Positions 1 to 64,000 of a stretch of 64,000 nt of DNA are shown piece after piece. The notes under the pieces are model-generated. The model was given only the letters and a program-made list of their open reading frames with translations. It was not told the origin of the DNA and made no database searches. How positions within the stretch are numbered: the first letter of the stretch is position 1; the number at the start of each line of letters is the position of its first letter. The DNA lies in assembly GCF_003334815.1 (NCBI RefSeq), contig NZ_QOWO01000004.1; one strand, 5' to 3'. Origin of the DNA: Escherichia coli. GTDB lineage: Bacteria > Pseudomonadota > Gammaproteobacteria > Enterobacterales > Enterobacteriaceae. Both the position numbers and the translations under genes were made by a program.

Positions 1-1
1 C

Positions 2-2785
2 GTTCCGCGCCTGGCAATGTATGCCCATAAAGAAGATTGCGGCAGTCTGCTGGTACAAATTAACCATCCGCAAGTCATCCGCACCTTGCTACTGGTGGCT
101 GATAAAAACAAACCCAGCCTGCAACGTGTGGCTAAATACAGTAAAAACTTCCCCCACGCGACGCTCGCCGCACTGGCAGAACTGCTGGCGTTAAAAGAAC
201 CACCAGCCCGCCCAGGTTATCCAATCATCGAAGACAAAAAGCTGCCTGCACAGCAAAAAGCACGCGATGAATACTGGCGTACGCTGTTACAAACGCTGAT
301 GGCATCGCAGCCACAACTGGCAGCAGAAGTGATGCCGTGGTTAAGTACTCAAGCCAGGGCAGTGCTGAATAGTTATTTATCGGCACCGCCAAAACCGGTT
401 ATTGATAGCACCGATAACAGCAGTCTGCCTGAAATGCTCGTTTCACCACCGTGGCGTAGTAAGAAAAAAATGACAGCTCCACGTCTTGATTTGGCACCGC
501 TCGAATTAACTCCGCAAATTTACTGGCAACCAGGCGAACAAGAGAGGCTTGCCGCCACTGAGTCTGCCCGTTATTTCAGCACGGAATCTCTTGCGGAACG
601 CATGGAACAAAAAAGTGGACGAGTTGTATTACAGGAACTGGGTTTTGGGGATGATGTATGGCTGTTTCTGAATTATATACTCCCCGGAAAACTGGATGCT
701 GCACGCAATTCACTCATTGTTCAGTGGCATTACTACCAGGGGCGGGTTGAAGAGATCCTGAATGGCTGGAACTCCCCGCAAGCACAATTAGCAGAACAGG
801 CGCTCCGCAGCGGTCACATAGAAGCGTTAATTAACATATGGGAAAATGACAACTTCTCACGTTATCGTCCGGAAAAGAGTGTCTGGAACCTGTATTTATT
901 GGCACAGTTGCCGCGTGAGATGGCTTTGACCTTCTGGCTGCGTATCATTGAGAAAAAGCATCTGTTCGCGGGTGAGGACTATTTTCTCAGTATCCTCGGA
1001 TTGGATGCGCTACCAGGTCTGCTGTTGGCTTTTTCACATCGTCCAAAAGAAACATTTCCGTTAATTTTAAATTTTGGCGCAACAGAACTGGCGCTGCCTG
1101 TTGCCCGCGTCTGGCGACGTTTCGCGGCGCAGCGTGATCTGGCTCGCCAGTGGATTTTACAATGGCCGGAACATACGGCTAGTGCACTTATCCCTCTTGT
1201 CTTTACCAAACCCAGCGATAATAGCGAAGCCGCATTACTTGCCCTGCGTTTACTGTACGAACAGGGACATGGCGAATTGCTACAAACCGTGGCAAACCGC
1301 TGGCAGCGTACAGATGTATGGTCTGCCCTGGAGCAGTTGCTTAAACAGGGTCCAATGGACATTTACCCGGCACGCATTCCAAAAGCCCCTGATTTCTGGC
1401 ATCCGCAAATGTGGTCCAGGCCGCGCCTTATCACTAATAATCAACCTGTTACCGATGACGCTCTGGAAATTATCGGCGAAATGCTGCGCTTTACCCAGGG
1501 GGGACGTTTTTATAGCGGGCTGGAACAACTGAAAACGTTCTGCCAGCCACAAACGCTGGCAGCTTTTGCCTGGGATCTCTTCACTGCGTGGCAACAAGCT
1601 GGTGCCCCCGTAAAAGACAACTGGGCATTTCTGGCGTTAAGTCTCTTTGGTGACGAAAGCACGGCACGGGATCTAACGACACAGATCCTCGGCTGGCCAC
1701 AAGAAGGCAAATCTGCCCGTGCTGTCAGTGGCCTGAACATCCTTACCCTGATGAATAATGATATGGCGCTGATACAGCTGCATCATATATCGCAACGGGC
1801 GAAATCCCGCCCCTTACGTGATAACGCGGCGGAATTTCTTCAGGTGGTCGCAGAAAATCGCGGGCTAAGCCAGGAAGAGCTAGCGGACAGATTAGTCCCA
1901 ACCCTGGGCCTTGATGATCCGCAGGCGTTGAGTTTTGATTTTGGTCCCCGGCAGTTTACCGTTCGCTTCGATGAAAACCTCAACCCGGTTATCTTTGATC
2001 AGCAAAACGTTCGCCAGAAAAGCGTTCCCCGGTTGCGCGCCGATGACGATCAACTGAAAGCGCCCGAGGCACTGGCCCGACTAAAAGGGCTAAAAAAAGA
2101 TGCCACTCAGGTGAGCAAAAACCTGCTCCCGCGTCTTGAAACGGCCCTACGTACCACCCGACGCTGGTCGCTGGCAGATTTTCATTCTCTGTTTGTTAAT
2201 CATCCCTTTACCCGTCTGGTTACCCAGCGATTAATATGGGGGGCTTATCCGGCAAATGAACCGCGTTGTTTACTCAACGCCTTTCGTGTGGCCGCAGAGG
2301 GGGAGTTCTGCAATGCGCAAGATGAGCCAATTGACCTGCCTGCGGACGCTCTGATTGGCATTGCCCACCCGTTAGAAATGACAGTAGAAATGCGCAGTGA
2401 ATTTGCACAGCTTTTTGCCGATTACGAAATTATGCCGCCTTTTCGCCAGTTGGCGCGGTGCACGGTGCTGCTCACACCTGACGAGTCAACCAGTAACAGC
2501 CTGACTCGCTGGGAAGGTAAATCCGCTACCGTTGGGCAGCTTATGGGAATGCGATACAAAGGCTGGGAGTCAGGCTATGAGGATGCATTTGTCTATGACC
2601 TGGGCGAGTACCGGCTGGTCCTTAAGTTTTCACCCGGTTTTAACCACTACAATGTTGATAGCAAAGCGCTAATGAGCTTCCGTTCTCTTCGAGTGTACCG
2701 TGACAATAAATCCGTCACTTTTGCCGAACTTGATGTGTTTGATTTGAGTGAGGCGTTAAGCGCACCTGACGTCATTTTCCATTAA
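2..2785 (+). CDS. yehI: Large DUF4132-type protein YehI, C-terminal ~920 codons; 5' end lies outside the window
   Basis: ORF track 17..2785; frame is open back to position 2, so the gene is truncated by the window edge. Assignment by size and position upstream of yehK-yehL. Confidence 0.75.
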   Translation, partial: VPRLAMYAHKEDCGSLLVQINHPQVIRTLLLVADKNKPSLQRVAKYSKNFPHATLAALAELLALKEPPARPGYPIIEDKKLPAQQKARDEYWRTLLQTLMASQPQLAAEVMPWLSTQARAVLNSYLSAPPKPVIDSTDNSSLPEMLVSPPWRSKKKMTAPRLDLAPLELTPQIYWQPGEQERLAATESARYFSTESLAERMEQKSGRVVLQELGFGDDVWLFLNYILPGKLDAARNSLIVQWHYYQGRVEEILNGWNSPQAQLAEQALRSGHIEALINIWENDNFSRYRPEKSVWNLYLLAQLPREMALTFWLRIIEKKHLFAGEDYFLSILGLDALPGLLLAFSHRPKETFPLILNFGATELALPVARVWRRFAAQRDLARQWILQWPEHTASALIPLVFTKPSDNSEAALLALRLLYEQGHGELLQTVANRWQRTDVWSALEQLLKQGPMDIYPARIPKAPDFWHPQMWSRPRLITNNQPVTDDALEIIGEMLRFTQGGRFYSGLEQLKTFCQPQTLAAFAWDLFTAWQQAGAPVKDNWAFLALSLFGDESTARDLTTQILGWPQEGKSARAVSGLNILTLMNNDMALIQLHHISQRAKSRPLRDNAAEFLQVVAENRGLSQEELADRLVPTLGLDDPQALSFDFGPRQFTVRFDENLNPVIFDQQNVRQKSVPRLRADDDQLKAPEALARLKGLKKDATQVSKNLLPRLETALRTTRRWSLADFHSLFVNHPFTRLVTQRLIWGAYPANEPRCLLNAFRVAAEGEFCNAQDEPIDLPADALIGIAHPLEMTVEMRSEFAQLFADYEIMPPFRQLARCTVLLTPDESTSNSLTRWEGKSATVGQLMGMRYKGWESGYEDAFVYDLGEYRLVLKFSPGFNHYNVDSKALMSFRSLRVYRDNKSVTFAELDVFDLSEALSAPDVIFH

Positions 2786-2845
2786 AACACAGCGGGCAGT
2801 GATGCGACTGCCCGTTATCTACACGACTTACCAGCGGGGAAAGCG

Positions 2846-3163
2846 ATGATCGTGCAAAAAGAGCTAGTTGCTATTTACGATTATGAGGTCCCTGTACCTG
2901 AAGATCCGTTTTCCTTCAGACTTGAGATCCATAAATGCTCTGAATTATTTACAGGTTCCGTCTATCGACTGGAGCGATTCCGGCTACATCCAACATTTCA
3001 TCAACGTGATCGAGAAGATGCTGACCCGCTAATAAATGATGCGTTGATTTATATAAGAGATGAGTGTATTGATGAGCGGAAATTACGAGGTGAATCACCT
3101 GAAACTGTAATAGCAATTTTTAATCGTGAACTACAGAATATATTCAACCAAGAAATAGAATAA
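2846..3163 (+). CDS. yehK: Small acidic protein of unknown function (105 aa)
   Basis: ORF track 2846..3163; ATG preceded by GGGGAAAG; position between yehI and yehL. Confidence 0.7.
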   Translation: MIVQKELVAIYDYEVPVPEDPFSFRLEIHKCSELFTGSVYRLERFRLHPTFHQRDREDADPLINDALIYIRDECIDERKLRGESPETVIAIFNRELQNIFNQEIE

Positions 3164-3229
3164 TATACTCTAGATAATTAAAGTCGCAGCACATGCAACT
3201 TGAAGTATGACGAGTATAGCTTTCTTAAA

Positions 3230-3249
3230 GGGGGAAACGGTATTCCCCC
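3230..3249 (-). terminator. Hairpin downstream of toxin gene 1 (GGGGGAA / TTCCCCC stem); weak U-tract
   Basis: Inverted repeat read directly; on the minus strand only TTT follows the stem. Confidence 0.4.
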
Positions 3250-3272
3250 TTAGATGCGTTTCAATTTGCCCG

Positions 3273-3362
3273 TTACTTCAACAAATCAATCAACCGTAAC
3301 AGAGCCACTAATAACTCCAGTACGGCAATGAGCACGGTTAACTTTTGTGTCAGCGTGTCCAT
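3273..3362 (-). CDS. zorO: Type I toxin, 29-aa hydrophobic peptide MDTLTQKLTVLIAVLELLVALLRLIDLLK (ZorO-like)
   Basis: Minus-strand ATG at 3362 with AAGGAG 5 nt upstream, TAA at 3275..3273; one predicted transmembrane helix with charged ends. Not in the supplied ORF track (too short). Gene name from memory of the zor-orz family. Confidence 0.75.
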   Translation of the reverse strand: MDTLTQKLTVLIAVLELLVALLRLIDLLK

Positions 3363-3543
3363 CCGCTCTCCTTATTAAGGAGCGCAACACCAGCACCTTA
3401 CCCTTACACTGCCTGTTGATACTGGTTTACGTATGTTGGTACGAAACGTTGCTCTCCGGATCAGGGCACCGCCTGCGGCACCACCCGTCCGGCAGCCAGG
3501 ACTTAAAATTGGTCCGATCCGGCACAACCTCCCAACGGGCAGG

Positions 3544-3594
3544 ATTATAAATCTCACTCACTGAATTGCAATGGAGTGTGGATATGGTTATAAT
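3544..3594. promoter_or_regulatory. Back-to-back sigma70 promoters of unit 1
   Basis: Toxin promoter on minus strand: -10 TATAAT (complement of 3544..3549), 16-nt spacer, -35 TTGCAA 3566..3571. sRNA promoter on plus strand: same palindromic TTGCAA as -35, 17-nt spacer, -10 TATAAT 3589..3594. Confidence 0.55.
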
Positions 3595-3600
3595 TTATTC

Positions 3601-3681
3601 GTTGGTACGAAATGTTGCACAATCAGCAAGTTAGCGTCACTGTAGTAAATAAAAGAACCTGCCTCACCAGCAGGTTTTTTT
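3601..3681 (+). ncRNA. orzO: Antitoxin small RNA 1 (OrzO-like), ~80 nt
   Basis: Predicted start ~7 nt after the -10; 5' segment 3601..3620 GTTGGTACGAAATGTTGCAC is complementary to the toxin leader at 3435..3452; ends at an intrinsic terminator. Extent is predicted, not measured. Confidence 0.6.
3656..3681 (+). terminator. Intrinsic terminator of sRNA 1 (AACCTGC-CTCACCA-GCAGGTT followed by a T-run)
   Basis: 7-bp stem, 7-nt loop and a T7 run read directly. Confidence 0.7.
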
Positions 3682-3837
3682 ATTTACTGCGATCTACTTT
3701 CCAGATATTTTTTGCCAATAGCCCAACTTAAATATTCACATCCCGGTCAAATGGTGCGTTGAATATAAAATCGATGAATTTATAAATAAAAATGAGTTAT
3801 ATGATGAATTAATAAAAACAGTAATCATTTTATTAAA

Positions 3838-3857
3838 GGGGGAAGCGGTTTTCCCCC
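3838..3857 (-). terminator. Hairpin downstream of toxin gene 2
   Basis: GGGGGAA...TTCCCCC inverted repeat, as in unit 1. Confidence 0.4.
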
Positions 3858-3880
3858 TTAGATGCGTTTCAATTTGCCCG

Positions 3881-3970
3881 TTACTTCAACAAATCAATCA
3901 ACCGTAACAGAGCCACTAATAGCTCCAGTACAGCAATGAGCACGGTTAACTTTTGTGTCAGCGAGTCCAT
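3881..3970 (-). CDS. zorP: Type I toxin paralog, 29 aa MDSLTQKLTVLIAVLELLVALLRLIDLLK (ZorP-like)
   Basis: Same architecture as 3273..3362; one substitution (T3S); AAGGAG Shine-Dalgarno conserved. Confidence 0.75.
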   Translation of the reverse strand: MDSLTQKLTVLIAVLELLVALLRLIDLLK

Positions 3971-4151
3971 CCGCTCTCCTTATTAAGGAGCGCAACACCA
4001 GCACCTTACCCTTACACTGCCTGTCGATACTGGTTTACGTATGTTGGACCACGATGTTGCACTCCGGATCAGGGCACCACCTGCAGCACCCCCCGTCCGG
4101 TAGCCAGGACTTGAAATAGGTTCGATCCGGCGCAACGTCCCAACAGTCAGG

Positions 4152-4202
4152 ATTATAAATCTCATTATCTTAATTGCAACGGGGTCCAGCCGTGGTTATA
4201 AT
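4152..4202. promoter_or_regulatory. Back-to-back sigma70 promoters of unit 2
   Basis: Toxin -10 (complement of 4152..4157), shared -35 TTGCAA 4174..4179, sRNA -10 TATAAT 4197..4202; spacers 16 and 17 nt. Confidence 0.55.
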
Positions 4203-4208
4203 TCGTTC

Positions 4209-4291
4209 GTTGGAACACGATGTTGCACAGGCTGTGGTGTTAGGCCTGAAAATAGTAAATAAAAGAACCTGCCTCACCAGCAGGTTTTTTT
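4209..4291 (+). ncRNA. orzP: Antitoxin small RNA 2 (OrzP-like)
   Basis: 5' segment 4209..4228 GTTGGAACACGATGTTGCAC is complementary to the leader of toxin 2 at 4043..4062; intrinsic terminator at the 3' end. Confidence 0.6.
4266..4291 (+). terminator. Intrinsic terminator of sRNA 2
   Basis: Same AACCTGC...GCAGGTT stem and T-run as unit 1. Confidence 0.7.
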
Positions 4292-4402
4292 ATTTACTGC
4301 GATCTGCTTTCCAGATATTTTTTGCTCAAACAACTAATGCGCCAAACATTTATTGCGCGTAAAATATCGTTTATTTCATTAATACATTTCAGGGATGAAT
4401 AT

Positions 4403-5491
4403 ATGTCACCGCAGAATAATCATCTGCAGCGTCCGCCTGCTGCTGTGTTATACGCCGATGAACTGGCAAAATTAAAACAAAATGATAACGCTCCTTGCCC
4501 GCCCGGTTGGCAGTTAAGTTTGCCTGCGGCCCGTGCTTTTATCCTTGGCGATAGCGCGCAAAATATTAGCCGTAAAGTGGTGATTAGTCCCTCCGCTGTC
4601 GAACGTATGTTAGTCACTCTTGCCACCGGGCGCGGTTTGATGTTGGTGGGGGAACCTGGCACCGCAAAATCTCTCCTGTCTGAATTACTGGCAACCGCTA
4701 TTAGCGGCGATGCCGGGTTAACCATCCAGGGCGGCGCATCTACTACCGAAGATCAAATCAAGTACGGCTGGAACTACGCCCTGCTTATCAATCATGGTCC
4801 ATCAACGGAAGCGCTGGTCCCTGCCCCGCTTTACCAGGGAATGCGCGACGGCAAAATCGTCCGTTTTGAAGAGATAACGCGTACACCGCTGGAAGTGCAA
4901 GACTGTCTGTTAGGTATGCTTTCTGACAGGGTGATGACGGTGCCGGAACTCACTGGTGAAGCCAGTCAGCTCTATGCGCGAGAAGGCTTTAATATTATTG
5001 CCACTGCCAATACCCGCGATCGCGGCGTCAATGAAATGAGTGCTGCGCTAAAGCGTCGCTTCGATTTTGAAACTGTCTTTCCGATTATGGATTTCGCCCA
5101 GGAGCTGGAGCTTGTCGCCAGTGCTTCGGCGCGTTTGCTGGCCCATAGCGGTATTCCGCATAAAGTGCCTGACGCGGTACTGGAGTTACTGGTCCGCACC
5201 TTCCGCGATCTGCGTGCCAACGGCGAAAAGAAAACGTCAATGGATACACTAACAGCGATTATGTCCACCGCTGAAGCCGTGAACGTGGCCCACGCCGTAG
5301 GCGTCCGCGCCTGGTTTTTAGCGAATCGCGCAGGTGAGCCAGCCGACCTGGTGGACTGCATTGCCGGAACCATCGTCAAAGATAACGAAGAAGATCGCGC
5401 TCGTCTGCGCCGTTACTTCGAACAACGAGTCGCCACACATAAAGAAGCTCACTGGCAGGCTTATTATCAAGCCCGCCACCGCCTGCCGTGA
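4403..5491 (+). CDS. yehL: MoxR/RavA-like AAA+ ATPase (362 aa)
   Basis: ORF track 4322..5491 trimmed to ATG 4403; Walker A GEPGTAKS in the translation. Confidence 0.8.
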   Translation: MSPQNNHLQRPPAAVLYADELAKLKQNDNAPCPPGWQLSLPAARAFILGDSAQNISRKVVISPSAVERMLVTLATGRGLMLVGEPGTAKSLLSELLATAISGDAGLTIQGGASTTEDQIKYGWNYALLINHGPSTEALVPAPLYQGMRDGKIVRFEEITRTPLEVQDCLLGMLSDRVMTVPELTGEASQLYAREGFNIIATANTRDRGVNEMSAALKRRFDFETVFPIMDFAQELELVASASARLLAHSGIPHKVPDAVLELLVRTFRDLRANGEKKTSMDTLTAIMSTAEAVNVAHAVGVRAWFLANRAGEPADLVDCIAGTIVKDNEEDRARLRRYFEQRVATHKEAHWQAYYQARHRLP

Positions 5492-5501
5492 GGAAAGATG
5501 C

Positions 5502-7781
5502 ATGAGCGAGCCGTTAATTGTCGGCATCCGGCATCATAGTCCGGCCTGCGCCCGGCTGGTGAAATCGTTAATCGAAAGCCAGCGGCCACGATACGTATTG
5601 ATTGAAGGCCCGGCTGATTTTAATGACCGGGTAGACGAACTGTTTTTAGCCCACCAGCTTCCGGTAGCTATTTACAGTTATTGCCAGTATCAGGACGGTG
5701 CAGCCCCCGGGCGTGGTGCCTGGACGCCATTTGCTGAATTTTCGCCGGAGTGGCAGGCGCTACAAGCCGCACGTCGTATTCAGGCACAAACTTACTTCAT
5801 CGATTTGCCTTGCTGGGCGCAGAGTGAAGAAGTGGACGATTCGCCTGATACGCAAGAGGAAAGCCAGGCCTTGCTGCTGCGTGCCACCCGCATGGATAAC
5901 AGCGACACCCTGTGGGATCACTTGTTCGAAGATGAAAGCCAGCAAACTGCATTACCCTCTGCACTGGCGCACTATTTTGCCCAACTGCGGGGCGACTCCC
6001 CCGGAGATGCTCTCAATCGTCTGCGCGAAGCCTTTATGGCCCGCTGGATTGGATGGGCGATGCAGCAAAATAATGGCGACGTGTTAGTTGTCTGCGGTGG
6101 CTGGCACGCTCCGGTACTGGCAAAAATGTGGCGCGAATGCCCGCAGGAAATTAACACGCCAGAATTGCCGTCGCTGGCAGATGCCGTTACAGGTTGTTAT
6201 CTCACCCCCTACAGTGAAAAGCGCCTTGATGTGCTGGCAGGATACCTTTCCGGAATGCCTGCCCCGGTCTGGCAAAACTGGTGCTGGCAGTGGGGCTTAC
6301 AGCAGGCGGGAGAACAACTGCTAAAAACGGTTCTCACCCGTTTGCGCCAGCACAAGTTGCCTGCTTCGACCGCGGATATGGCTGCCGCACATCTGCATGC
6401 AATGGCACTGGCACAGTTGCGCGGTCATACACTACCGTTACGCACTGACTGGCTGGATGCCATAGCAGGATCGCTGATTAAAGAAGCCCTGAATGCGCCG
6501 TTGCCGTGGAGCTATCGCGGCGTTATTCATCCCGACACCGATCCGATTCTGCTAACGTTGATAGACACATTAGCGGGTGACGGATTCGGTAAACTTGCCC
6601 CTTCTACGCCACAACCTCCTCTGCCAAAAGATGTCACCTGCGAACTGGAACGTACCGCAATCTCCCTTCCGGCGGAGCTTACCTTAAATCGCTTTAACCC
6701 CAATGGACTAGCGCAAAGTCAGGTGTTACATCGGCTGGCAATACTGGAGATCCCAGGGATTGTGCGCCAGCAGGGAAGCACACTGACACTTGCAGGCAAC
6801 GGTGAAGAACACTGGAAATTAACCCGCCCGCTTAGCCAGCATGCGGCATTGATTGAGGCCGCCTGCTTTGGTGCCACACTCCAGGAAGCCGCACGCCATA
6901 AATTAGAAGCCGATATGCTGGACGCGGGTGGAATCGGCAGTATCACCACATGTCTTAGCCAGGCGGCGTTAGCGGGTCTGGCGTCCTTCAGTCAACAATT
7001 ACTGGAGCAACTCACATTATTAATCGCCCAGGAAAATCAATTTGCCGAAATGGGCCTGGCGCTGGAAGTGCTTTACGCCTTATGGCGGCTGGATGAAATT
7101 AGCGGTATGCAAGGCGCGCAGATATTACAAACGACGTTATGCGCGGCTACCGATCGCACGCTGTGGCTGTGTGAATCTAACGGCAGACCGGATGAAAAGG
7201 AGTTTCACGCTCACCTGCATAACTGGCAGGCGCTTTGCCATATCCTGCGCGATCTACATAACGGCGTTAATTTACCCGGCGTTTCTCTTTCTGCGGCGGT
7301 AGCCTTACTGGAGCGACGCAGTCAGGCGATTCATGCCCCGGCGCTGGATCGCGGCGCGGCTCTTGGCGCACTAATGCGTCTGGAACATCCCAACGCCAGT
7401 GCCGAAGCGGCGCTGATGATGCTGGCGCAGTTATCCCCGGCACAATCCGGCGAGGCGCTGCACGGTTTGCTGGCATTAGCCCGTCATCAACTGGCCTGTC
7501 AGCCGGCATTTATCGCCGGTTTCAGCAGTCATTTAAATCAACTAAGTGATGCCGATTTTACCAATGCCCTGCCCGATTTACGCGCGGCGATGGCCTGGCT
7601 ACCGCCACGAGAACGCGGGATGCTGGCGCATCAGGTGCTTGAGCATTATCAACTGGCGCAACTTCCCGTTTCGGCACTGCAAATGCCGTTGCATTGTCCT
7701 CCGCAAGCCATTGCACATCATCAACAACTCGAACAGCAGGCACTGGCATCGCTGCAAAACTGGGGAGTTTTCCATGTCTGA
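5502..7781 (+). CDS. yehM: Large protein of unknown function (759 aa), partner of yehL/yehP
   Basis: ORF track 5334..7781 trimmed to ATG 5502 (starts MSEPLIVGIRHH); no motif I recognise. Confidence 0.75.
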   Translation: MSEPLIVGIRHHSPACARLVKSLIESQRPRYVLIEGPADFNDRVDELFLAHQLPVAIYSYCQYQDGAAPGRGAWTPFAEFSPEWQALQAARRIQAQTYFIDLPCWAQSEEVDDSPDTQEESQALLLRATRMDNSDTLWDHLFEDESQQTALPSALAHYFAQLRGDSPGDALNRLREAFMARWIGWAMQQNNGDVLVVCGGWHAPVLAKMWRECPQEINTPELPSLADAVTGCYLTPYSEKRLDVLAGYLSGMPAPVWQNWCWQWGLQQAGEQLLKTVLTRLRQHKLPASTADMAAAHLHAMALAQLRGHTLPLRTDWLDAIAGSLIKEALNAPLPWSYRGVIHPDTDPILLTLIDTLAGDGFGKLAPSTPQPPLPKDVTCELERTAISLPAELTLNRFNPNGLAQSQVLHRLAILEIPGIVRQQGSTLTLAGNGEEHWKLTRPLSQHAALIEAACFGATLQEAARHKLEADMLDAGGIGSITTCLSQAALAGLASFSQQLLEQLTLLIAQENQFAEMGLALEVLYALWRLDEISGMQGAQILQTTLCAATDRTLWLCESNGRPDEKEFHAHLHNWQALCHILRDLHNGVNLPGVSLSAAVALLERRSQAIHAPALDRGAALGALMRLEHPNASAEAALMMLAQLSPAQSGEALHGLLALARHQLACQPAFIAGFSSHLNQLSDADFTNALPDLRAAMAWLPPRERGMLAHQVLEHYQLAQLPVSALQMPLHCPPQAIAHHQQLEQQALASLQNWGVFHV

Positions 7782-8910
7782 ACTGAACGATCTTCTGACC
7801 ACCCGTGAGCTACAACGCTGGCGATTAATTCTTGGCGAAGCGGCAGAAACGACGCTTTGTGGGCTGGATGACAACGCCCGGCAGATAGACCACGCGCTGG
7901 AATGGCTGTATGGGCGCGATCCTGAACGGCTCCAGCGTGGTGAACGCTCCGGTGGATTAGGTGGCTCAAATCTCACCACCCCTGAGTGGATCAACAGTAT
8001 TCACACGCTGTTTCCGCAACAGGTGATTGAGCGGCTGGAAAGCGATGCCGTACTGCGCTATGGCATTGAAGATGTGGTGACGAATCTCGACGTGCTGGAA
8101 CGTATGCAGCCTTCTGAAAGCCTGCTACGCGCCGTTTTGCATACCAAACATCTGATGAACCCCGAAGTACTGGCTACCGCCCGCCGGATAGTGCGCCAGG
8201 TTGTTGAAGAAATTATGGCTCGACTGGCAAAGGAAGTTCGTCAGGCTTTTTCTGGTGTCCGCGATCGCCGTCGCCGCTCATCTATTCCACTGGCGCGAAA
8301 CTTTGATTTCAAAAGTACTCTACGCGCCAACCTGCAACACTGGCACCCACAACACGGCAAGTTGTATATCGAATCCCCCCGCTTTAACAGCCGCATTAAA
8401 CGCCAAAGCGAACAATGGCAACTGGTCTTACTGGTTGATCAAAGCGGCTCGATGGTCGATTCGGTGATCCACTCTGCGGTGATGGCGGCCTGTTTATGGC
8501 AGTTACCCGGCATTCGTACCCATCTGGTCGCTTTTGACACCAGTGTGGTTGATCTCACGGCAGACGTTGCCGATCCGGTAGAGTTATTAATGAAAGTGCA
8601 ATTAGGCGGCGGAACCAATATCGCCAGTGCCGTGGAGTATGGTCGGCAACTTATTGAACAACCAGCGAAAAGCGTCATTATCCTCGTGAGCGATTTTTAC
8701 GAAGGGGGTTCATCATCATTACTGACGCATCAGGTGAAAAAGTGTGTCCAGAGCGGCATCAAAGTGCTGGGACTGGCAGCGCTCGATAGCACAGCAACAC
8801 CTTGCTATGACCACGATACGGCCCAGGCGCTGGTAAATGTCGGCGCACAAATAGCCGCCATGACACCGGGCGAGCTGGCATCATGGCTTGCGGAGAATCT
8901 TCAGTCATGA
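7774..8910 (+). CDS. yehP: von Willebrand factor A domain protein (378 aa)
   Basis: ATG 7774 overlaps the yehM end by 8 nt; MIDAS-like DQSGS motif (LLVDQSGSM). Confidence 0.8.
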   Translation: MSELNDLLTTRELQRWRLILGEAAETTLCGLDDNARQIDHALEWLYGRDPERLQRGERSGGLGGSNLTTPEWINSIHTLFPQQVIERLESDAVLRYGIEDVVTNLDVLERMQPSESLLRAVLHTKHLMNPEVLATARRIVRQVVEEIMARLAKEVRQAFSGVRDRRRRSSIPLARNFDFKSTLRANLQHWHPQHGKLYIESPRFNSRIKRQSEQWQLVLLVDQSGSMVDSVIHSAVMAACLWQLPGIRTHLVAFDTSVVDLTADVADPVELLMKVQLGGGTNIASAVEYGRQLIEQPAKSVIILVSDFYEGGSSSLLTHQVKKCVQSGIKVLGLAALDSTATPCYDHDTAQALVNVGAQIAAMTPGELASWLAENLQS

Positions 8911-10904
8911 ATTCACTACGTCCGGAATTATTAGAACTGACACCGCAGGCCCTGACGGCGTTAAGCAATGCCGGTTTTGTTAAGCGCAGTCTTAAGGAAC
9001 TGGAAAATGGCAACGTCCCGGAAATCAGCCATGAGAACGGCGCTTTAATCGCCACCTTCAGTGACGGTGTCCGTACCCAGCTGGCGAACGGCCAGGCACT
9101 GAAAGAGGCTCAGTGCAGCTGCGGGGCCAGCGGTATGTGCCGTCATCACGTGATGCTGGTGTTAAGTTATCAACGACTTTGTGCTACCGCCCAGCCTACA
9201 GGAAAAGAAGAGGAATGGGATCCGGCAATCTGGCTGGAAGAACTGGCTACCCTTCCCGATGCCACCCGCAAACGCGCACAGGCGCTGGTCGCTAAAGGCA
9301 TCACCATTGAGTTGTTCTGTGCGCCGGGTGAAATTCCCTCTGCCCGCTTACCGATGAGCGATGTGCGTTTTTATTCCCGCAGCAGTATTCGTTTCGCCCG
9401 TTGTGATTGTATTGAAGGCACACTTTGCGAACATGTCGTACTGGCTGTGCAGGCCTTCGTCGAGGCCAAAACTCAGCAAGCGGAATTTAACCATTTGATC
9501 TGGCAGATGCGCAGCGAACACGTCACATCATCTGACGATCCGTTTGCCAGCGAAGAAGGCAAAACGTGTCGTCAATATGTTCAGCAATTAAGCCAGGCAT
9601 TATGGCTGAGCGGCATCAGCCAGCCGCTTATTCACTACGAGGCCGCTTTCAGCCGCGCGCAGCAGGCGGCGGAACGCTGCAACTGGCGATGGGTGAGTGA
9701 ATCGCTACGGCAACTGCGCGCCAGCGTTGATGCCTTCCACGCCCGCGCAAGCCATTATCATGCCGGAGAATGCTTGTGTCAGCTTGCGGCATTAAACAGT
9801 CGATTAAATTGCGCACACGAAATGGCGCAGCGCGACAGTGTTGGTGAAATTCCTCCCATGCCGTGGCGCACGGTCGTTGGCGCAGGCATTGCCGGAGAAG
9901 CAAAGCTTGATCATCTGCGGCTGGTGTCTTTAGGTATGCGTTGCTGGCAGGATATTGAGCATTATGGTTTACGCATCTGGTTTACCGATCCCGACACCGG
10001 CAGTATTTTGCACCTTTCGCGCAGTTGGCCGCGAAGCGAACAGGAAAACTCACCGGCAGCTACGCGTCGGCTGTTTAGTTTTCAGGCTGGCGCACTGGCG
10101 GGTGGGCAAATTGTTTCACAAGCAGCAAAACGCAGTGCCGATGGCGAGCTGCTGTTAGCTACCCGCAACCGCTTAAGCAGCGTTGTGCCGCTGTCGCCTG
10201 ATGCCTGGCAAATGTTGAGCGCGCCGTTACGCCAGCCGGGCATTGTGGCTTTGCGGGAATATTTACGCCAGCGTCCCCCCGCCTGCATACGGCCTCTTAA
10301 TCAGGTCGATAACTTATTTATTCTGCCGGTCGCTGAGTGTATTTCGCTCGGTTGGGATAGCAGCCGCCAGACGCTGGATGCGCAGGTCATTAGCGGCGAA
10401 GGTGAAGATAATCTGCTGACGTTATCACTGCCAGCCTCAGCCAGCGCGCCTTATGCCGTTGAACGCATGGCGGCGCTTTTGCAACAAACAGAGGACCCCG
10501 TGTGTCTGGTTTCTGGCTTTGTCAGTTTTGTAGAGGGGCAATTGACACTGGAACCACAGGTAATGATGACAAAGACTCGTGCCTGGGCGCTGGACGCTGA
10601 AACTGCGCCTGTGGCACCGCTACCTTCTGCCAGCGTGCCTGTGCCGTCTACTGCTCATCAGTTGCTGATACGCTGCCAGGCGTTACTTATTCAACTGCTC
10701 CATAACGGCTGGCGCTATCAGGAACAAAGTGCTATTGGTCAGGCAGAGTTGCTGGCGAATGACCTCACCGCCGTGGGTTTTTATCGGCTGGCACATGTGT
10801 TGGGACAATTTCGTAATACAGAAAGCGAGGCACGGGTAGAAGCAATGAATAACGTTGTTTTGCTTTGCGAACAATTATTCCCCATGCTTCAGCAACAAGG
10901 ATGA
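8907..10904 (+). CDS. yehQ: SWIM zinc-finger protein (about 665 aa)
   Basis: ATG 8907 overlaps the yehP stop (ATGA); alternative in-frame ATG at 8883. Two C-x-C-x(n)-C-x-H motifs (CSCGASGMCRHH, CDCIEGTLCEH). Confidence 0.7.
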   Translation: MNSLRPELLELTPQALTALSNAGFVKRSLKELENGNVPEISHENGALIATFSDGVRTQLANGQALKEAQCSCGASGMCRHHVMLVLSYQRLCATAQPTGKEEEWDPAIWLEELATLPDATRKRAQALVAKGITIELFCAPGEIPSARLPMSDVRFYSRSSIRFARCDCIEGTLCEHVVLAVQAFVEAKTQQAEFNHLIWQMRSEHVTSSDDPFASEEGKTCRQYVQQLSQALWLSGISQPLIHYEAAFSRAQQAAERCNWRWVSESLRQLRASVDAFHARASHYHAGECLCQLAALNSRLNCAHEMAQRDSVGEIPPMPWRTVVGAGIAGEAKLDHLRLVSLGMRCWQDIEHYGLRIWFTDPDTGSILHLSRSWPRSEQENSPAATRRLFSFQAGALAGGQIVSQAAKRSADGELLLATRNRLSSVVPLSPDAWQMLSAPLRQPGIVALREYLRQRPPACIRPLNQVDNLFILPVAECISLGWDSSRQTLDAQVISGEGEDNLLTLSLPASASAPYAVERMAALLQQTEDPVCLVSGFVSFVEGQLTLEPQVMMTKTRAWALDAETAPVAPLPSASVPVPSTAHQLLIRCQALLIQLLHNGWRYQEQSAIGQAELLANDLTAVGFYRLAHVLGQFRNTESEARVEAMNNVVLLCEQLFPMLQQQG

Positions 10905-11028
10905 AATAGTGCTTTTTACTAAGAGTTCTACTCCAGTTCCGGACTGCTCACGCCACGGTATTAGGCATATCCTATATAGCCCCTGGTGAGAGTCACCAGT
11001 TCCTTGATTAAATAAAATGGAGTTTTAC

Positions 11029-11490
11029 ATGAAGGCTTTCAATAAGCTGTTTTCCCTCGTTGTTGCATCTGTTCTGGTTTTCTCTCTTGCTGGCTGCGGT
11101 GACAAAGAAGAATCGAAGAAATTCAGCGCCAATCTGAACGGCACTGAAATTGCCATTACCTATGTCTACAAAGGTGACAAGGTGCTTAAGCAATCTTCTG
11201 AAACCAAAATTCAATTTGCCTCCATTGGTGCAACCACCAAAGAAGATGCTGCCAAGACACTTGAGCCGTTAAGCGCCAAATACAAAAACATCGCGGGTGT
11301 TGAAGAAAAATTAACCTATACCGATACCTACGCGCAGGAAAACGTGACTATCGATATGGAAAAAGTGGATTTTAAAGCCCTGCAGGGTATTTCAGGAATC
11401 AACGTTTCTGCTGAAGATGCCAAAAAAGGTATCACTATGGCGCAAATGGAACTGGTGATGAAAGCCGCTGGTTTTAAAGAAGTGAAATAA
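11029..11490 (+). CDS. yehR: Lipoprotein (153 aa), signal peptide with LAGC lipobox
   Basis: ORF track 11017..11490 trimmed to the second ATG at 11029. Confidence 0.75.
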   Translation: MKAFNKLFSLVVASVLVFSLAGCGDKEESKKFSANLNGTEIAITYVYKGDKVLKQSSETKIQFASIGATTKEDAAKTLEPLSAKYKNIAGVEEKLTYTDTYAQENVTIDMEKVDFKALQGISGINVSAEDAKKGITMAQMELVMKAAGFKEVK

Positions 11491-11496
11491 TCTGTC

Positions 11497-11521
11497 GGCG
11501 GCCATGTTTCGCATGGCCGCC
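11497..11521. terminator. GC-rich 10-bp hairpin between convergent yehR and yehS; no clear U-tract
   Basis: GGCGGCCATG-TTTCG-CATGGCCGCC read directly. Confidence 0.4.
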
Positions 11522-11530
11522 ATACCCGTC

Positions 11531-12001
11531 TTAGCTTTTCTTCACATGCTGGCGCGCTGCCAGTCCACGCAGAAAATAACGTAAAAATTGATCGCCGCAT
11601 TCGCGGAAGTTTTTATGATCCGGTGCACGCATCATCGCCGTAATTTCCGGCATCGAAACGCGGAACTGCTGTTCGGTGAGGATCGCCAGAATGTCATCGG
11701 TTTTCAGCGAAAACGCGATGCGTAATTTTTTCAGCACGATGTTGTTATTAATGCGACGTTCCGGCTCCAGTGCCGGAGCAGACTCATCCTTGCCGCGTTT
11801 TTCATAAATCAGGCCATTGAGGAATGACGACAAAACAATGTCCGGACAACGCTGAAAACCCTCTTCGTCTTCTTTACGTAGCCAGACGGCGATCTGTTCC
11901 GCGGTGGCTTCGACATTACCCAGCGCCAGAATACGCACCAGGTCATTATTATTGGCTTTCAAAATGTAGCGCACGCTGCGCAGAATATCGTTACTTAGCA
12001 T
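11531..12001 (-). CDS. yehS: Small protein of unknown function (156 aa)
   Basis: ORF track 11531..12058 trimmed to the Met at 12001. Confidence 0.7.
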   Translation of the reverse strand: MLSNDILRSVRYILKANNNDLVRILALGNVEATAEQIAVWLRKEDEEGFQRCPDIVLSSFLNGLIYEKRGKDESAPALEPERRINNNIVLKKLRIAFSLKTDDILAILTEQQFRVSMPEITAMMRAPDHKNFRECGDQFLRYFLRGLAARQHVKKS

Positions 12002-12047
12002 GAGGCCTTCAGGTGTTGATGAGGCAAAAAGCCATTTTAGCAGTCTT

Positions 12048-12767
12048 TTACAGGCCAATCGCCTCTTTTAAGCTTTTCAGATAACGGCGGCTGACCGGCA
12101 CGGTTAAGCCATTACGCAAAATCAACTCGGCCTGGCCGTTATCTTCCAGACGAATCTCCTGTAAATGCGCGAGGTTAACCAGATACTGACGATGGCAGCG
12201 CAGTAGTGGTGTACGACTTTCCAGGGTACGTAATGTCAATTCGGTAAAGCCCTCTTTCCCTTCGTGGCTGGTAACGTAGACACCGCTCATCCGACTGCTG
12301 ACAAATGCCACATCTTTCATTTGCAGCAAATAAATCCGACTATGCCCAGTACAAGGGATAAATTTCAGCGCCTGTTGATTTTCTGGTAACAGCGAAACAT
12401 CCTGCTTGCTGCGTTCCTGCCGCAAACGCGCCAGCGTTTTCTCCAGTCGCGCTTCATCAATTGGCTTCAGCAGATAATCAAAGGCGTGTTCTTCAAAGGC
12501 TTTAATGGCGTATTCGTCAAACGCGGTGAGAAAAACAATATACGGACGATGTTCCGGGTCGAGCATCCCCACCATTTCCAGACCACTGATGCGCGGCATC
12601 TGGATATCGAGAAACAGCACATCCGGGCGCAGTTTATGCACCGCGCCGATCCCTTCCACGGCGTTTGAACACTCACCAACGATTTCAATATCGCTCTGCT
12701 CCTGCAAAAATACGCGCAGGTTCTCCCGTGCTAACGGTTCATCATCGACAATTAAGACTTTAATCAT
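12048..12767 (-). CDS. btsR: LytTR-family response regulator (239 aa)
   Basis: Receiver motif [12 protein letters not shown]; ATG 12767 overlaps the btsS stop. Confidence 0.85.
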
Positions 12768-14449
12768 GCCTCGTCCCTCCATGGTAGTCGTAACGTTATT
12801 CGGGTGTAACTATCAGGCTCACAGGCGACGCTTATCCCATAGTCATCGCCAAACCGTTCACGTAAACGCTTATCCACCAGATTCATCCCCAGCCCACTGG
12901 CATTGGTTACCGGTTGATACAAACCGGCATTGTCTTCGATCTCCAGCATTAAATGTTGCCCCTCACGTCGGGCGCTGATTGCCACTCGCCCTGTATCCAG
13001 CAGTTGTGATGTCCCATGTTTAATGGCGTTTTCCACTATCGGTTGCAGGGTAAACGCGGGCAATTGCTGCTGGGATAATTCTTGCGGAATAGCAATGTTG
13101 ACCTGCAACCGCGACTGGAAGCGCGCCTTTTCAATTTGCAGATAAGCATTCACATGTTCAATTTCGTCGGCGAGAGTAACAAACTCCGAAGGCCGCTTTA
13201 AGTTTTTGCGGAAAAAAGTGGAAAGATACTGCACCAGCTGGCTGGCCTGTTCGCTGTCGCGACGGATCACCGCTTTAATGGTGTTAAGCGCATTAAACAA
13301 AAAATGGGGATTCACCTGGGCGTGAAGCAGTTTGATCTCTGACTGGGTGAGCATCGCTTTTTGCCGCTCATATTGCCCGGCAAGGATCTGCGCCGAAAGC
13401 AGTTGCGCAATCCCCTCACCCAACGTGCGGTTGATTGAACTGAATAAACGGTTTTTGGCTTCATACAATTTGATGGTGCCCATCACCCGCTGATTTTCAC
13501 CACGCAACGGAATTACCAGCGTCGACCCCAGTTTGCATTGCGGATGCAAAGAGCAACGGTAAGGTACTTCGTTGCCATCAGCGTAGACCACTTCACCGGT
13601 TTCAATCGCTTTTAAGGTATAAGTCGAAGAAATCGGTTTGCCGGGTAAATGGTGGTCGTCACCAATTCCGGTAAAGGCTAGCAATTTCTCTCGATCGGTA
13701 ATCGCGACTGCACCAATATCCAGCTCCTGATACAGCACCTGTGCCACTTTCATGCTGTTCACTTCGTTAAACCCCTGGCGCAAAATGCCTTCCGTCGAGG
13801 CCGCCACTTTCAGCGCAGTGGCAGAAAAAGCTGAAGTGTATTTTTCAAACATCGCGCGTTTATCGAGCAATATACGCATAAACAGCGCCGCGCCGACGGT
13901 ATTGGTGACCATCATTGGCGCAGCAATATTACTCACCAGACGTACCGCATCTTCATAAGGTCGGGCGATCGCCAGGATGATCAACATTTGCACCATTTCA
14001 GCGACGAACGTGACGGCACCGGCGGTAATGGGGTTAAAGACTTTATCAGTGCGCCCGCGACGGATCAGAATGCTGTGTACCAGGCCGCCGAGCAATCCTT
14101 CAACGATGGTTGAGATCATGCAACTTAGCGCGGTCATGCCCCCCATCGAATATCGATGTAAGCCGCCGGTCAGACCAACCAGCCCACCGACGACCGGACC
14201 GCCGAGTAAGCCGCCCATTACCGCGCCTATCGCACGGGTATTGGCAATAGAATCGTCAATGTGCAACCCAAACCAGGTGCCCATGATGCAGAAGATGGAA
14301 AAGACGATGTAGCAGAGAAATTTATGCGGCAGACGAACCGTGACCTGCATTAACGGTATGAATAATGGCGTTTTACTCATTAACCACGCAATGACTAAAA
14401 AAACGCACATCTGCTGAAGCAGCAGCAACACCAGATTAAAATCGTACAT
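12764..14449 (-). CDS. btsS: LytS-type sensor histidine kinase (561 aa)
   Basis: Multi-pass membrane N-terminus and histidine-kinase core containing [10 protein letters not shown]. Confidence 0.85.
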
Positions 14450-14670
14450 ACCCGCAAACCACACTTCCCTTTAAAACGCGTAACATACATTGCCTGCGTT
14501 TAACTTTCTTTGAACTCTTGCAGAAAAATGAGAATTCGTGAGTACGATCACTCAAAATCGCCTGGCAAAAATAAAATCACCCTATAGATGCACAAAAAAC
14601 GGGCAAAACTACCTGGTTCGCAAAACTGCGTCTAAAGTTAAACCGGGACCTCGCGAGCAAGGGTGAGACG

Positions 14671-15402
14671 ATGGCGCTTTACACAATTGGTGAAGTGGCG
14701 TTGCTTTGTGATATTAATCCTGTCACGTTACGCGCGTGGCAGAGGCGTTACGGATTGCTGAAACCGCAACGGACAGACGGTGGTCATCGGCTGTTCAACG
14801 ATGCCGATATTGACCGGATCCGCGAGATCAAACGCTGGATCGACAACGGCGTGCAGGTCAGCAAAGTTAAAATGCTGCTCAGTAATGAAAATGTTGATGT
14901 GCAGAACGGCTGGCGCGATCAGCAAGAAACATTACTGACTTACCTGCAAAGCGGCAATCTACATAGCCTGCGAACGTGGATCAAAGAGCGCGGTCAGGAT
15001 TACCCCGCCCAGACACTCACCACACATCTGTTTATTCCTCTGCGCCGACGGCTTCAGTGCCAACAACCGACTCTCCAGGCGCTGCTGGCGATCCTCGACG
15101 GCGTACTGATCAACTACATCGCCATTTGTCTGGCTTCGGCACGTAAAAAACAGGGTAAAGATGCGCTGGTGGTTGGCTGGAATATTCAGGATACCACCCG
15201 TCTGTGGCTGGAGGGCTGGATTGCCAGTCAACAAGGATGGCGCATTGATGTCCTCGCCCACTCGCTCAATCAACTACGCCCTGAACTATTCGAAGGCCGT
15301 ACATTGCTGGTGTGGTGCGGTGAAAATCGAACCTCCGCCCAACAGCAGCAACTCACCAGTTGGCAAGAACAAGGCCATGATATTTTCCCACTCGGCATTT
15401 AA
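14671..15402 (+). CDS. mlrA: MerR-family transcriptional regulator (243 aa)
   Basis: N-terminal MerR helix-turn-helix (YTIGEVALLCDINPVTLRAWQRRYGL). Confidence 0.85.
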   Translation: MALYTIGEVALLCDINPVTLRAWQRRYGLLKPQRTDGGHRLFNDADIDRIREIKRWIDNGVQVSKVKMLLSNENVDVQNGWRDQQETLLTYLQSGNLHSLRTWIKERGQDYPAQTLTTHLFIPLRRRLQCQQPTLQALLAILDGVLINYIAICLASARKKQGKDALVVGWNIQDTTRLWLEGWIASQQGWRIDVLAHSLNQLRPELFEGRTLLVWCGENRTSAQQQQLTSWQEQGHDIFPLGI

Positions 15403-15461
15403 TGATTCGTTAACAAATGCGCTTTACTGTACAATCCTTTCGTTAACATAAGGAGTGCATT

Positions 15462-15569
15462 ATGCGCATAGCTAAAATTGGGGTCATCGCCCTGTTCCTG
15501 TTTATGGCGTTAGGCGGAATTGGTGGCGTCATGCTCGCAGGTTATACCTTTATTTTGCGTGCTGGCTAA
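15462..15569 (+). CDS. yohO: 35-aa small membrane protein [35 protein letters not shown]
   Basis: ATG 15462 with AAGGAG 6 nt upstream; 3' end overlaps convergent yehW by 20 nt. Not in the ORF track. Confidence 0.65.
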
Positions 15570-16281
15570 GCGCCTGCACCAGCCTTTCAAACAGGCGGTC
15601 TGCGATGATCGCCGCCAGTGCCACCAGTAACGCCCCCTGGATCACATACGCGGTATTAAATCCGCTAAGCCCGATGATGATGGGCGTACCCAGCGTGCTG
15701 GCCCCTACCGTTGAGGCGATCGTCGCCGTACCAATGTTGATAATCACCGAAGTTCGCACGCCCGCCAGAATCACCGGAGCCGCCAGCGGTAGCTCGACCT
15801 TACGCAGTCGCTGACCACGACTCATTCCCATACCCTTCGCAACTTCTGTCACGCTGGCATCAATCGCTCCCAGCCCGGCAAGTGTCGCCTGCAGGACGGG
15901 CAGCACGCCGTATAGGATCAAGGCGATAATCGCTGGTTGCAGACCAAAGCCGATCACCGGAACAGCAATCGCCAGCACCGCAACGGGCGGAAAAGTCTGC
16001 CCAACGGCGGCAATAGTTTCCACCAGTGGGCGAAATTCCGCGCCCCACGGGCGAGTGACAGCAATTCCGGCACCAGTACCAATGATCACCGCAAACAAAC
16101 TCGAAATTCCCACCAGCCAGAAATGAGCCAGTGCCAGAGCTGCAAAACTTTCTTGCTGATAAACGGGTCGTGGCAGTTGTGGGAACAAGGCAGCAAACAG
16201 CGGCTGGCTGTAAGGCAGCCAGAAAATCAGTGCCACAAACAAAGCAATGAGCCAGAACAGCGGATCGCGCAACATCTTCAT
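15550..16281 (-). CDS. yehW: ABC transporter permease (glycine betaine/osmoprotectant system)
   Basis: ORF track; hydrophobic multi-pass protein; synteny. Confidence 0.85.
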
Positions 16282-16285
16282 ACGC

Positions 16286-17212
16286 TTACGCCTCCACCAG
16301 CAGATCCTGAAAATGCAGCGTGCCGCTAGGCTGGCCCTGCGTGTTCACCACCGGCAGCACCTCGCATCCCCGCGCGACAAACAGAGAGAGCGCATCGCGT
16401 AGCGTCATCTCTTCTGCCAGTGCCTCACCTTCTGCCCGTTCTTCGCGACGCACGTAATCCGCCACACTACGTAACGAAAGCAGGCGCACACCCAGTTCAC
16501 TACGTCCAAAAAACTGGCGGACAAAATCATTCGCCGGACGAGTCAGCATCGTCAGCGGATTGCCCTGCTGCACCACTTCACCGTGATCCATCAATACCAG
16601 ATGTTCTGCCAGCCGTAGCGCCTCATCAATATCATGAGTGACCAGCACAATAGTGCGCCCCAGCAAACGGTGAATGCGCGTCATCTCTTGTTGCAACGCG
16701 CCGCGCGTTACCGGGTCCAGTGCGCCAAAAGGTTCATCCATCAGTAAGACTTGCGGATCGGCAGCCAGTGCGCGCGCCACTCCCACACGTTGCTGCTGAC
16801 CACCGGAAAGCTGATGCGGATAACGCTCACGCAAATTTGACTCCAGCCCCAGTAGCGCCATTAATTCGTCGATACGATCGTCAATCCGTGCCCGCGACCA
16901 TTTTTGTAATTGCGGCACGGTAGCGATGTTTTGCGCCACGCTCCAGTGGGGGAACAGGCCAATAGATTGAATGGCATAGCCCATCCGGCGGCGCAACTCC
17001 AATACTGGCAGCGAGCGAATTTCTTCTCCGGCAAAGCGGATCTCTCCGCTGTCATGCTCCACCAGGCGGTTAATCATTTTCAGGGTGGTGGATTTGCCGG
17101 AGCCAGATGTGCCAATCAGCACCGAAAAACTCCCTTCCTGAAAATTGAGATTGAGATCGTTAACGGCTTTTTGTGCGCCGAACAGTTTGCTGACATGGCT
17201 AAATTCAATCAT
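16286..17212 (-). CDS. yehX: ABC transporter ATP-binding protein
   Basis: Walker [10 protein letters not shown] and ABC signature LSGGQQQR. Confidence 0.9.
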
Positions 17213-18362
17213 TACGTTTCACCTTCAGCAGTGCGATAAGCAAATCGAACAGCGCGTCGGTAAGCACCGCCAGAACAATTACCGGGATCACCCCCAGCAA
17301 CACTAAATCAATGGCGCTGCTTAGCAGCCCCTGGAAAACCAGCGCACCAAAACCGCCTGCGCCGATTAACGCCGCAATCACCGCCATACCTACAGTTTGC
17401 ACCATCACCACCCGCAGGCTGCGCAGAAATACCGGTAACGCCAGTGGTAACTGAACATGCAGGAATCGCCGCGCCCCGCTCATGCCCATCGCTCTGGCGC
17501 TCTCCAGCACATCGCGCGGGATCTGGTTCAAGCCGACTACCACGCCGCGCACCAGCGGCAGCAAGGCATAGAGCACCAGCGCAATCAGTGCGGGTGTCAT
17601 TCCGGTTCCTGCTATGCCGAGCTTCCCCAGCCACGGAAAGGCCGTCACCAGCGCGGCAAGCGGCGCAATCAACAGGCCAAAGAGCGCCACCGAAGGCACG
17701 GTCTGAATGACATTGAGCAGAGAAAAAATTGCCCCCTGCCGAGCAGTGGAAAAGTAGCACCAGATGCCCAACGGCACACCAATCACTAACGCAGGCAGCA
17801 CCGCACCAAACAGCAACGTCAGATGTTGTGCCAGCGCGTCGTCAAACACATCCTGACGGTTGGCGTATTCTTTCATTAGTGAGAGATCGTTAAGCGTGCC
17901 GGAGTACAGCAACCACAGCGGAATAATGGCAATCTGCATATGCAACAACCAGCGCCACAGCGGATGCGTGGAGATTCGGCGGATGGCATCGCTACAGGCC
18001 AGCAATGCCAGCGCCGCAGCCAGCCAGAAACCACTGCCGAGGCTGGTACGCGCCAGCGCACTGCCATTTTGCGCCAGTTGGGTCGCCGCCTTTCCAGCTC
18101 CCCACACCAGCAATACGAAGACGAATTGCGCCAGAATGAGTGCACAAATGCTGCCTTTTTTACCGGGAATAAAACAGGCCGTCAGCCAGGCGCAACCAAC
18201 GCCCACCAGCATCCAGATCGTTTGCGGCCACAGCTGCCAGAGATGACGCCCCTCACCCGAAACTAAACGATTAGGCGCGTAACTGATAAACGGCAGCGCC
18301 GCTGCGATTGCCGTCAGCAACAGCAGCAGCGCCAGAACAGGATTAATACGGAAATAAGTCAC
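17205..18362 (-). CDS. yehY: ABC transporter permease
   Basis: ORF track; apparent GTG start; overlaps the yehX start by 8 nt. Confidence 0.85.
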
Positions 18363-18368
18363 GGGAAA

Positions 18369-19286
18369 TTACTTCGTCCACCCTTTTTGTTTCAGGTAGT
18401 CGGCAGCCACTTTTTTGGCATCCAGTCCTTCCACAGCAATGCTGGCATTCAGTTGCTGCAATGTTTTTGCATCGAGGCTGGCGAAGACTGGCTGTAGCCA
18501 CTGTGCCATTTGCGGATACTCCCTCAACACCGACTCACGCACCACTGGTGCAGGCGCGTAGATAGGTTGCACACCTTGCGGATCGCTTAAGGTTTGCAGC
18601 CCCAGCGCCGCTACCGGGCCGTCAGTGCCGTAAGCCATTGCAGCATTAACGCCAGAGGTTTGCTGGGCAGCGGCTTTGATCGTCACCGCCGTGTCGCCAC
18701 CAGCCAGTGACAGCAACTGATCCTGACCGAGCTTAAAGCCATAGGCTTTTTCAAACGCGGGTAACGCATCGGCGCGTTCGATAAACTCTGCCGAGGCTGC
18801 CAGTTTGAAGGTGCCGCCCTCTTGCAGATAACGACTCAGGTCGGCAAGCGAAGTGAGTTTATTTTTCTCTGCCACATCCTGACGCACGGCGATAGTCCAG
18901 GTGTTATTTGCAGGCGCGGGCGTCAGCCAGATTAACTTGTTGTGCTCCGAATCGAGCTTTTTGACTTTCTCGTAACCTTGCTGCGCGTTTTTCCACGCTG
19001 CATCGTTTTCATCTTTAAAGAAGAAAGCGCCATTGCCGGTATATTCCGGATAGATATCCAGTTCACCGGAAGTAATCGCCCCGCGCACCACAGGAGTCGT
19101 TCCGAGTTGCACTTTATTCACCGTCGGTACGCCGTGGCTTTCCAGCACCTGCAAAATGATATTGCCGAGTAGCGCACCTTCGGTATCGATTTTTGAACCG
19201 ACTTTAACGGGGGAAGCCGCCTGTAGCGGCAGGCTCACGGCTGCCAACATAACCAGTGAACCTGCCCAGAGCTTTAAGAGTGGCAT
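18369..19286 (-). CDS. osmF: Periplasmic substrate-binding protein of the osmoprotectant ABC system
   Basis: Signal peptide (MPLLKLWAGSLVMLAAVSLPLQA); synteny with yehYXW. Confidence 0.85.
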   Translation of the reverse strand: MPLLKLWAGSLVMLAAVSLPLQAASPVKVGSKIDTEGALLGNIILQVLESHGVPTVNKVQLGTTPVVRGAITSGELDIYPEYTGNGAFFFKDENDAAWKNAQQGYEKVKKLDSEHNKLIWLTPAPANNTWTIAVRQDVAEKNKLTSLADLSRYLQEGGTFKLAASAEFIERADALPAFEKAYGFKLGQDQLLSLAGGDTAVTIKAAAQQTSGVNAAMAYGTDGPVAALGLQTLSDPQGVQPIYAPAPVVRESVLREYPQMAQWLQPVFASLDAKTLQQLNASIAVEGLDAKKVAADYLKQKGWTK

Positions 19287-19429
19287 GATGCTTTCCTCAT
19301 TCTTTTACTGTTGTTTTCAGCGAATTAAGAGAAAAGCATAGTTGATAATGGCGGGGTTAGCTTGAGCGGAAGGATTCAGTTGCAGAATCAGATAAATACT
19401 TAAGAGGCATATTCGGTCCGGCGTTTCCT

Positions 19430-19466
19430 GCCGGATGCGGCGCGAGCGCCTTATCCGGCCTACAAA
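19430..19466. repeat. REP element
   Basis: GCCGGATGCGGCGCGAGCGCCTTATCCGGCCTACAAA matches the REP consensus as I recall it. Confidence 0.8.
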
Positions 19467-19505
19467 GGGCGAAAATTCAGCAAGTTAAGATATGAACATC
19501 AGGCA

Positions 19506-19528
19506 AAGGGCGCAAACGTCGCGCCCTT
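19506..19528 (-). terminator. Hairpin just downstream of bglX
   Basis: AAGGGCGC-AAACGTC-GCGCCCTT. Confidence 0.45.
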
Positions 19529-19537
19529 ACAAAAGCA

Positions 19538-21835
19538 TTACAGCAACTCAAACTCGCCTTTCTTAACGCGTGCGGAATCAGTGCCGATAAAGACATTGAA
19601 CTTGCCAGGCTCGGCGTCATATTTCATCTGTTGATTCCAGAACTTCAGCGCCTCAATATCAATCGGGAAGCTGACGGTCTGAGTTTCGCCCGGCTTCAGG
19701 GTGATTTTCTCAAAGCCTTTCAGCTGTTTCACAGGGCGACTCATGGAAGCCGTCACATCCTGCAAGTACATCTGCACTACCGTGGCACCCTCGCGCTTAC
19801 CGGTGTTCGTCACCTGCACGCTGGCCGTCACTTTGCCGTCACGCTTCATGGTCGGCGCAGAAAGTTTCACATCAGAGACGGTGAAAGTGGTATAGCTCAG
19901 ACCATAGCCGAACGGATAAAGCGCCCCGTTAGCTTCATCAAAATAACGCGAAGTGTATTTGTTCGGCTTGTCGGCATTATACGGACGACCGGTGTTCAGA
20001 TGGCTGTAGTACACCGGGATCTGCCCGACAGAACGCGGGAAGGACATCGGCAGCTTGCCGGACGGGTTGTAATCGCCAAACAACACATCGGCAATTGCAT
20101 TACCGCCTTCAGTCCCCGCAAACCAGGTTTCCAGAATCGCATCAGCCTGCTGATCTTCTTTCACCAGCGCCAGCGGACGCCCGTTCATAAGCACCAGCAC
20201 CAGCGGTTTACCGGTGGCTTTCAGCGCCGCAATCAAGTCACGTTGGCTTTGCGGAATAGTGATATCGGTCCGGCTGGAGGCTTCGTGCGCCATCCCCTGT
20301 GCTTCACCGACTACAGCCACCACCACATCAGATTGTTTCGCCGTCTGCACCGCTTCATCAATCATCTCTTGCGGCGAACGCGGATCGACTTTGACCGCTT
20401 CTTCATACTGATTCAGGAAATCGATAATGCCTTTGTCACTGGTAACGTTCGCCCCTTTGGCATACAGCACTTTACCGTTTTCACCGACGGCATTTTTAAT
20501 CCCGGTCAGTACGGTCACGGATTGATCGGCAACACCGGCTGCGGACCAGCTGCCCATCACGTCACGTTTACTGTCCGCCAGTGGCCCAACCACCGCAATG
20601 GTGGCCGATTTTTTCAGCGGTAACGTTTCGAGACGGTTTTTCAGCAACACCAAGCTTTCGCGCGCCACTTCACGCGCTTCTTTACGGTGCAGGCGGCTTT
20701 CGGCATTGGTATCCACCGGGTCAGACTCTTTCGGCCCCAAATGGCTGTATGGGTCGTTAAACAACCCCATATCATATTTAACGTTCAGTACATGGCGGGC
20801 AGCATCGTCCAGCTCTGCCATCGTCACTTTGCCGGATTTAATCAACCCAGGCAGATACTTCGAGTAGTACTCGTCGCTCATGCTCATGTTGATTCCGGAT
20901 TTCAGCGCCACGCGCACCGCATCTTCCGGGTCTGCCGCCGTGCCATGTTTAATCAGCTCTTTGATTGCACCGTGATCGGAAACGGTGATGCCTTTAAAGC
21001 CCCACTGGTCGCGCAGAACATCTTTCAGCAGCCAGGAATCGGAGGTGGCTGGCGTGCCGTTCAGCGAGTTCAGCGCCACCATCACCGCGCCGCTGCCTGC
21101 GTCCAGCCCCGCTTTGTACGGCGGCATATAATCATTAAACAGGCGCTGCGGACTCATATCGACGGTGTTGTACTCTTTACCGCCTTCTACCGCGCCGTAT
21201 GCGGCAAAGTGTTTGACGCTGGTCATCACCGAGTAGCGATCTGCCGGGCTTTTACCCTGCATCGCTTCCACCATGGTTTTACCCATTGTTGAGGTGAGAT
21301 ACGTATCTTCGCCAAAACCTTCGGAAGCACGTCCCCAGCGCGGATCGCGCGAGACATCGACCATCGGTGCCCAGGTCATATTCAGGCCATCATCTGCCGC
21401 TTCATAAGCAGAGACACGTCCGACCGTTTTCACTGCATCGAGGTTAAAAGACGAGGCCAGACCGAGGCTAATCGGGAACACCGTGCGCTGACCGTGCAGC
21501 ACGTCGTAAGCAAAGAAAAGAGGAATTTTCAGGCGGCTTAATTCCATCACCTGATCCTGCATGGCGCGGATATCCTGACGGGTTACGGTGTTGAAAATCG
21601 CCCCAACCTGACCGTCTTTGATCATCTCGCGGATCGCCTCTTTCGGGTTATCCGGGCCGACGCTGATTAAGCGCAGCTGACCAATTTTCTCATCAACTGT
21701 CATTTTCTTAAGCAGTTCGGTGACGAACGCATCCCGCGCTTCGGGCGTTAATGGATGGTTGCCGAATAAATCATCCGCCAGTGCTGGCTGCAGGGCCAGA
21801 CTCACCGCGATTCCTACTGAACATAGCCATTTCAT
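19538..21835 (-). CDS. bglX: Periplasmic beta-glucosidase, glycoside hydrolase family 3 (765 aa)
   Basis: ORF track 19538..21907 trimmed to the Met at 21835 (MKWLCSVGIAVSLA signal peptide). Confidence 0.9.
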   Translation of the reverse strand: MKWLCSVGIAVSLALQPALADDLFGNHPLTPEARDAFVTELLKKMTVDEKIGQLRLISVGPDNPKEAIREMIKDGQVGAIFNTVTRQDIRAMQDQVMELSRLKIPLFFAYDVLHGQRTVFPISLGLASSFNLDAVKTVGRVSAYEAADDGLNMTWAPMVDVSRDPRWGRASEGFGEDTYLTSTMGKTMVEAMQGKSPADRYSVMTSVKHFAAYGAVEGGKEYNTVDMSPQRLFNDYMPPYKAGLDAGSGAVMVALNSLNGTPATSDSWLLKDVLRDQWGFKGITVSDHGAIKELIKHGTAADPEDAVRVALKSGINMSMSDEYYSKYLPGLIKSGKVTMAELDDAARHVLNVKYDMGLFNDPYSHLGPKESDPVDTNAESRLHRKEAREVARESLVLLKNRLETLPLKKSATIAVVGPLADSKRDVMGSWSAAGVADQSVTVLTGIKNAVGENGKVLYAKGANVTSDKGIIDFLNQYEEAVKVDPRSPQEMIDEAVQTAKQSDVVVAVVGEAQGMAHEASSRTDITIPQSQRDLIAALKATGKPLVLVLMNGRPLALVKEDQQADAILETWFAGTEGGNAIADVLFGDYNPSGKLPMSFPRSVGQIPVYYSHLNTGRPYNADKPNKYTSRYFDEANGALYPFGYGLSYTTFTVSDVKLSAPTMKRDGKVTASVQVTNTGKREGATVVQMYLQDVTASMSRPVKQLKGFEKITLKPGETQTVSFPIDIEALKFWNQQMKYDAEPGKFNVFIGTDSARVKKGEFELL

Positions 21836-22030
21836 ATGGATTTTTCTTCCTCTGTTGCCCGACGAGGCAGCGAAAATGGTGCAAAAACCGTAGTTTGCCA
21901 TAAGCATGATGGAGAGAGAAAAAGAATGCTCAGTTTATTGTCTGAATTTTCAAAATATTCACTCGCTGAATTGTCATACAAGGCGCTATTCTAGTTTGTG
22001 ATATTTTTTCGCCACCACAAGGAGTGGAAA

Positions 22031-23746
22031 ATGTCTTCCATGACAACAACTGATAATAAAGCCTTTTTGAATGAACTTGCCCGTCTGGTCGGTCATTCAC
22101 ACCTGCTCACCGATCCCGCAAAAACGGCCCGCTATCGCAAGGGCTTCCGTTCTGGTCAGGGCGACGCGCTGGCTGTCGTTTTCCCTGGCTCACTACTGGA
22201 ATTGTGGCGGGTGCTGAAAGCCTGCGTCACCGCCGACAAAATTATTCTGATGCAGGCTGCCAATACAGGCCTGACCGAAGGATCGACGCCAAACGGTAAC
22301 GGCTATGATCGCGATGTCGTTATCATCAGCACCCTGCGTCTCGACAAGCTGCACGTTCTTGGCAAGGGCGAACAGGTGCTGGCCTATCCGGGCACCACGC
22401 TCTATTCGCTGGAAAAAGCCCTCAAACCGCTGGGACGCGAACCGCACTCAGTGATTGGATCATCGTGTATAGGCGCATCGGTCATCGGCGGTATTTGTAA
22501 CAACTCCGGCGGCTCGCTGGTGCAACGTGGCCCGGCGTATACCGAAATGTCGTTATTCGCGCGTATAAATGAAGACGGCAAACTGACGCTGGTGAACCAT
22601 CTGGGGATTGATCTGGGCGAAACGCCGGAGCAGATCCTTAGCAAGCTGGATGATGATCGCATCAAAGATGACGATGTGCGTCACGATGGTCGTCACGCCC
22701 ACGATTATGACTATGTCCACCGCGTTCGTGATATTGAAGCCGACACGCCCGCACGTTATAACGCCGATCCTGATCGGTTATTTGAATCTTCTGGTTGCGC
22801 CGGGAAGCTGGCGGTCTTTGCAGTACGTCTTGATACCTTCGAAGCGGAAAAAAATCAGCAGGTGTTTTATATCGGCACCAACCAGCCGGAAGTGCTGACC
22901 GAAATCCGCCGTCATATTCTGGCTAACTTCGAAAATCTGCCGGTTGCCGGGGAATATATGCACCGGGATATCTACGATATTGCGGAAAAATACGGCAAAG
23001 ACACCTTCCTGATGATTGATAAGTTAGGCACCGACAAGATGCCGTTCTTCTTTAATCTCAAGGGACGCACCGATGCGATGCTGGAGAAAGTGAAATTCTT
23101 CCGTCCGCATTTTACTGACCGTGCGATGCAAAAATTCGGTCACCTGTTCCCCAGCCATTTACCGCCGCGCATGAAAAACTGGCGCGATAAATACGAGCAT
23201 CATCTGCTGTTAAAAATGGCGGGCGATGGCGTGGGCGAAGCCAAATCGTGGCTGGTGGATTATTTCAAACAGGCCGAAGGCGATTTCTTTGTCTGTACGC
23301 CGGAGGAAGGCAGCAAAGCGTTTTTACACCGTTTCGCCGCTGCGGGCGCAGCAATTCGTTATCAGGCGGTGCATTCCGATGAAGTCGAAGACATTCTGGC
23401 GTTGGATATCGCTCTGCGGCGTAACGACACCGAGTGGTATGAGCATTTACCGCCGGAGATCGACAGCCAGCTGGTGCACAAGCTCTATTACGGCCATTTT
23501 ATGTGCTATGTCTTCCATCAGGATTACATAGTGAAAAAAGGCGTGGATGTGCATGCGTTAAAAGAACAGATGCTGGAACTGCTACAGCAGCGCGGCGCGC
23601 AGTACCCTGCCGAGCATAACGTCGGTCATTTGTATAAAGCACCGGAGACGTTGCAGAAGTTCTATCGCGAGAACGATCCGACCAACAGCATGAATCCGGG
23701 GATCGGTAAAACCAGTAAACGGAAAAACTGGCAGGAAGTGGAGTAA
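22031..23746 (+). CDS. dld: FAD-dependent D-lactate dehydrogenase (571 aa)
   Basis: ORF track trimmed to ATG 22031 (GGAGTGG upstream). Confidence 0.9.
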   Translation: MSSMTTTDNKAFLNELARLVGHSHLLTDPAKTARYRKGFRSGQGDALAVVFPGSLLELWRVLKACVTADKIILMQAANTGLTEGSTPNGNGYDRDVVIISTLRLDKLHVLGKGEQVLAYPGTTLYSLEKALKPLGREPHSVIGSSCIGASVIGGICNNSGGSLVQRGPAYTEMSLFARINEDGKLTLVNHLGIDLGETPEQILSKLDDDRIKDDDVRHDGRHAHDYDYVHRVRDIEADTPARYNADPDRLFESSGCAGKLAVFAVRLDTFEAEKNQQVFYIGTNQPEVLTEIRRHILANFENLPVAGEYMHRDIYDIAEKYGKDTFLMIDKLGTDKMPFFFNLKGRTDAMLEKVKFFRPHFTDRAMQKFGHLFPSHLPPRMKNWRDKYEHHLLLKMAGDGVGEAKSWLVDYFKQAEGDFFVCTPEEGSKAFLHRFAAAGAAIRYQAVHSDEVEDILALDIALRRNDTEWYEHLPPEIDSQLVHKLYYGHFMCYVFHQDYIVKKGVDVHALKEQMLELLQQRGAQYPAEHNVGHLYKAPETLQKFYRENDPTNSMNPGIGKTSKRKNWQEVE

Positions 23747-23752
23747 AAATTA

Positions 23753-23776
23753 CGGATGGCAGAGTATCGCCATCCG
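23753..23776. terminator. Hairpin between convergent dld and pbpG
   Basis: CGGATGGC-AGAGTATC-GCCATCCG. Confidence 0.5.
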
Positions 23777-23783
23777 AATTCAC

Positions 23784-24716
23784 TTAATCGTTCTGTGCCG
23801 TCTGCCCCGCCGCCGCCATTTGGGCGGCTTTTTGTTTTTTATAGCTCAACGCTGCTGCCGGCACAGGCATCACTTTACCGGTTTCAATCCAGGTACGCAG
23901 GCGGCTGGCATCGGCAAAATGGGTATATTTGCCAAACGCGTCCATCACTACCAGCGCCACCGGTTTATTATTGATAACCGTACGCATCACCAGACAATGG
24001 CCCGCCGCATTGGTAAAGCCGGTTTTGGTTAACTGAATATTCCAGTTATCGCGATACACCAGATGATTAGTATTGCGGAACGGCAGCGTATACGTCGGAT
24101 TAGAGAAGGTTGCCATATCTTCCCGGGTAGTACTTAACTGCCCGATCAACGGATATTGTTTGCTGGCAATGAGCAGTTTGGTTAAGTCACGGGCAGTTGA
24201 AACGTTATGCACCGACAATCCGGTAGGTTCAACAAAGCGCGTGTTGTTCATTCCGAGCGATTTCGCTTTCGCATTCATTGCCTTAATAAAGGCTTTGTAA
24301 CCACCGGGATAATGGTGCGCAAGGCTTGCCGCCGCGCGGTTTTCTGAAGACATCAGCGCCAGCAACAGCATATCTTTACGGCTGATTTCGCTATTCAGTC
24401 GTACGCGCGAATAGACCCCTTTCATCTCCGGCGTCTGGCTGATATCCACTTTTAGTTTTTCATCCAGCGGCAGTCGTGCATCCAGCACAACCATCGCGGT
24501 CATTAATTTGCTGATAGACGCAATCGGACGCACCAGATCCGGGTGGTTCGAATAGATCACTTTGTTGGTATTCAGATCAACAATCATCGCGCTACCGGAG
24601 GCAATTTCCGGTTGTGAAGCGGTGGTAGCGGCTGCCGTTTTCGCAACGGCCTGCGGTGCAAAAGGCACAGCCAGCATCAGGGCCAGGCTAAATAAAGAAA
24701 CTCGAAATTTCGGCAT
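23784..24716 (-). CDS. pbpG: D-alanyl-D-alanine endopeptidase PBP7 (310 aa)
   Basis: Signal peptide; SxxK active-site motif (SISK). Confidence 0.9.
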
Positions 24717-24889
24717 GATGAGCATTCAGATAGTGGTTCACGCGCACGGGTTGCGCACCGCCGGAGTAAGGATTTACTGAGGCTAGCGACGCCATCATAA
24801 CGAGCAAAAAGTGCGATCGTCAAAGGAGAATCGTGAGGAAATGCTGCATTGCTGACATTTACGCCAGCAATGCAACGTCAAAGAACTTT

Positions 24890-25477
24890 CTAGAACAAAC
24901 GATAACCGTAGCCCCATAGTATAACGGTTAGGGCGAGCAGCACTTCCAGTACCAGCACGCCAATCGCCAGCGTCGAACTAGAGAAGCTAAGGCCTTCCTC
25001 TTTGTTGATATTCAGGAAGCTCGGAATACCAAGGTAAAGCAGGTAGCCGGTGTAAAACAGCGCCACCGTGCCGACCAGCGCACACAACCAGACCAGTGGA
25101 TAAAGCGCCACCAGACCGCTTAAAAACAGCGGAGTTGCAACGTAGCCCGCGAAGACCATGCAGTGCGCAAGTGACGGACGCTGCGGATAATTACGCGCCA
25201 TCCACCAGATGACCCGCCCCATCACCGCGACCCCAGCCAGCATAACGCCGTAAAACAAGACAGCCAGCGCCAGTCCGGTAAACCAGGATAACTTCAGGAT
25301 AGTGCCATCGCCAAAATTCCAGCCAATCTGTGTAGTGCCAATGAAGGCGCAAATCACCGGAATCGCCGCCATCAGCAAAACGTGGTGGGTGTAATGGTGA
25401 GAAATCGTTTCGTTTTCGCGATTAATCACCTGCATTTCACGATCGGGATGGGAAAACAGTCCCCAGACATGGCTCAT
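24890..25477 (-). CDS. yohC: Inner-membrane protein (195 aa)
   Basis: ORF track trimmed to the Met at 25477; hydrophobic. Confidence 0.75.
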   Translation of the reverse strand: MSHVWGLFSHPDREMQVINRENETISHHYTHHVLLMAAIPVICAFIGTTQIGWNFGDGTILKLSWFTGLALAVLFYGVMLAGVAVMGRVIWWMARNYPQRPSLAHCMVFAGYVATPLFLSGLVALYPLVWLCALVGTVALFYTGYLLYLGIPSFLNINKEEGLSFSSSTLAIGVLVLEVLLALTVILWGYGYRLF

Positions 25478-25646
25478 ACCGCCCCCTTGTTGTGAGTTCA
25501 TGAACCTGACAGTTCAAGTATAAGTCAGCTTGTGATTATTTTTTGTTCGCCCATGTAATTTTCACTGTCTGATGAACGTCCTTTTTCAGCGTGAATGATT
25601 CACAGGGTGTATGCTTACTGGCAACCAAAGGGAGACAGACTGGCCT

Positions 25647-26225
25647 ATGGATCTCAATACACTTATCTCACAATATGGTTATGCCGCGCTGGTGATCGGT
25701 AGCCTGGCGGAAGGTGAAACCGTGACTTTGCTGGGAGGCGTTGCGGCGCATCAGGGGCTATTAAAGTTCCCGCTGGTGGTACTTTCTGTGGCGCTTGGCG
25801 GCATGATTGGCGACCAGGTGCTCTATCTGTGCGGGCGGCGGTTTGGCGGCAAGCTGTTACGCCGTTTCTCGAAACATCAGGATAAAATTGAGCGGGCGCA
25901 GAAACTTATCCAACGCCATCCGTATCTGTTTGTCATTGGTACGCGCTTTATGTATGGCTTTCGGGTGATTGGCCCGACGCTGATTGGTGCCAGCCAGCTG
26001 CCGCCGAAAATCTTTCTGCCGCTGAATATTCTCGGCGCATTTGCCTGGGCGTTGATTTTTACCACTATTGGTTACGCTGGTGGTCAGGTGATTGCGCCGT
26101 GGTTGCACAATCTCGACCAGCATTTGAAGCACTGGGTCTGGTTGATTCTGGTCGTGGTTCTGGTGGTGGGCGTGCGCTGGTGGCTGAAACGACGCGGGAA
26201 GAAAAAGCCGGATCATCAGGCGTAA
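25647..26225 (+). CDS. yohD: DedA-family inner-membrane protein (192 aa)
   Basis: ORF track trimmed to ATG 25647. Confidence 0.8.
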   Translation: MDLNTLISQYGYAALVIGSLAEGETVTLLGGVAAHQGLLKFPLVVLSVALGGMIGDQVLYLCGRRFGGKLLRRFSKHQDKIERAQKLIQRHPYLFVIGTRFMYGFRVIGPTLIGASQLPPKIFLPLNILGAFAWALIFTTIGYAGGQVIAPWLHNLDQHLKHWVWLILVVVLVVGVRWWLKRRGKKKPDHQA

Positions 26226-26237
26226 AACCATTGCCCT

Positions 26238-26270
26238 GGATAAGGCGTTCGCGCCGCATCCGACATCCGG
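26238..26270. repeat. REP-like element (inverted orientation)
   Basis: GGATAAGGCGTTCGCGCCGCATCCGACATCCGG. Confidence 0.6.
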
Positions 26271-26354
26271 AGTACCATGCCTGATACGACGCTTGTGCGT
26301 CTTTTCATGCCGACCAAAATATTACCCAATGAAATATCCACGCACCTCACTGCG

Positions 26355-27116
26355 CTATTCTGGGTTGAACTGTGGATTCGCCAACATAAAGCCGCCATCC
26401 ACTATCAACGACTGCCCGGTGGTGTAATTTGCGCCCTCCGAACAAAGCCACACCACCAGGCTGGCAATCTCATGCGTTGCGCCAAAACGCCGCAAGGGAA
26501 TCGAAGGCTCCGCGTCGGGCTTCACGTCGCTGTCATCCATGCCATTCATTGGCGTGGCGATCGCCCCAGGCGCGACTGCGTTCACCAAAATCTTATGCCT
26601 GACCAGCTCCAGCGCCATCGCTTTGGTTAACCCACCGAGCGCATGTTTAGCGGCTGTGTAGGCGCTGGCATCCGGCAGCGGCGTATGTTCATGTACCGAC
26701 GTAATGTTGATGATGCGACCGCCCTGCCCTTGTTTCACCATCTGACGAGCCGCAATTTGCGAGCATAAGAATGCACCATCGACATCAACGGTAAAAATCT
26801 TGCGCCACTCATCAAAAGCCATATCAAGAAACGGCGCTTTGGTCATTGCACCCGCATTATTCACCAGCACATCAATGCGCCCCAGCCGTTGAATGAGTTT
26901 CTCCAGCGCCAGTGCCCCTTCTGGTAGATTGCCGAGATCCAGCTGCACGATCTCCGCACGTACGCCGTGGCTAACTACCTCACGCGCGGTATCTTTTGCC
27001 CCTTCTTCATCTGAGTGCCAGGTAATACCAATATCAAACCCCTGCTGCGCCAGTAATAACGCGCACTCTTTGCCGATCCCCGAATCGGAGGCGGTAATAA
27101 TCGCAACCTGTGCCAT
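26355..27116 (-). CDS. yohF: Short-chain dehydrogenase/reductase (253 aa)
   Basis: Rossmann motif TASDSGIG near the N-terminus. Confidence 0.85.
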   Translation of the reverse strand: MAQVAIITASDSGIGKECALLLAQQGFDIGITWHSDEEGAKDTAREVVSHGVRAEIVQLDLGNLPEGALALEKLIQRLGRIDVLVNNAGAMTKAPFLDMAFDEWRKIFTVDVDGAFLCSQIAARQMVKQGQGGRIINITSVHEHTPLPDASAYTAAKHALGGLTKAMALELVRHKILVNAVAPGAIATPMNGMDDSDVKPDAEPSIPLRRFGATHEIASLVVWLCSEGANYTTGQSLIVDGGFMLANPQFNPE

Positions 27117-27168
27117 CGAGTTCTCCACTTAACGCTGAATAAACGTTAAGTATAGAAGGCGCATATCA

Positions 27169-28605
27169 TCAGCGTTTGTAACCCCCGCCCAACGCACCAG
27201 TGAGTTGAATGGAGGCATCCAGCCACTGCCCTTGCAATAACAGGCCATTGGCCCGCTCACGCAGCGCGGGGATTCTGGCTTCGCTGACGCGGGAACCAGC
27301 AATGATGCCCGCGTTAAAGCGCGCCTGCGCAAGACCTACCACACGCAAGGCATCGCGCTCAATTTGCGCCTGATGCTGGTTTTTCTCCGCCAGTGTCTGA
27401 ACCTGACTGGCTGCCCGCGCCACGTCATTCACCGCTTCAACCACCGCTTTGTTGTAGCTGGCGATAGACAAGTTGCTTTCGGCTTTTGCGATATCGAGAT
27501 TGGCGTTAAGACGACCACTATCGAAAATGGGTAGCGTCAGGCCTGCCGTAACGCCCATTTGCTGCGCGGAATGACGGAACAGATCGCTTAAGTGCAACGC
27601 ATCCTGTTGCAGGAAGGCCATCAGGTTGATGTCAGGATAAAATGCCGCTTTTGCCGCATCAATGGTGCTTAGCGATGACTCAACGTACCAGTGCGCCGCC
27701 TGCAAATCTGCCCGCCGGGCCAGTAAGGAGTACCCCAGTTCATCAGGAAGCTGGCTTGCCACTTTCGGCAACGCGACCGGTTTAAGCTTCAATGACTTTG
27801 TCTGGTTATTTGTAAGTGCGCTTAACCGTGCCTCAATAATTTTCATTTTCCCCGCGACATCGTTGAGCTGCTGCCGGGTTTTGCTGGCATTAATATCGGT
27901 TTCCACACCTTCAACTGAAGAAGTAATCCCGTTCTGATATAGCTGGCGATCGGTCGCGATAATGGTGTTCTGCTCTTTTTCTATTTGCTGCAAGACCGTG
28001 TTTAACGCCGCCTGGGTTTGCCACTCCCAGTACAGGCGGGCTACGCTGCCAGCCAGCAATTGGCGGGTTTGCTCGCGTTCCGCCGCCCGTGCTTTAACCG
28101 TACCCAGGCGGGCAGTAACCTCCGCCCGATTCTTTCCCCAGATATCGAGATGCCAGCCCGCCGTTAAGCCAAAAGTACCGTTGGTGTACCACGGGCCGGT
28201 CGTACCTGCGGCCGGATCGTTCAGAGCAAACGGCCCCATTAAGCCTTCTGCCGACATTTTTTGCCGCTCCATATCCGCCGAAAAGTCGATCTGCGGACCA
28301 TCCTGAGTGGCAACTGCCTTCGCCTGGGCTTCAGCTAGCTGAATGCGCTGTTCAGCCACCTGCATATCCGGTGCGTTCTGTAGTGCATTGTTAATTAAGG
28401 AAGTGAGTTGATTATCGTGATACTCCAGCCACCATTGGCTGTCTGGCCAACCATTTTTCAGCGCCGTGGGTAATGCGGTGTCAACTTGTGCAGCGGGCGT
28501 TTGCTGGCTTAACGCCTGGCGGGTTTCATGCATAGGCGCACACCCGGCCAGCATCAGTAACAGCGGAAAACAGGCGATGGCTGGATAAAAGGAATCACGA
28601 TTCAT
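27169..28605 (-). CDS. mdtQ: Outer-membrane efflux factor lipoprotein, intact frame of 478 aa
   Basis: ORF track 27169..28695 trimmed to the Met at 28605; lipoprotein signal with LAGC. Uninterrupted here, whereas I recall the K-12 copy being a pseudogene. Confidence 0.75.
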   Translation of the reverse strand: MNRDSFYPAIACFPLLLMLAGCAPMHETRQALSQQTPAAQVDTALPTALKNGWPDSQWWLEYHDNQLTSLINNALQNAPDMQVAEQRIQLAEAQAKAVATQDGPQIDFSADMERQKMSAEGLMGPFALNDPAAGTTGPWYTNGTFGLTAGWHLDIWGKNRAEVTARLGTVKARAAEREQTRQLLAGSVARLYWEWQTQAALNTVLQQIEKEQNTIIATDRQLYQNGITSSVEGVETDINASKTRQQLNDVAGKMKIIEARLSALTNNQTKSLKLKPVALPKVASQLPDELGYSLLARRADLQAAHWYVESSLSTIDAAKAAFYPDINLMAFLQQDALHLSDLFRHSAQQMGVTAGLTLPIFDSGRLNANLDIAKAESNLSIASYNKAVVEAVNDVARAASQVQTLAEKNQHQAQIERDALRVVGLAQARFNAGIIAGSRVSEARIPALRERANGLLLQGQWLDASIQLTGALGGGYKR

Positions 28606-28828
28606 GGGGGAATAATCAGGTAAGAAAAGGTGCGCGGAGATTACCGTGTGTTGCGATATATTTTTTAGTTTCGCGTGGCAATACATCAGTGGCAATAAAA
28701 CGACATATCCAGAAAAATATACACTAAGTGAATGATATCTTCCGATTTATCTTAATCGTTTATGGATAACGGCAAAGGGCTTCGTTTTTTCCTATACTTA
28801 TTCAGCACTCACAAATAAAGGAACGCCA

Positions 28829-28912
28829 ATGAAAATTATACTCTGGGCTGTATTGATTATTTTCCTGATTGGGCTACTGGTGGTGACTGGCGTATTTAAG
28901 ATGATATTTTAA
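28829..28912 (+). CDS. yohP: 27-aa small membrane protein MKIILWAVLIIFLIGLLVVTGVFKMIF
   Basis: ATG 28829 with AAAGGAA upstream; not in the ORF track. Confidence 0.65.
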   Translation: MKIILWAVLIIFLIGLLVVTGVFKMIF

Positions 28913-29017
28913 AATTAATTAATGTCATCAGGTCCGAAAATAACGAGAATATTTCAGTCTCTCATCCTGTTGCGCTCCTGTCATGTGCATTGCTTCATAT
29001 AATCACTGGCGCAAGGA

Positions 29018-29240
29018 GCGCGCAGGGGGCGGCCAATCGCCGCCGCCCCCTGCACCCCCGGGCTCTGGCGAACAAAATCGCCGCTGCGCGGTGCCCTCGA
29101 CTTATCCCTTACGGCTACCGGGTCGGGCGCGAGGTAACATCCCTGTAAAACGCGCCCTCAGCCCACATCCATGTGGGCTGCCCCGGCCTTCAGGGAACGC
29201 CTCGGCAATTTTGACGCCACCAAACAACCGTGCGGCCTAT
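29018..29240. other. GC-rich structured intergenic element with two perfect hairpins
   Basis: Hairpins at 29022..29053 (12-bp stem) and 29159..29180 (10-bp stem, 2-nt loop) in a visibly GC-rich block; identity unknown. Confidence 0.3.
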
Positions 29241-29284
29241 TGATAAAGAGCTAACACATTGTCAAAAAACATCACTATGGTTTT

Positions 29285-30232
29285 TTAGAGTTTCTCGATA
29301 TCAATTGCCTGAATAGCCCTTGCAATATCAGGGGAATTATTCAACACCCGAACATGCTGAAATAATTCCGTTGCTTCATCGTATTCTTTACGCAAATAAC
29401 TCAACCACTGTTTAATCCGCGCAACGTGATATAACCCGGTATCGCCCTGCTTTTCCAGACGGGTATATTTTTGCAGCAAAGCAACCACCTCCGGCCACGG
29501 CATTCGCGGTTCGTTATATTTTACCACCCGGCTCAGGTTGGGAATATTGAGCGCCCCGCGACCAATCATCACTGCGTCGCAGCCGCTGATCGCCATGCAT
29601 TGTTGCGCGCTCTGCCAGTCCCAGATTTCACCGTTGGCAATCACCGGAATATTCAGCCGCTGGCGAATATCGCCAATCGCCTGCCAGTCAATATGCTCCG
29701 CGCGGTAACCCTGCTCTTTCGTCCGCCCATGCACCACCAGCTCCGTAGCGCCAGCCTGTTGAACCGCATCGGCGATTTCAAATTTCTTCTCACCGCTGTC
29801 CCAGCCCAGACGCACTTTCACGCTGACGGGCAAATGCGCCGGTACAGCTTCACGCATCGCTTTTGCACCCTGGTAGATGAGTTCAGGATCTTTGAGTAAC
29901 GTCGCCCCGCCGCCGCTACCGTTAACCGTTTTCGACGGGCAGCCGCAATTGAGATCCACGCCCCAGGAACCTAACTCCACCGCACGGGCGGCGTTCTCTG
30001 CCAGCCATTGTGGGAACTGACCTAACAACTGCACGCGCACCAGCGTACCAGATGGTGTCCGGCTGGCGTTTTGTAGCTCAGGGCAAATGCGATGAAAGAC
30101 TTTTACCGGCAGCAGTTGATCCACCACGCGGACAAACTCGGTGATGCACAGATCGTAGTCGTTAACTTCGGTCAGCAATTCACGCACCAGAGAGTCAAGC
30201 ACTCCCTCCATCGGTGCCAGTAACACACGCAT
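29285..30232 (-). CDS. dusC: tRNA-dihydrouridine synthase C (315 aa)
   Basis: ORF track trimmed to the Met at 30232 ([11 protein letters not shown]). Confidence 0.9.
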
Positions 30233-30434
30233 ATCATCACCCGCAAAAAAATGAGGCGCTATGTTAGCGCCTATGGTCAGCGGATTAAAGGTCTGCAAAG
30301 AGGGATTGCTGCAAACTGCAATCCCTCTCTATGCTTGATGTATGCCTGAGTTCGCTGCGCATTGCGTAATGCCGGGGAGCGAAAAAATAAGCGCTGATTT
30401 CTTAATGTGATCGGTAGCACGTTTTACGAATTAA

Positions 30435-31561
<1,127 letters not shown>

Positions 31562-31565
31562 AATT

Positions 31566-31631
31566 TGCGATGCGTCGCGCATTTTTGATGTATGTTTCAC
31601 GCGTTGCATAATTAATGAGATTCAGATCACA
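31566..31631 (+). promoter_or_regulatory. cdd promoter region with two tandem CRP-like sites
   Basis: TGCGATGCGTCGCGCA (31566..31581) and TGAGATTCAGATCACA (31616..31631), centres 50 bp apart; fits the recalled tandem-CRP architecture of cdd. Confidence 0.5.
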
Positions 31632-31690
31632 TATAAAGCCACAACGGGTTCGTAAACTGTTATCCCATTACATGATTATGAGGCAACGCC

Positions 31691-33686
<1,996 letters not shown>

Positions 33687-33879
33687 TATTCCCCTCTCCA
33701 GTTAATTATTGAGAATAATTATTACTTCACCTGATAAGCTGCGGATATCACATTCCTAACCGCAGCTATTTGTGAATCTTTTCACAGTTTAAATTCCCCC
33801 GCACGCTTAGCCTTAATATCAGTACATTATTATTTACTAAACGCTCGCCTTAATTACCTATAGCATTAAGGAAGATCAC

Positions 33880-35118
33880 ATGCCGCAACAAAATTATCTG
33901 GATGAACTCACTCCGGCTTTTACGTCTTTACTGGCGATTAAAGAAGCCTCTCGCTGTTTATTATGTCACGACGCTCCCTGTAGTCAGGCTTGCCCGGCAC
34001 AGACCGATCCGGGGAAATTTATTCGCTCAATCTACTTTCGTAATTTTAAAGGCGCTGCCGAGACAATTCGCGAAAATAATGCCCTCGGTGCCGTTTGTGC
34101 CAGAGTGTGCCCGACGGAGAAATTATGCCAAAGCGGTTGTACCCGTGCCGGTGTTGATGCTCCCATTGATATCGGCCGCTTACAGCGTTTTGTTACTGAT
34201 TTTGAACAACAAACCGGAATGGAAATTTATCAGCCCGGTACTAAAACGCTCGGCAAAGTCGCGATTATTGGCGCAGGTCCTGCCGGATTGCAGGCCAGTG
34301 TGACACTGACAAACCAGGGTTATGACGTCACGATTTATGAGAAAGAAGCGCACCCCGGTGGCTGGTTGCGTAACGGTATTCCGCAATTCCGGTTACCGCA
34401 ATCAGTGCTGGATGCAGAGATCGCCCGTATTGAAAAAATGGGCGTGACCATTAAGTGCAACAACGAAGTCGGTAACACACTCACCCTTGAGCAGCTGAAA
34501 GCAGAAAACCGCGCGGTACTGGTCACCGTGGGGTTATCAAGCGGTTCCGGGCTACCGCTGTTTGAGCATAGTGACGTTGAGATTGCCGTCGACTTCTTGC
34601 AACGTGCACGACAGGCGCAAGGCGATATCAGCATTCCACAAAGCGCATTAATTATCGGCGGCGGTGATGTCGCGATGGACGTAGCCAGCACGCTGAAAGT
34701 TCTCGGCTGTCAGGCGGTAACTTGCGTAGCGCGTGAAGAGTTAGATGAGTTTCCGGCAAGCGAAAAAGAGTTTACCAGCGCCCGGGTGCTGGGCGTTTCG
34801 ATCATCGATGGATTCACGCCAGTAGCCGTGGAAGGCAATAAAGTCACGTTTAAGCATGTACGGTTATCGGGCGAACTGACGATGGCGGCAGATAAAATTA
34901 TTCTCGCCGTCGGTCAGCATGCCAGACTAGATGCCTTTGCGGAGTTAGAGCCGCAGCGTAACACCATCAAAACACAAAATTACCAGACCCGCGACCCGCA
35001 AGTCTTTGCTGCTGGCGATATTGTTGAGGGTGACAAAACCGTGGTCTATGCCGTGAAAACCGGGAAAGAAGCCGCCGAGGCGATTCATCACTATTTAGAG
35101 GGAGCTTGCTCATGTTAA
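33880..35118 (+). CDS. preT: NAD-dependent dihydropyrimidine dehydrogenase subunit PreT (412 aa)
   Basis: Dinucleotide-binding motif GAGPAGL. Confidence 0.9.
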
Positions 35119-36347
35119 CGAAAGATCTTTCGATTACTTTTTGCGGCGTGAAGTTTCCCAACCCGTTCTGCCTCTCTTCTTCGCCGGTAGGCAACTGCTA
35201 TGAGATGTGTGCCAAAGCCTACGACACAGGTTGGGGCGGTGTGGTGTTTAAAACGATCGGCTTTTTTATCGCCAACGAAGTCTCGCCGCGTTTTGATCAT
35301 CTGGTGAAAGAAGATACCGGTTTTATCGGCTTCAAAAATATGGAGCAGATTGCTGAACATCCGTTGGAAGAGAATCTGGCCGCCCTGCGTCGGCTGAAGG
35401 AAGATTACCCGGACAAAGTATTGATCGCTTCGATCATGGGGGAAAATGAGCAGCAATGGGAGGAGCTGGCGCGCCTGGTGCAAGAAGCTGGCGCGGATAT
35501 GATCGAGTGTAACTTCTCCTGTCCGCAAATGACTTCTCATGCGATGGGTAGCGATGTCGGGCAAAGCCCGGAGCTGGTAGAAAAATATTGTCGGGCAGTG
35601 AAACGGGGTTCCACGCTGCCAATGCTGGCGAAGATGACGCCGAATATCGGTGATATGTGCGAAGTGGCGCTGGCGGCGAAGCGCGGCGGCGCAGATGGCA
35701 TTGCGGCGATTAACACCGTTAAATCCATCACCAATATCGATCTTAATCAGAAAATCGGTATGCCGATCGTTAACGGAAAATCGAGTATTTCCGGATATTC
35801 CGGTAAAGCGGTAAAACCGATCGCCCTGCGCTTCATTCAGCAAATGCGCACCCATCCAGAACTGCGCGATTTCCCAATCAGCGGTATCGGCGGCATTGAA
35901 ACCTGGGAGGATGCGGCTGAGTTTTTATTGCTCGGCGCAGCAACGTTACAGGTGACCACCGGCATCATGCAGTACGGGTATCGGATAGTGGAAGATATGG
36001 CAAGCGGGTTGTCGCATTATCTCGCCGATCAGGGATTTGATTCGCTGCAGGAGATGGTAGGTCTGGCGAATAACAATATTGTCCCGGCGGAAGATTTAGA
36101 CCGCAGTTATATTGTCTATCCCCGTATCAATCTTGATAAATGTGTTGGCTGTGGACGCTGTTATATTTCCTGTTACGACGGCGGTCACCAGGCGATGGAA
36201 TGGAGCGAGAAAACCCGCACACCGCATTGTAATACCGAGAAATGTGTGGGTTGTCTGCTTTGTGGTCACGTCTGCCCGGTGGGTTGTATTGAGCTCGGGG
36301 AAGTGAAGTTTAAGAAAGGCGAGAAAGAACACCCGGTAACGTTGTAA
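35112..36347 (+). CDS. preA: NAD-dependent dihydropyrimidine dehydrogenase subunit PreA (411 aa)
   Basis: C-terminal ferredoxin-type cysteine clusters (CVGCGRC, CVGCLLC); start overlaps the preT end. Confidence 0.9.
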
Positions 36348-36354
36348 AACCAGA

Positions 36355-36540
36355 GACGCATCCGGCATTTGGTTCCTGTCGCCGGATGCGGCTTGAACGC
36401 CTTATCCGGCCTACAAAACCATACAAATCAGTATGTTGAGCTTATTGTAGGCCGGATAAAACGCGCCAGCGTTGCATCCGGCATTTGGCTCCTGTTGCCG
36501 GATGCGGCGTGAACGCCTTATCCGGCCTACAAAACCACAC
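36355..36540. repeat. BIME: cluster of REP elements in alternating orientation
   Basis: Three GCCGGATGCGGC...TTATCCGGCCTACAAA-type units between preA and mglC. Confidence 0.85.
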
Positions 36541-36589
36541 AGATCATGATGTTATGTGCGTTTATGACCGAATGCGGACCACATTCACA

Positions 36590-37600
36590 TCATTTCTTAC
36601 GCGCGTATTTCAGTGAATCCAGCGCTACGGCGAAGATAATAATCGCCCCTTTGATGATGTACTGCCAGTATGGGTTTACGCCGATATACGTCAGGCCATA
36701 GTTGATGACGGTAAAAATAATTACCCCGGTCACCACGCCAATCACCGTCCCCACACCGCCGCTGAACGATACACCGCCTACCACGCACGCCGCGATAGCA
36801 TCCAGCTCATACATAAAGCCGAGGTTGTTGGTGGCAGAGCCGATACGTCCGGCTTCTAACATCCCGCCAAAGGCATAGAACACGCCAGACAACGCGTAGA
36901 TCATCAGCAGGTTCAGGCCGACGTTGACACCAGATACTTTTGCCGCTTCCGGGTTACCGCCAATGGCAAAAATGTTCTTACCGAAGCGGGTTTTGTTCCA
37001 CAACACCCAGACGAACGCCACCGCAATCAACGCGTAGAAGGTGATGTAAGAGAGACGGAAACGCCCCAGCGCGACAAAGCCCTGAGCAAAGGTAGAGAAG
37101 CCACTGTCAAAACCAGAAATTGGCGACGCCCCGACAAAGTCGTAATAGAGCGAGTTGATGCCATAGACGATGATCATCGTGCCGAGCGTGGTAATGAACG
37201 GCGTCACGTTGAGATAAGCGATAATCAGACCGTTGATCAAACCGATCACCGCACCAATGGCACAGACAATCAGAATAACCAGCGCAATCGGCATCGTCGC
37301 CATTTCCGGGAACACTTTGTTGGCGTTATCCATGGACTGCAATAATGTCGCAGCCACCACTGCCGCCAGCCCTACCTGACGACCAGCAGAAAGATCGGTC
37401 CCCTGGGTGACAATTAACCCTGCCACACCGAGCGCGATAATAATACGCACCGATGACTGGGTGAGAATATTACTTAAGTTCAACAGACTTAAAAATGTTG
37501 GGTCCTGGAAAATAATAATCGCCAGCAAAACTAAAAGAACGACGTAAATACCGCCCTCTTTCAGGTAAGTAAGAAAACTTTTCTTATTTAACGCACTCAT
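36590..37600 (-). CDS. mglC: Galactose/methyl-galactoside ABC permease
   Basis: ORF track; hydrophobic; synteny. Confidence 0.9.
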   Translation of the reverse strand: MSALNKKSFLTYLKEGGIYVVLLVLLAIIIFQDPTFLSLLNLSNILTQSSVRIIIALGVAGLIVTQGTDLSAGRQVGLAAVVAATLLQSMDNANKVFPEMATMPIALVILIVCAIGAVIGLINGLIIAYLNVTPFITTLGTMIIVYGINSLYYDFVGASPISGFDSGFSTFAQGFVALGRFRLSYITFYALIAVAFVWVLWNKTRFGKNIFAIGGNPEAAKVSGVNVGLNLLMIYALSGVFYAFGGMLEAGRIGSATNNLGFMYELDAIAACVVGGVSFSGGVGTVIGVVTGVIIFTVINYGLTYIGVNPYWQYIIKGAIIIFAVALDSLKYARKK

Positions 37601-37615
37601 GGGAAGCCCCTAATC

Positions 37616-39136
37616 TTAAAGGTGCAAAGACGCAAGACGCAGAATTTCGTTTTGCGTTGTTGTTTTTGTATCGACAATTCCGGAAACGAGACCATTGCTC
37701 ATGACCAGAATACGGTCTGTTATCCCTAACAACTCAGGCATTTCAGAGGAGATAATAATAATCCCCTTGCCTTTCTTCGCCAGTTCGGCAATTAACTGAT
37801 AAATTTCAAACTTCGCCCCGACATCAATACCGCGCGTCGGTTCATCGAGCATTAATATTTCTGGTTGCGTTAGTAGCCAGCGACCAATAATCACCTTTTG
37901 CTGATTACCACCGGAGAGCGAACCAATTTGCGTCCGATGACCCGGCGTTTTTACCCGCATCGAATCAATCACCCACTGGGTATCGCTTTTCATCCGCGAG
38001 TTATCCAGTAAACCAACTTTATTTTTGTAGTTGCGAATATTGGAAATTAACGAGTTAAAACCAATATCCAGATAGGCATAAATTCCCGTTGAGCGGCGCT
38101 CCTCAGTTACCAGTGCAAATCCATGGTTTATGGCTTCGTTGGCATTATGGTTATTGATCTGTTTGCCGTGCAACGTTATGGTGCCAGCCGATTTCTCGCG
38201 AATACCAAATAACGTCTCAACAATATCGGTACGTTTCGCCCCCACCAGACCGGCAATACCGAGGATCTCCCCTTTATGCAGATCAAACGAGACATCGCGA
38301 ATCGACGGCTGGCGCAGTGACGTCAGGTTACGTACCTCGAGGATGACTTCGCCCGGTTTGTTTTCTTTGTCAGGGAAACGCTGGTTAAGAGAACGCCCAA
38401 CCATCATGGCGATGATCTTGTCCATCGTCAGTCCTGCCAGCGGTTCGGTGGCGATCCACTGACCGTCGCGCAATACGGTAACTTCATCACATAACTGGAA
38501 GATTTCTTCCATTTTATGCGAGATATAAACAATACCGCAGCCGCGCTCTTTTAATTTACGAATAATAGTGAACAGATGATTGACCTCTTTTTCGGTTAAC
38601 GAAGAAGTCGGTTCATCCATAATCACAATTTTCGCGTTATAGGAAAACGCTTTGGCGATTTCGATCATCTGCATTTGCGAAACGGATAATGTGCCGACGC
38701 GCGCACGCGGATCGATATCAATATCCAGTTCGTCAAAAATCGCTTTGGTTTCGCGGTACATTTTGTCCTGATCGACAAACATGCCTTTGGTGGGATATCG
38801 CCCCAGCCACATGTTATCCATCACCGAACGTTGTAATACCAGGTTTAACTCCTGGTGTACCATCGAAATACCATTTTCCAGGGCTTCTTTTGCAGAATGG
38901 AAATCGATCTCTTTACCCTGGAATAAAATGGTGCCGGAGTCTTTTTGATAAATACCAAACAGGCATTTTAATAATGTCGATTTTCCTGCACCGTTTTCCC
39001 CCATTAATGCATGGATAGAATGTGGCCGGACTTTTAAATTAACGTTATCAAGTGCCTTAACACCAGGAAAGGACTTGTTGATACCGCTCATTTCCAACAA
39101 GTATTCCCCGGAGGACGGAGTCGTTGAGCTGACCAT
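37616..39136 (-). CDS. mglA: Galactose ABC transporter ATP-binding protein (duplicated ABC domains)
   Basis: Two Walker A-type motifs (GENGAGKST and a second in the C-terminal half). Confidence 0.9.
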
Positions 39137-39196
39137 ATAATTTTACCTTGTTGGCCATACAATAAGGGCGCAGTAATAGACTGCGCCCAATCAGTC

Positions 39197-40195
39197 TTAT
39201 TTCTTGCTGAATTCAGCCAGGTTGTCTTTATCTACGCCAACATAAGGTACGCGGACCACTTTGTTGTCGATTTTCCAGTTGGTGCCATCAGCCGCACCTT
39301 TACCATCGGCCAGGTTTTTCGCCAGATCAAAGGTCGCTTTCGCCTGGTTGTTAGCATCGTTCAGTACGGTGCCCGCCAGTGCACCGGATTTCACCAGCGC
39401 CAGCGCTTCTGGCAGCGCATCGACGCCAAACACCGGAATGCTGGACTTGTTGTGTGCTTTCAGCGCTTCAACCGCGCCCATTGCCATCGCATCGTTGTTG
39501 GCGATAACCACTTCGATTTTGTTGGCGTTCGGGCCAGACAGCCAGGCGTCCATCTTATCTTTCGCCTGAGCGGTGTCCCACATTGCGGTATCTAACTGTA
39601 ACTGTTCAGTTTTGATGCCTTTATCGTTCAATTCTTTAATCACGTAAGTGGTACGTGCTTCTGCATCCGGATGGCCCGGTTCACCTTTCAGCAGTACGAA
39701 CTGAATCTGACCGTCTTTGTTCAGATCCCAACCCTGATTCGCCGCCCAGTGTTTAGCAATCAAATCGCCTTGAATAATGCCGGACTCTTTGGAGTCAGTG
39801 CCAACGTAGTAGGCTTTGTCGTAGCTATCCAGCGCCTTACGAGACGGTTCTTTGTTGAAGAAAACCACCGGCACGTTTTGCCCACGCGCTTTCTCAATCA
39901 CCGTACCCGCAGCTGCCGGGTCAACCAGGTTGATTGCCAGTGCCTTCACCCCTTTCGCCAGCAATACGTCGATCTGATCGTTCTGCTTGGACTGGTCATT
40001 CTGAGAATCATTCATCAGCAGCTGAACATCTGGCGCGGCTTTCGCATCTTGCTCAATAGCCTTGCGCACTACAGACATAAAGTTATCGTCGTACTTATAG
40101 ATTGTTACACCAATGCGAGTATCAGCAGCGTGTGCAGCGGCACCGAATAACATGCTGGCCATCACAGCAGACAGGGTTAACACCTTCTTATTCAT
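39197..40195 (-). CDS. mglB: Periplasmic galactose/glucose-binding protein
   Basis: Signal peptide; synteny. Confidence 0.9.
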
Positions 40196-40446
40196 GGTAT
40201 CTCCGGTTTTTCTTATGCAGGGTAGTGCTTGAGATAAATGCTCGGCGGGGCAGTAGAGTTAATGAAGTGTTACTGAACGCCGAAGCTCACTTTTTAAAAT
40301 TCGTTCTTCCATGCCCGGTAACGCTCCAGAAAACGGCTTTAATTGTTGTTATGACGCTGTTACCTCGGCAAAAGTGATTATTCACTGTTACATACGGGTT
40401 ACAACGTTAAAACGGTGCAATCATAGCTATCACATTGTTAAGATAC

Positions 40447-40462
40447 TGTGAAATCACTCACA
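40447..40462 (-). promoter_or_regulatory. CRP site upstream of mglB
   Basis: TGTGAAATCACTCACA, a near-consensus CRP palindrome; candidate -10 TATGAT about 22 nt downstream on the minus strand. Confidence 0.55.
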
Positions 40463-40474
40463 GATTGAAAGCGG

Positions 40475-41515
40475 TTACATCGCCTGATTTGTTGAGTTAG
40501 TGATCGCCGCCGCATTCTGGCGTGTTGCGACAGAATGGCGACGCACTAACGTCGGCATAAAACAGTGGCTGGCACGAGGATCAATATTGCCTGCTGCCCC
40601 CTGCAAGGCCAGTTCGGTGGCTAATTTCGCCATTGAAGCAATGGGATAACGCACGGTCGTTAATTGCGGGTCGGTGTAACGGGCGATGGGAATATCATCG
40701 AAACCGATGATTGAGAGATGTAACGGAATCGCAATGCCATTATCTTTTAATGCTGTCAGTGCGCCAGCGGCCATATTGTCGTTATAAGCAAATACAGCGG
40801 TAAGTTGTAGATTGCGCCCCAGCAGTTCAACCATCGCCGCCTCACCGCCCGGCATGTCCGGCGTACCAGCGCCAATCCAGCTTTCCGGCGGAATAATATC
40901 CTGCTCTTTCAACGCACTCATCCAGCCTGCTTTACGCATGGCGTCATCTTCAATGCCGTGGCTGGAAGAAAGATAACCAATACGTTGATGACCGTTATTC
41001 AGCAACATGCGCGTCGCCATTCGGGCACCGCTGAGATTATCCAGGCAAACGCAACGATGGGCGTACCCCGGCACAACGCGGTTGATTAACACCATACCGG
41101 GAATGTTATCCATAAATTGCGCCAGTTCATCGTCACTCAATGCTTTTGAGTGAACAATCAACGCATTACAACGCTGGCGAATTAACACCTCAATGGCGTG
41201 ACGCTCTTTTTCCGCTTCATGATAGCTATTGCCGATTAGCACGTATTTCTGATGCTGCTGAGCGACCAGATCCACCGCTTTTACCAGCGCGCCGAAAAAC
41301 GCATCAGAAACGTCCATCACCACCACGCCAATGGTGTCGCTAACCTGAGTTGCCAGCGCCTGGGCATTGGCGTTTGGCCGATAATCCAGCTCACTCACGG
41401 CTTTCATTACTGCTTCACGCGTGTCGGCACTGACCAGCGTGCTGTTATTGAGCACCCGGGAAACCGTTGCCACAGAGACGCCAGCCTGACGCGCTACATC
41501 ACGAATGGTGATCAT
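40475..41515 (-). CDS. galS: LacI-family galactose isorepressor (346 aa)
   Basis: N-terminal helix-turn-helix [22 protein letters not shown]. Confidence 0.9.
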
Positions 41516-41591
41516 ATTCACTACCTGTTATGAGATTGCAGTAAATGACTGCTTGCTGGCGGCTATTTTGTCAGCACTGAATACAGGACTT

Positions 41592-41626
41592 CGTGAATCG
41601 AGTCACAGCAATGGAAACGGTTACAG
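41592..41626 (-). promoter_or_regulatory. galS promoter region: CRP-like site plus gal-operator-like sequence
   Basis: CGTGAATCGAGTCACA (41592..41607) and TGGAAACGGTTACA (41611..41626). Confidence 0.35.
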
Positions 41627-41656
41627 CCGTTTTGTTAACGAATGTGATCCAGATCG

Positions 41657-42814
41657 TTATCTTGATGTTTTAGATATTGCCGGTCCGGCAGCACGCAAAG
41701 TTAACTGACGCCAGAGCCATTCCACCGGCCCCTGGCGGAAGTAACGCAGCCAGATAACAGAGAAGAGGATATTCGCCAGCCATACCGGAATAACAAACGC
41801 CAGCAGCTCCAGGCGGTCAAAATGCATAAACAAACCGAGGTGGTAAAAAAGCGTGGTACAAATCAGCGTTTGCAATAGATAGTTGGTCAGCGCCATCCGT
41901 CCGACGCAGGCGATCGCAAGCACCAGCTTAAAGCGGCTCAATTGCGGCCAGAAGCCATAAAACAGCGACGCATAGCCAATCGCCTGAAACGGCGCACTCA
42001 GTTCCCGCGGCATTTGAAGTAAGAAGGCACACCAGCGATACGCCCAGTCCAGCTGCCATTGCAGGGCGATGGCAGGAAGGTTAATGGTCACCCCAATCGC
42101 CACCAGCACAAAACCAGTACGACGATAGTGACGTAAGCTGAACTGCCCTTTCAGCCAGCCGCTGCGCATCAGCGCCGCACCAATGAGCATCATCCCTGCC
42201 AGTTGCCAGCCATACTGTGCGCCCAGTGCCAGTAAACTGTTGCCAACACCATCGGCACGATAACTGATCGCTTCAACGCCGCCGTGAAGCTTCCAGTATT
42301 TTTCATACAAAATAGCCGATGCATCCGGCGTCCAGGCGCGGCTGGTCTGGCTGTCGGAAATCAGCCCCAATAACAGCAAAACGCCAAGCCCCACCAGATA
42401 AAGCATGACGCCTGTATTAAACAGGCTTTTTACCGATGGCGCATCGCGCACCAGCCGCCAGCAGATTAAGCCCACCAGCCCGTAAGCCAGCAAAATATCG
42501 CCGTCCCAGAACAATAAACCGTGAATAAAGCCCAACAAGACTAACAGCGTTAACCGCGACTGGATCCAGCGTCTGCCACGGGGCAGCAACATTTGCAGGC
42601 CCGCACCAAACAGTAGCGCAAAAAGCGTGAGGAATTTCACCTGGCCGATGAGATCAAGAAATGCCCAAGTCCATGCATCCCGCGGCGTAATAGCACCGTA
42701 CCAGGCGGGATTGAGATAAGCCGCCTTTGGTAGCCCAAAGGCGCTGATGTTTAATAGCAGGATCCCCAGAATGGCGACGCCGCGAACAAAATCGAGCGTG
42801 ACGTTGCGCTCCAT
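41657..42814 (-). CDS. yeiB: DUF418-family inner-membrane protein (385 aa)
   Basis: ORF track; synteny. Confidence 0.8.
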   Translation of the reverse strand: MERNVTLDFVRGVAILGILLLNISAFGLPKAAYLNPAWYGAITPRDAWTWAFLDLIGQVKFLTLFALLFGAGLQMLLPRGRRWIQSRLTLLVLLGFIHGLLFWDGDILLAYGLVGLICWRLVRDAPSVKSLFNTGVMLYLVGLGVLLLLGLISDSQTSRAWTPDASAILYEKYWKLHGGVEAISYRADGVGNSLLALGAQYGWQLAGMMLIGAALMRSGWLKGQFSLRHYRRTGFVLVAIGVTINLPAIALQWQLDWAYRWCAFLLQMPRELSAPFQAIGYASLFYGFWPQLSRFKLVLAIACVGRMALTNYLLQTLICTTLFYHLGLFMHFDRLELLAFVIPVWLANILFSVIWLRYFRQGPVEWLWRQLTLRAAGPAISKTSR

Positions 42815-42830
42815 GGTTCCTGCCTTTTAA

Positions 42831-43499
42831 TCAGTTGTGATGACGCACAGCGCGCAGAAACTCGTGGCGCGTATTCTGACTGGATTTGAACAATCCACCA
42901 AGAGAGGTCGTTGTCGTGGCACTGGTTGCATCGCGGATGCCACGCGCCTTCACGCAGTAATGCACCGCGTCGATCGAGACAGCCACGTTATTGGTGCCCA
43001 GCAGCGTTTGTAGCGCAATAAGAATTTGCTGCGTCAGACGTTCCTGCACCTGCGGACGCTGGGCAAAGAACTGCACAATGCGGTTAATTTTTGACAGACC
43101 GATCACCGAATCTTTCGGGATATAGGCCACCGTCGCTTTGCCATCGATGGTAACAAAATGGTGTTCACAGGTGCTGGTCAGAGTGATATCGCGCACGGTG
43201 ACCATTTCATCGACCTTCATTTTGTTTTCAATGAGGGTGATTTTCGGGAAATTGGCGTAATCCAGACCGGAGAAAATTTCATCGACATACATTTTAGCGA
43301 TGCGATGCGGCGTTTCCATCAAACTGTCATCAGCCAGGTCGAGATTCAGCAGCTGCATGATTTCGGTCATATGACCAGCAATAAGGCTTTTGCGCGTTTC
43401 GTTATCCATTTCATGCACGGGCGGGCGCAGCGGTGTTTCCAGTCCTCGCGCAACTAACGCTTCATGAACCAGGGCCGCTTCTTTACTGAGTGATGGCAT
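42831..43499 (-). CDS. folE: GTP cyclohydrolase I (222 aa)
   Basis: ORF track; synteny and size. Confidence 0.9.
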
Positions 43500-43723
43500 T
43501 TATGATTTCTCCTGCAGGTGTGACGCCTCCGCCCTGCGTGGGGGCAAAGTTATTAAGCTGATTTACAGCCTGATTATTGTGCGTGAGGCGGCGCACATAA
43601 TCCAGTATTCACAGCGATAATTATTGTAATTGCCGCTGCCTTTCATCAGCAGATGTTAAAACATCGTTATGCAAATACGGAAGTGAAAGTTACTCACAGC
43701 ACATTGAATAAACGGTATGATGA

Positions 43724-44593
<870 letters not shown>

Positions 44594-44599
44594 AAGTCC

Positions 44600-44615
44600 G
44601 CCCGGTTCGCCGGGC
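44600..44615. terminator. Hairpin between convergent yeiG and cirA
   Basis: GCCCGG-TTCG-CCGGGC. Confidence 0.5.
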
Positions 44616-44624
44616 ATCTTCTCA

Positions 44625-46616
44625 TCAGAAGCGATAATCCACTGCCATAAAGTAACGACGTCCGTCTTCGTTATAGCTGTAGTCGTCACGACTGAGATCC
44701 TTGTCGCCAAGGTTCAGCACGCCTGCGCGCAGTTTGACGTCTTTAGTCACCTGCCAGGCCGCGCCGGTATTCCAGATGGTATAACCGCCCGGTGTTTTAG
44801 CCGTCGCGCTGTCGGCGCGTTTCTGCCCGGTATAGTGCCCAGAAACATAGAATGACCAGTCTTCCAGCGCCAGCGGTTTCCAGTCCAGCGTACCGTTAGC
44901 AGTATGGAACGGCAGATCGGATAGCGGTTTGTTTTCGCCGTTGCTGACATCACGACCATCGTTGTAGGTGTAGTTGATCGACAGTTTCCATTCATCGTTG
45001 AACGGAATTTTCAGTTCGGTTTCCACGCCCTGAATACGAGCTTTGTTAACGTTGTAGTAGCTAAATACCGGTATGCGCCGTCCGTTAGCGCCCGTCTCAA
45101 AACCAACAAAGTTTTGGTAGCCCGGTGCAGCGTTGACGTCAGACGTACGGCTGATGCTGATACGATCTTTCACATCGTTACGGAAAACGGTAACGCTGGA
45201 TTCAACCCCTTCCAGCCAGCCTTCTTCACCCATGTAGTAAAGCCCCAGCTCCCAACTTTCGCTGGTTTCTGGTTTCAGATCCGGGCTACCCACAATCTTA
45301 CATGCGCCACGGCAGGAATTGCTCGTCCAGTCAGGGCTAAGTTGCAACAGAGAAGGTGCTTTAAATGCCGTCGCCCAGCCCCCTTTCACCGTTACGGTGT
45401 CGGTGGCGTTATAAACCAGGTAGGCACGCGGACTCCAGTGTTCACCGTAGGTTTCGTGATCGTCCATACGCACGCCGGTCGTCAGCGCCAGCGGCTCGAA
45501 GATCCGCCATTCATCTTCCACAAACAGCGCGTACTGGCTGGCAGACGTTTTGGAGCTGGTTCCCCCGGTCAGGTTCACCGCATCGCTAAGTTTGTCGTGA
45601 CGCCATTCACCGCCAACCGTGAGAAACTGATTAATCGCCGTCAGCGGCAACGTGTATTTGCCGTCGACCGTATTGCTTTCGGAAGTTATCGGGCTGCTGT
45701 TGCCAGGGTTTTTGTTCTCGACTTTCTCACCGTAGTATTTCAGTTCGCTGGTGCCGTAATCCCAACGCCCATTATGGCTGACGGAGTAGTTCTGGCGTTC
45801 CAGGCGGTTTTTGTCCAGCGAGTCGGAATCACGATCCTGACGGTCGAAACCGTATCCGGCAGTAAAATCGTGATTTTGATTCGGTGTCCAGGCAAATTCG
45901 ACATTGCCGTCGCGGCTGGAGAATCCTTCAATACGCGGCGTTTCTCCGGTATCGGTGGTCGTTGAGTTTTGCGGGTCATCCTTTTCACGTTTTGCCAGGC
46001 TGCCGTAAGCTTTCATTCCCAGCACACCATCAATTAATGGTCCACTGGTAAAGAACTGACCGTTATAGGTGTCACCGCGATCGCGATGTTCCTGAATGGT
46101 GGTATCGACGGTAACGGTACCCGACCATTTCTGACCGATTTTTTTGGTGATGATATTCACTACACCGCCGAGCGCATCGGAACCGTACAGCGACGACATC
46201 GGGCCACGGACCACTTCAATACGTTCGATGGAATCGACCGGGATCCAGTTCAGATCGAAATCATTGTGGCGGAAGACGGCATTGCGGGAGTTCACGCGTT
46301 TACCGTCGACGAGAATCAGGGTATAGCTGCTGTCCAGACCACGAATACTAACGCCCTTACGGTTATCCCCTTCGTTCGTCAGTTGTACGCCAGGCACTTC
46401 TTTGAGGACATCCTTCAGATTCTGTACCGGTTTTCGCTGCAGGTCTTCCTGGGTAATGACGCTGATACTGGCAGGTGCATCTTTAAGATTTTGTTCCACG
46501 GAAGATGCAGTGACAACCATCGTTTCGCCATCATCATCGACCGCTAACACAGGCCATGCACAAGAAATAGCGGACAAACACAGCCCGACCCGTACGAAAG
46601 GGTTCAACCTAAACAT
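44625..46616 (-). CDS. cirA: TonB-dependent catecholate siderophore / colicin I receptor (663 aa)
   Basis: Signal peptide; terminal aromatic residue (ends DYRF). Confidence 0.9.
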
Positions 46617-46786
46617 TCCATATCTCCATGAGGTAACTACGAAAATAAAATGGGTTATCGCTCACATCTTCTTCACGTCCCCTTGCGTACGGCAGCATCG
46701 CGGTGGACTTATTTTTTATGCAGGTGATCATCCCAGAAAGCCGGAACAGCCTCTGATTTGTCAGCCTTTTTTGATTGCGGCGTAAC

Positions 46787-46814
46787 GATAATGCAAACGA
46801 TAACAATTATCAAT
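46787..46814. promoter_or_regulatory. Fur-box-like sequence upstream of cirA
   Basis: GATAATGCAAACGATAACAATTATCAAT resembles the Fur consensus GATAATGATAATCATTATC. Confidence 0.5.
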
Positions 46815-46862
46815 CCAAATGTTAAATTTTATATCCGCATGATTTGTCAGGGAAATGGAATT

Positions 46863-46890
46863 GAAAAAGCCCTCTCGGTTGAGAGGGCTT
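46863..46890 (-). terminator. Intrinsic terminator of lysP
   Basis: AAGCCCTCTC-AACC-GAGAGGGCTT followed by TTTTT on the minus strand. Confidence 0.75.
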
Positions 46891-46909
46891 AGCAAGGAAG
46901 GGAGGAAAC

Positions 46910-48379
46910 TTATTTCTTATCGTTCTGCGGGAACTTCATTTCGCTGTAGCGTACGAAGTGAGTTCCTTTAATCAGCTTGTAGCCGAACCAAATAATCAGG
47001 AACAGCGGGATACCAATATACGTTGCCGCTACGCCGCCCCAGTCAATAGTATCTTTCAGGAACGCTTCGTAGTTCTGGCCCAAAGTGATAATCAGACACA
47101 GAATGAATGCGAAGATCGGCCCCAGTGGGAAGAAACCTGAACGGTACGGCAGATCGTTAATGTCGTGTCCCTGCAATACGTAACCGCGACGGAAGCGATA
47201 GTGGCTAATGGCAATCCCCAGCCAGGCGATAAAACCCGTCATCCCGGAGGTGTTCAGCAGCCACAGGTATACCGTCTGGTTGCCAAACATGGAGGTCAGG
47301 AAGCACAGACCGGCAATCACCGTCGTCGCATACAGCGCATTACGCGGCACGCCACCACGCGACAGTTTAGCGAAAATGCGCGGCGCTTTACCGTCACACG
47401 CCAGGGTGTACAGCATACGAGTAGACGCATACATACCGGAGTTACCCGCTGACAGCACCGCCGTCAGAATAACTGCGTTCATCACCGCCGCCGCAGAGAG
47501 CAGACCCGCGTGCTGGAACACCAGGGTGAACGGACTAACGCTGATGTCTTTAACATCGTTACGCAGCAGGCTCGGATCGGTGTACGGAATAATCAGGCTG
47601 ATAATCAGGATCGCGAACACATAGAACAACAGGATTCGCCAGAACACCTGACGTACCGCGCGTGGAATGTTTTTCGCCGGATCTTCGGACTCGCCTGCAG
47701 CAATACCGATCAGCTCGGTTCCCTGGAAAGAGAAGCCGACAATCATAGCTACGCCGATCATCGCCGCAAAACCACCAGCAAACGGCGCTTCGCCGATTGT
47801 CCAGTTGCTCCAGCCCGCAGGCTGCGCGCCTTTGAAGATACCGATAATCATCAGCACGCCAACGATGATAAAGACAATAACTGTCGTGACTTTGATCAGT
47901 GAGAACCAGTATTCCGCTTCACCAAAGCCACGAACTGAGATGTAGTTCAGCAGGAAGATAACGCCGAGGAACAACGCACTCCAGATCCAGCCCGGTGTAT
48001 CCGGGAACCACCAGCTCATGACCAGCTGAGCTGCAACCAGGTCAACGGCGATAGTCACCGCCCAGTTGTACCAGTAGTTCCAGCCCAGCGCGAAGCCAAA
48101 GCCTTCTTCAACATAGTTCTGACCGTAAGTGGCAAACGAACCGGAAACCGGCATATATGCAGCCAGTTCACCGAGACTGGTCATCAGGAAGTAAACCATC
48201 AGGCCAATCAGCATATACGAGAGCAATGCCCCGCCCGGACCTGCCTGAGAAATCGTTGCGCCAGAGGCAACAAAAAGACCTGTACCGATGGAACCGCCAA
48301 TGGCAATCATCGTCAGGTGACGCGCCTTTAATTCACGGCGTAAGCCCGGCGCTTCTGTGGTTTTAGTTTCGGAAACCAT
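46910..48379 (-). CDS. lysP: Lysine-specific APC-family permease (489 aa)
   Basis: ORF track; synteny. Confidence 0.9.
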   Translation of the reverse strand: MVSETKTTEAPGLRRELKARHLTMIAIGGSIGTGLFVASGATISQAGPGGALLSYMLIGLMVYFLMTSLGELAAYMPVSGSFATYGQNYVEEGFGFALGWNYWYNWAVTIAVDLVAAQLVMSWWFPDTPGWIWSALFLGVIFLLNYISVRGFGEAEYWFSLIKVTTVIVFIIVGVLMIIGIFKGAQPAGWSNWTIGEAPFAGGFAAMIGVAMIVGFSFQGTELIGIAAGESEDPAKNIPRAVRQVFWRILLFYVFAILIISLIIPYTDPSLLRNDVKDISVSPFTLVFQHAGLLSAAAVMNAVILTAVLSAGNSGMYASTRMLYTLACDGKAPRIFAKLSRGGVPRNALYATTVIAGLCFLTSMFGNQTVYLWLLNTSGMTGFIAWLGIAISHYRFRRGYVLQGHDINDLPYRSGFFPLGPIFAFILCLIITLGQNYEAFLKDTIDWGGVAATYIGIPLFLIIWFGYKLIKGTHFVRYSEMKFPQNDKK

Positions 48380-48671
48380 ACAAAAATGCTATCCATCTTA
48401 AAAATGAGGCGCGATTGTAGCAGACGATTGGCAATCCTTCCGGCAGAAATACACGGTTATAAGACACCTTCATGATCGCCCAGGGATTATAAGTAAAGCA
48501 GCCAATCTCTTTTCTGGCGAATGCATGCTGAAGGCGCTGCGTCACGAAATCGACACAGCACCAGCATGTTCTTGTACAGCAACTTAACGCGGCACATTTG
48601 CGGGATCGCAATAGTCCAGAAAGCGCCGTAGCGCGTTGGAAAGGTGTTTTTGCCGATGATGTATACGCCAC
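48363..48671 (-). CDS. Possible small cysteine-rich protein; true start uncertain
   Basis: ORF track 102 aa with cluster [15 protein letters not shown]; overlaps the yeiE 3' end by 88 nt if the first ATG is used; an internal TTG would give ~82 aa. May correspond to yeiW, which I place here only from memory. Confidence 0.3.
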
Positions 48672-49465
48672 AACGTACGCATCAGGCGCGGCAGAGGGAC
48701 CGCAACTTCACTTAATGTGCCTGCCTGCAATTGATCTTCAATCACACGTCGCGACAGGCAACTAATTCCCAACCCATGACGCACCGCATGTTTGATTGCC
48801 TCGGAGTTACCTAATTCCATCGCCATCTCAAACTTCGGTAAATGTGACAGCAACAGATAATCGACAATCTCCCGCGTGCCGGAACCGCGTTCACGCAGGA
48901 TCCACGGCGCAGCGGCCAGCTGTTCTAAGGTGACCGGACCACGGGCCAACGGCGAAGTCGGCGCGGCGAAAACCACCAGCTCGTCTTCCAGCCACGGTTC
49001 AGAAATGATTTCAGTGCTGTGGCACGGTCCTTCAATAAAGCCAATATCAACGCGGAAATCCAGCACCGCTTGCATCACGTCCTGGCTATTCCCAACGCTA
49101 AGTTCAATCGGCAACTGCGGATAATCATGGCGATAACGGGCGATAACTGCAGGCAGAATGTAGTTACCGATGGTACTACTGGCATAGATACGAATCGCGC
49201 CGTTGTCTTCGCGAAACAGTTGTTCGATTTCAACCGCCTGTTCAAGCAATGCCAACGCACGCGGATAGAGCAGCCGCCCGTGTTCATTAACAACCAGTCT
49301 TTTCCCCACGCGATCAAACAGTTGCACGCCAAGCTGCCCTTCCAGGTCGGTCAAGGCTGCGCTCACTGCTGATTGCGACAACGCCAGCATCACCGACGCC
49401 TGGGTGGTTGATCCACTTTTCAATACTTCTGCAAAAACTTCCAACTGCCGGAGGGTGATGTGCAT
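48584..49465 (-). CDS. yeiE: LysR-family transcriptional regulator (293 aa)
   Basis: N-terminal LysR helix-turn-helix; divergent from yeiH. Confidence 0.85.
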
Positions 49466-49563
49466 AGTCGCTTACCACTTATAAAGATTAATTATAAATA
49501 TATAATCAATTTTATTTTTAAACCAGTTAGTCGTAACCTTATGCCCGGTTAAAGGAGAGGGTT

Positions 49564-50613
49564 ATGACGAATATCACCTTACAGAAACAACATCGTACAC
49601 TGTGGCATTTTATTCCGGGGTTAGCCCTGAGTGCAGTTATCACCGGGGTCGCCCTGTGGGGTGGTTCCATTCCCGCGGTTGCGGGTGCCGGGTTTAGTGC
49701 CCTCACCCTCGCAATCTTGTTGGGGATGGTTTTAGGCAACACCATCTATCCGCACATCTGGAAAAGCTGTGACGGTGGTGTGCTGTTTGCCAAGCAATAT
49801 TTATTACGTCTGGGTATCATTCTTTATGGCTTCCGTCTGACGTTCTCGCAAATTGCCGATGTCGGTATCAGTGGGATCATCATTGACGTGTTGACGCTGT
49901 CCAGTACCTTCCTGCTGGCTTGCTTCCTGGGGCAGAAAGTGTTTGGTCTGGATAAGCACACCAGCTGGTTGATCGGTGCCGGTAGCAGTATCTGTGGTGC
50001 TGCCGCGGTACTGGCGACTGAGCCGGTAGTGAAAGCGGAAGCCAGTAAAGTAACCGTGGCTGTTGCAACCGTTGTTATCTTCGGGACCGTCGCGATTTTC
50101 CTCTACCCGGCGATATATCCGCTGATGTCTCAATGGTTTAGTCCGGAAACTTTCGGTATCTACATTGGTTCTACTGTGCACGAAGTGGCGCAGGTGGTGG
50201 CGGCAGGTCATGCCATCAGCCCGGATGCGGAAAACGCAGCAGTTATTTCCAAAATGCTGCGCGTGATGATGCTGGCTCCGTTCCTCATCCTGCTGGCGGC
50301 GCGTGTTAAACAGCTGTCTGGGGCGAACAGCGGCGAGAAAAGCAAAATCACTATTCCGTGGTTTGCCATCTTGTTCATCGTAGTTGCCATCTTTAACTCG
50401 TTCCACCTGTTACCGCAGAGCGTGGTGAACATGCTGGTAACGCTGGATACCTTCCTGCTGGCAATGGCGATGGCGGCGCTGGGTCTGACCACTCACGTCA
50501 GCGCGCTGAAAAAAGCTGGGGCGAAACCTCTGCTGATGGCACTGGTACTGTTTGCCTGGCTGATTGTTGGTGGTGGTGCGATTAACTATGTGATTCAAAG
50601 CGTCATCGCATAA
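49564..50613 (+). CDS. yeiH: Inner-membrane protein (349 aa)
   Basis: ORF track; hydrophobic. Confidence 0.8.
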
Positions 50614-50686
50614 ACCACTACATCTTGCTCCTGTTAACCCGCTATCATTACCGTTTTCCTCCAGCGGGTTTAACAGGAGTCCTCGC

Positions 50687-51544
50687 ATGAAATACATTGG
50701 AGCGCACGTTAGTGCTGCTGGCGGTCTGGCAAATGCCGCAATTCGCGCCGCCGAAATCGACGCAACCGCGTTTGCCTTGTTCACCAAAAACCAACGTCAG
50801 TGGCGTGCCGCACCGCTCACGACGCAAACCATCGATGAATTCAAAGCCGCCTGTGAAAAATATCACTACACATCGGCGCAAATTCTTCCCCACGACAGTT
50901 ATCTGATTAACCTCGGACATCCGGTCACTGAAGCTCTGGAAAAATCGCGCGATGCCTTTATAGATGAAATGCAGCGTTGCGAACAGCTGGGGCTTTCTTT
51001 GCTCAACTTCCACCCTGGCAGCCATCTGATGCAGATTTCAGAAGAGGATTGCCTTGCGCGTATTGCCGAATCCATCAACATTGCGCTGGATAAAACTCAA
51101 GGTGTGACAGCGGTGATAGAAAACACCGCCGGTCAGGGCAGTAACTTAGGGTTTAAATTCGAACATCTCGCGGCGATTATCGACGGCGTGGAAGATAAAT
51201 CCCGCGTCGGCGTCTGCATTGATACCTGCCATGCTTTCGCTGCCGGGTATGATTTGCGTACTCCAGCCGAATGCGAGAAAACATTCGCGGATTTTGCCCG
51301 TACTGTCGGCTTTAAGTATCTGCGCGGGATGCACCTTAACGATGCGAAAAGCACCTTTGGCAGCCGCGTTGACCGCCATCATAGCCTCGGTGAAGGCAAT
51401 ATCGGTCATGATGCGTTCCGCTGGATCATGCAGGACGACCGTTTCGACGGCATTCCGCTGATCCTCGAAACCATCAACCCGGATATCTGGGCAGAAGAGA
51501 TCGCCTGGCTGAAAGCGCAACAAACTGAAAAAGCGGTAGCCTGA
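50687..51544 (+). CDS. nfo: Endonuclease IV (285 aa)
   Basis: ORF track; size and synteny. Confidence 0.9.
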
Positions 51545-51546
51545 AG

Positions 51547-52635
51547 ATGAATAACCGGGAAAAGGAGATCCTTGCAATTTTACGGCGTAACCCGCTGATT
51601 CAGCAGAACGAAATTGCGGACATGCTGCAAATCAGCCGTTCGCGCGTTGCGGCGCATATTATGGATTTAATGCGCAAAGGCCGGATTAAAGGCAAAGGTT
51701 ACATTCTCACCGAGCAGGAATACTGCGTAGTGGTGGGGACAATCAATATGGATATTCGCGGGATGGCGGATATCCGTTACCCGCAATCGGCTTCTCATCC
51801 CGGTACAATTCATTGCTCAGCGGGCGGCGTGGGACGCAACATCGCCCACAATCTGGCGCTGTTAGGCCGTGACGTCCATTTGCTTTCAGTGATTGGCGAT
51901 GACTTTTATGGCGAAATGCTCCTGGAAGAAACGCGCCGTGCCGGCGTGAATGTCTCCGGCTGCGTTCGTTTGCATGGTCAAAGCACATCGACGTATCTGG
52001 CAATTGCCAATCGAGACGATCAAACCGTGCTGGCGATTAACGATACCCATCTGCTGGAACAGTTGACACCGCAACTACTGAACGGGTCGCGCGATTTACT
52101 TCGTCATGCGGGCGTGGTACTGGCTGATTGCAACCTGACAGCCGAGGCGCTGGAATGGGTCTTTACCCTCGCTGATGAAATCCCGGTGTTTGTCGATACC
52201 GTTTCAGAATTCAAAGCGGGCAAAATCAAACACTGGCTGGCGCATATTCACACCCTGAAACCCACTTTACCGGAGCTGGAAATTTTATGGGGACAGGCGA
52301 TCACCAGCGATGCTGACCGTAATACCGCAGTGAATGCATTGCATCAGCAAGGTGTTCAGCAACTGTTTGTTTATTTGCCCGATGAGTCAGTTTATTGCAG
52401 CGAAAAGGATGGAGAACAATTTTTGCTGACCGCGCCAGCGCATACGACAGTAGACAGTTTTGGTGCTGACGATGGTTTTATGGCGGGCCTGGTATATAGC
52501 TTTCTTGAAGGATACAGTTTCCGCGACAGCGCCCGTTTTGCGGTAGCCTGCGCGGCAATTTCGCGCGCCAGCGGCAGCTTAAACAACCCTACCCTGTCTG
52601 CCGATAACGCGCTTTCATTAGTGCCAATGGTGTAA
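51547..52635 (+). CDS. yeiI: PfkB-family sugar/nucleoside kinase with N-terminal HTH (362 aa)
   Basis: ORF track; paralogous to psuK plus an N-terminal HTH-like segment. Confidence 0.8.
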   Translation: MNNREKEILAILRRNPLIQQNEIADMLQISRSRVAAHIMDLMRKGRIKGKGYILTEQEYCVVVGTINMDIRGMADIRYPQSASHPGTIHCSAGGVGRNIAHNLALLGRDVHLLSVIGDDFYGEMLLEETRRAGVNVSGCVRLHGQSTSTYLAIANRDDQTVLAINDTHLLEQLTPQLLNGSRDLLRHAGVVLADCNLTAEALEWVFTLADEIPVFVDTVSEFKAGKIKHWLAHIHTLKPTLPELEILWGQAITSDADRNTAVNALHQQGVQQLFVYLPDESVYCSEKDGEQFLLTAPAHTTVDSFGADDGFMAGLVYSFLEGYSFRDSARFAVACAAISRASGSLNNPTLSADNALSLVPMV

Positions 52636-52642
52636 CAATGTT

Positions 52643-52733
52643 GCCGGATGCGACGCTTAACGCGTCTTATCCGGCCTACAAATCAGGCAATTTCAGCAAG
52701 TAAATGTAGGCCTGATAAGCTTGCGCATCAGGC
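52643..52733. repeat. REP pair (BIME)
   Basis: GCCGGATGCGACGCTTAACGCGTCTTATCCGGCCTACAAA and an inverted partial copy. Confidence 0.75.
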
Positions 52734-52741
52734 AATGACAC

Positions 52742-53992
52742 TCAAGCTAAACCAATAAAGAGCCCGGCAATGGTCGCACTCATCAAGTTGGAAAGCGTCG
52801 CCGCCGCCAGCGCCCGTAAACCAAGCTGGGCGATTTCCGGCGCACGGTGTGGCGCAACCGCAGAAAACGCCCCCACCACCACCCCGATAGAACCAAAGTT
52901 AGCGAAACCGCACAACGCGAAGGAAATAATCGCCACAGTTTTAGCATCGAGAGTGCCAGCCGTTTGCAGATAGGGTGAGAAATTGAGATAAGCGACAAAT
53001 TCATTTATTGCCAGTTTCTGTCCAATCAAACTCCCGGCAAGATTCGCATCACTCCAGTCCACACCCATCACCCACGCCAGTGGAGCCAGCAGGTAACCTA
53101 AAATGGACTCCAGCGAGGCATGTTCAAAACCAAACCAGCCACCAACGCCGCCGATAATACCGTTAATCAACGCAATTATTGCAACAAATGCCATCACCAC
53201 TGTTGCCACACCTGCGGCGATTTTCAGCCCGGTCATTGCCCCTGTCGCAGCGGCTTCAATAATGCTTTTTGGCGGTGTTTCGGTGAAAGAGAGGTTATTA
53301 AAGGAAACCTGCGAAGATTCCGTTGCCGGGCTTAACAGGCGGGCAAACAAGATCCCGCCAGGGATCGCCATTAATGATGCCGCCAGCAGATATTCCACAG
53401 GCACGCCCAGTGCGGCGTAACCAATCATTGTCGAACCAGCAATCGAGGCCATGCCACTACAAATCGCTGTAAATAATTCATTGCGATTCAGACGATCGAT
53501 AAAGGGTTTGACGATTGCCGGAATTTCGTTTTGCCCGAGGAAAATGGTGGTGACCGCGACGAATGACTCGATCTTGCTGATATTTAATGCTTTCTGGAAG
53601 ATACCGCCGAGAATTCGAATTAAAATCCCCATCACACCGATGTAGTAGAGAATACTCACCAGCGCGGTGACGAAGATAATTGCCGGTAACACCCTGAAAC
53701 CAAAGATAAATCCTGCACCATCAAATAAGGTATCCATTTTCGGTCCGACCAGAGAACCGAAGATAAATGCGCTACCCGCGTCGCTGTACGCCATCACTTT
53801 ATGCACGCCAAAAGCGACTTTTTCAGCGACCCAACGCCCTGGCGGTAACCAAAGCATAATGCCGCCAATCACGACCTGTAACACTAACGCCGCGCCAACG
53901 GTACGCAGGCTGATCTTCTTCTTGTTTACTGACAGTAAAAACGCAATCGTCAGCAATACCACCATTCCCAGAACACTTCTCATGACATCCAT
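52742..53992 (-). CDS. nupX: NupC-family nucleoside transporter (416 aa)
   Basis: ORF track; close paralog of psuT. Confidence 0.85.
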   Translation of the reverse strand: MDVMRSVLGMVVLLTIAFLLSVNKKKISLRTVGAALVLQVVIGGIMLWLPPGRWVAEKVAFGVHKVMAYSDAGSAFIFGSLVGPKMDTLFDGAGFIFGFRVLPAIIFVTALVSILYYIGVMGILIRILGGIFQKALNISKIESFVAVTTIFLGQNEIPAIVKPFIDRLNRNELFTAICSGMASIAGSTMIGYAALGVPVEYLLAASLMAIPGGILFARLLSPATESSQVSFNNLSFTETPPKSIIEAAATGAMTGLKIAAGVATVVMAFVAIIALINGIIGGVGGWFGFEHASLESILGYLLAPLAWVMGVDWSDANLAGSLIGQKLAINEFVAYLNFSPYLQTAGTLDAKTVAIISFALCGFANFGSIGVVVGAFSAVAPHRAPEIAQLGLRALAAATLSNLMSATIAGLFIGLA

Positions 53993-54091
53993 AGTGATTA
54001 TCTCTTCATGTCATATTGGGCGACGGCTTTCTGCCCATCAGAAATAGCCAGGCCTGCATCTTGCGATACCGGCCCGGCTTGTTATCAACAC

Positions 54092-55033
54092 TTAATGGGT
54101 TTTGATGTAGCCGCGCACGCACTCTTCGACTAATCCCCAGAACCAGTCTGTATCAATAGTGATGCCGACTTTGGTATTGGCGGGCTTGCCAAGAACGCCC
54201 AGCTCGTCGCAGACGGTACGCCCATAGCAAGGGCCACTGTTGACGTCCACTTCGACGTACATCTCCTGGGTTTTAATGCCATCAGGGTTAATCAGATAAC
54301 CGATGCAGGTGGCGTCGTGCACCGGGCCGCCAGCAAGGCCGTAGTTTTCGAACTGCGTTTTGAGAGTGAAGTTCATGATGTCGCTGAACAGCTCTCCGGC
54401 GGGGCCGCCTGCCCTTTCCATCCGAGCAATCACGTCCGGGGTGCAAACGGTCTGGTTGGTGAGATCGAGGCCCATCATCACTAATGGAACGCCGGAGGTG
54501 AACACTACGCGTGCGGCTTCCGGGTCGGCAAAGATGTTGAACTCGGCAGATGGCGTGAAGTTGCCTGTACCGTAAGCGCCGCCCATTAGCACAATTTCAC
54601 GGATTTTGGGCAGGATCGCGGGTTGCATACGCATTGCCACCGCGATATTTGAAAGCGGACCAACCGGCACCAGAGTGATATCGCCATCGCTTGCCATCAG
54701 GGTATCAATGATATATTTCACCGCATGAGTGCTTTCTGCCTGGCGGGTCAGCGGCTCGAATACCGGGCCATCCAGTCCGGTTTCACCGTGAATATTATCG
54801 GCAACGATTTGTTGACGCATAATGGGCTGCGGCATCCCCGCATAAACCGGAACATTAATCTCCAGTTTCTGGCAAACATTCAGGCCATTAATTAATGTTT
54901 TATCAAGCGTCTGATTACCCGCTACAATAGTGATGCCTAATAAATCTATTGCCGGATGTTTCGCCGCCATCATTATAGCAATAGCATCATCATGACCCGG
55001 ATCACAATCCAGAATAATTTTTCTCTTTTCCAT
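54092..55033 (-). CDS. rihB: Pyrimidine-specific ribonucleoside hydrolase (313 aa)
   Basis: N-terminal DCDPGHDDA motif. Confidence 0.9.
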
Positions 55034-55201
55034 TGTTTATTTCCTCTGTTTCCAGTTGCGTTATTTTTTCTACAGCAAAGAAAATTCGACCGGGCCGATG
55101 ATTGAATCTTAACAACAGCGTACGTATGCTAAATATGAGAAATCTCATAGCGGATAAACATCGTGAAAGAAATCCACAATAATGATCTTAAGCAGCAATT
55201 G

Positions 55202-55861
55202 ATGAGTGAATCCGCGTTTAAGGATTGCTTTTTAACGGATGTTTCAGCCGATACGCGGCTGTTTCATTTTTTAGCGCGTGACTACATTGTGCAGGAAGGG
55301 CAACAGCCGTCCTGGCTGTTTTACCTGACGCGAGGCCGCGCCAGGCTTTACGCCACGCTAGCTAATGGTCGCGTGTCGCTGATCGATTTCTTTGCCGCCC
55401 CCTGTTTTATTGGCGAGATTGAGTTAATCGATAAAGACCATGAACCGCGTGCGGTGCAGGCTATTGAAGAGTGTTGGTGCCTTGCGCTCCCTATGAAACA
55501 TTACCGTCCGCTGTTATTAAACGACACGCTATTTTTACGAAAACTCTGCGTCACCTTAAGTCATAAAAATTATCGTAATATTGTTTCTTTAACTCAGAAT
55601 CAATCATTTCCGTTAGTGAATCGCCTGGCAGCATTTATATTACTCTCGCAGGAAGGTGATCTTTATCACGAAAAGCATACGCAAGCGGCAGAGTATTTAG
55701 GCGTTTCTTATCGACATCTTTTATATGTTCTCGCGCAGTTCATTCACGACGGTTTATTAATTAAAAGCAAGAAAGGGTATCTCATTAAAAACAGAAAGCA
55801 GTTGTCAGGACTGGCGCTGGAGATGGACCCGGAGAATAAATTCTCCGGGATGATGCAGTAA
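55202..55861 (+). CDS. yeiL: CRP/FNR-family transcriptional regulator (219 aa)
   Basis: ORF track 55163..55861 (GTG) trimmed to ATG 55202. Confidence 0.8.
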
Positions 55862-55884
55862 AAATTATTTTCAATAGCGCGATT

Positions 55885-55924
55885 GCCGGATGCAACGCTT
55901 AATACGTTTTATCCGGTCTACAAA
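55885..55924. repeat. REP element
   Basis: GCCGGATGCAACGCTTAATACGTTTTATCCGGTCTACAAA. Confidence 0.7.
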
Positions 55925-55931
55925 TCGAGCA

Positions 55932-57182
55932 TTACGCCAGACCAATAAAGAACCCGGCAATAGTCGCACTCATCAGGTTGGAAAGCGTTGCTGCTGCCAG
56001 CGCCCGTAAACCAAGCTGGGCGATTTCCGGCGCGCGTTTTGGCGAAATAGCCGAAAATGCGCCAACGACAACACCGATAGAACCAAAGTTAGCAAAACCA
56101 CAAAGCGCAAAGGAGATAATCGCAATGGTTTTCACTTCCAGCGTGCCGCCTGTTTGCAGGTATGGGGAGAAACTCAGGTAAGCGACGAATTCGTTAATCG
56201 CCAGTTTCTGCCCAATCAGGCTACCCGCAAGATTGGCATCACTCCAGTCCACACCCATGATCCACGCCAGCGGTGCCAGCACATAGCCAAAAATACTTTC
56301 CAGAGAGGCATTGGCGAAACCAAACCAGCCGCCAATTCCGCCGATAATGCCGTTGATCAGCGCAATAATTGCGACAAACGCCATTACCACCGTCGCCACA
56401 CCAGCGGCGATTTTTAGCCCGGTCATCGCACCGCTCGCCGCCGCTTCGATAAAGCTTTTTGGCGGCGTTTCGCTGAACGACAGATTTTCAAATGTGACCT
56501 GCGAAGGCTCGGTTGCCGGGCTAAGAATACGTGCAAACAAAATCCCGCCAGGGATCGCCATCAGCGATGCCGCTAACAGGTAGTCAATTGGTACGCCCAT
56601 TCCGGCATAACCAATCATCATCGAACCAGCAATGGACGCCATCCCGCTACAAATTGCGGTAAACAACTCGTTGCGATTCATGCGATCGATAAACGGTTTA
56701 ACGATCGCCGGGATCTCATTTTGCCCGAGGAAAATAGTAGTAACCGCAACAAAAGATTCGATTTTGCTGATGTTGAGGGCTTTCTGGAAAATGCTGCCAA
56801 GGATGCGAATCAGCAGCCCCATCACGCCAATGTAGTACAGCAGACTGATGAGCGCAGTAACGAAAATAATCGCCGGAAGTACGCGAAAGGCGAAGATAAA
56901 ACCCGCACCGTCAAACAGGACATCCATTTTCGGCCCAACCAGCGAACCAAAAATGAAGGCGCTACCGGCATCACTGTAAGACATCACTTTATGAACGCCT
57001 AATGCCGCCTGTTCTACTGCCCATTTTCCCGGTGGGAAGTAGAGCATGATGCCACCAATAGCGATTTGCAGCAGCAGTGCGGCTCCAACCGTGCGCAAAC
57101 TGATGCTCTTTTTATTCACTGACAACAGAAATGCTATTGCCAGTAACACCACCATCCCCACAACACTTCTCATTATATCCAT
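55932..57182 (-). CDS. psuT: NupC-family transporter, putative pseudouridine transporter (416 aa)
   Basis: ORF track; most residues identical to nupX by eye. Confidence 0.85.
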   Translation of the reverse strand: MDIMRSVVGMVVLLAIAFLLSVNKKSISLRTVGAALLLQIAIGGIMLYFPPGKWAVEQAALGVHKVMSYSDAGSAFIFGSLVGPKMDVLFDGAGFIFAFRVLPAIIFVTALISLLYYIGVMGLLIRILGSIFQKALNISKIESFVAVTTIFLGQNEIPAIVKPFIDRMNRNELFTAICSGMASIAGSMMIGYAGMGVPIDYLLAASLMAIPGGILFARILSPATEPSQVTFENLSFSETPPKSFIEAAASGAMTGLKIAAGVATVVMAFVAIIALINGIIGGIGGWFGFANASLESIFGYVLAPLAWIMGVDWSDANLAGSLIGQKLAINEFVAYLSFSPYLQTGGTLEVKTIAIISFALCGFANFGSIGVVVGAFSAISPKRAPEIAQLGLRALAAATLSNLMSATIAGFFIGLA

Positions 57183-57275
57183 AATGATTTTCCCTTCATG
57201 CCGGTAAACCCGGCGTCAGCGCCAGGTTTTGGTATGCTTGATGAGTACGGGCGACGGCTTTCTGCCCGTCAGAAA

Positions 57276-58214
57276 TTAACCCGCGAGACGCTGATATTCT
57301 TTGGCAATTTCGCTCGCCAGAATGGCGTTGTTGAACACCAGCTGGATGTTGGATTTCAGGCTGTCACCGCCGGTCAGTTCAGCAACGCGCGCCAGCAGGA
57401 ATGGCGTACTTTCTTTACCAATGACTCCCTGAGCTTCAGCTTCAGCTACCGCCTGATCGATCGCCGCATTGATAGTGTGTTCCGGCATAGCAAACTGTTC
57501 CGGGATCGGGTTCGCTACCACGAGGCCACCGTTCAGACCGCTTTGCCATTTCACCGCCATTGCACGGGCAATTTCGCTGGCGCTGTCGAGACGAATGCTG
57601 ACGTCAAACGGGCTGGTGCGGCAGAAAAACGCAGGCAGCGCTTTAGTCTGATAGCCAATTAACGGCACACCGAAGGTTTCTAAATACTCAGTGGTTAATC
57701 CTAAATCGAGAATAGATTTCGCCCCGGCACAAACAACGGTGACATTAGTATTTGCCAGTTCTTGCAAATCGGCAGAAATATCGAAGGTATGTTCCGCCCC
57801 GCGATGCACACCACCAATTCCCCCGGTGGCAAATACTTTAATTCCGGCAAGCGCCGCAATAATCATCGTTGAAGCCACAGTGGTTGCGCCATTTTTTCCG
57901 GCGGCAACAACAAAAGGTAAATCGCGACGACTAACTTTGGTCACGTTATGCCCTTCACGACCCAGTAATTCAATTTCTTCTTTGCTTAACCCCACTTTCA
58001 TCACGCCGCCAATAATGGCGATCGTGGCAGGTACAGCGCCCTGTTTACGAATAGTTTCTTCAACTTCAATTGCGGTCTGGGCATTTTGTGGGAACGGCAT
58101 CCCGTGAGAAATAATGGTCGATTCCAGCGCCACAACCGGTTTTTTGTTTTTTAAAGCGTCCTGCACTTCCGGGGAAATTTGTAATAATTCAGGGGAAATT
58201 TTTAATTCAGACAT
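57276..58214 (-). CDS. psuG: Pseudouridine-5'-phosphate glycosidase (312 aa)
   Basis: ORF track; synteny. Confidence 0.85.
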   Translation of the reverse strand: MSELKISPELLQISPEVQDALKNKKPVVALESTIISHGMPFPQNAQTAIEVEETIRKQGAVPATIAIIGGVMKVGLSKEEIELLGREGHNVTKVSRRDLPFVVAAGKNGATTVASTMIIAALAGIKVFATGGIGGVHRGAEHTFDISADLQELANTNVTVVCAGAKSILDLGLTTEYLETFGVPLIGYQTKALPAFFCRTSPFDVSIRLDSASEIARAMAVKWQSGLNGGLVVANPIPEQFAMPEHTINAAIDQAVAEAEAQGVIGKESTPFLLARVAELTGGDSLKSNIQLVFNNAILASEIAKEYQRLAG

Positions 58215-59143
58215 TCTGCGTTCTCCACTAACGATATAACGTTGGCAATCGATAAATCGGGGTTATTGGTGTATTCACAGGAGAGCGCCATTGACGAACA
58301 TCCCTGTGCGAAACGAACAGATTCGGCAAACGGCATTCCGTCTACCCAACACGAAGCAAGTCCCGCCATCATGGCATCGCCCGCTCCGGTAACATTAATA
58401 ACATTGGTTTTGATCGGCGCAGACCAGCCACTTTCACCGCTGATATCGCTGTAATAAACGCCGTCGCCGCCCATGCTCAATACCAGTCGGTTCAGGCCAT
58501 GTTGATGGAACCAGGCAGCAACTTTTGCCACATCTTCACGCCCTGACAGCGCAATCCCACTCAGGGTTTCCGCTTCAAGGCGGTTTGGCTTGAGAGTGTG
58601 GATCTGATTTAGACGGTCGCGCACTTTGACACATTTCCATGCCGAAACCGGATCGACAAATACGGGTACGTTGGCGGCATTATCCAGAATCCATGCCAGT
58701 GCCTCTTCACTGATATTACAGTCCGCGACAATGACCTTTGCCCTCTGAATAAATTCACCGTGCTGTGCGAGATATTCAGCTGTAATAGCGTTGCTAATAT
58801 TCATGTCATTTATAGCAACCAGCATTTCACCGGTATTATCGAGTAATGATAAATAACTCGACGTATTTTCTCCCGGCACAATCAGGCATTTATCGACATA
58901 AACGCCAGATTGATTGGTTTGCGTTAGCAGCGATTGACCATAAAAATCACTGCCTACGGCGCTCAGTAGCCAGGCTTTGTTACCCAGCAACGCCAGGTTT
59001 TGTGCAATATTGCGCCCTACTCCACCAGGCGTAAATTTTATTTTACCTGGATTTGAATCCGCATAATTTAATGATTCATGTGAATATCCGGCGACATCAA
59101 TATTCGCCGAACCTATAATTACGACATAATCCTTTTCGCGCAT
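58202..59143 (-). CDS. psuK: Pseudouridine kinase, PfkB family (313 aa)
   Basis: ORF track; 13-nt overlap with the psuG start. Confidence 0.85.
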   Translation of the reverse strand: MREKDYVVIIGSANIDVAGYSHESLNYADSNPGKIKFTPGGVGRNIAQNLALLGNKAWLLSAVGSDFYGQSLLTQTNQSGVYVDKCLIVPGENTSSYLSLLDNTGEMLVAINDMNISNAITAEYLAQHGEFIQRAKVIVADCNISEEALAWILDNAANVPVFVDPVSAWKCVKVRDRLNQIHTLKPNRLEAETLSGIALSGREDVAKVAAWFHQHGLNRLVLSMGGDGVYYSDISGESGWSAPIKTNVINVTGAGDAMMAGLASCWVDGMPFAESVRFAQGCSSMALSCEYTNNPDLSIANVISLVENAECLN

Positions 59144-59210
59144 AGCACGTCCTCTGGTAAAAAATTACCAACCCTGTCAATCCACAAGAATATAGATACT
59201 GCAAAGACGG

Positions 59211-59246
59211 TTTAAACATGTGTTCATATTTAAACATGTGCTCATA
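59211..59246. repeat. Perfect tandem 18-bp direct repeat upstream of psuK
   Basis: TTTAAACATGTGTTCATA followed immediately by TTTAAACATGTGCTCATA; one mismatch. Confidence 0.7.
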
Positions 59247-59380
59247 GTATGCATGTTTTACGTAAAGTAAATTACCGCCAGAGAGGCAAAATGGGCAGAT
59301 TTGAGCAGGCTCACAAAATGCGATTAAATGCCTGAATTACAAAAGCGAGGAATTTGTGACGGGATGCACAGAACAGAACA

Positions 59381-59410
59381 ATAAAAAAGGGCAGAAAATA
59401 ATCTGCCCTT
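59381..59410 (-). terminator. Intrinsic terminator of fruBKA
   Basis: AAGGGCAG-loop-CTGCCCTT followed by TTTTTT on the minus strand. Confidence 0.75.
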
Positions 59411-59565
59411 GAGGAAATAACCTGAGTGTTTGATGAACGTTTGAAGTTTCTACTGAAAAATAAAACCATTTAAATTCATAAAATTACATTCACAAACCGG
59501 TCATTCTCTTTGCGCTCATCAAATGTTACAGGACAGGAAATTTCTGCCCTGTAACACACCTTTTA

Positions 59566-61257
59566 TTACGCTGCTTTCGCTACTGCGTCCACTTCCGGAC
59601 GTTTCAGGAAGGCATAGGCCAAACCCGCCACCAGCGTACCGGCAATAATTGCTACCAGGTAACCCAATACCGGCGTAATAGCGCCAGGGATCAGCAGAAC
59701 AAACAGACCACCGTGCGGTGCCATCAGTTTCGCACCAATCGCCATTGAGATTGCGCCAGTCAGCGCCCCACCCACGATACAGCACGGCAGCACACGCATC
59801 GGATCACGAGCAGCAAACGGAATTGCACCTTCCGAAATGAAGCACAGTCCCAATACCAGAGCGGCTTTGCCACCTTCCTGCTGCGCTTTGTCGAATTTGC
59901 GACGCGCCACCATTGTTGCCAGACCCATTGCCAGCGGTGGCACCATACCTGCCGCCATAATCGCCGCCATCGGGCCATAGGTTTGAGTACTCAGCAGACC
60001 CACACCGAATGCGTACGCTGCTTTGTTTACCGGACCGCCCATGTCAGTACACATCATGCCACCGAGGATCGCCCCCAGCAGAACCGCATTCGCAGTCCCC
60101 ATGGTCTGCAGCCAGTGAGTCAGCCCTTCGAGAATGCCAGCAACTGGTTTACCGATCAGGTAGATCATCGCCAGACCGACCACCAGACTGGAAATTAGCG
60201 GAATGATCAGGATCGGTTTCAGCGCCTCCATACTCTGTGGCAGTTTCAATTGCGTACTGATTAACTTCGCAATGTAACCAGCCAGGAAGCCCGCAATAAT
60301 ACCACCAATGAAGCCAGAACCGGTGCTGACCGCCAGCATACCGCCAATCAGACCCGGAGTGAGGCCCGGACGATCGGCAATGGAAAAGGCAATATAACCT
60401 GCCAGTACCGGCACCATCAGCGCAAAGGCTGAACCACCACCAATCTGCATCAGCGCCGCAGCCAACGTACCCGGCTCTTTAAACGCTTCGATACCAAAAG
60501 CAAAAGAAAGCGCGATACACAGACCACCTGCAACGACCATCGGCAGCATGTAAGAAACGCCCGTCAGCAAGTGACGGTATGCGCCTGCACTCTCTTTCTT
60601 ACTTTCAGTGGTCGCCGTTTGAGCTTTGCCCGCCGGTTCATACGGCGTTGCTTCAGCAACCGCTTTATCCAGTTCCTGCGCGGTTTTCTTCAGCGCCAGA
60701 CCGGTAGAGGTACGATACATCGGTTTACCAGCAAATTTCGCCAGATCCACTTCGATATCTGCCGCCACAATCACCAGATCCGCTGCTGCGACTTCTTCGG
60801 GAGTGATTGCATTACCCGCGCCAACAGAACCACGGGTTTCAACTTTCACCCACCAGCCACGTTTTTTCGCTTCGGTTTCAATGGCTTCAGCCGCCATAAA
60901 GGTGTGTGCTACGCCAGTCGGGCAAGCAGTCACCGCAACTACGCGTTTCGGACCGCTGGCGGCAACTGGTGCTGTCGCAGCGACCGGCGCAGTGTAAGGT
61001 TTCGCATGGCCTTTGGCTTCACTCAGGAACAGCTCAGGGTGCGCAACTGCCCGGGAAATATCGCCCAGCCAGACATTTTTACCGTTCAGCGCGCTGTCGT
61101 TCGGGATGGAATCACCGAGAACAATCGCCATTTCAGCGTCGTTCGGATTGTCGATGATTTCCAGTTTTGCTTTTCGCGCCGCCGCGCCCAGCAGGGTCTT
61201 CGCCATATAGGCGCGTGCCTGACCGAGATTAGCGTCAATAATCAGCAGCGTTTTCAT
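59566..61257 (-). CDS. fruA: Fructose PTS EIIB'BC component (563 aa)
   Basis: ORF track; synteny. Confidence 0.9.
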   Translation of the reverse strand: MKTLLIIDANLGQARAYMAKTLLGAAARKAKLEIIDNPNDAEMAIVLGDSIPNDSALNGKNVWLGDISRAVAHPELFLSEAKGHAKPYTAPVAATAPVAASGPKRVVAVTACPTGVAHTFMAAEAIETEAKKRGWWVKVETRGSVGAGNAITPEEVAAADLVIVAADIEVDLAKFAGKPMYRTSTGLALKKTAQELDKAVAEATPYEPAGKAQTATTESKKESAGAYRHLLTGVSYMLPMVVAGGLCIALSFAFGIEAFKEPGTLAAALMQIGGGSAFALMVPVLAGYIAFSIADRPGLTPGLIGGMLAVSTGSGFIGGIIAGFLAGYIAKLISTQLKLPQSMEALKPILIIPLISSLVVGLAMIYLIGKPVAGILEGLTHWLQTMGTANAVLLGAILGGMMCTDMGGPVNKAAYAFGVGLLSTQTYGPMAAIMAAGMVPPLAMGLATMVARRKFDKAQQEGGKAALVLGLCFISEGAIPFAARDPMRVLPCCIVGGALTGAISMAIGAKLMAPHGGLFVLLIPGAITPVLGYLVAIIAGTLVAGLAYAFLKRPEVDAVAKAA

Positions 61258-61273
61258 TATGCCTCTCCTGCTG

Positions 61274-62212
61274 TCAGTTAAAAGGTTGTAAGTCGACGCG
61301 CGCCATCATTGCGGCCAACTGCGGACGATCGGTAATACCCACATTGCTTTGACTTACCGCCAGGGCTGCAACAGCTGTCGCCAGACGCAGTGTGTGTTCA
61401 CTGGATTCACGCATCAGCAAGCCATAAATCAGGCCACCAACCATAGAATCCCCTGCGCCAACGGTGCTTACGACATCGACTGACGGTGGTTTGGCGATCC
61501 ATTCGCCGGAGGCATTAACCCAAAGCGCGCCTTCGGCACCCAGTGAAATAACAACATGCGCGATGCCTTGTTCACGTAGCGCATGTGCAGCTTCAATCAC
61601 ATCTTTCATTTCAGGCAGTTTACGGCCTGCCCAGATTTCCAGCTCGCGGCGGTTAGGTTTCACCAGCCACGGTGCCGCTTTCAAACCTGCTACTAACGCT
61701 TCACGGCTACTATCAAAGATAATGCAAGGACACTGACTACGCAGGCGAGTCATCCAGTCGGTGAACGCTTCCGGGCTGACGCCTGACGGTAAGCTTCCGC
61801 TGACACAGACCATATCGAACTGACCGAGCCAGCTCAGAGAATCAGTCACAAAGCGTTCCCAGTCGGCGGGGGTGACTTCAAAACCCGAGAAGTTGAAGTC
61901 GGTCACTTCGCCGTCTTTTTCCGTCAGCTTAACGTTAATTCGGGTGCGCCCCTGTACAACCTGGAAACGGTTGGCAATGCCCAGCTCGCTGAACAGTTGC
62001 TGAAAACCATCCTGATTGTCTTTACCCAGGAAGCCGCCAACGGTGACATCAATTCCCAGGTCTTTTAATACTTTGGCCACGTTGATGCCTTTACCCGCCG
62101 CATGCAGACCGGTGGTTTTCACCAGGTTCACTTCGCCGCGTTCAATTTCCGGGCAGAAACCAACAAGGTCATAAGCCGGATTAAGGGTGATAGTAGCAAC
62201 ACGTCTGCTCAT
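61274..62212 (-). CDS. fruK: 1-phosphofructokinase (312 aa)
   Basis: ORF track; synteny. Confidence 0.9.
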   Translation of the reverse strand: MSRRVATITLNPAYDLVGFCPEIERGEVNLVKTTGLHAAGKGINVAKVLKDLGIDVTVGGFLGKDNQDGFQQLFSELGIANRFQVVQGRTRINVKLTEKDGEVTDFNFSGFEVTPADWERFVTDSLSWLGQFDMVCVSGSLPSGVSPEAFTDWMTRLRSQCPCIIFDSSREALVAGLKAAPWLVKPNRRELEIWAGRKLPEMKDVIEAAHALREQGIAHVVISLGAEGALWVNASGEWIAKPPSVDVVSTVGAGDSMVGGLIYGLLMRESSEHTLRLATAVAALAVSQSNVGITDRPQLAAMMARVDLQPFN

Positions 62213-63342
62213 TATGCGCCCTCCCCAAGACCAGCAGCGATAGCGTCGCCGATTGCTTTCAGCGCCTGTTCAGCATCTGCACCCTGGGCGGTAAAGCGTA
62301 GGCGATGACCTTTCTTAACGCCAAGTGCCACAACTTTCATCAGACTACGTCCGTTTGCCGGTTTGCCTGTACCATCAAGGTTTGTCACGGTAATATCACT
62401 GTTAAATTGTTTAATGGTATTGACCAGCATGGTACCTGGACGAGCATGCAGGCCGTGTTCATTGCGCACCACAAACTCCGCGCTTAACACGTCGTCGGTC
62501 GGCGCATCATCGCTGGTCAGCAGCGCCAGCAACGTTGCCGCATCCGCTTTCAGCAAGCGGTCAGCTTTATTGTCGAGCAATAAATCAGCGAGACGCTTAA
62601 GAACCGCGATGGGCTGATCGTCATTCATCGCCACACTCACCAGCATGGCTGCCGTTTCGCCGTCCACATCAAAAGCATTTGCCGCACGGCTTACCGCAAT
62701 CGCGCTACGCAGATTGCCTTCGGCGCTATCGCTCAGCCAGATACCCTGTCCGAGATTCAGCGGTTGTTCATTGATGGCTTTGGTGACGAAAGTGGCGTCA
62801 ACTGCCCCCGCCTCTTTCAGACGCGCAGCGTTCAGCGCCTGAAGAGTCAGCAGATCGCTGGCGACGATATCCAGTGTCAGCATTTCGTTGTCGAGCTTCA
62901 GCTGCTCACTCTGCTTTTCGCCCATCAGTAATGCGCGAAGTTCTTCTGCTGTTGTTGCTGACTTCAGTTGTTCAGCAACGGAATCATCGCTCAGTACGTG
63001 GGTCAGCTGGCGTAGCAGGCCCAGATGTTCATCCGAGCTGGCAGCAATACCGATTGCCACGTACGCTACCTGACCGTCACCCCAGGTGACGCCTTCCGGG
63101 AACTGAAATACCTGAACGCCGGTTTTCAGCACCTGATCGCGGGTGTCGGTAGTGCCGTGTGGAATAGCAATACCATTGCCGAGGAACGTTGAGGTTTGCT
63201 GTTCGCGCGCCAGCATGCCATTGACGTAGCCTTCTGCTACATTACCGGCCTGCACCAGCGCCGCAGCGACCTGGCGAATCGCCTCTTCTTTGTCTCCGGC
63301 CTTTTCGCCCGGATGGATGTCCTGTACGGATAACTGGAACAT
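62212..63342 (-). CDS. fruB: Fructose PTS EIIA-FPr fusion protein (376 aa)
   Basis: ORF track; ATG 63342 with AGGAG upstream. Confidence 0.9.
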
Positions 63343-63356
63343 AGTTCTCCTCTCTT

Positions 63357-63442
63357 GCTGAATTGAAACGATTCAGCCTCTATGAGAAAAAAAGCGCCAA
63401 CCTGGCTTAGGGTTAAAGACAAGATCGCGCTGAAACGTTTCA
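63357..63442 (-). promoter_or_regulatory. Two Cra (FruR) operator-like palindromes in the fruB leader/promoter
   Basis: GCTGAATCGTTTCAATTCAGC (63357..63377, minus-strand reading) and GCTGAAACGTTTCA (63429..63442). Confidence 0.65.
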
Positions 63443-63709
63443 AGAAAGCATAATACTTCTGTTTCAGCACGCAAGGAAAGCCGTAAAGTTATGAGCAAAA
63501 GTTTGATGTGCTGCACAATTTTTTGCCATTTTTCCTAATTGCTGATGGGAAAATCCGTTATCAGCAATTTCATTTCAGCAGCGTCAGCAGCCAATCAGCA
63601 ACAGTGAAATGGCATTTTGACTATTCGTGGCGCTTTTGATTTCGCTGTCTGTTTATTTTCTGACAAGCAGCGTAAACTCCGCGTCTTCCTCTTCCAGTGA
63701 TCGACCAGC

Positions 63710-64000
63710 ATGCATAACTCCCCCGCAGTCTCCAGCGCGAAATCGTTTGACCTGACCTCGACGGCGTTTTTAATCGTTGCCTTTCTCACCGGTATTGCGG
63801 GCGCTCTGCAAACCCCGACACTCAGTATTTTTCTTACCGATGAAGTACATGCCCGTCCGGCGATGGTGGGATTCTTCTTTACCGGCAGCGCTGTCATTGG
63901 GATTCTGGTAAGTCAGTTTCTCGCCGGGCGCTCTGATAAGCGCGGCGATCGCAAATCGCTGATTGTCTTTTGCTGCCTGTTAGGCGTGCTGGCCTGCACC
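63710..64000 (+). CDS. setB: Sugar efflux MFS transporter SetB, N-terminal 97 codons; 3' end outside the window
   Basis: ATG 63710, reading MHNSPAVSSAKSFDLTSTAFLIVAFLTG... to the window edge; absent from the ORF track because no stop is reached. Confidence 0.8.
   Translation, partial: MHNSPAVSSAKSFDLTSTAFLIVAFLTGIAGALQTPTLSIFLTDEVHARPAMVGFFFTGSAVIGILVSQFLAGRSDKRGDRKSLIVFCCLLGVLACT

Follow-up and report, generated by a model that had tools for sequence, protein, structure and literature searches.

The small inner-membrane protein genes yohO and yohP of Escherichia coli and the conserved overlap between yohO and the transporter gene yehW

Introduction

Several published studies deal with the small membrane protein YohP. 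Its levels go up in stationary phase, in minimal medium and under oxygen limitation, and it reduces membrane potential and fluidity, which leads to the phage-shock and stringent responses and to what has been called 'metabolic silencing' (PMC12719787). SRP/FtsY insert YohP post-translationally via SecYEG or YidC, the yohP mRNA localises to the membrane (PMC7549839), and dimerisation of the protein has been described in the published YohP work. In Salmonella, YohP production is sigma-S-dependent and the transcript was earlier called the sRNA STnc1330 (PMC5437024). The protein has been demonstrated by chromosomal tagging and functional studies, with the tagged form seen in both E. coli and Salmonella (PMC12719787, PMC7549839, PMC5437024).

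The second small protein considered here, YohO, is known from top-down mass spectrometry (PMC12529367), and translation of yohO has been recorded by Ribo-seq in a preprint which cites YohO as a known membrane protein after Hemm 2008 (bioRxiv 10.1101/2020.05.05.079178). A partner, a phenotype or a topology for YohO was not found in the available literature. At the transcript level, an RNA-seq survey of MG1655 lists yohO-yehW among its 165 convergent excludons, each recovered in at least half of the 58 data sets (PMC12288877).

We analysed a stretch of 64,000 nucleotides from Escherichia coli (contig NZ_QOWO01000004.1), called the window below, which is up to 100% identical to complete E. coli genomes and represents a K-12-like chromosome. 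A first-pass annotation made from the letters alone had proposed that yohO and yohP are small membrane-protein genes missed by its open reading frame (ORF) track, and that yohO overlaps a convergent gene. We followed up both proposals by comparison across genera.

Materials and Methods

One genome per species was scanned with Dld, whose gene lies between yohO and yohP, and 10-kb flanks were taken, giving 80 loci. A separate full HMMER scan with YohO gave 17 representatives. The proteins listed by a search for distant YehW orthologues were all at least 78% identical, and the scope of the linkage described below is Enterobacteriaceae.

Results and Discussion

Identification of yohO and yohP

Both genes start with ATG and appear in the ORF list once its minimum is lowered to 20 amino acids, encoding proteins of 35 residues (YohO) and 27 residues (YohP, MKIILWAVLIIFLIGLLVVTGVFKMIF). 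Their omission from the ORF track was a matter of the length threshold only, as the default list stops at 60 amino acids. RefSeq carries both genes at the positions proposed (Table 1), under the names 'protein YohO' and 'small membrane protein YohP', with identical sequences, and the exact sequences also occur in a public protein collection under those names. Both pass the cut-offs of the NCBIfam equivalog models over their full lengths, YohO with 80.1 bits against NF010225 (cut-off 57, residues 1-35 of 35) and YohP with 67.3 bits against NF011345 (cut-off 58, residues 1-27 of 27). The family PF27791 (UPF0387_membrane) is assigned to YohO homologues in precomputed annotations; a local Pfam-A scan of YohO gave nothing significant, a match to B12D being non-significant, and the library used may predate PF27791.

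The single hydrophobic helix proposed for each protein is borne out by Kyte-Doolittle hydropathy, with a best 19-residue mean of 2.41 for YohO and of 2.96 for YohP, one hydrophobic stretch dominating each protein. The plausible ribosome-binding sites of the first-pass annotation could likewise be located, each 6 nt before the ATG (Table 1). An AGGAG-type Shine-Dalgarno sequence precedes yohO in all 20 aligned sequences, which come from about ten genera, and is also found in loci that lack mlrA.

No evidence was found against the existence or identity of yohO and yohP. We conclude, with a probability of around 95%, that they are genuine, previously described genes for single-pass small inner-membrane proteins, each with its own promoter. 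The genes, their translation, the overlap and much of the regulation are already known from databases and papers.

Table 1. Positions of features at and around yohO and yohP (coordinates refer to the window; the last row lists loci of the comparative set)
Feature	Position	Strand	Source or evidence
mlrA, upstream neighbour of yohO in E. coli, outside the conserved unit	14671..15402	+	ORF list; RefSeq
ArcA box ttgttaacgaatcattaa, over the putative -35 region of yohO	15399..15416	-	Identical to the published box; conserved across genera
-10-like hexamer TACAAT (TAYAMT across genera), putative yohO promoter	15430..15435	+	Cross-genus alignment block
Second TGTTAAC element	15442..15448	-	Between -10 and ribosome-binding site; 33 nt from the first
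yohO Shine-Dalgarno AAGGAG	15450..15455	+	6 nt before ATG, read from the sequence
yohO CDS	15462..15569	+	ORF list; RefSeq WP_001216963.1; NCBIfam NF010225; pN/pS
Segment common to the yohO (+) and yehW (-) 3' ends, 20 nt	15550..15569	.	ORF list; same geometry in RefSeq
yehW, last gene of the osmF-yehYXW ABC transporter operon	15550..16281	-	ORF list; RefSeq 'glycine betaine ABC transporter permease YehW'
yohP -10 element CTATACT, sigma-S-type	28792..28798	+	CTAnACT invariant in 16 aligned sequences
yohP Shine-Dalgarno AAGGA	28818..28822	+	6 nt before ATG; purine-rich block conserved there in the alignment
yohP CDS	28829..28912	+	ORF list; RefSeq WP_000691708.1; NCBIfam NF011345; pN/pS
Two strong G+C-rich hairpins downstream of yohP, in a repeated insert	28967..29053	+	Fold -55.7 kcal/mol, z -5.3
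mdtQ-dusC spacers without yohP	L003, L009-L012, L018, L020, L021, L059, L081, L082		

Conservation and selection in Enterobacteriaceae

The yohO gene is present in 39 of the 80 loci and intact in 38 of these, while yohP is present in 31 and intact in every one. Within the species, the yohO region was found in 5,424 of 5,426 complete E. coli genomes; yohP is annotated in every E. coli genome among the matches listed, and the K-12 strains RP437 and J53 carry the yohP region unchanged. Mean pairwise pN/pS is 0.05 for yohP; for yohO it is 0.23 over codons 1-29 and 0.14 over codons 12-29. When the reading is shifted to the +1 or +2 frame, the values range from 0.5 to 4.3 and stops interrupt many or all of the sequences. 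Both annotated frames are under purifying selection across Enterobacteriaceae, whereas the shifted frames are not. The first-pass annotation had named absent translation and non-conservation of the frames as grounds against the genes; the frames proved to be conserved across genera, and comparison with existing annotations and published detections of both proteins (see Introduction) points the same way.

The one damaged yohO lies in Citrobacter amalonaticus AUH_CA_2023_1 (locus L081, 3530-3640), where a single extra T in a run of five shifts the frame. In this locus dusC and mdtQ likewise give split matches, which suggests homopolymer assembly errors, and we regard the loss as either an isolate-level frameshift or an assembly error.

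Among 24 distinct YohO proteins the residues G19, I20, G22, V23, M24, L25, G27, Y28 and I31 are invariant, position 18 admits only G or S, and 23 of the proteins have A at position 26. The core common to the homologues can be written G19-I-G/S-G-V-M-L-A/V-G-Y28. Small residues recur along one face of the helix as (G/S)18-x3-G22-x3-A26, together with G19, G27 and Y28, and a small-xxx-small face of this kind is typical of helix packing, as in transmembrane glycine zippers. The single-pass helix of YohO would most likely act through this invariant small-residue face, which may pack against another transmembrane helix, either that of a second YohO or one belonging to a larger membrane protein.

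In E. coli, yohP is annotated between mdtQ and dusC. E. albertii and ten Citrobacter loci lack it in an mdtQ-dusC spacer that is otherwise intact (Table 1), so the gene appears dispensable in some lineages. The distance from yohP to dusC is 42-132 nt in most non-Escherichia loci and 379-407 nt in Escherichia. An insert of about 300 nt (28930-29285) lies between the two genes and is specific to Escherichia among the sampled loci. E. coli genomes contain similar sequence at a median of 3 places, and about 3,480 of 5,426 genomes match 80% or more of the segment. The hairpins listed in Table 1 belong to this insert and contain a perfect 12-bp inverted repeat at 29022..29053; Rfam gave only a weak, sub-threshold TwoAYGGAY match there. 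At yohP itself Rfam gave no match. A type I antisense antitoxin was considered for yohP and rejected: one promoter-like site was found on the minus strand (28928..28901) against 1.9 expected by chance, and the downstream flank is not conserved between genera.

On the other side of yohP, the K-12 record treats mdtQ (27169-28695, minus strand) as a pseudogene with a frameshift, and the element TTTTTTAGTTACGCGTGGCAATACATC just upstream of it is retained in all genera, including those without yohP. Elsewhere in the window, the Rfam cis-regulatory motif Peptidase-S11 RNA (RF03039) was strongly matched at 24721-24801 on the minus strand with 72.8 bits against a gathering score of 34.8. The motif sits at the 5' end of the minus-strand ORF 23784..24725, which, from its position in K-12, we take to be pbpG. 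Sub-threshold matches to naRNA4 (RF02564) after osmF (19381-19460) and after the ORF 25611..26225 (26234-26311) are intergenic and are read as REP-type extragenic repeats.

Promoter regions

Upstream of yohP there is a -10 element whose form, CTAnACT, we take to be the sigma-S-type consensus. An element of this type fits the sigma-S-dependent production of YohP in Salmonella (PMC5437024).

The region upstream of yohO is a module of about 60 nt conserved across genera, genomes without mlrA included, in which TTAATGnTTCATTAAC, the -10-like TAYAMT, GTTAACA and AGGAG follow one another. A consensus scan called no sigma-70 promoter upstream of yohO; the hexamer TACAAT, which the cross-genus alignment marks as the likely -10 element, escaped the scan because no good -35 is present. 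TTAACA was considered as the -35 and rejected, the spacer being 14 nt, and 6 nt in three Citrobacter species.

Phased TGTTA-like repeats first raised the suspicion of an ArcA site at this position. An ArcA ChIP peak named 'yohO' with the box ttgttaacgaatcattaa (14.2 bits) had in fact been reported by Park et al. 2013 (Tables S1/S3/S4, PMC3798270), and the box in the window, identical to it, has two direct repeats 11 bp apart under the ChIP peak. A direct repeat, TTCGTTAACA, occurs twice upstream of yohO with a spacing of 33; its second element is conserved in most genera and may be an additional ArcA half-site. The module (15399-15448) is kept where mlrA is absent, so that in E. coli the last bases of mlrA double as the yohO operator. 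Control of yohO by MlrA was also considered, from the resemblance of TGTACAAT to an MlrA half-site, and was rejected: between genera it is GTAYAAT alone, and not TGTACA, that is conserved, and genomes without mlrA still have the module.

On arrays, yohO gave log2 values of 7.17 in the wild type and 7.77 in the arcA mutant, a small effect with both classed as lowly expressed (PMC3798270). In Shigella grown without oxygen, yohO changed by a log2FC of -2.96, about 8-fold down, with no fnr effect listed (PMC4229854). ArcA binding at yohO is known, and repression by ArcA is plausible. With the ArcA box sitting over the -35 region, yohO would be expressed mainly under aerobic conditions.

Overlap of yohO and yehW

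The 20-nt overlap of the yohO and yehW 3' ends proposed by the first-pass annotation was recovered and has the same geometry in RefSeq. In all loci with an orthologous yehW 3' end in the stored sequence the overlap measures 17, 20, 23 or 26 nt in one relative phase, and in the alignment the yehW stop lies without exception within two yohO codons, those for Phe-Ile or, in Siccibacter, Val-Ile. Wherever the yehW 3' end is visible, that is in 39 scan loci, the window and the loci L083-L091, yohO adjoins yehW, the exception being L092. Among the loci with a yehW 3' end in the stored sequence we found no yehW without yohO. Nine loci that seemingly had yehW paralogues without yohO turned out to be an artefact, as about 4.6 kb inserted between osmF and bglX had moved the pair off the flank. 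The insertion itself (at about 2900-7500 in L009, L020, L021, L030, L031, L033, L035, L054 and L075) occurs in several Citrobacter, Kluyvera, Leclercia, Silvania and Enterobacter genomes.

Where the shared bases vary, they do so at the wobble position of yohO codons, and this corresponds to the second position of yehW codons. The tails encoded by the shared segment comprise 4 YohO variants with a pN/pS of 0.33 and 10 YehW variants with a pN/pS of 0.76. Within the shared bases, yohO is the more constrained frame.

As the coding sequences overlap, transcription of either gene necessarily yields RNA antisense to the other; the antisense overlap of the 3' transcript ends that the first-pass annotation had deduced is already listed for MG1655 as a convergent excludon (PMC12288877). 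We searched just past the yohO and yehW stops for an intrinsic terminator and found none that was convincing (fold z about -1), so the transcripts probably run well into the opposite gene.

Three readings of the conserved overlap were weighed, and the one we rate most likely, at roughly even odds, is that it is purely neutral. By this account the overlap would be a frozen accident: with each stop inside the other gene, only a duplication of the shared segment can part the two. What lies upstream of yohO does vary: besides mlrA it may be a gene for a TonB-dependent receptor (L083) or btsS (L087, L089 and L091), and in these four loci, which lack mlrA upstream of yohO, the overlap with yehW is unchanged. 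A constant junction with yehW is what would be expected if breaks inside the overlap are selected against. In the exceptional locus L092 (3260-5900; compare L091, 4203-4234), on a single metagenomic contig, an insertion of 2.46 kb lies between yehW and yohO and encodes a short-chain dehydrogenase and an AMP-binding enzyme. It is flanked by a 32-bp duplication that corresponds exactly to the shared segment. Neither yohO nor yehW is broken there, which indicates that selection retains both proteins and that the overlap itself can be lost. The free drift of the YehW tail is also as expected of a neutral overlap. Against neutrality stand the probable read-through past both stops and the RNA-seq survey that classes the pair as overlapping (PMC12288877).

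Next in order comes the possibility of a working excludon, in which yohO and osmF-yehYXW would antagonise each other's expression through convergent transcription and the formation of an RNA duplex. We think it unlikely, although several observations suit it: the published listing of the pair, an overlap and phase conserved across genera, the lack of nearby terminators, and the ArcA box with its ChIP peak at yohO (PMC3798270). The listing, however, rests on coverage overlap, which is unavoidable with overlapping coding sequences, and we found no reciprocal-expression or cleavage data for yohO-yehW in the literature. The strong purifying selection on YohO means that yohO is not merely an antisense RNA, and L092 again shows that the overlap can be lost. 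Were mutual antagonism real, it would link redox state, through ArcA on yohO, to a sigma-S-controlled osmoprotectant transporter.

We place lowest the idea, argued by analogy with KdpF, AcrZ and MgtS, that YohO might serve the OsmF-YehYXW ABC transporter as a small accessory subunit or as a modulator; it is improbable on present evidence. In its favour, yohO abuts yehW throughout the loci named above, and the conserved small-residue face of the helix suits helix packing. Yet lock-in by the overlap explains the linkage equally well, the genes are convergent and not co-transcribed, and their regulation looks different. Whereas yohO has ArcA, yehZYXW is under published sigma-S and osmotic control. 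Nor were data on an interaction between YohO and the transporter found in the literature. Taken more broadly, a tie of YohO to OsmF-YehYXW, whether as an accessory or regulatory subunit or via antisense transcript coupling, is a doubtful proposition that the arrangement of the genes suggests and that none of the available papers makes. If it held, ArcA (redox) control of yohO would feed into osmoprotectant uptake.

The last alternative concerns the genes themselves, namely that one or both ORFs are open by chance, within non-coding DNA or sRNA genes, and are untranslated; the ORFs are indeed very short and in Salmonella the transcript of yohP was originally entered as a non-coding sRNA, STnc1330 (PMC5437024), but pN/pS values far below 1 in the annotated frames only, the conserved ribosome-binding sites of both genes, YohO seen by mass spectrometry (PMC12529367) and tagged YohP seen in E. 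coli and Salmonella make it exceedingly improbable.

We therefore return to yohO and yohP as genuine small-protein genes that a length threshold had hidden and a careful reading recovers. To what was known, the comparison adds four modest points. Across Enterobacteriaceae the interlock of yohO with yehW is conserved, phase included, no matter which gene lies upstream of yohO; the frame of the small ORF is the constrained one within the shared bases; in one natural variant the two genes have come apart through duplication of the shared segment; and the ArcA box belongs to a conserved yohO promoter module. These points are a concrete, testable start toward the function of YohO, for which the only lead that merits testing is the constant linkage of its gene to the OsmF-YehYXW locus.

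Comparison with known systems

YohO is the type member of the NF010225/PF27791 family, with the same position between mlrA and yehW, the same length and a single helix, and we see no difference from it. In size, single helix, small-residue packing face and an adjoining transporter gene it is like KdpF, AcrZ, MgtS, CydX and MgrB, some of which are co-transcribed with their partner or share its regulator. In YohO the gene is instead convergent to that of the transporter, and the likeness is one of resemblance only, not of membership.

YohP, a full-length match to NF011345, is the very protein that has been studied, with no difference in the protein. It resembles the type I toxins TisB, Hok, Ibs and Ldr in being a small single-helix inner-membrane peptide that lowers the membrane potential and is stress-induced. 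Unlike these, its depolarisation is non-lethal according to the literature, and it is without a conserved antisense RNA partner.

As in other convergent excludons, the pair yohO-yehW consists of convergent genes with overlapping transcripts, and it is listed in the E. coli excludome. It differs in that the coding sequences themselves overlap, which makes the overlap of the transcripts unavoidable and leaves mutual exclusion a putative property of the pair.

What the first reader, a model, noticed from the sequence alone, without database searches (positions are those of the whole stretch)
27169..28605. mdtQ is an intact 478-codon reading frame and appears orphaned
The outer-membrane efflux factor gene between yohF and yohP reads through uninterrupted with a lipoprotein signal, whereas I recall the K-12 copy being annotated as a disrupted pseudogene. 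No inner-membrane pump or membrane-fusion genes are adjacent, so if functional it would need partners encoded elsewhere. Together with the toxin-antitoxin insertion this points to a non-K-12 source strain.
Basis: partly seen in the sequence, partly recalled or inferred. Interest (0 to 1): 0.35.

Follow-up and report, generated by a model that had tools for sequence, protein, structure and literature searches.

The report
Intact wild-type mdtQ outer-membrane channel gene
This is the normal, working copy of mdtQ, an outer-membrane efflux-channel gene that stands alone in nearly all E. coli and their relatives; only the K-12 laboratory lineage carries it broken by a one-base deletion, so the finding is correct but ordinary.

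Summary
Window 27169-28605 (minus strand) is an uninterrupted 478-codon ORF with a lipoprotein signal (LLMLAG|C, Cys22). It scores as the MdtQ equivalog (1024 bits, cut-off 650), has two OEP repeats, and folds like solved outer-membrane factors; VceC is the best match.

MG1655 b2139 is an annotated pseudogene, and the only lesion is a 1-bp deletion (A5 to A4) at codons 49/50, window 28454-28458.

The K-12 allele is the exception. It occurs in 355 of 5,426 complete E. coli genomes. The 60 rows sampled from these are K-12 laboratory derivatives by name or genome size, with one exception. The intact allele occurs in 4,941.

mdtQ is an orphan here and in 77 other Enterobacteriaceae species, at the same site (dusC ... 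mdtQ-(yohF)-yohD-yohC). It is intact in 75 of those 78 loci and under strong purifying selection (dN/dS 0.03-0.05 within Escherichia).

A 2025 review already says mdtQ is encoded alone and is in the core genome despite its pseudogene label.

The one mildly new inference concerns the partner pump. The nearest homologues that are not orphans sit in YtcA-MFP-FUSC-OMF operons, which points to FUSC-type pumps such as AaeAB or YdhJK. This is untested.

The parts
27169..28605 (-). mdtQ (formerly yohG) coding sequence: 478 codons plus a TGA stop, intact
   Evidence: ORF list and sequence. NCBIfam NF008524 MdtQ equivalog, 1024 bits against a 650 cut-off. Pfam OEP x2 at residues 69-266 and 293-473. 100% nucleotide identity to RefSeq mdtQ genes annotated as intact.
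28540..28605 (-). Lipoprotein signal peptide (residues 1-22) with lipobox L-A-G-C. Cys22 is the predicted lipidation site and is followed by Ala-Pro.
   Evidence: Read directly from the translation. A lipobox-type motif followed by Cys-Ala-Pro is conserved in orthologues from 78 Enterobacteriaceae loci. Cys22 is invariant in the 41-sequence alignment.
28454..28458 (-). A5 run (codons 49-50, CTG AAA AAT) that is A4 in K-12. This is the site of the K-12 frameshift.
   Evidence: Pairwise alignment with a K-12-type genome and with the MG1655 locus. It is the only indel in 44.5 kb of window-versus-MG1655 alignment.
28606..28829 (-). mdtQ upstream/yohP divergent intergenic region. It is conserved in Escherichia, has no canonical Shine-Dalgarno before the ATG, and contains a direct repeat GTGGCAATA (plus strand) at 28675-28683 and 28689-28697.
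   Evidence: Alignment A1 of six Escherichia loci, 94% mean column identity. The consensus scan found no sigma-70 promoter in this interval.
27117..27168 (-). 52-bp mdtQ-yohF spacer with an 11-bp-stem hairpin and no U-tract. It is not a consensus terminator, so co-transcription with yohF is possible.
   Evidence: The terminator scan found nothing here. RNA fold of 27100-27185: the hairpin is present, but the region's z-score of -1.1 is not significant.

Best explanation
This is the ordinary wild-type allele of mdtQ, a chromosomal core gene of E. coli and of most Enterobacteriaceae. It encodes a NodT/OprM-type outer-membrane factor (OMF) lipoprotein.

Inferred from family knowledge: the precursor is exported by Sec, lipidated on Cys22, and sorted to the outer membrane by Lol (the residue after Cys is Ala, not Asp). 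It then trimerises into a 12-stranded beta-barrel with a long alpha-helical periplasmic tunnel. That tunnel docks onto a periplasmic adaptor protein and inner-membrane transporter encoded elsewhere, giving an exit duct, as TolC does.

Shown here: the K-12 'pseudogene' results from one lineage-specific 1-bp deletion in an A5 run. That deletion separates the signal peptide from the rest of the protein.

Partner (inference, about 0.3): MdtQ probably serves FUSC/PET-type pumps with AaeA-like adaptors. In E. coli these would be AaeAB and/or YdhJK, which have no OMF of their own, or possibly MdtNO. The reasons are that its closest curated family is MdtP and that its nearest non-orphan homologues lie in YtcA-MFP-FUSC-OMF operons.
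For: Identity and fold: MdtQ equivalog at 1024 bits; two OEP repeats; AF2 model with pLDDT 82.9 showing four beta-strands and long helical hairpins; Foldseek top hits are VceC, CusC, OprN, CmeC, OprJ, SilC and OprM at E about 1e-22 and TM 0.76-0.89 normalised to the target; best sequence match among solved structures is VceC at 1e-39.

Wild-type status: mdtQ is present at >=80% coverage in 5,391 of 5,426 complete genomes. The intact A5 43-mer is in 4,941 genomes. The K-12 A4 43-mer is in 355; the 60 evenly sampled rows are MG1655, BW25113, DH5alpha, DH1, J53, C600, MC4100, JM109, TG1 and similar, with one exception.

Functional constraint: dN/dS is 0.03-0.05 within Escherichia and at most 0.13 against other genera. 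The ORF and lipobox are intact in 75 of 78 species loci. The Klebsiella orthologue YohG was among the proteins identified in an outer-membrane/exoprotein proteomic study (PMC4404324).

Orphan status is ancient: the dusC...mdtQ-(yohF)-yohD-yohC order is kept across genera. The extra DNA in Klebsiella, Enterobacter and Kluyvera is a bglGFB-like PTS operon, not a pump.

Partner type: MdtP is the next-best curated family at 356 bits, against 97 for CusC and 54 for TolC. Of five informative contexts, four are FUSC-type: P0125 follows an MdtO-like permease, and P0127, P0128 and P0129 lie in YtcA-MFP-FUSC-OMF operons.

Literature: mdtQ is encoded independently, is in the core genome despite its pseudogene label, and null mutants are reported as slightly more susceptible to puromycin, acriflavine and tetraphenylarsonium (PMC11762307).
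Against: No direct evidence of expression or function in this strain. No consensus sigma-70 promoter was found in the intergenic region, and there is no obvious Shine-Dalgarno sequence before the ATG, so expression may be low or conditional.

Against the FUSC-partner idea: AaeB-dependent phenotypes are seen in MG1655, which lacks functional MdtQ (PMC11481567), so AaeAB does not strictly need it. One close homologue (P0131) sits with an MFS transporter and an EmrA-type adaptor. The closest solved structure, VceC, belongs to the VceCAB pump, which from my own knowledge is MFS-type.

The drug-susceptibility phenotypes attributed to an mdtQ/yohG deletion are hard to reconcile with a frameshifted K-12 gene if the parent strain was K-12. 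I could not retrieve the primary paper.

Independent truncations occur in some lineages: Salmonella Typhi and Paratyphi A (PMC9241588), C. koseri, one C. amalonaticus, one Leclercia, and E. coli PSS-11. The gene is therefore dispensable in some niches.
Confidence: 0.9

Rival explanations
1. MdtQ is a back-up or condition-specific exit duct for MFS-type (EmrAB/EmrKY-like), RND or ABC tripartite pumps, partly redundant with TolC, and not a partner of FUSC-type pumps.
For: The closest solved structure by sequence and fold is VceC, the OMF of the VceCAB pump, which is MFS-type from my own knowledge. Homologue P0131 (39% identity) lies between an MFS transporter and an EmrA-type adaptor. The reported substrates (puromycin, acriflavine, tetraphenylarsonium) are typical multidrug-pump substrates, not aromatic acids.
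Against: Four of five informative neighbourhoods of the nearest homologues are FUSC-type. The nearest curated family is MdtP, whose operon partner MdtO is a FUSC-family permease. From my own knowledge, the E. coli RND, MFS and ABC tripartite pumps studied so far depend on TolC.
Confidence: 0.25
2. The reading frame is intact but the gene is cryptic: it is not expressed or has no present function, and is simply on its way to decay as in K-12.
For: No consensus promoter or Shine-Dalgarno sequence was found. The gene has no partner genes. It has been lost independently by frameshift or truncation in K-12, PSS-11, some Salmonella Typhi/Paratyphi A, C. koseri and Leclercia. Published knock-out phenotypes are weak.
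Against: dN/dS of 0.03-0.05 within Escherichia and at most 0.13 across genera is incompatible with neutral drift. The ORF, the lipobox and its chromosomal position are conserved in 75 of 78 species loci. The gene is present in 5,391 of 5,426 E. coli genomes. The Klebsiella orthologue was detected in outer-membrane proteomics.
Confidence: 0.07
3. The intact frame in this window is an artefact (a homopolymer sequencing error) or a secondary reversion of a K-12-type frameshift.
For: The lesion lies in a homopolymer, which is prone to slippage and to sequencing errors. From 22304 onward the window differs from MG1655 by only 11 SNPs.
Against: The A5 allele is the state in 4,941 genomes and in every other Escherichia species examined. 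The A4 allele is confined to K-12 derivatives in the 60 rows sampled, apart from one odd record. Several genomes are 100% identical to the window across mdtQ.
Confidence: 0.02

Closest known systems
MdtQ (YohG) of E. coli, e.g. RefSeq WP_001078139.1; O157 orthologue UniProt Q8X659
   Same: The nucleotide sequence is identical to annotated mdtQ genes in several complete genomes. It has the same neighbours, the same length and the same lipobox. It is this gene.
   Different: Nothing differs from the wild-type allele. Compared with K-12 b2139 it has one extra A (A5 versus A4 at codons 49/50) and one synonymous SNP at codon 475.
MdtP (YjcP/SdsP), the OMF of the mdtNOP operon of E. coli
   Same: It is the closest curated family: the NCBIfam MdtP model scores 356 bits over residues 17-477. 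Both are NodT-type lipoprotein OMFs.
   Different: The score is below the MdtP equivalog cut-off of 597 bits, so MdtQ is a paralogue and not MdtP. mdtP lies in an operon with the adaptor MdtN and the FUSC-type permease MdtO (MdtO is FUSC-type), whereas mdtQ has no partner genes nearby.
VceC of Vibrio cholerae (PDB 1yc9)
   Same: It is the best solved-structure match by sequence (E 1e-39) and by fold (Foldseek E 3e-23, TM 0.86 normalised to the target).
   Different: Only about 25% identity. From my own knowledge, vceC is encoded together with vceA and vceB, an MFS pump and its adaptor.
TolC of E. coli
   Same: Both are outer-membrane exit ducts encoded away from the pumps they serve. They share the overall fold (review PMC11762307).
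   Different: About 12-13% identity. From my own knowledge TolC is not a lipoprotein; MdtQ has a lipobox. TolC's partners are known, MdtQ's are not.
OMFs of YtcA-MFP-FUSC-OMF (fusaric-acid / aromatic-acid type) efflux operons, e.g. Bucl8-FusCDE of Burkholderia and FuaABC of Stenotrophomonas
   Same: The nearest non-orphan homologues of MdtQ (35-42% identity) lie in this type of operon. Bucl8 also has VceC as its closest solved structure (PMC7682875).
   Different: MdtQ has no FUSC, MFP or YtcA gene nearby in any of the 78 Enterobacteriaceae loci examined.

Membership tests
MdtQ equivalog (NCBIfam NF008524) | Whole-protein score above the curated cut-off (650 bits) with an end-to-end alignment | tested here: met
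   1024.4 bits, residues 1-478 on profile 1-478
MdtQ equivalog (NCBIfam NF008524) | Orthologous chromosomal position (dusC/yohP - mdtQ - yohF - yohD - yohC) | tested here: met
   Same gene order as MG1655 and other E. coli and as 77 other Enterobacteriaceae species
Outer membrane factor (OMF) family, NodT/OprM lipoprotein subfamily (TIGR01845; Pfam PF02321) | Two tandem OEP repeats | tested here: met
   PF02321 at residues 69-266 (2e-17) and 293-473 (1e-12). TIGR01845 scores 274 bits against a cut-off of 210.
Outer membrane factor (OMF) family, NodT/OprM lipoprotein subfamily (TIGR01845; Pfam PF02321) | N-terminal lipoprotein signal peptide with a lipobox Cys | tested here: met
   MNRDSFYPAIACFPLLLMLAG|C. 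The Cys is invariant in alignment A2. A lipobox followed by CAP is conserved in orthologues. Actual lipidation was not tested.
Outer membrane factor (OMF) family, NodT/OprM lipoprotein subfamily (TIGR01845; Pfam PF02321) | Protomer fold of four beta-strands plus long alpha-helical hairpins, superposable on solved OMFs | tested here: met
   AF2 model with pLDDT 82.9; strands at 105-116, 139-153, 325-336 and 348-357; helices of up to 73 residues. Foldseek finds VceC, CusC, OprN, OprM and others at E about 1e-22.
Outer membrane factor (OMF) family, NodT/OprM lipoprotein subfamily (TIGR01845; Pfam PF02321) | Homotrimeric channel in the outer membrane that couples to a periplasmic adaptor and an inner-membrane transporter | not testable with these tools
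   Needs biochemistry or structure determination. Only a monomer was modelled.
Operon-encoded tripartite efflux system (OMF adjacent to MFP and transporter genes) | MFP and inner-membrane transporter genes next to the OMF gene | tested here: not met
   None within about 15 kb on either side in the window or in matching genomes, nor within the roughly 8-kb flanks of the orthologues in 78 species loci. mdtQ is an orphan OMF, as TolC is.
OMFs serving FUSC/PET-type pumps (MdtNOP / AaeXAB-like, YtcA-MFP-FUSC-OMF operons) | Closest relatives are encoded with FUSC permeases and AaeA-type adaptors | tested here: inconclusive
   Four of five informative neighbourhoods of the nearest 35-42% identical homologues are FUSC-type and one is MFS/EmrA-type. 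MdtQ itself has no linked pump, so this is a lead and not a membership.

The most novel reading that the evidence does not exclude
MdtQ is the natural outer-membrane exit duct for one or both of E. coli's FUSC-type pumps that have no OMF of their own (AaeAB, YdhJK). Nearly all efflux genetics has been done in K-12, where mdtQ is frameshifted, so this tripartite assembly and its physiological role (export of aromatic-acid, fusaric-acid-like or other metabolites) has been overlooked.
Probability: 0.2. Interest if true: 0.5.

Novelty: already known. Interest (0 to 1): 0.1.

Why it matters
It matters little as a discovery. An intact, stand-alone mdtQ is the standard state of E. coli and is described in the literature.

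It is a useful reminder that K-12 is a natural mdtQ mutant. Negative or odd results on this channel from K-12 and the Keio collection do not carry over to wild strains. A repaired K-12 allele (A4 to A5) would be a clean tool for finding the channel's partner pump and substrates, which remain unknown.

Tried and rejected
1. I looked for a hidden partner pump in the extra 5-6 kb between dusC and mdtQ in Klebsiella, Enterobacter, Kluyvera and Raoultella. It is a bglG-bglF-bglB-like beta-glucoside PTS operon, sometimes with a porin-like ORF, and not an efflux system (consistent with PMC2646131).

2. I scanned for a sigma-70 promoter or an intrinsic terminator around mdtQ. There is no promoter hit in the intergenic region. 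The only minus-strand hit lies inside yohP, about 300 bp upstream. There is no terminator between mdtQ and yohF. The hairpin in the mdtQ-yohF spacer is not statistically unusual.

3. I tried to read the primary knock-out paper (Sulavik et al. 2001; PMC id recalled from memory) to learn which strain was used. It is not held in the library.

4. Rfam finds nothing in or next to mdtQ.

5. I considered whether the 508-aa TTG-initiated ORF is the real product. I rejected this because the family profile, the RefSeq annotation and the conserved orthologue N-termini all start at the ATG at 28605.

6. I considered ribosomal or transcriptional slippage rescuing the K-12 allele. The A4 run is too short and is not a canonical slippery heptamer, so I rejected this as a significant route (inference only).

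Full report
**1. The observation**

The minus strand of window 27169-28695 is one open reading frame. Starting from the ATG at 28605 it encodes 478 residues and ends in TGA at 27169-27171.

Three results support the ATG start. The NCBIfam MdtQ equivalog model aligns residues 1-478 to profile positions 1-478 at 1024 bits, against a cut-off of 650. [quoted passage not shown] Orthologues share the N-terminus.

The N-terminus MNRDSFYPAIACFPLLLMLAG|CAP is a lipoprotein signal with a lipobox. Cys22 is invariant in a 41-sequence alignment that reaches down to about 27% identity.

**2. The K-12 comparison**

MG1655 b2139 (mdtQ) is annotated as a pseudogene of 1436 bp. PGAP annotates K-12-type genomes as 'frameshifted'.

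Aligning the window gene with the K-12-type copy shows two differences:
- A 1-bp deletion in an A5 run (CTG AAA AAT becomes CTG AAA AT.) at codons 49/50, window 28454-28458.
- A synonymous GGT/GGG change at codon 475.

The deletion puts a stop 20 codons later. It separates the signal peptide and lipobox from the rest of the protein, which remains open in the other frame.

Across window 19504-64000 against MG1655 this is the only indel in 44.5 kb, alongside 36 SNPs. From 22304 onward there are only 11 SNPs. The lesion is therefore a recent, lineage-specific event on an otherwise near-identical background.

**3. How unusual is an intact copy?**

It is not unusual.
- mdtQ is found at >=80% coverage in 5,391 of 5,426 complete E. 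coli genomes, always on the chromosome.
- A 43-mer centred on the lesion was used so that every 28-base megablast seed must span the A-run. The K-12 (A4) form is in 355 genomes.
- The 60 rows sampled evenly from those 355 are MG1655, BW25113, DH5alpha, DH1, J53, C600, MC4100, JM109, TG1, HMS174, NCM3722 and the like. The one exception is a record labelled EcN_Sk, whose mdtQ is K-12-like in sequence.
- The intact (A5) form is in 4,941 genomes, including O157 Sakai and BL21.
- Sporadic independent lesions exist, such as a 1-bp deletion at gene position 575 in strain PSS-11 and a truncated copy in STEC379.

**4. What it is**

- Pfam finds two OEP repeats.
- The nearest solved structure by sequence is VceC (1yc9, E 1e-39), followed by OprM, CmeC, SilC, CusC, OprN and MtrE.
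- An AlphaFold2 model built on 41 homologues has mean pLDDT 82.9 and pTM 0.77. It shows four beta-strands and very long helical hairpins, which is the OMF protomer.
- Foldseek against the PDB returns VceC, CusC, OprN, CmeC, OprJ, SilC and OprM at E about 1e-22. TolC scores lower, at about 1e-13 to 1e-14.

Every sequence- and fold-level defining feature of a NodT/OprM-type outer-membrane-factor lipoprotein that could be tested is met. Trimerisation, lipidation and transport could not be tested.

**5. Orphan status and conservation**

In the best-matching genome and in MG1655, the roughly 64 kb corresponding to the window contain no adaptor (MFP) or tripartite-pump transporter gene. The ABC systems nearby (yehWXY-osmF, mglBAC) are importers.

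A scan of one genome per species returned 79 loci, 78 of them Enterobacteriaceae. In all of these, mdtQ lies at the same place, between dusC and yohD-yohC, with yohF present or absent.

The extra 5-6 kb between dusC and mdtQ in Klebsiella, Enterobacter, Kluyvera and Raoultella is a bglGFB-like PTS operon, not a pump (also PMC2646131).

The ORF is full-length in 75 of the 78 loci. The exceptions are one C. amalonaticus, C. koseri NCTC10786 and Leclercia NCTC13032. The lipobox followed by Cys-Ala-Pro is conserved.

Nei-Gojobori dN/dS against the window allele is 0.03-0.05 within Escherichia and at most 0.13 against other genera, where dS is saturated. This is a gene under strong purifying selection and not a decaying relic. 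Its stand-alone arrangement predates the divergence of these genera.

**6. What is already known**

A 2025 review of TolC (PMC11762307) makes the following points:
- E. coli has four OMFs: TolC, CusC, MdtP and MdtQ (formerly YohG).
- mdtQ 'is encoded independently'.
- Its function and promoter are unknown.

The Klebsiella orthologue YohG was among the proteins identified in an outer-membrane/exoprotein proteomic study (PMC4404324). Independent truncations occur in some Salmonella Typhi and Paratyphi A isolates (PMC9241588). The finding therefore restates known facts.

**7. Likely mechanism and partner**

The general mechanism follows from established OMF biology and is inferred, not shown here. 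The steps are Sec export, lipidation at Cys22, Lol sorting to the outer membrane, and trimerisation into a beta-barrel plus alpha-tunnel. The tunnel's periplasmic tip engages the hairpins of an adaptor protein bound to an inner-membrane transporter.

For the partner I used homologue neighbourhoods.
- In a library clustered at 50% identity, identity to MdtQ falls from 60% (the enterobacterial cluster) straight to about 42%.
- Among the next-best full-length representatives, P0125 is preceded by an MdtO-like FUSC permease.
- P0127, P0128 and P0129 each lie in a YtcA / AaeA-type adaptor / FUSC permease / OMF operon.
- P0131 lies between an MFS transporter and an EmrA-type adaptor.
- P0126 sits on a short contig and is uninformative.

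MdtP is by far the closest curated family (356 bits). Together these results place MdtQ in the OMF branch that serves FUSC/PET-type pumps.

From my own knowledge, E. coli has two such adaptor-permease pairs without an OMF of their own, AaeAB and YdhJK. I rate MdtQ serving one of these at about 0.2-0.3.

Two points count against it. AaeB-dependent phenotypes are seen in MG1655, which lacks MdtQ (PMC11481567). The reported MdtQ-related substrates are cationic drugs, not aromatic acids.

**8. Unresolved**

If the published yohG knock-out phenotypes were obtained in K-12, they are hard to reconcile with a gene frameshifted at codon 50. I could not access the primary paper.

Expression signals are unclear. 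No consensus sigma-70 promoter was found in the conserved intergenic region. There is no obvious Shine-Dalgarno sequence upstream of the ATG (CCTGATTATTCCCC-ATG). A conserved 9-bp direct repeat spaced 14 bp apart might be an operator.

**9. Verdict**

The feature is the ordinary wild-type state of a known core gene and is already described. Interest is low. The only forward-looking element is the testable suggestion that FUSC-type pumps are MdtQ's partners, and that K-12's lesion has hidden this from laboratory genetics.

Noticed in passing
window 3183-4330: There is a tandem duplication (about 608-bp period, 93% identity) of a zor-orz-like type I toxin-antitoxin module. It has two 29-aa ZorO-like toxin ORFs (3273-3362 and 3881-3970, minus strand) and two Rfam OrzO-P antitoxin RNAs (3608-3681 and 4216-4291, plus strand). 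In MG1655 only DNA from about 4111 onward aligns, and window 3183-4110 has no collinear K-12 counterpart.
   Followed up: partly
window 1-22303 versus 22304-64000: Divergence from MG1655 is mosaic: about 98% identity over 1-19475, a cluster of 25 SNPs in 19531-22303 (bglX-dld), and then only 11 SNPs plus the mdtQ indel over 41.7 kb. This suggests a recombination boundary near bglX/dld in a close phylogroup-A relative of K-12.
   Followed up: partly
window 28675-28697: A conserved direct repeat GTGGCAATA (plus strand; TATTGCCAC on the mdtQ strand) occurs twice with 14-bp spacing, about 70-90 bp upstream of the mdtQ ATG. It is nearly invariant in six Escherichia loci and could be a regulator-binding site. 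No canonical Shine-Dalgarno sequence precedes the ATG.
   Followed up: no
window 27127-27151: A perfect 11-bp-stem hairpin (ACTTAACGTTT-ATTCA-GCGTTAAGT on the minus strand) lies in the 52-bp mdtQ-yohF spacer, immediately before the yohF ribosome-binding site. It has no U-tract, so it is not a consensus terminator. It could affect yohF translation or mRNA stability.
   Followed up: partly
L035 2789-7059; L072 3410-7640 (Klebsiella michiganensis, Enterobacter asburiae): A bglG-bglF-bglB-like beta-glucoside PTS operon lies between dusC and mdtQ in Klebsiella, Enterobacter, Kluyvera and Raoultella, and is absent at this site in Escherichia, Salmonella and Citrobacter. yohF is also missing from many genera (Citrobacter, Klebsiella, Kluyvera).
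   Followed up: partly
L095 (NZ_CP172017.1, strain 'EcN_Sk') 1374-2809: A genome labelled as a Nissle-type strain carries the K-12 A4 frameshift, and its mdtQ differs from the window by only 2 bases. Reference Nissle 1917 mdtQ is only 97.7% identical to the window. This suggests K-12-derived DNA at this locus or a mislabelled or mixed assembly.
   Followed up: partly
L094 (NZ_AP027694.1, strain PSS-11) 301-1736: There is an independent 1-bp deletion at mdtQ gene position 575 (CTGTACTGG becomes CTGT-CTGG), annotated as frameshifted. Otherwise the gene is identical to the window allele. This may be a true sporadic loss or an assembly error.
   Followed up: partly
window 24721-24801 (-) and 36450-36527 (-): Rfam matches above the gathering score: the Peptidase-S11 cis-regulatory RNA motif in the pbpG-yohC intergenic region (upstream of pbpG), and naRNA4 (a REP-derived nucleoid-associated RNA) near preA/mglC, next to 80-bp inverted REP-like repeats.
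   Followed up: no
MG1655 yehQ (L005 13101-14945) versus strain 52F4 yehQ (L004 3805-5805): yehQ is annotated as 1845 bp in MG1655 but 2001 bp in the genome that best matches the window. This may be another K-12-specific truncation in the same neighbourhood.
   Followed up: no

Follow-up and report, generated by a model that had tools for sequence, protein, structure and literature searches.

The GC-rich block between yohP and dusC of Escherichia coli is the known repeat TRIP1c (RRS-dusC) and has a fold conserved across enterobacterial genera

TRIP1c was named by Rudd (1999), and the TRIP1 repeats of E. coli are treated in Li et al. (2024, PMC10888264). In the latter article, TRIP1a follows the aqpZ terminator. 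TRIP1b, located 41 bp past putP, carries a 125-bp internal deletion, and TRIP1c is found between yohG/yohP and dusC, 43-44 bp past the stop codon of yohI (dusC), in the orientation opposite to that of TRIP1a. Further TRIP1 loci given there are alx-sstT and copA-ybaP. The same article lists 3448 genomes with forward and 1255 with reverse TRIP1a, as well as 2952 with forward and 2789 with reverse TRIP1c, and states that rearrangements between TRIP1 copies occur. Pham et al. (2023, PMC10287960; 2024, PMC11194060) later gave the two full K-12 copies the names RRS-lysO and RRS-dusC, where RRS stands for Replication Risk Sequence, and describe them as 222-bp GC-rich near-perfect inverted repeats, one on either side of dif at a distance of ~650 kb.

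A role in replication is described in the same two papers (Pham et al. 2023, PMC10287960; 2024, PMC11194060). The strand with the G-quadruplex (G4) motif is the lagging-strand template at both K-12 loci, and Pol I, II and IV halt at the G4 site on M13 single-stranded templates. By ssGap-seq, RecA and SSB were found on ~2 kb of lagging-strand ssDNA beside each RRS, and also beside an RRS placed elsewhere in the same orientation. Inverted RRS copies gave no gap peak, yet the other copy could then be deleted, i.e. they complement. Both RRS were deletable only together with a 200-kb amplification or in the presence of extra or inverted copies. At least one copy is reported to be conditionally essential, and double deletion or double inversion alters the supercoiling map obtained by Psora-seq.

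The window analysed here is a 64-kb stretch of E. coli DNA, in which a GC-rich block is flanked by yohP (28829-28912, plus strand) and dusC (minus strand, stop at 29285). An earlier note, made by a model from the letters alone, had singled out positions 29018-29240 as a structured GC-rich element and had suggested that it might be a small RNA, be left over from a mobile or repetitive element, or serve to bind a protein. The compositional contrast was borne out: over 29000-29249, GC content in 100-nt windows is 0.73, 0.64, 0.63 and 0.60, compared to 0.33-0.41 on either side. Both perfect hairpins named there exist as described, one with 12-bp arms (29022-29033/29042-29053) and one with 10-bp arms (29159-29168/29171-29180), and TATAAT is indeed found at 28998-29003. 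The left edge of the block had been drawn too narrowly, similarity to the other full K-12 copy covering 28962-29233; weak family similarity extends to ~28948-29258. Folded as RNA, the block is far more stable than dinucleotide shuffles (z = -4.45 for the minus and -5.35 for the plus strand; 0/100 shuffles as good). Folded as DNA, the 223-nt core reached z = -5.76 (G4 strand) and -6.16 (other strand), again with no shuffle as good (0/200), and ssDNA energies were -70.1 kcal/mol for the G4 strand and -65.4 kcal/mol for the opposite strand.

The block is TRIP1c, renamed RRS-dusC, and thus an already known element of low novelty. The whole repeat copy occupies 28962-29240 on the minus strand (the G-rich "sense" or G4 strand), where it aligns with the MG1655 aqpZ-lysO copy; its published length is 273 bp. 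The RRS-dusC core, i.e. the ~222-bp near-perfect inverted repeat of RRS-lysO, corresponds to 29004-29226 on the same strand, with coordinates mapped in this analysis and not taken from the papers. The published G-quadruplex-forming 20-mer GGGGGTGCAGGGGGCGGCGG has a single exact match in the 64-kb window (29040-29059, minus strand), with 0 expected in shuffles. Family similarity ends at ~29233-29240, ~44 bp from the dusC stop, as published for TRIP1c, and the repertoire of K-12 is that of RRS/TRIP1: a full partner at lysO on the opposite strand and a partial third copy after putP. Of the explanations offered before, the repetitive element was the right one, the block being a copy of the TRIP1/RRS family. 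The earlier note had held a match to a known repeat family against its own proposal, and such a match is what was found. The published function as a replication obstacle on single-stranded DNA was not among the options considered at that stage.

Two other described repeats were tried as well. BoxC did not fit because it is a triplex motif of 56 bp with ~33 copies, and RSA (150 bp and 6 copies) was dropped once TRIP1 had been found. A full-text literature search for the hairpin strings returned unrelated primers only. In NC_000913.3, we saw no annotation at the element copies in the yohP-dusC, aqpZ-lysO and putP-efeU intervals.

Comparison with other E. coli genomes by BLASTN, which had been suggested for telling a strain-variable from a repeated block, revealed a repeat: a megablast search with 29000-29245 matched all 5426 of 5426 complete E. 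coli genomes at 17,786 places in total (median 3, range 1-8 per genome; up to 10 by blastn). The part lacking the first hairpin is repeated too, and no second copy is present within the 64-kb window. The aqpZ-lysO and putP-efeU sites first came to light in two chromosome fragments filed as plasmids. Comparison of the interval with K-12, likewise suggested before, revealed another full copy in the aqpZ-lysO interval and an internally deleted one after putP. In MG1655, the full aqpZ-lysO copy lies on the opposite genomic strand and is 94.5% identical over 272 nt to 28962-29233; a single base differs over ~29004-29220, with divergence beyond. The two full MG1655 copies are located at ~915.1 kb and ~2229.2 kb. 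Strain TUM11352, unlike MG1655, has a deletion in its aqpZ-lysO copy. The MG1655 putP-efeU copy matches in two pieces only (28969-29073 and 29177-29233), and its junction joins ...CCCCCTGC to TGTCCCGGCC... at a pair of direct repeats, D2 (29056-29073 and 29181-29198, plus strand), which form the end points of the internal deletion in short copies.

The arrangement of the element at a given site varies. The K-12-type yohP-dusC interval was found in 3316 of the 5426 complete genomes (~61%), the alternative allele accounting for ~39%. Among sampled alternative alleles, strains SF-468 and S21 carry the element reversed between yohP and dusC. Between aqpZ and lysO, it is reversed in O157:H7 RV06 and in strain E7, and as the dusC copy of O157:H7 strain 7409 is reversed too, O157:H7 carries both copies reversed. 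A simple local inversion as the origin of the two yohP-dusC alleles was rejected, since the flanks outside the repeat align in neither orientation. We found no empty site at yohP-dusC, only two filled alleles in 40 sampled records. At ybaP-copA, there is the repeat or else ybaQ, alone or together with a toxin gene, and no clean empty site was seen there. The three K-12 copies, the deletion variant and the ybaP-copA locus were found independently here and agree with the published accounts.

Two readings of the plus strand were considered. The 86-aa open reading frame (28983-29243, plus strand), taken for an artefact already in the earlier note, is one: the copies differ by 1-nt indels and internal deletions, and because of these indels we rejected a coding function. 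The other is an independent small-RNA gene on this strand starting from the TATAAT at 28998-29003. Such a gene would make use of a consensus -10 hexamer, which the window copy does have, and of a strand that folds well (z = -5.35). However, promoter and terminator scans inside the block gave no promoter-like and no terminator-like site, and the hexamer itself lacks an acceptable -35 partner. Nor is it kept across copies, being CATATT in the lysO copy, TATAAA elsewhere and GTTATG in Klebsiella, and in the window copy it sits in the loop of helix H0 (see below). The plus strand has no Rfam match above noise and is devoid of annotation in NC_000913.3, which makes this reading extremely unlikely. 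The more general proposal of a structured small RNA is not supported: no Rfam family reaches its threshold in the covariance search, no promoter or terminator emerged from the scans, and NC_000913.3 carries no annotation.

To assess the fold, we built a 57-sequence alignment of the minus strand (A2) and folded it by RNAalifold. The consensus comprises 70 pairs in 13 helices; its energy is -93.0 kcal/mol, of which covariation contributes -5.0. In A2, 98.9% of the cells at paired positions can pair, versus 94.3% in shuffles (reached by 0/500) and 37-47% in slid controls. Pairs changed on both sides number 28, versus 13.8 in shuffles (again 0/500) and 3-6 in slid controls, although the independent events are fewer than these counts suggest, because the sequences fall into three main subfamilies. 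Several pairs vary within the Klebsiella subfamily also. This analysis showed that the fold is under selection across genera. The minus (G4) strand gives the better consensus fold, with an energy of -79.9 kcal/mol versus -69.9 kcal/mol for the plus strand, and in those helices that are predicted on both strands, 20 of the stray non-Watson-Crick cells are wobble-compatible on the minus versus 8 on the plus strand. Together with the ssDNA folds, these results favour a folded single strand as the active form, and the G-rich one as the strand that matters.

Compensatory changes are spread over the whole structure. Hairpin H1, with its perfect 12-bp arms GCAGGGGGCGGC and GCCGCCCCCTGC (29022-29033/29042-29053), overlaps the G4 runs and is helix 12 of A2; in 7 of its 12 pairs, both partners have changed, as in GGGGGAGGA/TCCTCCCCC of SF-468. 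Helix H0 (helix 13) is an inverted repeat formed by GCGCTCCT (28972-28979) and AGGAGCGC (29014-29021), which encloses the TATAAT within 28972-29021. Three of its pairs are compensated, as seen from GCGCTCC/GGAGCGC in Escherichia and CGTTCAC/GTGAACG in Citrobacter. A long-range closing helix (arms 29073-29088 and 29198-29213; helices 2-4 of A2) encloses the branched core and occurs as AAAATCG/CGATTTT, AACATCG/CGATGTT or AAAATTG/CAATTTT. Helices 2-7, with compensatory changes, together enclose hairpin 8 and hairpin 9-10. Helix 11 is the small hairpin CCGC-TGC-GCGG (29081-29091), in which compensation is seen at 3 of 4 pairs (CCAC/GTGG in 22 sequences, TTGC/GCAA in Citrobacter).

The two enclosed hairpins expose GGA loops on the minus strand. 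Hairpin A (29125-29157; helices 9-10) has an outer stem GGGCGCG/CGCGCCC and an inner loop ACAGGGAUGU. Hairpin B (29159-29168/29171-29180; helix 8) combines perfect 10-bp arms with an AUGGAU loop, and its stem reads CCCAC/GTGGG in Escherichia, CCCGC/GCGGG in Klebsiella and CCAGC/GCTGG in Citrobacter. Both loops contain C-A-N-GGA-Y-G in 57 of 57 copies, ~28 nt apart, and in hairpin A the N alone varies or is deleted. AUGGAU is found in hairpin B of every copy, yet the search pattern demanded AUGGAU for the metagenome loci (at least 120), so the invariance of this loop is partly an effect of the pattern.

Outside E. coli, we found real copies in E. albertii, Pseudocitrobacter faecalis, K. pneumoniae, K. 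aerogenes and Citrobacter freundii, at unrelated intergenic sites. A metagenome scan with the 21-base core pattern gave at least 120 loci. A scan of a genome collection with ATTTTGACGCCACCAA is little informative on taxonomic range, because only about 6 of the 120 matches listed are real copies, most others being chance. In K. pneumoniae, the element is present at 13 places in one chromosome-sized record, at unrelated loci and often beside REP units. In a Klebsiella-type contig, the element and paired REP-like units alternate and are repeated three times in tandem, every 653-654 bp. The gene context of 80 copies was surveyed crudely from ORFs: the neighbouring genes are convergent for 39 copies, tandem for 22 and 15 (the two orientations) and divergent for 4, so that a gene 3' end adjoins 76 of the 80. 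At eight distinct insertion contexts, the element ends are AT-rich and fuzzy.

A distribution of this kind would also be expected from a chiefly selfish or neutral dispersed repeat, MITE- or REP-like, that spreads or is copied from one intergenic site to another, is tolerated in 3' intergenic regions and has its replication effects as a mere by-product of the stable fold. Copy number varies from 1-8 (megablast) or up to 10 (blastn) per E. coli genome to 13 in a single K. pneumoniae chromosome. Different genera have the element at different loci (pcaC-mscS, proY-ybhB, torD-yeiP, sitD), and every genus is represented by a separate subfamily in which the stems are compensated in a distinct way. 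Both orientations occur at one locus with unrelated flanks, internal-deletion variants have arisen between short direct repeats, copies form a tandem array with REP units, and 76/80 copies adjoin a gene 3' end, with 4 between divergent genes. The repeats are, moreover, reported to mediate chromosomal rearrangements. Against this speaks the want of MITE hallmarks, as the ends of the eight insertion contexts show neither terminal inverted repeats nor a consistent target-site duplication. No autonomous parent or linked transposase was seen in plasmid or chromosome matches, the phage collection gave no match and IMG/VR only 2 contigs. None of the complete E. coli genomes lacks the element, a neutral remnant would not retain 13 helices and the loop sequences to this degree, and the reported conditional essentiality argues for a host function. 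We therefore consider this explanation very unlikely. A phage or plasmid origin was rejected separately: there was no phage match, and 34 of 34 "plasmid" records are non-mobilizable, several of them chromosome-sized.

The invariant GGA loops bring up another possibility, namely that the element works as RNA. The minus strand would be transcribed (in K-12 by read-through from dusC), and the two GGA hairpins would bind one CsrA dimer, the element then being a divergent enterobacterial relative of TwoAYGGAY that acts as a CsrA-dependent 3'-UTR stabiliser or small sponge. TwoAYGGAY (RF01731) is in fact the sole notable Rfam match, covering minus-strand positions 29076-29213 with 29.7 bits (E = 0.021) and centred on hairpin B; in two further E. 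coli alleles, the scores are 30.9 and 26.4 bits. In the cmscan alignment, a closing stem, a junction stem and two hairpins are shared. TwoAYGGAY has been proposed as a CsrA binder, and its seed members in Psychromonas are multi-copy and located beside other repeats. The spacing of the two C-A-N-GGA-Y-G loops, conserved in all 57 copies, is within reach of one CsrA dimer, and the K-12 hairpin A, UUACAGGGAUGU, fits 11 of 12 positions of the CsrA SELEX consensus RUACARGGAUGU. Covariation in multiple helices and the wobble bias to the minus strand fit RNA as well as ssDNA. Finally, the half-life of dusC mRNA drops from 3.25 to 1.74 min in a csrA mutant, a change flagged as not significant.

On the other side, all TwoAYGGAY scores (26.4-30.9 bits) stay under the Rfam gathering score of 43, and copies from Klebsiella and Citrobacter do not match TwoAYGGAY at E <= 1. 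dusC is marked "No" for a CsrA CLIP-seq peak and in three other CsrA target lists (Potts et al. 2017), and no CsrA peak coordinates fall inside the interval among the supplement rows listed. The scans found neither promoter nor terminator, orientation in tandem-gene contexts shows no strong preference (22 vs 15), and the GGA strand of the MG1655 lysO copy is antisense to both aqpZ and lysO. The published phenotypes were reproduced on M13 single-stranded DNA and depend on the direction of replication. Taken together, a function as CsrA-binding RNA appears decidedly improbable.

We consider it highly likely that the block is the dusC copy of an enterobacterial TRIP1/RRS repeat that acts mainly as DNA, being a replication obstacle via its folded G-rich strand. 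Upon unwinding at the fork, the G-rich strand (minus in the window), which is the lagging-strand template in K-12, is expected to fold into a very stable structure. In the published model, the block is ascribed to the G-quadruplex at 29040-29059: the lagging-strand polymerase would stop there and restart downstream, leaving a transient gap of up to ~2 kb that would be occupied by SSB and RecA. In the authors' proposal, such gaps would serve as topological relief valves for both borders of the Ter macrodomain. In the window, the flank GC skew on the G4 strand is +0.037. From the comparative data, we infer that the selected feature would be the whole 13-helix fold of the G-rich strand and not the G-runs alone.

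Several observations are difficult to reconcile with the G-quadruplex and gap part of this model. The G4 itself is weak, a canonical quadruplex with four G3+ runs being present in 1 of 57 copies. The G-runs constitute half of H1, and their C-rich partner covaries with them, which is not predicted by a pure G4 model. Orientation is about evenly split in nature, with the alternative allele at ~39% and both O157:H7 copies reversed. Over 86 loci, flank GC skew reveals no orientation bias (38/86, p = 0.33), the proxy being noisy and the loci non-independent. Since inverted copies complement without gaps, gap formation may not be what makes the element essential. Thirteen copies in a single K. pneumoniae chromosome are as compatible with a spreading repeat as with a positioned device.

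This raises the question if the essential activity resides in the 13-helix fold together with the two invariant CsrA-type GGA hairpins, as a divergent member of the TwoAYGGAY class that is read as RNA or ssDNA by a specific protein, rather than in G-quadruplex and gaps. We regard this as unlikely; if true, it could explain the complementing inverted copies as well as doubly reversed natural strains such as O157:H7. Returning to the replication obstacle, the comparative data sharpen the question which feature of the 222-bp element is functional. The element picked from sequence alone turned out to be one member of the RRS pair on the flanks of the Ter macrodomain. Since RRS elements are reportedly conditionally essential and shape supercoiling throughout the genome, flagging this block was biologically sound, though not new. 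Compared with the accessible parts of the published accounts, the covariation of helices across genera, the invariant GGA loops, the 13 Klebsiella copies and the double reversal in O157:H7 are modest additions.

Among known systems, the G-quadruplex upstream of pilE in Neisseria gonorrhoeae is the only other bacterial G4 that the RRS authors name as triggering gap formation. It is a single short motif tied to antigenic variation, in contrast to the RRS without a 270-bp conserved fold and not a dispersed repeat. REP/BIME elements (including the BIME-2 gyrase sites and the REP325-derived naRNA4) are likewise GC-rich, palindromic and intergenic, follow genes and have a proposed role in topology. 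However, REP are single hairpins of ~35-40 nt in hundreds of copies, whereas the element studied here, with ~270 bp and 13 helices, is present in 1-13 copies. A naRNA4 match is located 7 kb away within the window, and Klebsiella copies directly adjoin REP units.

With TwoAYGGAY (RF01731; Weinberg et al. 2010), the element shares a branched fold with a long closing stem and two GGA-loop hairpins, and both are multi-copy, intergenic and, in at least one genome, located beside other repeats. They differ in hairpin A, which is ANGGAY here (AGGGAU in K-12, A-N-GGA-C elsewhere) instead of the AYGGAY of TwoAYGGAY, the first Y not being kept, and in the two additional 3' hairpins (H1 and H0) and the G-runs of the element. 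The CsrB/CsrC/Rsm-type RNAs also present GGA in hairpin loops at a spacing suited to one CsrA dimer, but they contain 5-22 such sites versus two in the element, which is without an own promoter or terminator and without a CLIP-seq signal at dusC. With RRS/TRIP1, finally, the locus, the exact G4 20-mer, the inverted lysO partner and the partial putP copy are the same, GC content is likewise 62-65%, and the orientation dimorphism and five loci found independently here agree with the published survey; in identity, there is no difference between the block and RRS/TRIP1.

A copy of RRS/TRIP1, the dispersed GC-rich repeat whose dusC copy lies in the window, occupies the ybaP-copA interval (RRS/TRIP1e) in 348 of 5426 E. 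coli genomes, and one is seen at positions 7120-7420 of L148. The alternative content of this interval is ybaQ, which encodes an antitoxin of the HigA family and is accompanied in some cases by a RelE/ParE toxin gene; an empty ybaP-copA interval was not seen among the sampled E. coli records.

Three copies lack the left part of the element, which gives way at a sharp junction to unrelated DNA (L135, from an IMG/VR viral contig, 751-1051; L145, 137-437; L159, 7818-8118), and these junctions look as if something had been inserted into the element. Two short contigs combine flanks of different TRIP1 loci, with ybaP-copA on the left and yohP-dusC on the right in L069, and aqpZ-lysO on the left and yohP-dusC on the right in L156. 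Such mixed flanks arose either by chimeric assembly across the repeat or by repeat-mediated rearrangement; rearrangements between TRIP1 copies are reported by Li et al. 2024 (PMC10888264). On a Klebsiella-type metagenome contig (L138), a tandem array at 1540-3450 has a period of 653-654 bp and contains three RRS copies, with two REP-like units of 153 nt after each of them.

The stretches of the window that were queried are 100% identical to K-12 strain J53 and 99.6-99.9% identical to MG1655-type records. The latter annotate mdtQ as a pseudogene with a frameshift (1436 nt), whereas in the window it is a single uninterrupted ORF (27169-28605, minus strand).

Rfam yielded above-threshold matches elsewhere in the window. 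Two of them belong to the OrzO-P antitoxin RNA family (3608-3681, 88.8 bits, and 4216-4291, 99.9 bits, both on the plus strand), which points to two type I toxin-antitoxin loci in tandem, some 25 kb upstream of RRS-dusC. A Peptidase-S11 RNA motif was matched at 24721-24801 (minus strand, 72.8 bits). The naRNA4 (CssrE) match at 36450-36527 (minus strand, 88.3 bits), naRNA4 being a nucleoid-associated RNA derived from REP elements, represents a further repeat-derived structured element, 7 kb from RRS-dusC.

As to CsrA, Supplementary Data 2 of Potts et al. 2017 gives a dusC mRNA half-life of 1.74 min in the csrA mutant versus 3.25 min in the wild type, a difference flagged there as not significant; the dusC row comes early in this table, whose rows are apparently sorted by fold change.

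TwoAYGGAY, the RNA motif with a sub-threshold match on the RRS minus strand, has at least five members of its seed alignment (Weinberg et al. 2010) in the genome of Psychromonas ingrahamii alone (NC_008709.1), and a different short repeat, GUAACACGCCGUCAGGGCGGAAGACCAAC, borders them. In this organism the motif thus behaves as a dispersed repeat, like RRS/TRIP1.

Follow-up and report, generated by a model that had tools for sequence, protein, structure and literature searches.

A cysteine-rich open frame between yeiE and lysP of Escherichia coli is very probably a chance reading of a 3' hairpin and of the lysP control region

Transcription of lysP in Escherichia coli is described, in part of the published work on its regulation, as ArgP- and Lrp-dependent and lysine-repressed (Ruiz, Haneburger & Jung 2011). 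Binding of ArgP to the lysP promoter region is also on record in the literature. Two transcription starts of lysP were listed by Kim et al. 2012 (PMC3415461, Table S1), one at 2246582 with 14 reads and one at 2246659 with 6 reads; these correspond to positions 48407 and 48484 of the window, i.e. the whole 64,000-nt stretch of E. coli DNA that was analysed (contig NZ_QOWO01000004.1). The control region in this stretch is that of the described E. coli system, adjoins the lysP start and holds both mapped starts. Its -10 hexamer is good and its -35 is poor, which is expected of an activator-dependent promoter. Upstream lies yeiE, and an open reading frame (ORF) with a dense group of cysteine codons extends from the 3' end of yeiE into lysP.

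Three other known kinds of element resemble parts of this locus. The intrinsic terminators and 3' stem-loops share with it a stable GC-rich hairpin, which begins 13 nt past the stop of yeiE and is retained in Escherichia; however, the main hairpin has no U-tract directly after its stem, and only a weak second hairpin is followed by a U-rich tail. The spurious 'hypothetical protein' ORFs of older annotation pipelines are also similar, and no difference from the present ORF was noted: its calls are sporadic and inconsistent, from 56 to 168 aa with varying starts, carry no domains, and are limited to Escherichia/Shigella and one Cronobacter. The third is the 'putative metal-chelating domain-containing protein YeiW' of the MG1655 RefSeq annotation, which a preliminary description of this DNA offered as a possible identity. 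YeiW and the ORF are alike solely in their small size and several cysteines. The identity was rejected: yeiW (b4502) is a separate locus at MG1655 2265041-2265295, about 16 kb away and past the end of the window, and its sequence does not resemble that of the ORF (the best BLASTP match has E = 0.6 and spans 13 residues; no Pfam match for the ORF).

The region corresponds to cirA-lysP-yeiE-yeiH-nfo of E. coli, and the 102-aa ORF to MG1655 2248516-2248824. The MG1655 annotation has no feature between lysP and yeiE, and among the RefSeq E. coli entries listed the ORF was not annotated. The DNA of the ORF region was found in all 5426 complete E. coli genomes (5426/5426). Much of the anatomy given in the preliminary description was borne out, including the minus-strand ORF itself (102 aa and a TAA stop), the cysteine cluster (residues 25-39), the 88-nt overlap with yeiE (48584..49465), and the in-frame TTG at 48611 that gives 82 aa. 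Two details were corrected. The first start is a GTG (48671..48669) and not an ATG, the earliest in-frame ATG being codon 67 (48473); and the cluster, said to be in the C-terminal region, occupies codons 26-39 in the N-terminal third. The ORF had been placed between lysP and yeiE with the overlap into yeiE recognised, but its overlap with the first 17 nt of lysP (ATG 48379) was missed. The features of the locus are collected in Table 1.

Table 1. Positions of the features at the yeiE-lysP junction, in coordinates of the window.
Feature	Position	Strand	Description
lysP (lysine:H+ symporter)	46910..48379	-	ORF stop codon lies 17 nt inside lysP
Mechanical ORF	48363..48671	-	102 codons from a GTG to a TAA stop 17 nt inside lysP; judged non-coding
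Inner 36-codon frame from first ATG	48363..48473	-	on the minor long-leader transcript only; judged non-coding
lysP promoter/operator and 5' UTR	48380..48498	-	blocks of 12-28 invariant nt across Enterobacteriaceae, no indels, no codon periodicity
Main lysP transcription start	48407	-	28-nt 5' UTR; -10 hexamer TACAAT at 48414-48419 (-12 to -7)
Two CTTATAA copies exactly 30 nt apart	48457-48463 and 48487-48493	-	within invariant blocks, at about -50 to -86 relative to the main start
Minor upstream lysP transcription start	48484	-	105-nt leader; TATAAT hexamer at 48486-48491
Small second hairpin GCCAG-N8-UUGGC with U-rich tail UGCUUUACUU	48501..48518	-	weak terminator-like site
Strong RNA hairpin, 12-bp core and outer stem	48519..48571	-	starts 13 nt after yeiE stop
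Cysteine-cluster codons C26, C31, C32, C36, C38, C39	48555..48596	-	lie across the stop codon of yeiE and a spacer not conserved between genera
yeiE 3' end (LysR-type regulator), last 88 nt	48584..48671	-	ORF reads yeiE in a shifted frame

The 102-codon ORF is very probably a chance open frame that translates four unrelated things, and no gene; what was observed directly is the anatomy, the hairpin, where the published transcription starts lie, and that conservation is not of the coding type. From 5' to 3' on the minus strand, the ORF first covers the 88 nt at the 3' end of yeiE, in a shifted frame, and then a spacer of low conservation that in Escherichia is marked above all by a strong GC/GU-rich hairpin shortly past the yeiE stop. 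The 5' arm of this hairpin, GCUGGUGCUGUGUCG, happens to read Cys-Trp-Cys-Cys-Val in the ORF frame, and the apparent cysteine cluster arises because these hairpin-arm codons combine with neighbouring TGC/TGT triplets. The third part is the control region of lysP, with a candidate ArgP operator (the two CTTATAA copies), an activator-type promoter (TACAAT -10, poor -35) and the 28-nt 5' UTR, and the fourth is the first 17 nt of lysP.

Conservation along the ORF was compared with that of the flanking genes in 68 Enterobacteriaceae. Both yeiE and lysP show wobble periodicity, whereas the ORF frame has no third-position dip. In the overlap with yeiE (48584..48671), codon position 1 of the ORF is the least conserved (0.57 vs 0.85 and 0.91), because it coincides with the wobble position of yeiE. 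Further downstream, identity is about 0.20 at all three ORF codon positions (48596-48501), and it is merely 0-30% over 48590-48500; in the lysP control region (48380-48498) it is 0.81/0.84/0.78 at positions 1/2/3. Within Escherichia, the pN/pS of the ORF frame is 0.4-0.9, as against 0.00-0.05 for yeiE and lysP, with the E. albertii values left out since a 1-nt indel misaligns the sequences. The same indel destroys the ORF frame in E. albertii, and strain E69 has an upstream stop by which it is closed; premature stops were also found in S. enterica arizonae, Pseudescherichia, Kluyvera, Franconibacter and the Enterobacter cloacae complex. Loss of the cysteines and interruption of the frame in close relatives, either of which the preliminary description had named as speaking against a protein, were both seen, the first within Escherichia and the second in E. 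albertii and many other relatives.

The cysteines themselves follow the spacing C-x4-CC-x3-C-x-CC, and each of C26, C31, C32 and C36 is substituted in at least one other Escherichia species. The intact cluster is restricted to E. coli; E. whittamii has C31R. Six-frame translation of the 64-kb window gave 3 occurrences of at least six Cys in stop-free 14-aa windows, and 8 occurrences of at least five. The two other clusters of at least six Cys, near 17947 and 14448 on the minus strand, are out of frame within long ORFs. A comparable cluster in a non-coding frame thus occurs about once per 20 kb, and the present one is no more than expected by chance. The cluster had been taken as suggestive of metal binding, and this is not supported, as its density is at the chance level for off-frame translation and its cysteines are unconserved within Escherichia. 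These indicate that cysteine density alone is not evidence for a metal-binding protein, since off-frame Cys-dense stretches are common in E. coli DNA.

Three of the six clustered Cys codons (in TGC TGG TGC TGT) sit in the 5' arm of the main hairpin, whose sequence ...CAUGCUGGUGCUGUGUCG supplies the ORF codons C36, W37, C38, C39 and V40. The 101-nt segment 48495-48595 contains the main hairpin as well as two smaller stems; its folding energy is -40.5 kcal/mol (z = -2.88), and none of 200 shuffles was as stable. All six Escherichia species retain the main hairpin (93% of cells paired), and its outer arms CATGCTG/CAGCATG were recovered as an inverted repeat. Within the 12-bp core, all four one-sided changes among Escherichia preserve pairing; a test on the six Escherichia sequences, which hold too little variation, found no statistical covariation against a shuffle control. 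The main hairpin is probably a terminator or a 3'-end stabiliser of yeiE. The Term-seq 3' ends in the supplement of Adams 2021 have no entry for yeiE or lysP. At this site downstream of yeiE, other genera have hairpins of a different kind or REP-like elements, and a hairpin is entirely missing from those whose intergenic region is 130 nt long. The appeal of the small-protein candidate, a false one that is removed by this analysis, came from a GC/GU-rich hairpin arm which reads Cys-Trp-Cys-Cys in one frame.

The lysP control region is conserved at the level of nucleotides. In this promoter part, compared across genera, pS is 0.175 vs 0.449 in lysP, and pN/pS is 0.90, 1.19 and 0.79 in the three frames vs 0.05 for lysP. 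A consensus promoter scan of 48200-48800 found no sigma-70 site, which fits an activator-dependent promoter. Judged from its sequence, CTTATAA-N23-CTTATAA is a candidate site for the LysR-type activator ArgP, and the invariant blocks may be the ArgP/Lrp contacts that give lysine-responsive transcription of lysP. The suggestion that the ORF might be part of the lysP regulatory leader holds for its 3' 40% (48498-48380), where both mapped starts and the conserved blocks are located. Even there the DNA is mostly promoter/operator and less a transcribed leader, and the main 5' UTR has only 28 nt; the suggestion does not apply to the cysteine stretch, which lies upstream of both starts and just 3' of yeiE. 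A peptide that seems conserved upstream of a gene may therefore be translated promoter/operator sequence, and pN/pS in three frames separated the two cases cleanly here.

The inner frame might alternatively be a translated upstream ORF (uORF). In this case the stretch from ATG 48473 to TAA 48363 would be translated on the minor 105-nt leader, and LysP translation would be modulated by termination at a site 17 nt into the lysP gene; if true, a translational layer would be added to the transcriptional control by ArgP/Lrp, tuning LysP synthesis. All 68 species have the ATG; 67 of them share a distance of 94 nt between it and the lysP ATG, and 50 have an open frame. The published minor start is 11 nt upstream of this ATG, which would place it on an mRNA. 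However, the frame is cut to 6-25 codons in the other 18 species, in at least five lineages, and is frameshifted in E. albertii; its pN/pS of 0.90 is like that of the other two frames (0.79-1.19), and the invariant runs take in every third codon position. The ATG lacks a Shine-Dalgarno sequence (-2.4 kcal/mol), the main start excludes it from the transcript, the minor start has only 6 reads, and the leader has no stable fold (z = +0.83). That the ATG does not vary is accounted for by its position inside an operator-like invariant block, and the uORF is considered very improbable.

A real protein is even harder to reconcile with the data. The ORF would then encode an Escherichia-specific Cys-rich protein of 82-102 aa, made from a read-through yeiE mRNA and binding metal via C-x4-CC-x3-C-x-CC, which is a highly improbable reading. 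It is favoured by the frame, which in E. coli is open and carries the cluster, with E. whittamii coming close, by the presence of the DNA in every complete E. coli genome, and by a few GenBank annotations that call the ORF. However, four of the clustered cysteines are substituted in sister Escherichia species, the frame is closed in strain E69 and shifted in E. albertii, the pN/pS is not that of a coding sequence, and the density of the cluster is matched by off-frame translation. E. coli has four SNPs from the GTG to the lysP ATG, and each of them alters an ORF residue; both of those inside yeiE are synonymous for YeiE, yet change the ORF (K25E, A27T). No start has a Shine-Dalgarno sequence, the anti-SD duplex energies being +0.5 kcal/mol for GTG 48671 and -2.4 kcal/mol for both TTG 48611 and ATG 48473. 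The GTG and TTG starts and the cysteine codons are upstream of both published lysP transcription starts, the ORF start precedes both lysP promoters, and the coding sequence would have to contain the strong hairpin.

Database searches gave a similar picture. The ORF product had zero matches in Pfam, NCBIfam and PDB sequences, so that neither a domain nor a structure match speaks for the protein, and RefSeq annotation of the ORF was likewise lacking. The BLASTP/HMM check proposed in the preliminary description returned no family match and self-locus 'hypothetical' calls alone, and these calls were also the only relatives when 5.8 billion proteins were searched. A call of the exact 102-aa product exists on 1 contig, as against at least 1000 contigs each for the exact YeiE and LysP sequences. 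Most database calls are a 60-aa version that starts at a GTG at 48545 and does not contain the cysteines. The small-protein surveys covered the supplement of Stringer et al. 2021, whose novel small-ORF table does not include lysP, yeiE or the ORF coordinates, the preprint text of Weaver et al. 2019, which does not mention them, and the 'Cryptic bacterial microproteome' supplements, in which lysP, yeiE and MKVSYN had no match. Very young lineage-specific proteins may be unconserved, and non-conservation alone is no proof that the ORF was never translated in E. coli.

In other bacteria, lysine transporters are known to be controlled by lysine riboswitches (Rfam RF00168). A structured RNA acting in cis within the leader of lysP, e.g. 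such a riboswitch or an attenuator, would agree with this and with the strong nucleotide conservation upstream of lysP, but it was rejected as largely refuted and almost certainly wrong: the intergenic region has no Rfam family match at E values up to 1, the main 5' UTR has just 28 nt, and the 115-nt long leader folds no better than shuffled sequences (z = +0.83; 163 of 200 shuffles fold as well). The conserved sequence is mostly upstream of the main lysP start, and it therefore acts as DNA. As a by-product of the analysis, the alignment delimits those blocks of the lysP control region that do not vary across Enterobacteriaceae.

The minus-strand ORF at 48363-48671 exists and has 102 codons, with the cysteine-cluster stretch (C26, C31, C32, C36, C38 and C39) at residues 25-39. 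As in the preliminary description, it shares 88 nt with the 3' end of yeiE, and an internal TTG at 48611 would give an 82-aa version. The first start was described as ATG; it is actually GTG, with no ATG until codon 67 (48473). The 3' end, absent from that description, lies 17 nt into lysP. This ORF is very probably spurious and superimposed on known or ordinary elements: translation would run through the yeiE 3' end, the hairpin that closely follows it, the promoter/operator of lysP and the start of that gene. The ORF list and the MG1655 annotation identify the window as E. coli chromosome (adding 2200153 to a window position gives the NC_000913.3 coordinate). The 451 bases around the ORF are single copy in 5426/5426 complete E. 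coli genomes (95-100% identity), and the RefSeq features there, among the rows listed, are yeiE and lysP only.

Features around the ORF between lysP and yeiE (window positions)
Feature	Position	Strand	Basis or remark
cirA	44625-46616	minus	ORF list and MG1655 annotation
lysP	46910-48379	minus	ORF list and MG1655 annotation
lysP TSS	48407	minus	28 nt upstream of ATG, 14 reads, Kim et al. 2012 (PMC3415461)
lysP TSS	48484	minus	105 nt upstream of ATG, 6 reads, Kim et al. 2012 (PMC3415461)
Second hairpin	48518-48501	minus	weak; the only one with a U-rich tail
Main hairpin	48571-48519	minus	begins 13 nt past yeiE stop; fold of 101-nt segment
yeiE	48584-49465	minus	ORF list and MG1655 annotation
yeiH	49564-50613	plus	ORF list and MG1655 annotation
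nfo	50687-51544	plus	ORF list and MG1655 annotation

The suggested identity with yeiW was ruled out, since b4502 is located at 2265041-2265295, 16 kb away and past the end of the window, and the sequences are unrelated. The ORF had no match in Pfam, NCBIfam or PDB. A search with the translation, as proposed earlier, returned only same-locus calls: the relatives among 5.8 billion proteins form 15 small clusters, all 'hypothetical', with disagreeing start positions and lengths. A call identical to the 102-aa product is found on a single contig, against at least 1000 each for exact copies of YeiE and LysP. The commonest call is a 60-aa version starting past the cysteines. Moreover, the cysteine density, taken earlier as a sign of metal binding, is not exceptional. 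The six-frame translation of the window contains three stop-free 14-residue windows with at least six cysteines; the other two, near ~17947 and ~14448 (both minus), lie out of frame within long ORFs and represent the chance baseline.

Conservation was analyzed in 80 yeiE loci of Enterobacteriaceae, one genome per species; in 70, yeiE is followed by lysP, and the ORF frame was read backward from the lysP start. The complete cysteine cluster was found in E. coli only. E. whittamii carries C31R, strain E69 combines C32G with a stop immediately ahead of C26, and C26, C31 or C36 is replaced in two more Escherichia species; in E. albertii the frame is destroyed by a 1-nt indel. The 68-species alignment shows the expected wobble pattern in yeiE and lysP, and 0-30% identity at 48590-48500. 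Identity in the spacer is about 0.20 at each of the three codon positions. In the yeiE overlap, codon position 1 of the ORF is the least conserved, as it coincides with the wobble position of yeiE. The promoter part, at 0.81, 0.84 and 0.78 for positions 1, 2 and 3, has no periodicity.

Within Escherichia, pN/pS was 0.4-0.9 for the intergenic part of the ORF frame and 0.00-0.05 for lysP and yeiE. Across genera, it was 0.90 for the ORF frame in the 94 nt upstream of lysP, 1.19 and 0.79 for the other two frames there, and 0.05 for lysP. Comparison with six other E. coli strains shows four SNPs in total from the GTG to the lysP ATG, all changing ORF residues (K25E, A27T, S30R and L47P); two of these lie in yeiE, and both are synonymous for YeiE. 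The small protein is therefore refuted on the very grounds named in the preliminary description, namely cysteines not conserved or a frame interrupted in close relatives.

Three of the six clustered cysteines can be traced to the hairpin after yeiE. The 101 nt past the yeiE stop fold at -40.5 kcal/mol (z = -2.88), and 0/200 shuffles fold as well. In the ORF frame, the 5' arm CAUGCUGGUGCUGUGUCG translates as C36-W37-C38-C39-V40, while C31 and C32 are in a small stem immediately upstream of the main hairpin, and C26 overlaps the yeiE codons AAT GTG. The hairpin is kept in 6/6 Escherichia species with 93% of cells paired, and within the 12-bp core pairing survives all four one-sided changes; the shuffle control across these six species gave no statistical support, the variation being too little. 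The spacer of other genera contains unrelated hairpins or REP-like elements, and genera with a 130-nt intergenic region have no spacer. The main stem has no U-tract, and no yeiE 3' end is mapped in the Term-seq supplement examined. From its fold and position, the main hairpin may be a yeiE terminator or 3'-end stabiliser. Its 5' arm also contains GCTGGTGC (48558-48565, minus), a 7/8 match to the Chi octamer GCTGGTGG; this is probably a coincidence. The Citrobacter koseri spacer (locus L009) has a long perfect hairpin and REP-like palindromes (GCCGGAUGGCGGCGUAAACGCCUUAUCCGGCCUAC).

The other earlier proposal, a lysP regulatory leader, stands in part: the lysP promoter/operator makes up the 3' half of the ORF, but the cysteine codons and the GTG and TTG starts lie upstream of both transcription starts reported for MG1655 lysP (Kim et al. 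2012, PMC3415461, Table S1). The start nearer to lysP has TACAAT at -12 to -7 and no good -35. The sequence between 48498 and the lysP ATG is highly conserved, with blocks of 12-28 invariant nucleotides, and 67/68 genomes are indel-free over 94 nt. Two CTTATAA copies, spaced exactly 30 nt, lie at about -50 to -86, within invariant blocks. According to the literature, the lysP promoter is bound by ArgP, a LysR-type regulator that responds to lysine; judged from sequence, the invariant blocks are candidate ArgP/Lrp sites.

The inner ATG (48473) might open a translated 36-codon upstream ORF closing 17 nt into lysP. It is invariant in 68/68 species, as expected within an operator-like block, and the minor lysP transcript would include it. 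However, the frame is truncated in 18/68 species of at least five lineages, pN/pS gives no coding signal, a Shine-Dalgarno sequence is absent, and the main lysP start is downstream, which make such translation highly improbable. A riboswitch-type leader was rejected because Rfam has no family match in this region and no stable fold was found for the long lysP leader.

Two predicted proteins from metagenome contigs (P0013 and P0014) have unrelated sequence fused to the last ~30 ORF residues, with the junction equivalent to about 48455; one carries Pfam PF05717, an IS66-family domain. These suggest that in some strains a mobile element has inserted between the candidate ArgP site and the -35 region of lysP.

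Several variations at the locus were also observed. No lysP was found within up to 2.5 kb downstream of yeiE in Kosakonia, Phytobacter, Pluralibacter, Dryocola and some others (L035-L037, L040, L046, L052, L059, L070, L072 and L077), and therefore the yeiE-lysP synteny is not universal. The intergenic region is ~1.15 kb in L020, L065 and L076 vs 130-260 nt; the insert in Citrobacter sp. R56 (L020) has two opposite-strand ORFs (162 and 156 aa) resembling small membrane proteins. E. coli CUVET21-147 (L082) has a 94-nt deletion in the 3' end of yeiE (equivalent to 48612-48705); its RefSeq yeiE, frameshifted and 885 nt long, continues through intergenic sequence to a point 107 nt short of lysP. 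In E. coli F11, AF19 and LI60C3 (L083-L085), lysP codon 2 (48375) is GTT>GGT, and the LysP N-terminus is MGSETK rather than MVSETK. Sub-threshold Rfam matches at the lysP stop and downstream (46853-46938, minus; Phe_leader 25 bits, suhB/mmgR 20 bits) most likely merely reflect the lysP terminator hairpin. A further start with 72 reads, at ~46967 (minus) in the 3' end of the lysP coding sequence, was assigned to cirA with a 351-nt 5' UTR (Kim et al. 2012, PMC3415461, Table S1).

Follow-up and report, generated by a model that had tools for sequence, protein, structure and literature searches.

A long inverted repeat in the compact junction between yeiH and nfo of Escherichia coli brackets the −10 hexamer and the mapped transcription start of nfo, and its right arm contains the nfo Shine-Dalgarno (SD) sequence. 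The mRNA made from the nfo promoter begins within the loop, past the left arm, and so holds the right arm only. RNA crossing the junction from yeiH would hold both arms and is predicted to bury the SD. The reading favoured here, to which we give about an even chance, is that the hairpin insulates nfo translation from yeiH read-through by fold-back, in the manner of IS10. In this way nfo would probably be kept under its own stress-responsive promoter.

The window is the whole 64-kb stretch of E. coli DNA analysed, and positions are given on it. The junction region is identical to the MG1655 sequence, and the NC_000913.3 coordinate is the window coordinate + 2,200,153. Complete E. coli genomes were searched with 501 nt from across the yeiH-nfo junction (window 50400-50900), and 5426 of the 5426 held one copy at an identity of at least 95%. 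The end of yeiH and nfo are separated by a very compact junction of ~73 nt, and yeiH-nfo synteny is found across Enterobacterales. The features of the region are as follows.

49564..50613, + strand: yeiH coding sequence, from the ORF list and annotated in 5426/5426 E. coli genomes and in MG1655.
50605..50624, + strand: candidate SoxS/MarA/Rob box ATCGCATAAACCACTACATC, which matches AYNGCACNNWNNRYYAAAY with 2 mismatches.
50611-50613, + strand: yeiH stop codon, by direct reading.
50628..50642, + strand: left arm CTCCTGTTAACCCGC, by direct reading, repeat search and folding; it covers promoter positions −25 to −11, in the spacer immediately 5′ of the −10.
50643..50648, + strand: nfo −10 hexamer TATCAT at the 5′ edge of the hairpin loop, a 5/6 match to TATAAT, by direct reading.
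50653, + strand: start (G) of the nfo-yeiI mRNA, in the hairpin loop, by SMRT-Cappable-seq (NC_000913.3:2250806).
50664..50679, + strand: right arm GCGGGTTTAACAGGAG, by direct reading, repeat search and folding; it covers +12 to +27 of the nfo mRNA.
50675-50679, + strand: Shine-Dalgarno AGGAG, part of the right arm, by direct reading.
50687..51544, + strand: nfo (endonuclease IV) coding sequence with its ATG at 50687, from the ORF list and annotation.

The inverted repeat is real, lies at these coordinates and has a stability far above chance. The repeat search found two sub-stems with a one-base bulge between them. Folding of 50628-50679 as RNA (52 nt) gave −23.3 kcal/mol compared with −7.7 ± 2.2 kcal/mol for dinucleotide shuffles (z −7.1), and 0/200 shuffles were as good. 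In an 87-nt context the stem was still dominant (−25.8 kcal/mol, z −4.5), with 17 pairs joining 50627-50643 to 50663-50680, a bulged U at 50669 and a 19-nt loop. Thus the positions given in the earlier note for the arms, the AGGAG and the nfo ATG all agree with direct reading, and the stem with a one-nucleotide bulge that it described was recovered by both repeat search and folding. Its statement that the repeat encloses the nfo ribosome-binding site is wrong: what is enclosed is the −10 hexamer and the mapped start, and the ribosome-binding site is inside the right arm.

An Rfam scan of 49400-51700 at E <= 10 gave no relevant match. A dispersed repeat of the REP/BIME/ERIC kind was considered and ruled out, as a covariance-model search of the 64-kb window and 79 related loci returned only the yeiH-nfo junction. 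The motif CCTGTTAAC occurs once in the 64-kb window. Within the nfo coding sequence there is a further 9-nt imperfect inverted repeat, GGCAAATGC (50728-50736) and GCGTTTGCC (50768-50776), with 89% match, which is probably due to chance.

The start of nfo transcription was taken from the Supplementary Data of a SMRT-Cappable-seq study (PMC6131387), where the forward start 2250806 of nfo-yeiI has 145 reads in M9 and 123 in rich medium; the position rests on this one TSS dataset and its two growth conditions. It transfers exactly to window position 50653, in the sequence context ...cgcTATCATtacc[G]ttttcc.... This is 11 nt 3′ of the left arm and gives nfo a 5′-UTR of 34 nt. In the same dataset the forward transcript from 2250806 to 2252832 (window 50653-52679) covers b2159|b2160, that is nfo-yeiI, as a single primary transcript flagged 'novel' with respect to RegulonDB. 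The −10 hexamer is kept as TATCAT, TATGAT, TATACT or TATTAT in every Enterobacteriaceae relative examined, and an RpoD-holoenzyme site has been assigned to the yeiH>nfo spacer by genomic SELEX (PMC3946193). The mapped start follows the −10 by about 4-5 nt (discriminator TACC), near the lower limit of usual spacings. The genomic SELEX study (PMC3946193) also gives an RpoD-holoenzyme site for the nfo>yeiI spacer; the nfo stop (51544) and the yeiI ATG (51547) are 2 nt apart, so a promoter there would fall within nfo.

Mapping of the nfo start had been put forward in the earlier note as a check on the stem, which could form in nfo mRNA only if transcription began upstream of the left arm. A start at 50653 refutes this for the mRNA of nfo itself, and the hairpin is hence not a leader that regulates that mRNA. 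The claim made for RNA reading through from upstream is unaffected.

nfo is a member of the mar/sox/rob regulon (PMC2989944, PMC3709825). The box consensus AYNGCACNNWNNRYYAAAYN is matched at 50605-50623/4 with two mismatches, and the candidate ends 18 bp 5′ of the −10. Across the window 14 matches to the box were found and 18 are expected, so the candidate match taken alone is at chance frequency; its position and its partial conservation in relatives are the support that carries weight. The candidate is consistent with SoxS/MarA/Rob control of nfo and does not prove it. It overlaps the yeiH stop codon (50611-50613) and the last codons, and the putative activator site of nfo would thus lie in the end of the upstream gene. 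Two papers on genome-wide MarA/SoxS binding do not mention nfo in their main text.

To compare the exposure of the ribosome-binding site in the two kinds of transcript, the SD was followed in RNAs with different 5′ ends. In RNA from the mapped start its predicted probability of being unpaired is 0.49, and 3.1 kcal/mol is needed to open it. In RNA begun 100 or 200 nt upstream, in yeiH, the probability falls to 0.02 and the opening cost rises to 12-13 kcal/mol. The view of the earlier note that the SD would be sequestered in RNA entering from upstream (98% paired) is thereby supported by prediction. The same asymmetry is predicted in 34 of 36 Enterobacteriaceae species; over the 36, the median cost of opening the translation start region is 13.0 kcal/mol for read-through RNA and 4.2 kcal/mol for RNA from the gene's own start, the start sites outside E. 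coli being predicted ones. For 33 outgroup species the values are 8.0 and 2.3 kcal/mol; the excess is larger in the Enterobacteriaceae (Mann-Whitney p = 1.5e-4, kinship ignored).

The only possible source of RNA with both arms is yeiH, whose own start is at genome position 2249699, window 49546 (operon table of PMC6131387). That table lists yeiH alone from 2249699 and nfo-yeiI from 2250806, and holds no yeiH-nfo unit. Units were set there by the longest read and only fully covered genes were entered; the longest read initiated at yeiH therefore did not span nfo.

According to the favoured reading, transcription from the nfo promoter, whether basal or activated by SoxS/MarA/Rob, would give mRNA with the right arm only and an open ribosome-binding site. 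RNA from the yeiH promoter that crosses the junction would carry both arms and would form the 17-bp stem over the nfo ribosome-binding site, leaving nfo untranslated from that RNA. Rho termination or decay would then be the likely fate of the untranslated nfo segment, which would be consistent with finding neither full-length yeiH-nfo reads nor a discrete 3′ end. Overall, the output of nfo would be set by its own promoter rather than by the YeiE-controlled transcription of yeiH. The reading supposes that yeiH transcripts reach the right arm, that 30S binding is blocked in vivo, and that the hairpin has been selected for insulation.

A strong hairpin around the −10 is present in 36 Enterobacteriaceae species of more than 20 genera, including Escherichia, Salmonella, Citrobacter, Enterobacter, Kosakonia and Shimwellia. 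The order of left arm, −10 and start, and right arm adjoining the ATG is kept throughout the family, and the details vary. Shimwellia has a perfect 15-bp stem, in which a U-A pair has become C-G and the bulge is closed. CCCGG/CCGGG is found in Enterobacter ENT03, and CUGUA/UACAG in Pseudescherichia and its relatives. The bulge is absent and the loop shorter in Enterobacter, Leclercia and Lelliottia. Entomohabitans has another SD, GGAGAGAU, which pairs with AUCUCU; Salmonella has G.U at a G-C position of E. coli; and in a variant from Cedecea neteri the stem is followed by UUUU (GATAGCGGGTTTTG). In Citrobacter and Kluyvera genomosp. 1 (loci L004, L006, L012 and L014; about 40 nt 5′ of nfo) AGGAG is absent. 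The stem there reaches further inward and takes in the −10 TATACT (TATACTC/GAGTATG); 3-5 nt separate its end from the ATG.

In the 35 species compared, the arm cores stand 17 to 149 nt apart, at 15 different distances. In Kluyvera intermedia (L086 1301-1505) the loop is longer by about 125 nt; both arms are retained, at a distance of 149 nt. In Phytobacter (L011 1392-1504) about 30 extra nt form a hairpin of their own and the arms are kept. Intestinirhabdus (L085 1229-1500) has a 271-nt GC-rich spacer, in which the left arm and the −10 are kept and the right arm is absent.

The bracketing hairpin was also tested in other Enterobacterales with yeiH-nfo synteny. It was not significant in Erwiniaceae, Yersinia, Pectobacterium, Photorhabdus or Edwardsiella, and outside the Enterobacteriaceae it reached significance only in two Serratia. 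The Erwiniaceae spacers are equally compact and contain no significant structure. In Serratia oryzae (L045 about 1392-1506) yeiH has a canonical terminator, and a hairpin distinct from it, CCTGTGTGTATC/GATAACACAGG, brackets the −10 (TGCCATAAT) and includes the SD in its pairing (duplex z −6.2).

Pair counts were made on a covariance-model alignment of 35 sequences. Counts based on MAFFT were blurred by the register shift at the one-base bulge, and the covariance model gave a small improvement. RNAalifold on the structure-aware alignment predicted no pairs, probably owing to the long gappy loop. The cells were paired in 82.7% of cases compared with 36-49% in slid registers, the shuffle control giving 81.6%. 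Double-sided changes were seen in 5 of 17 pairs, a level reached by 16/500 shuffles, and there were 16 extra pair types against 12.9 expected (5/500 shuffles). The covariation is thus real but modest, and the pairing is carried mainly by conservation of the sequence of both arms. G.U cells numbered 40 and A.C cells 20, an excess that leans towards RNA of the + strand as the form in which the pairing acts.

The possibility that the hairpin serves the 3′ end of yeiH was considered along with the terminator features of the junction. The earlier note had observed that there is no U-tract and that the repeat is not a typical terminator, and this was borne out: the sequence 3′ of the stem, UCCUCGCAUG, is not U-rich, and a scan of the + strand finds no terminator-like site. 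The intrinsic-terminator scan found none in E. coli, Citrobacter or Enterobacter Ag1, and the same scan detects the yeiH terminators of Edwardsiella and Serratia. The searched part of the Term-seq supplement of PMC7815308 has no entry for a yeiH/nfo 3′ end, and the SMRT-Cappable-seq TTS table (PMC6131387) has no yeiH TTS; in both cases yeiH is possibly too weakly expressed. The supplements of Adams 2021, Ettwiller 2016, Kim 2012 and Middlemiss 2023 have no usable nfo or yeiH entries.

In Serratia, Yersinia nurmii, Edwardsiella and Providencia, yeiH is followed by a canonical hairpin and T-tract, and there is a separate TGCCATAAT promoter. The Edwardsiella terminator consists of the stem GCACCCTGTTAACC-TAT-GGTTAGCAGGGTGT and a T-tract, and has CCTGTTAACC and GGTTAnCAGG in common with the E. 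coli arms. The motif CCTGTTAAC(C) is common to the Edwardsiella terminator stem, Pectobacterium and the E. coli left arm, and in Pectobacterium CCTGTTAAC directly follows the yeiH stop. The Edwardsiella and Pectobacterium loci with the shared motifs are L059 1408-1448, L071 about 1392-1425, L033 about 1434-1445 and L042 about 1161-1185. This comparison of sequences suggests that the hairpin of the Enterobacteriaceae descends from an older hairpin or terminator after yeiH; the old yeiH terminator may be its origin.

These observations lend some weight to the view that the hairpin is a 3′-end element of yeiH (a non-canonical terminator, a pause hairpin or a stem-loop that blocks exonucleases) and that masking of nfo is incidental. 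In the Enterobacteriaceae, where a canonical terminator is absent, it is the sole strong structure after yeiH. Distant genera carry a canonical terminator at the same place, and the shared motifs suggest descent from one. Some variants, as in Cedecea neteri, are followed by UUUU, and the operon table holds no yeiH-nfo co-transcript. However, the E. coli hairpin has a 19-nt loop and no U-tract, the terminator scan was negative in three lineages, and a discrete yeiH 3′ end is missing from the SMRT-Cappable-seq TTS table and from the searched part of the Term-seq data. A 3′-end element also does not account for the way in which the lower stem follows the sequence of the SD, seen in Entomohabitans. 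We consider this explanation, which is compatible with insulation, unlikely.

Another reading, which seems to us improbable to a similar degree, is that the pairing is a relic of the older post-yeiH hairpin with no selected function now, the arms being kept by other constraints, the left by the nfo promoter and the right by the 5′-UTR and SD. Strong sequence conservation of both arms together with weak true covariation would be expected of a relic; Intestinirhabdus has the left arm and −10 without the right arm, the CCTGTTAAC motif predates the family, and the Erwiniaceae do without the hairpin. On the other side, promoter spacers and 5′-UTRs are normally less conserved than these arms. Changes that restore or improve pairing have arisen independently in Shimwellia, ENT03, Pseudescherichia and Entomohabitans, as has the loss of the bulge in Enterobacter, Leclercia and Lelliottia. 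Loop insertions of 30 to 125 nt have left the arms complementary, and the excess opening cost in read-through RNA exceeds that of the outgroups.

Action at the DNA level, by a dimeric regulator whose operator clamps the nfo −10 or by a supercoiling-sensitive cruciform, is very unlikely. The arms do flank the −10 and the start symmetrically, and a bound protein or a cruciform would occlude the promoter. But the range and number of the arm spacings are incompatible with a fixed dimer geometry or helical phasing, and the dimeric regulator site that the earlier note had offered as an alternative is disfavoured on this ground. The 2 to 1 ratio of G.U to A.C cells suits RNA rather than duplex DNA. 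A 19-nt loop and a bulge disfavour cruciform extrusion. A full-text search for literature naming yeiH, nfo and yeiE together gave only a genomic-SELEX survey and no description of a regulator site at the junction.

Least credible of all is a leader in nfo's own mRNA acting as an SD switch (a thermosensor, or an sRNA or protein target): the stem would by prediction give an effective translational off-state, but a second start 5′ of 50628 would be needed, whereas the single nfo start is at 50653 in both conditions, with one transcript context per condition for b2159, the distance from the candidate SoxS box to the −10 suggests that induced transcripts begin at 50653 too, and Rfam gives no match.

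Fold-back insulation has points against it as well. The left arm could be kept for promoter reasons alone, as the absence of the right arm in Intestinirhabdus indicates. The Erwiniaceae are equally compact without the hairpin, and the presence of both a terminator and a bracketing hairpin in Serratia oryzae makes insulation seem redundant there. A more specific form of the insulation reading, offered tentatively and rated as somewhat short of an even chance, is that in the Enterobacteriaceae a 'promoter-in-the-loop' insulator arose from the hairpin of an old yeiH terminator. Its loop would have taken in the −10 and the start, and its 3′ arm would have been recruited for the Shine-Dalgarno, so that translation from read-through RNA is silenced and the SoxS-driven mRNA is fully open.

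A textbook DNA-repair gene under SoxS/MarA/Rob regulation, nfo follows at 73 nt a membrane-protein gene that is unrelated to it, is regulated separately and lacks a terminator. Insulation by the hairpin would explain how two differently regulated genes can be packed so tightly. In that case, nfo reporter fusions that include upstream yeiH sequence could differ from promoter-only fusions, and operon prediction from short intergenic distance would wrongly merge yeiH and nfo.

Four known systems can be set beside the junction. Class II SoxS/MarA/Rob promoters reportedly have a box that overlaps the −35 region, about 18-19 bp from the −10. nfo resembles them in belonging to the regulon and in having a candidate 20-bp box 18 bp 5′ of its −10. 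It differs in that the description of this family comprises an activator site and a core promoter, with no inverted repeat by which the spacer pairs with the 5′-UTR. Rho-independent terminators are similar in being GC-containing hairpins directly after a stop codon, and the nfo hairpin occupies the place where Serratia, Edwardsiella and Providencia have a canonical terminator; its arm sequences resemble the terminator stem of Edwardsiella. Unlike them, it has a 19-nt loop (as against about 3-8 nt), a bulge, no U-tract and a promoter in the loop.

In SD-sequestering hairpins of 5′-UTRs, such as the IS200 tnpA leader (PMC4513863), RNA thermometers and the expression platforms of riboswitches, the SD is likewise placed in a stem that must open for 30S binding. 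In those hairpins, however, both arms are in the mRNA of the regulated gene itself, whereas the nfo mRNA, starting at 50653, is without the 5′ arm.

The closest parallel is offered by insertion sequences. IS10/Tn10 is reportedly protected from external promoters by fold-back of read-through RNA (Davis, Simons & Kleckner 1985, Cell 43:379, as cited in PMC2965389 and PMC13181058). The IS10 promoter pIN starts inside the fold-back structure, and the transposase gene of IS50/Tn5 is likewise protected from external promoters. Sequestration of the translation signals of transposase in secondary structure has been described in IS10 and IS3 (PMC2965389, PMC13181058). As in IS10 and IS50, the 5′ arm at the nfo junction (50628-50642) is upstream of the gene's own start (50653) and the 3′ arm (50664-50679) is over the ribosome-binding site; that site is accessible in the gene's own transcript and buried in the external one, for nfo by prediction. 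Unlike these elements, nfo is a chromosomal stress and DNA-repair gene and not a transposase, and the hairpin is single-copy and syntenic rather than the end of a mobile element. For nfo the source of upstream RNA would be fixed and conserved, namely the neighbouring yeiH, whereas an insertion sequence meets random contexts, and the nfo promoter in the loop is activator-dependent. If nfo is insulated in this way, a mechanism so far documented for insertion sequences would reach an ordinary chromosomal gene. If the 'promoter-in-the-loop' reading is true, the fold-back inhibition of IS10 would have a counterpart on the chromosome, and the arrangement might serve more generally where tandem genes are closely packed and independently regulated. 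On this comparison, the nfo hairpin is best described as an analogue of the IS10 fold-back in mechanism, and not as a member of an IS family.

Follow-up and report, generated by a model that had tools for sequence, protein, structure and literature searches.

Deletions by homeologous recombination between diverged direct-repeat paralogs, for which chimeric rrn, tuf or IS-flanked deletions in enterobacteria provide examples, involve a single crossover, loss of the spacer and formation of an in-frame chimera, and homologous deletion of this sort needs exact identity runs of about 20–30 nt or more. The fruA-nfo interval of Escherichia coli resembles these systems in all three respects, and its crossovers likewise cluster where identity is highest; it also resembles replacement islands or flexible genomic islets, in that this interval contains either cassette (psu or rih) or the pair of them, between conserved flanks, in different Enterobacteriaceae. 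It is unlike the usual homeologous deletions in the unusually high divergence of the recombining genes, nupX and psuT (21%; exact runs ≤38 nt), and unlike replacement islands in that its cassettes lack integrase and mobile-element genes and share no homology beyond the transporter gene, its leader and its terminator region. Neither the genes nor their paralogy nor the mechanism of recombination is new in kind, and nothing fundamental changes. We consider it probable (about 0.85) that nupX and psuT are ancient transporter paralogs from two adjoining cassettes that have repeatedly recombined to in-frame chimeras with loss of rihB-yeiL.

The window (the whole 64-kb stretch of DNA analysed) is a 100% match to E. 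coli K-12 MG1655, from whose annotation the names nupX and psuT are taken, and its relevant features are collected in Table 1. Both genes lie on the minus strand, about 3.2 kb apart according to the initial annotation, and their start-to-start distance in direct orientation is 3190 bp. Judged by the run-length threshold given above, their common orientation and exact runs of up to 38 nt make them a direct-repeat substrate.

Table 1. Coordinates of genes, repeats and recombination-related segments in the window.
Feature	Coordinates	Strand	Description
yeiI	51547-52635	+	HTH-PfkB sugar kinase (NF007416; HTH_24 and PfkB domains); distant psuK paralog
Candidate psuT-derived nupX 3' terminus (last ~110 nt) and nupX-yeiI spacer	52636-52853	-	identity to psuT
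REP-like palindromic element	52641-52689	.	downstream of nupX; sub-threshold hit to naRNA4 (REP-derived, Rfam)
nupX	52742-53992	-	416-aa CNT-family transporter ORF, adjoining yeiI (TIGR00804, closest structures, K-12 annotation)
Crossover region, 3' 40% of nupX	52751-53236 (gene 757-1242)	-	contains all five breakpoint intervals; psuT partner 55941-56426
psuT-like nupX patch	52958-53047 (gene 946-1035)	-	resembles Escherichia psuT (E. albertii/B2 type)
Segment lost in recombinants	53993-55931	.	nupX leader, rihB, yeiL, psuT-downstream REP
nupX leader hairpin	54018-54045	-	upstream of nupX; stem UGGGC/GCCCA, 11-nt loop AGAAAGCCGUC (minimum-energy fold)
rihB	54092-55033	-	between nupX and psuT
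yeiL	55163-55861	+	between nupX and psuT
REP-like element	55883-55931	.	downstream of psuT; 49-nt match to the nupX-side copy
psuT	55932-57182	-	416-aa CNT-family transporter ORF, end gene of psuK-psuG-psuT (TIGR00804)
psuT leader hairpin	57249-57276	-	upstream of psuT; stem ACGGGC/GCCCGU, same loop AGAAAGCCGUC (minimum-energy fold)
psuG	57276-58214	-	pseudouridine catabolic gene, upstream of psuT (K-12 annotation, PF04227)
psuK	58202-59143	-	pseudouridine catabolic gene, upstream of psuT (NF007355)

On profile and structure matches, NupX and PsuT are members of the concentrative nucleoside transporter (CNT) family (TC 2.A.41; NupC/vcCNT/CNT_NW). Both match TIGR00804 over their full length (500.5 and 517.6 bits, respectively; cut-off 442 bits), both contain PF01773, PF07670 and PF07662, and their closest solved structures, 5L26 (E 8e-131) and 3TIJ (E 2e-124), align end to end over residues 2–415. 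The GQNE, INEF and CGFANFGS motifs, which are the CNT substrate-site motifs, are identical in the two proteins. T188M, one of their 50 differences, occupies the position of the base-contacting V188 in vcCNT. Both proteins have been placed in the vcCNT-like branch rather than the NupC branch; transport of uridine and cytidine by NupX was weak, and uptake of uridine, cytidine or xanthosine by PsuT was not detected (PMC11241209). PsuT is presumed to be a pseudouridine carrier from its operon linkage to psuK and psuG and from indirect strain-engineering data (PMC13090712).

A gapless alignment of the two genes gives 366 of 416 identical amino acids (88.0%), which bears out the earlier statement that the products are the same at most positions, and 984 of 1251 identical nucleotides (78.7%). 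Identity by codon position is 88/96/52%, with a pS of 0.63, a dS near saturation at 1.40 and a dN/dS of 0.055, and synonymous divergence is saturated in the 5' 525 nt (the 5' third). Purifying selection holds the two proteins at 88% identity and leaves exact nucleotide runs of 20–38 nt, mostly toward the 3' end: the longest runs are 38, 23, 20, 20 and 17 nt, and the 3' 40% of the gene, in which identity is 81% vs 75% in the rest, contains the 38-nt, the 23-nt and one of the 20-nt runs. Divergence of this order should strongly suppress recombination through the RecA/MutS barrier. Low nucleotide identity despite protein similarity, which the initial annotation had named as an argument against any recombination potential, is indeed what we found, and yet recombination does occur. 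The mirrored artefactual reading frames mentioned there are antisense ORFs at roughly equivalent positions inside both genes, a trivial consequence of their homology.

The proposal that a segmental duplication built two salvage modules was not sustained. Direct orientation, 88% protein identity and a common leader block and REP element are what a recent tandem duplication in the E. coli lineage would leave, but we regard such an event as very improbable. The repeat comprises only the transporter gene, a 28-nt leader block (27/28 identical) and a 49-nt downstream REP-like block (86% identical), and rihB and yeiL have no counterpart in psuG and psuK. YeiI and PsuK, described as likewise paralogous, are indeed PfkB kinase paralogs, but they are only 39% identical over 307 aa, YeiI has an extra N-terminal HTH domain and the genes lie on opposite strands, which gives no support for duplication of a module. 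A recent event is also opposed by the dS of about 1.4, the saturated 5' 525 nt, and the equal distance of E. coli NupX from E. coli PsuT (88%) and from Citrobacter/Enterobacter PsuT (88–89%), while PsuT orthologues are 94–98% alike among themselves. In neighbor-joining trees, E. coli nupX and psuT were never nearest relatives of each other: the Escherichia psuT clade received 95–100% bootstrap (100% on the whole gene), and E. coli nupX grouped with the rihB-linked transporters of Leclercia, Buttiauxella and Superficieibacter at a moderate 57–83%, on the whole gene and on the first 175 codons; the latter clade was not recovered in the tree of codons 176 to the end. By these comparisons, nupX and psuT are ancient paralogs that split before Escherichia, Citrobacter and Enterobacter diverged.

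Among the loci retrieved, E. albertii, Citrobacter, Enterobacter and one Leclercia have the psu module without the other, a second Leclercia and Buttiauxella have only the yeiL-rihB-nupX module in the same fruA-nfo interval, and the two modules are side by side in E. coli/Shigella only. E. coli carries two separate salvage cassettes next to each other, psuK-psuG-psuT (plus yeiI) and yeiL-rihB-nupX, so that the transporter genes flank rihB-yeiL as direct repeats of 1.25 kb with 79% identity. This tandem layout may have come from the reverse of the deletion described below, with the yeiL-rihB-nupX cassette integrating beside psuT through a crossover in the transporter 3' end, which would account for the psuT-like 3' terminus and downstream flank of nupX. 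Alternatively, the tandem layout could be ancestral in this part of the Enterobacteriaceae, with single-cassette layouts arising by repeated losses, some through paralog recombination. This alternative is doubtful, though it deserves serious attention: deletions of exactly this kind occur today, a yeiI remnant persists in rih-only Leclercia, whose terminator is that of psu-cassette Leclercia, and comparisons of E. coli with Leclercia give similar distances for NupX-NupX (90%) and PsuT-PsuT (88.5%). It would, however, need many independent losses and leave the both-cassette layout in E. coli/Shigella alone among the retrieved loci, and E. albertii psuT, which stays psuT-like to its 3' end save for one 90-nt patch, is not a psuT/nupX chimera.

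Traces of past exchange between the copies appear in the nucleotide alignments, which the initial annotation had suggested searching for gene-conversion tracts; they comprise a psuT-like patch within nupX, the final ~110 nt of this gene and the flank downstream of it. Within K-12 alone, permutation tests were suggestive only (38-nt run, p=0.018; 3'-end identity, p=0.06), and outgroup comparison was therefore needed. Positions 946–1035 of nupX have an identity of 0.90 to E. albertii psuT and 0.87 to ST131 psuT vs 0.77–0.82 to all other sequences, nupX orthologues included, with 8 diagnostic sites in a row (permutation p 0.001–0.005), and this patch is likely an old gene-conversion tract. The last 109 nt are 0.92–0.94 identical to E. 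albertii/ST131 psuT vs 0.77–0.84 to nupX orthologues, and the psuT-yeiI spacer of E. albertii is almost identical to the spacer between nupX and yeiI in O157. A simple Campbell-type single crossover, in which all 3' sequence would be swapped, was rejected as the whole story, as nupX 1036–1125 is not psuT-like.

To search for natural chimeras, a synthetic deletion-junction query was run against 5426 complete E. coli genomes. In five of them, a single intact 1251-bp gene, psuT at its 5' end and nupX at its 3' end, lies between yeiI and psuG, rihB-yeiL is missing, and the yeiI-to-psuG span is exactly 3251 or 3200 bp vs the 6441 bp expected. Each chimera has one switch from psuT to nupX, at a different position in all five, and 208–216 of the 216 fixed diagnostic sites fit a single switch. 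The breakpoint intervals, in gene positions, are 757–779, 923–947, about 985–986, 1084–1088 and 1195–1242; the 2- and 5-nt intervals, defined by comparison with K-12/O157 alleles, are so short that no homology run can be assigned to them, since the actual parents may have carried other alleles. In nature, nupX and psuT have thus recombined to one intact chimera in five or more E. coli lineages, which bears out the suggestion that the repeats are a substrate for deletion of rihB-yeiL.

It is extremely improbable that these single-transporter isolates are assembly artefacts (collapsed repeats) or result from import of an E. albertii-like locus, although some of the records are chromosome-level assemblies from shotgun projects. 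Assembly does not collapse paralogs of 79% identity, and the isolates also lack 1.9 kb of unique sequence at rihB-yeiL; this segment is wholly lacking in seven of the 5426 genomes, which fits the five chimeras, CUPS04 and one other. The five different breakpoints also speak against an artefact, as does the recurrence of four chimeric proteins in other assemblies, on 4–29 contigs each, the fifth (11PC) being identical to K-12 PsuT. The two types looked up, the CFSAN004176- and SY019-type chimeras, on 24 and 15 contigs from independent isolates and metagenomes, have psuG and yeiI as flanks at every place shown. Against import, E. coli psuT alleles match the chimera 5' parts at 98–100% identity and E. 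coli nupX alleles match the 3' parts at 96–100%, vs 88% for E. albertii.

By recombination between misaligned copies, psuT (5') has been joined to nupX (3') in frame on repeated occasions, with loss of 3190 bp that includes rihB, yeiL and one transporter copy and with return to the psuK-psuG-transporter-yeiI layout. The crossovers are probably RecA-type homeologous exchanges begun in short identical runs, and the product is a functional-looking transporter that keeps the promoter side of the psu operon and the terminator side of nupX. An identity of 78.7% with a longest run of 38 nt should suppress recombination, and the events are therefore rare (5 lineages in 5426 genomes). Amplification, which had been suggested alongside deletion, found no counterpart: no genome covered the whole synthetic query for the reciprocal duplication junction (yeiL / psuT-3'::nupX-5' / rihB), the best matches being ordinary nupX-rihB at 91% coverage. 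Our literature search, part of which was too loose to inform, returned papers on NupX/PsuT transport and psuT deletion and none on nupX-psuT recombination.

This locus provides a natural case in which paralogs with 79% DNA identity still recombine repeatedly, and hence a concrete place at which homeologous recombination can be measured in E. coli. In the chimeras, domains have been swapped naturally between a weak uridine/cytidine carrier and a presumed pseudouridine carrier, which bears on the use of psuT-deleted strains for pseudouridine production. Annotation of nupX and psuT needs care, because it is easy to give the chimeras and the B2-type remnant a wrong label.

The leader block matched only its two copies in the 64-kb window (0.15 matches expected), and its hairpin is conserved across genera; behind the psuT copy comes another GC-rich hairpin, which has a short U run. 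The hairpin is absent from Serratia/Klebsiella psuT loci of 73% identity and from more distant CNT loci, and Leclercia nupX has a different hairpin in its place. An Rfam scan of 49000–61500 (E≤1) gave only sub-threshold REP-type (naRNA4) hits and none at the leaders, a leader covariance model run against 82 sources (1.38 Mb) matched the training copies alone, and a promoter/terminator consensus scan was uninformative, with fewer promoter-like sites than in shuffles. As a speculation that we think unlikely, fruA-nfo might be a cassette-exchange site of the Enterobacteriaceae at which the transporter gene, together with the conserved leader hairpin and the terminator region, serves as a portable homology arm for adding, swapping and removing psu/rih cassettes by ordinary recombination without mobile-element machinery, and the leader hairpin (6-bp stem, invariant AG..GC.GUC loop) might act in this transporter clade as a cis-regulatory RNA not described before.

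Recombination is one of several routes by which the rihB-yeiL-nupX module, which is dispensable in E. coli, is decaying in this species. nupX has also been lost by a microhomology deletion in 971 genomes (18% of complete E. coli genomes) and by IS1-associated deletions.

The 7.6 kb query running from yeiI to psuK matched MG1655 at 100%, identifying the window as E. coli K-12, and the MG1655 annotation across the matched region reads yeiI, nupX, rihB, yeiL, psuT, psuG and psuK. The initial annotation had described two paralogous 416-aa products encoded on the minus strand, and both open reading frames were confirmed exactly, with a gap-free alignment showing identity at 366 of 416 amino acids (88.0%) and 984 of 1251 nucleotides (78.7%). 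Identity at codon positions 1, 2 and 3 is 88%, 96% and 52%, respectively, and the longest exact nucleotide runs in common measure 38, 23, 20, 20 and 17 nt. Nei-Gojobori estimates gave a pS of 0.63, a dS of 1.40, a dN of 0.077 and a dN/dS of 0.055; the 5' 525 nt are saturated (pS ~0.8), and pS is ~0.55 in the remainder. Both products are full-length CNT transporters (TIGR00804), whose nearest solved structures are CNT_NW (5L26) and vcCNT (3TIJ).

Coordinates of the features in the window and in the comparison loci from ST131 (L001), O157 (L002) and CUPS04 (L003).
Feature	Position	Strand	Remark
nupX ORF	52742-53992	-	416 aa
psuT ORF	55932-57182	-	416 aa
Leader block, 28 nt	54018-54045 vs 57249-57276	-	27/28 identical
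REP-like element directly downstream of each transporter gene	52641-52689 vs 55883-55931		86% identical
psuT leader, second hairpin	57183-57248	-	GC-rich
nupX-yeiI spacer, K-12	52636-52741		106 bp, two REP-like units
nupX-yeiI spacer, O157 and others	L002 3949-4003		55 bp, one REP-like unit
B2-type nupX remnant	L001 3625-3790; window 52790-53925		sole annotation: 66-bp 'hypothetical protein' pseudogene
CUPS04 deletion	L003 3001-4803		

Deletion recombinants between the two genes were searched for in 5426 complete E. coli genomes with a junction query composed of 1 kb from the yeiI side, a transporter gene and 1 kb from the psuG side, which ordinary genomes are unable to cover at one place. Five genomes covered it, with spans of exactly 3251 or 3200 bp: EH10-18-47 (Laos), SY019 (Korea), E203449 (Mali), CFSAN004176 (USA) and 11PC (mink, China). 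All five carry one intact 1251-bp transporter gene between yeiI and psuG and are missing rihB-yeiL. The list should be complete, because any possible hybrid would outrank the B2-type genomes in this search. rihB-yeiL is missing altogether from seven genomes, which fits the five recombinants, strain CUPS04 and one other. The nupX and psuT alleles have 216 fixed differences; scored at these sites, every hybrid is psuT type in its 5' part and nupX type in its 3' part, with a single switch and 208-216 of the sites consistent. The crossover intervals lie at gene positions 757-779, 923-947, ~985-986, 1084-1088 and 1195-1242, and these five different breakpoints, together with the different allelic backgrounds, indicate five independent events. 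In EH10-18-47, the cleanest case, the 5' portion is 100% K-12 psuT and the 3' portion 99.7% K-12 nupX, with the crossover inside the 23-nt exact run. All crossovers fall within the last 495 of the 1251 nt, a region of higher identity; by simple arithmetic, (495/1251)^5 is ~0.01.

Chimeric proteins are recorded for four of the recombinants (on 4, 6, 6 and 29 contigs); in the fifth, the crossover at the extreme 3' end leaves a product equal to K-12 PsuT. The CFSAN004176-type and SY019-type chimeras also occur, in the order psuG, chimera, yeiI, in further isolate assemblies and on gut metagenome contigs, so an artefact of one assembly is ruled out. The proposal that the two genes form a recombination substrate for deletion or amplification of rihB-yeiL is thus supported for deletion. 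It is not supported for amplification: the query matching the reciprocal tandem duplication found none, the best matches being ordinary nupX-rihB at 91% coverage. Low nucleotide identity had been put forward as an argument against any recombination potential; the identity is indeed low, yet deletion recombinants exist. In the E. coli genome searches, six places matching this chromosomal region sit on plasmid-labelled records, possibly F-prime plasmids or mislabelled contigs.

Other routes of loss were also observed. In 971 of the 5426 genomes (ST131, CFT073, Nissle and relatives), nupX has an internal deletion of 1136 bp, with a GTT microhomology where the first 66 nt of the gene meet its last ~44 nt; rihB-yeiL remains intact in these genomes. 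TOK-001 and ET734 carry IS1-adjacent deletions of the nupX 5' part plus rihB, or plus rihB and yeiL, and in A25 nupX is truncated at its 5' end; these three are independent IS1-adjacent or other 5' truncations. In CUPS04, a larger deletion that starts within yeiI and extends to the end of psuK takes out nupX, rihB, yeiL, psuT and psuG, leaving a truncated yeiI that overlaps a 320-aa psuK variant; this is not a paralog crossover, because yeiI and psuK are convergent, on opposite strands. E. coli can evidently dispense with the rih-side module.

A segmental duplication building two nucleoside salvage modules, as initially suggested, is unsupported: only the transporter gene and, outside coding sequences, two short blocks (leader and REP-like) are repeated in register. 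The PfkB kinases YeiI and PsuK share only 39% identity and are encoded on opposite strands, YeiI having an extra N-terminal HTH domain, and rihB and yeiL are without counterpart on the psu side. E. coli NupX shows 88-89% identity to PsuT whether this comes from E. coli, E. albertii, Citrobacter or Enterobacter, while E. coli PsuT is 98%, 95% and 94% identical to its orthologues in the latter three. In neighbour-joining trees, the Escherichia psuT clade has 95-100% bootstrap (100% for the whole gene). A second clade, which unites E. coli nupX with the rihB-linked transporters of Leclercia, Buttiauxella and Superficieibacter, has 57-83% for the entire gene and for codons 1-175, and is absent from the tree of codons 176 to the end. 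These identities and groupings imply that the paralog split predates that of these genera.

The order fruA-psuK-psuG-psuT-yeiI-nfo, without nupX-rihB-yeiL, occurs in E. albertii, two Citrobacter, Enterobacter asburiae and one Leclercia; at the same site, another Leclercia adecarboxylata, which keeps a yeiI remnant, and one Buttiauxella have fruA-yeiL-rihB-nupX-nfo without psu genes. Of the retrieved loci, those with the two cassettes in tandem all come from E. coli/Shigella. The E. coli nupX-yeiI spacer is orthologous to the E. albertii psuT-yeiI spacer, and over its last ~110 nt nupX has 0.92-0.94 identity with E. albertii/B2 psuT versus 0.77-0.84 with nupX orthologues. A crossover in the transporter 3' end, linking a yeiL-rihB-nupX cassette to the psu cassette already present, probably gave rise to the tandem layout; an old tandem state with many later losses is a less likely alternative.

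Past exchange is also suggested by eight consecutive nupX-type states, at sites distinguishing K-12 nupX from psuT, at positions ~950-1030 in psuT of E. albertii (permutation p = 0.005) and ST131 (p = 0.001). Identity of nupX within this stretch is 0.90 with E. albertii psuT and ~0.8 with all else, which is best read as an old psuT-to-nupX conversion tract.

E. coli contains deeply diverged haplotypes at this locus: ST131 (B2) and K-12 DNA are only 81% identical in yeiI, 89% in psuT, 89% in psuG and 81% in psuK, and 96-98% in nfo, rihB, yeiL and fruA. The B2 alleles of psu/yeiI are ~91% identical to E. albertii, a normal distance, so it is the K-12-type alleles that look foreign; with rihB-yeiL in the middle common to both haplotypes, recombination junctions in or near the transporter genes are implied.

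In published uptake assays, NupX transported uridine and cytidine weakly and PsuT neither, the pseudouridine role of PsuT being inferred from its operon (PMC11241209; PMC13090712). The 50 residue differences between them are mostly conservative, and the GQNE, INEF and CGFANFGS motifs are the same. T188M is presumably the sole difference at a position contacting the base in vcCNT. All five chimeras retain psuT residue 188, leader and operon context and should accordingly act as PsuT with a NupX C-terminal portion. The genes, paralogy and mechanism are of known kinds; the natural chimeras, the alternative-cassette layout and a leader hairpin are modest new details.

This hairpin, upstream of both nupX and psuT, has a 5-6 bp stem, an 11-nt loop and the consensus AG-NNN-GC-N-GUC. 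It is kept 5' of psuT or nupX in Escherichia, Citrobacter, Enterobacter, Leclercia (psuT), Buttiauxella and Superficieibacter, with two stem pairs varying on both sides (C-G/U-A, G-C/A-U) and 92% paired cells against at most 53% in slid controls; it had no match in Rfam and was not present at more distant CNT loci. A further hairpin in the psuT leader (CCUGGCG...CGCCGGG, then UUU) is kept with a varying loop in Citrobacter, Enterobacter and Leclercia and is lacking in the nupX leader, where there is a 41-nt gap; it resembles a weak terminator or attenuator placed between psuG and psuT. The nupX-yeiI spacer has two forms in E. coli, the shorter of which matches E. albertii.
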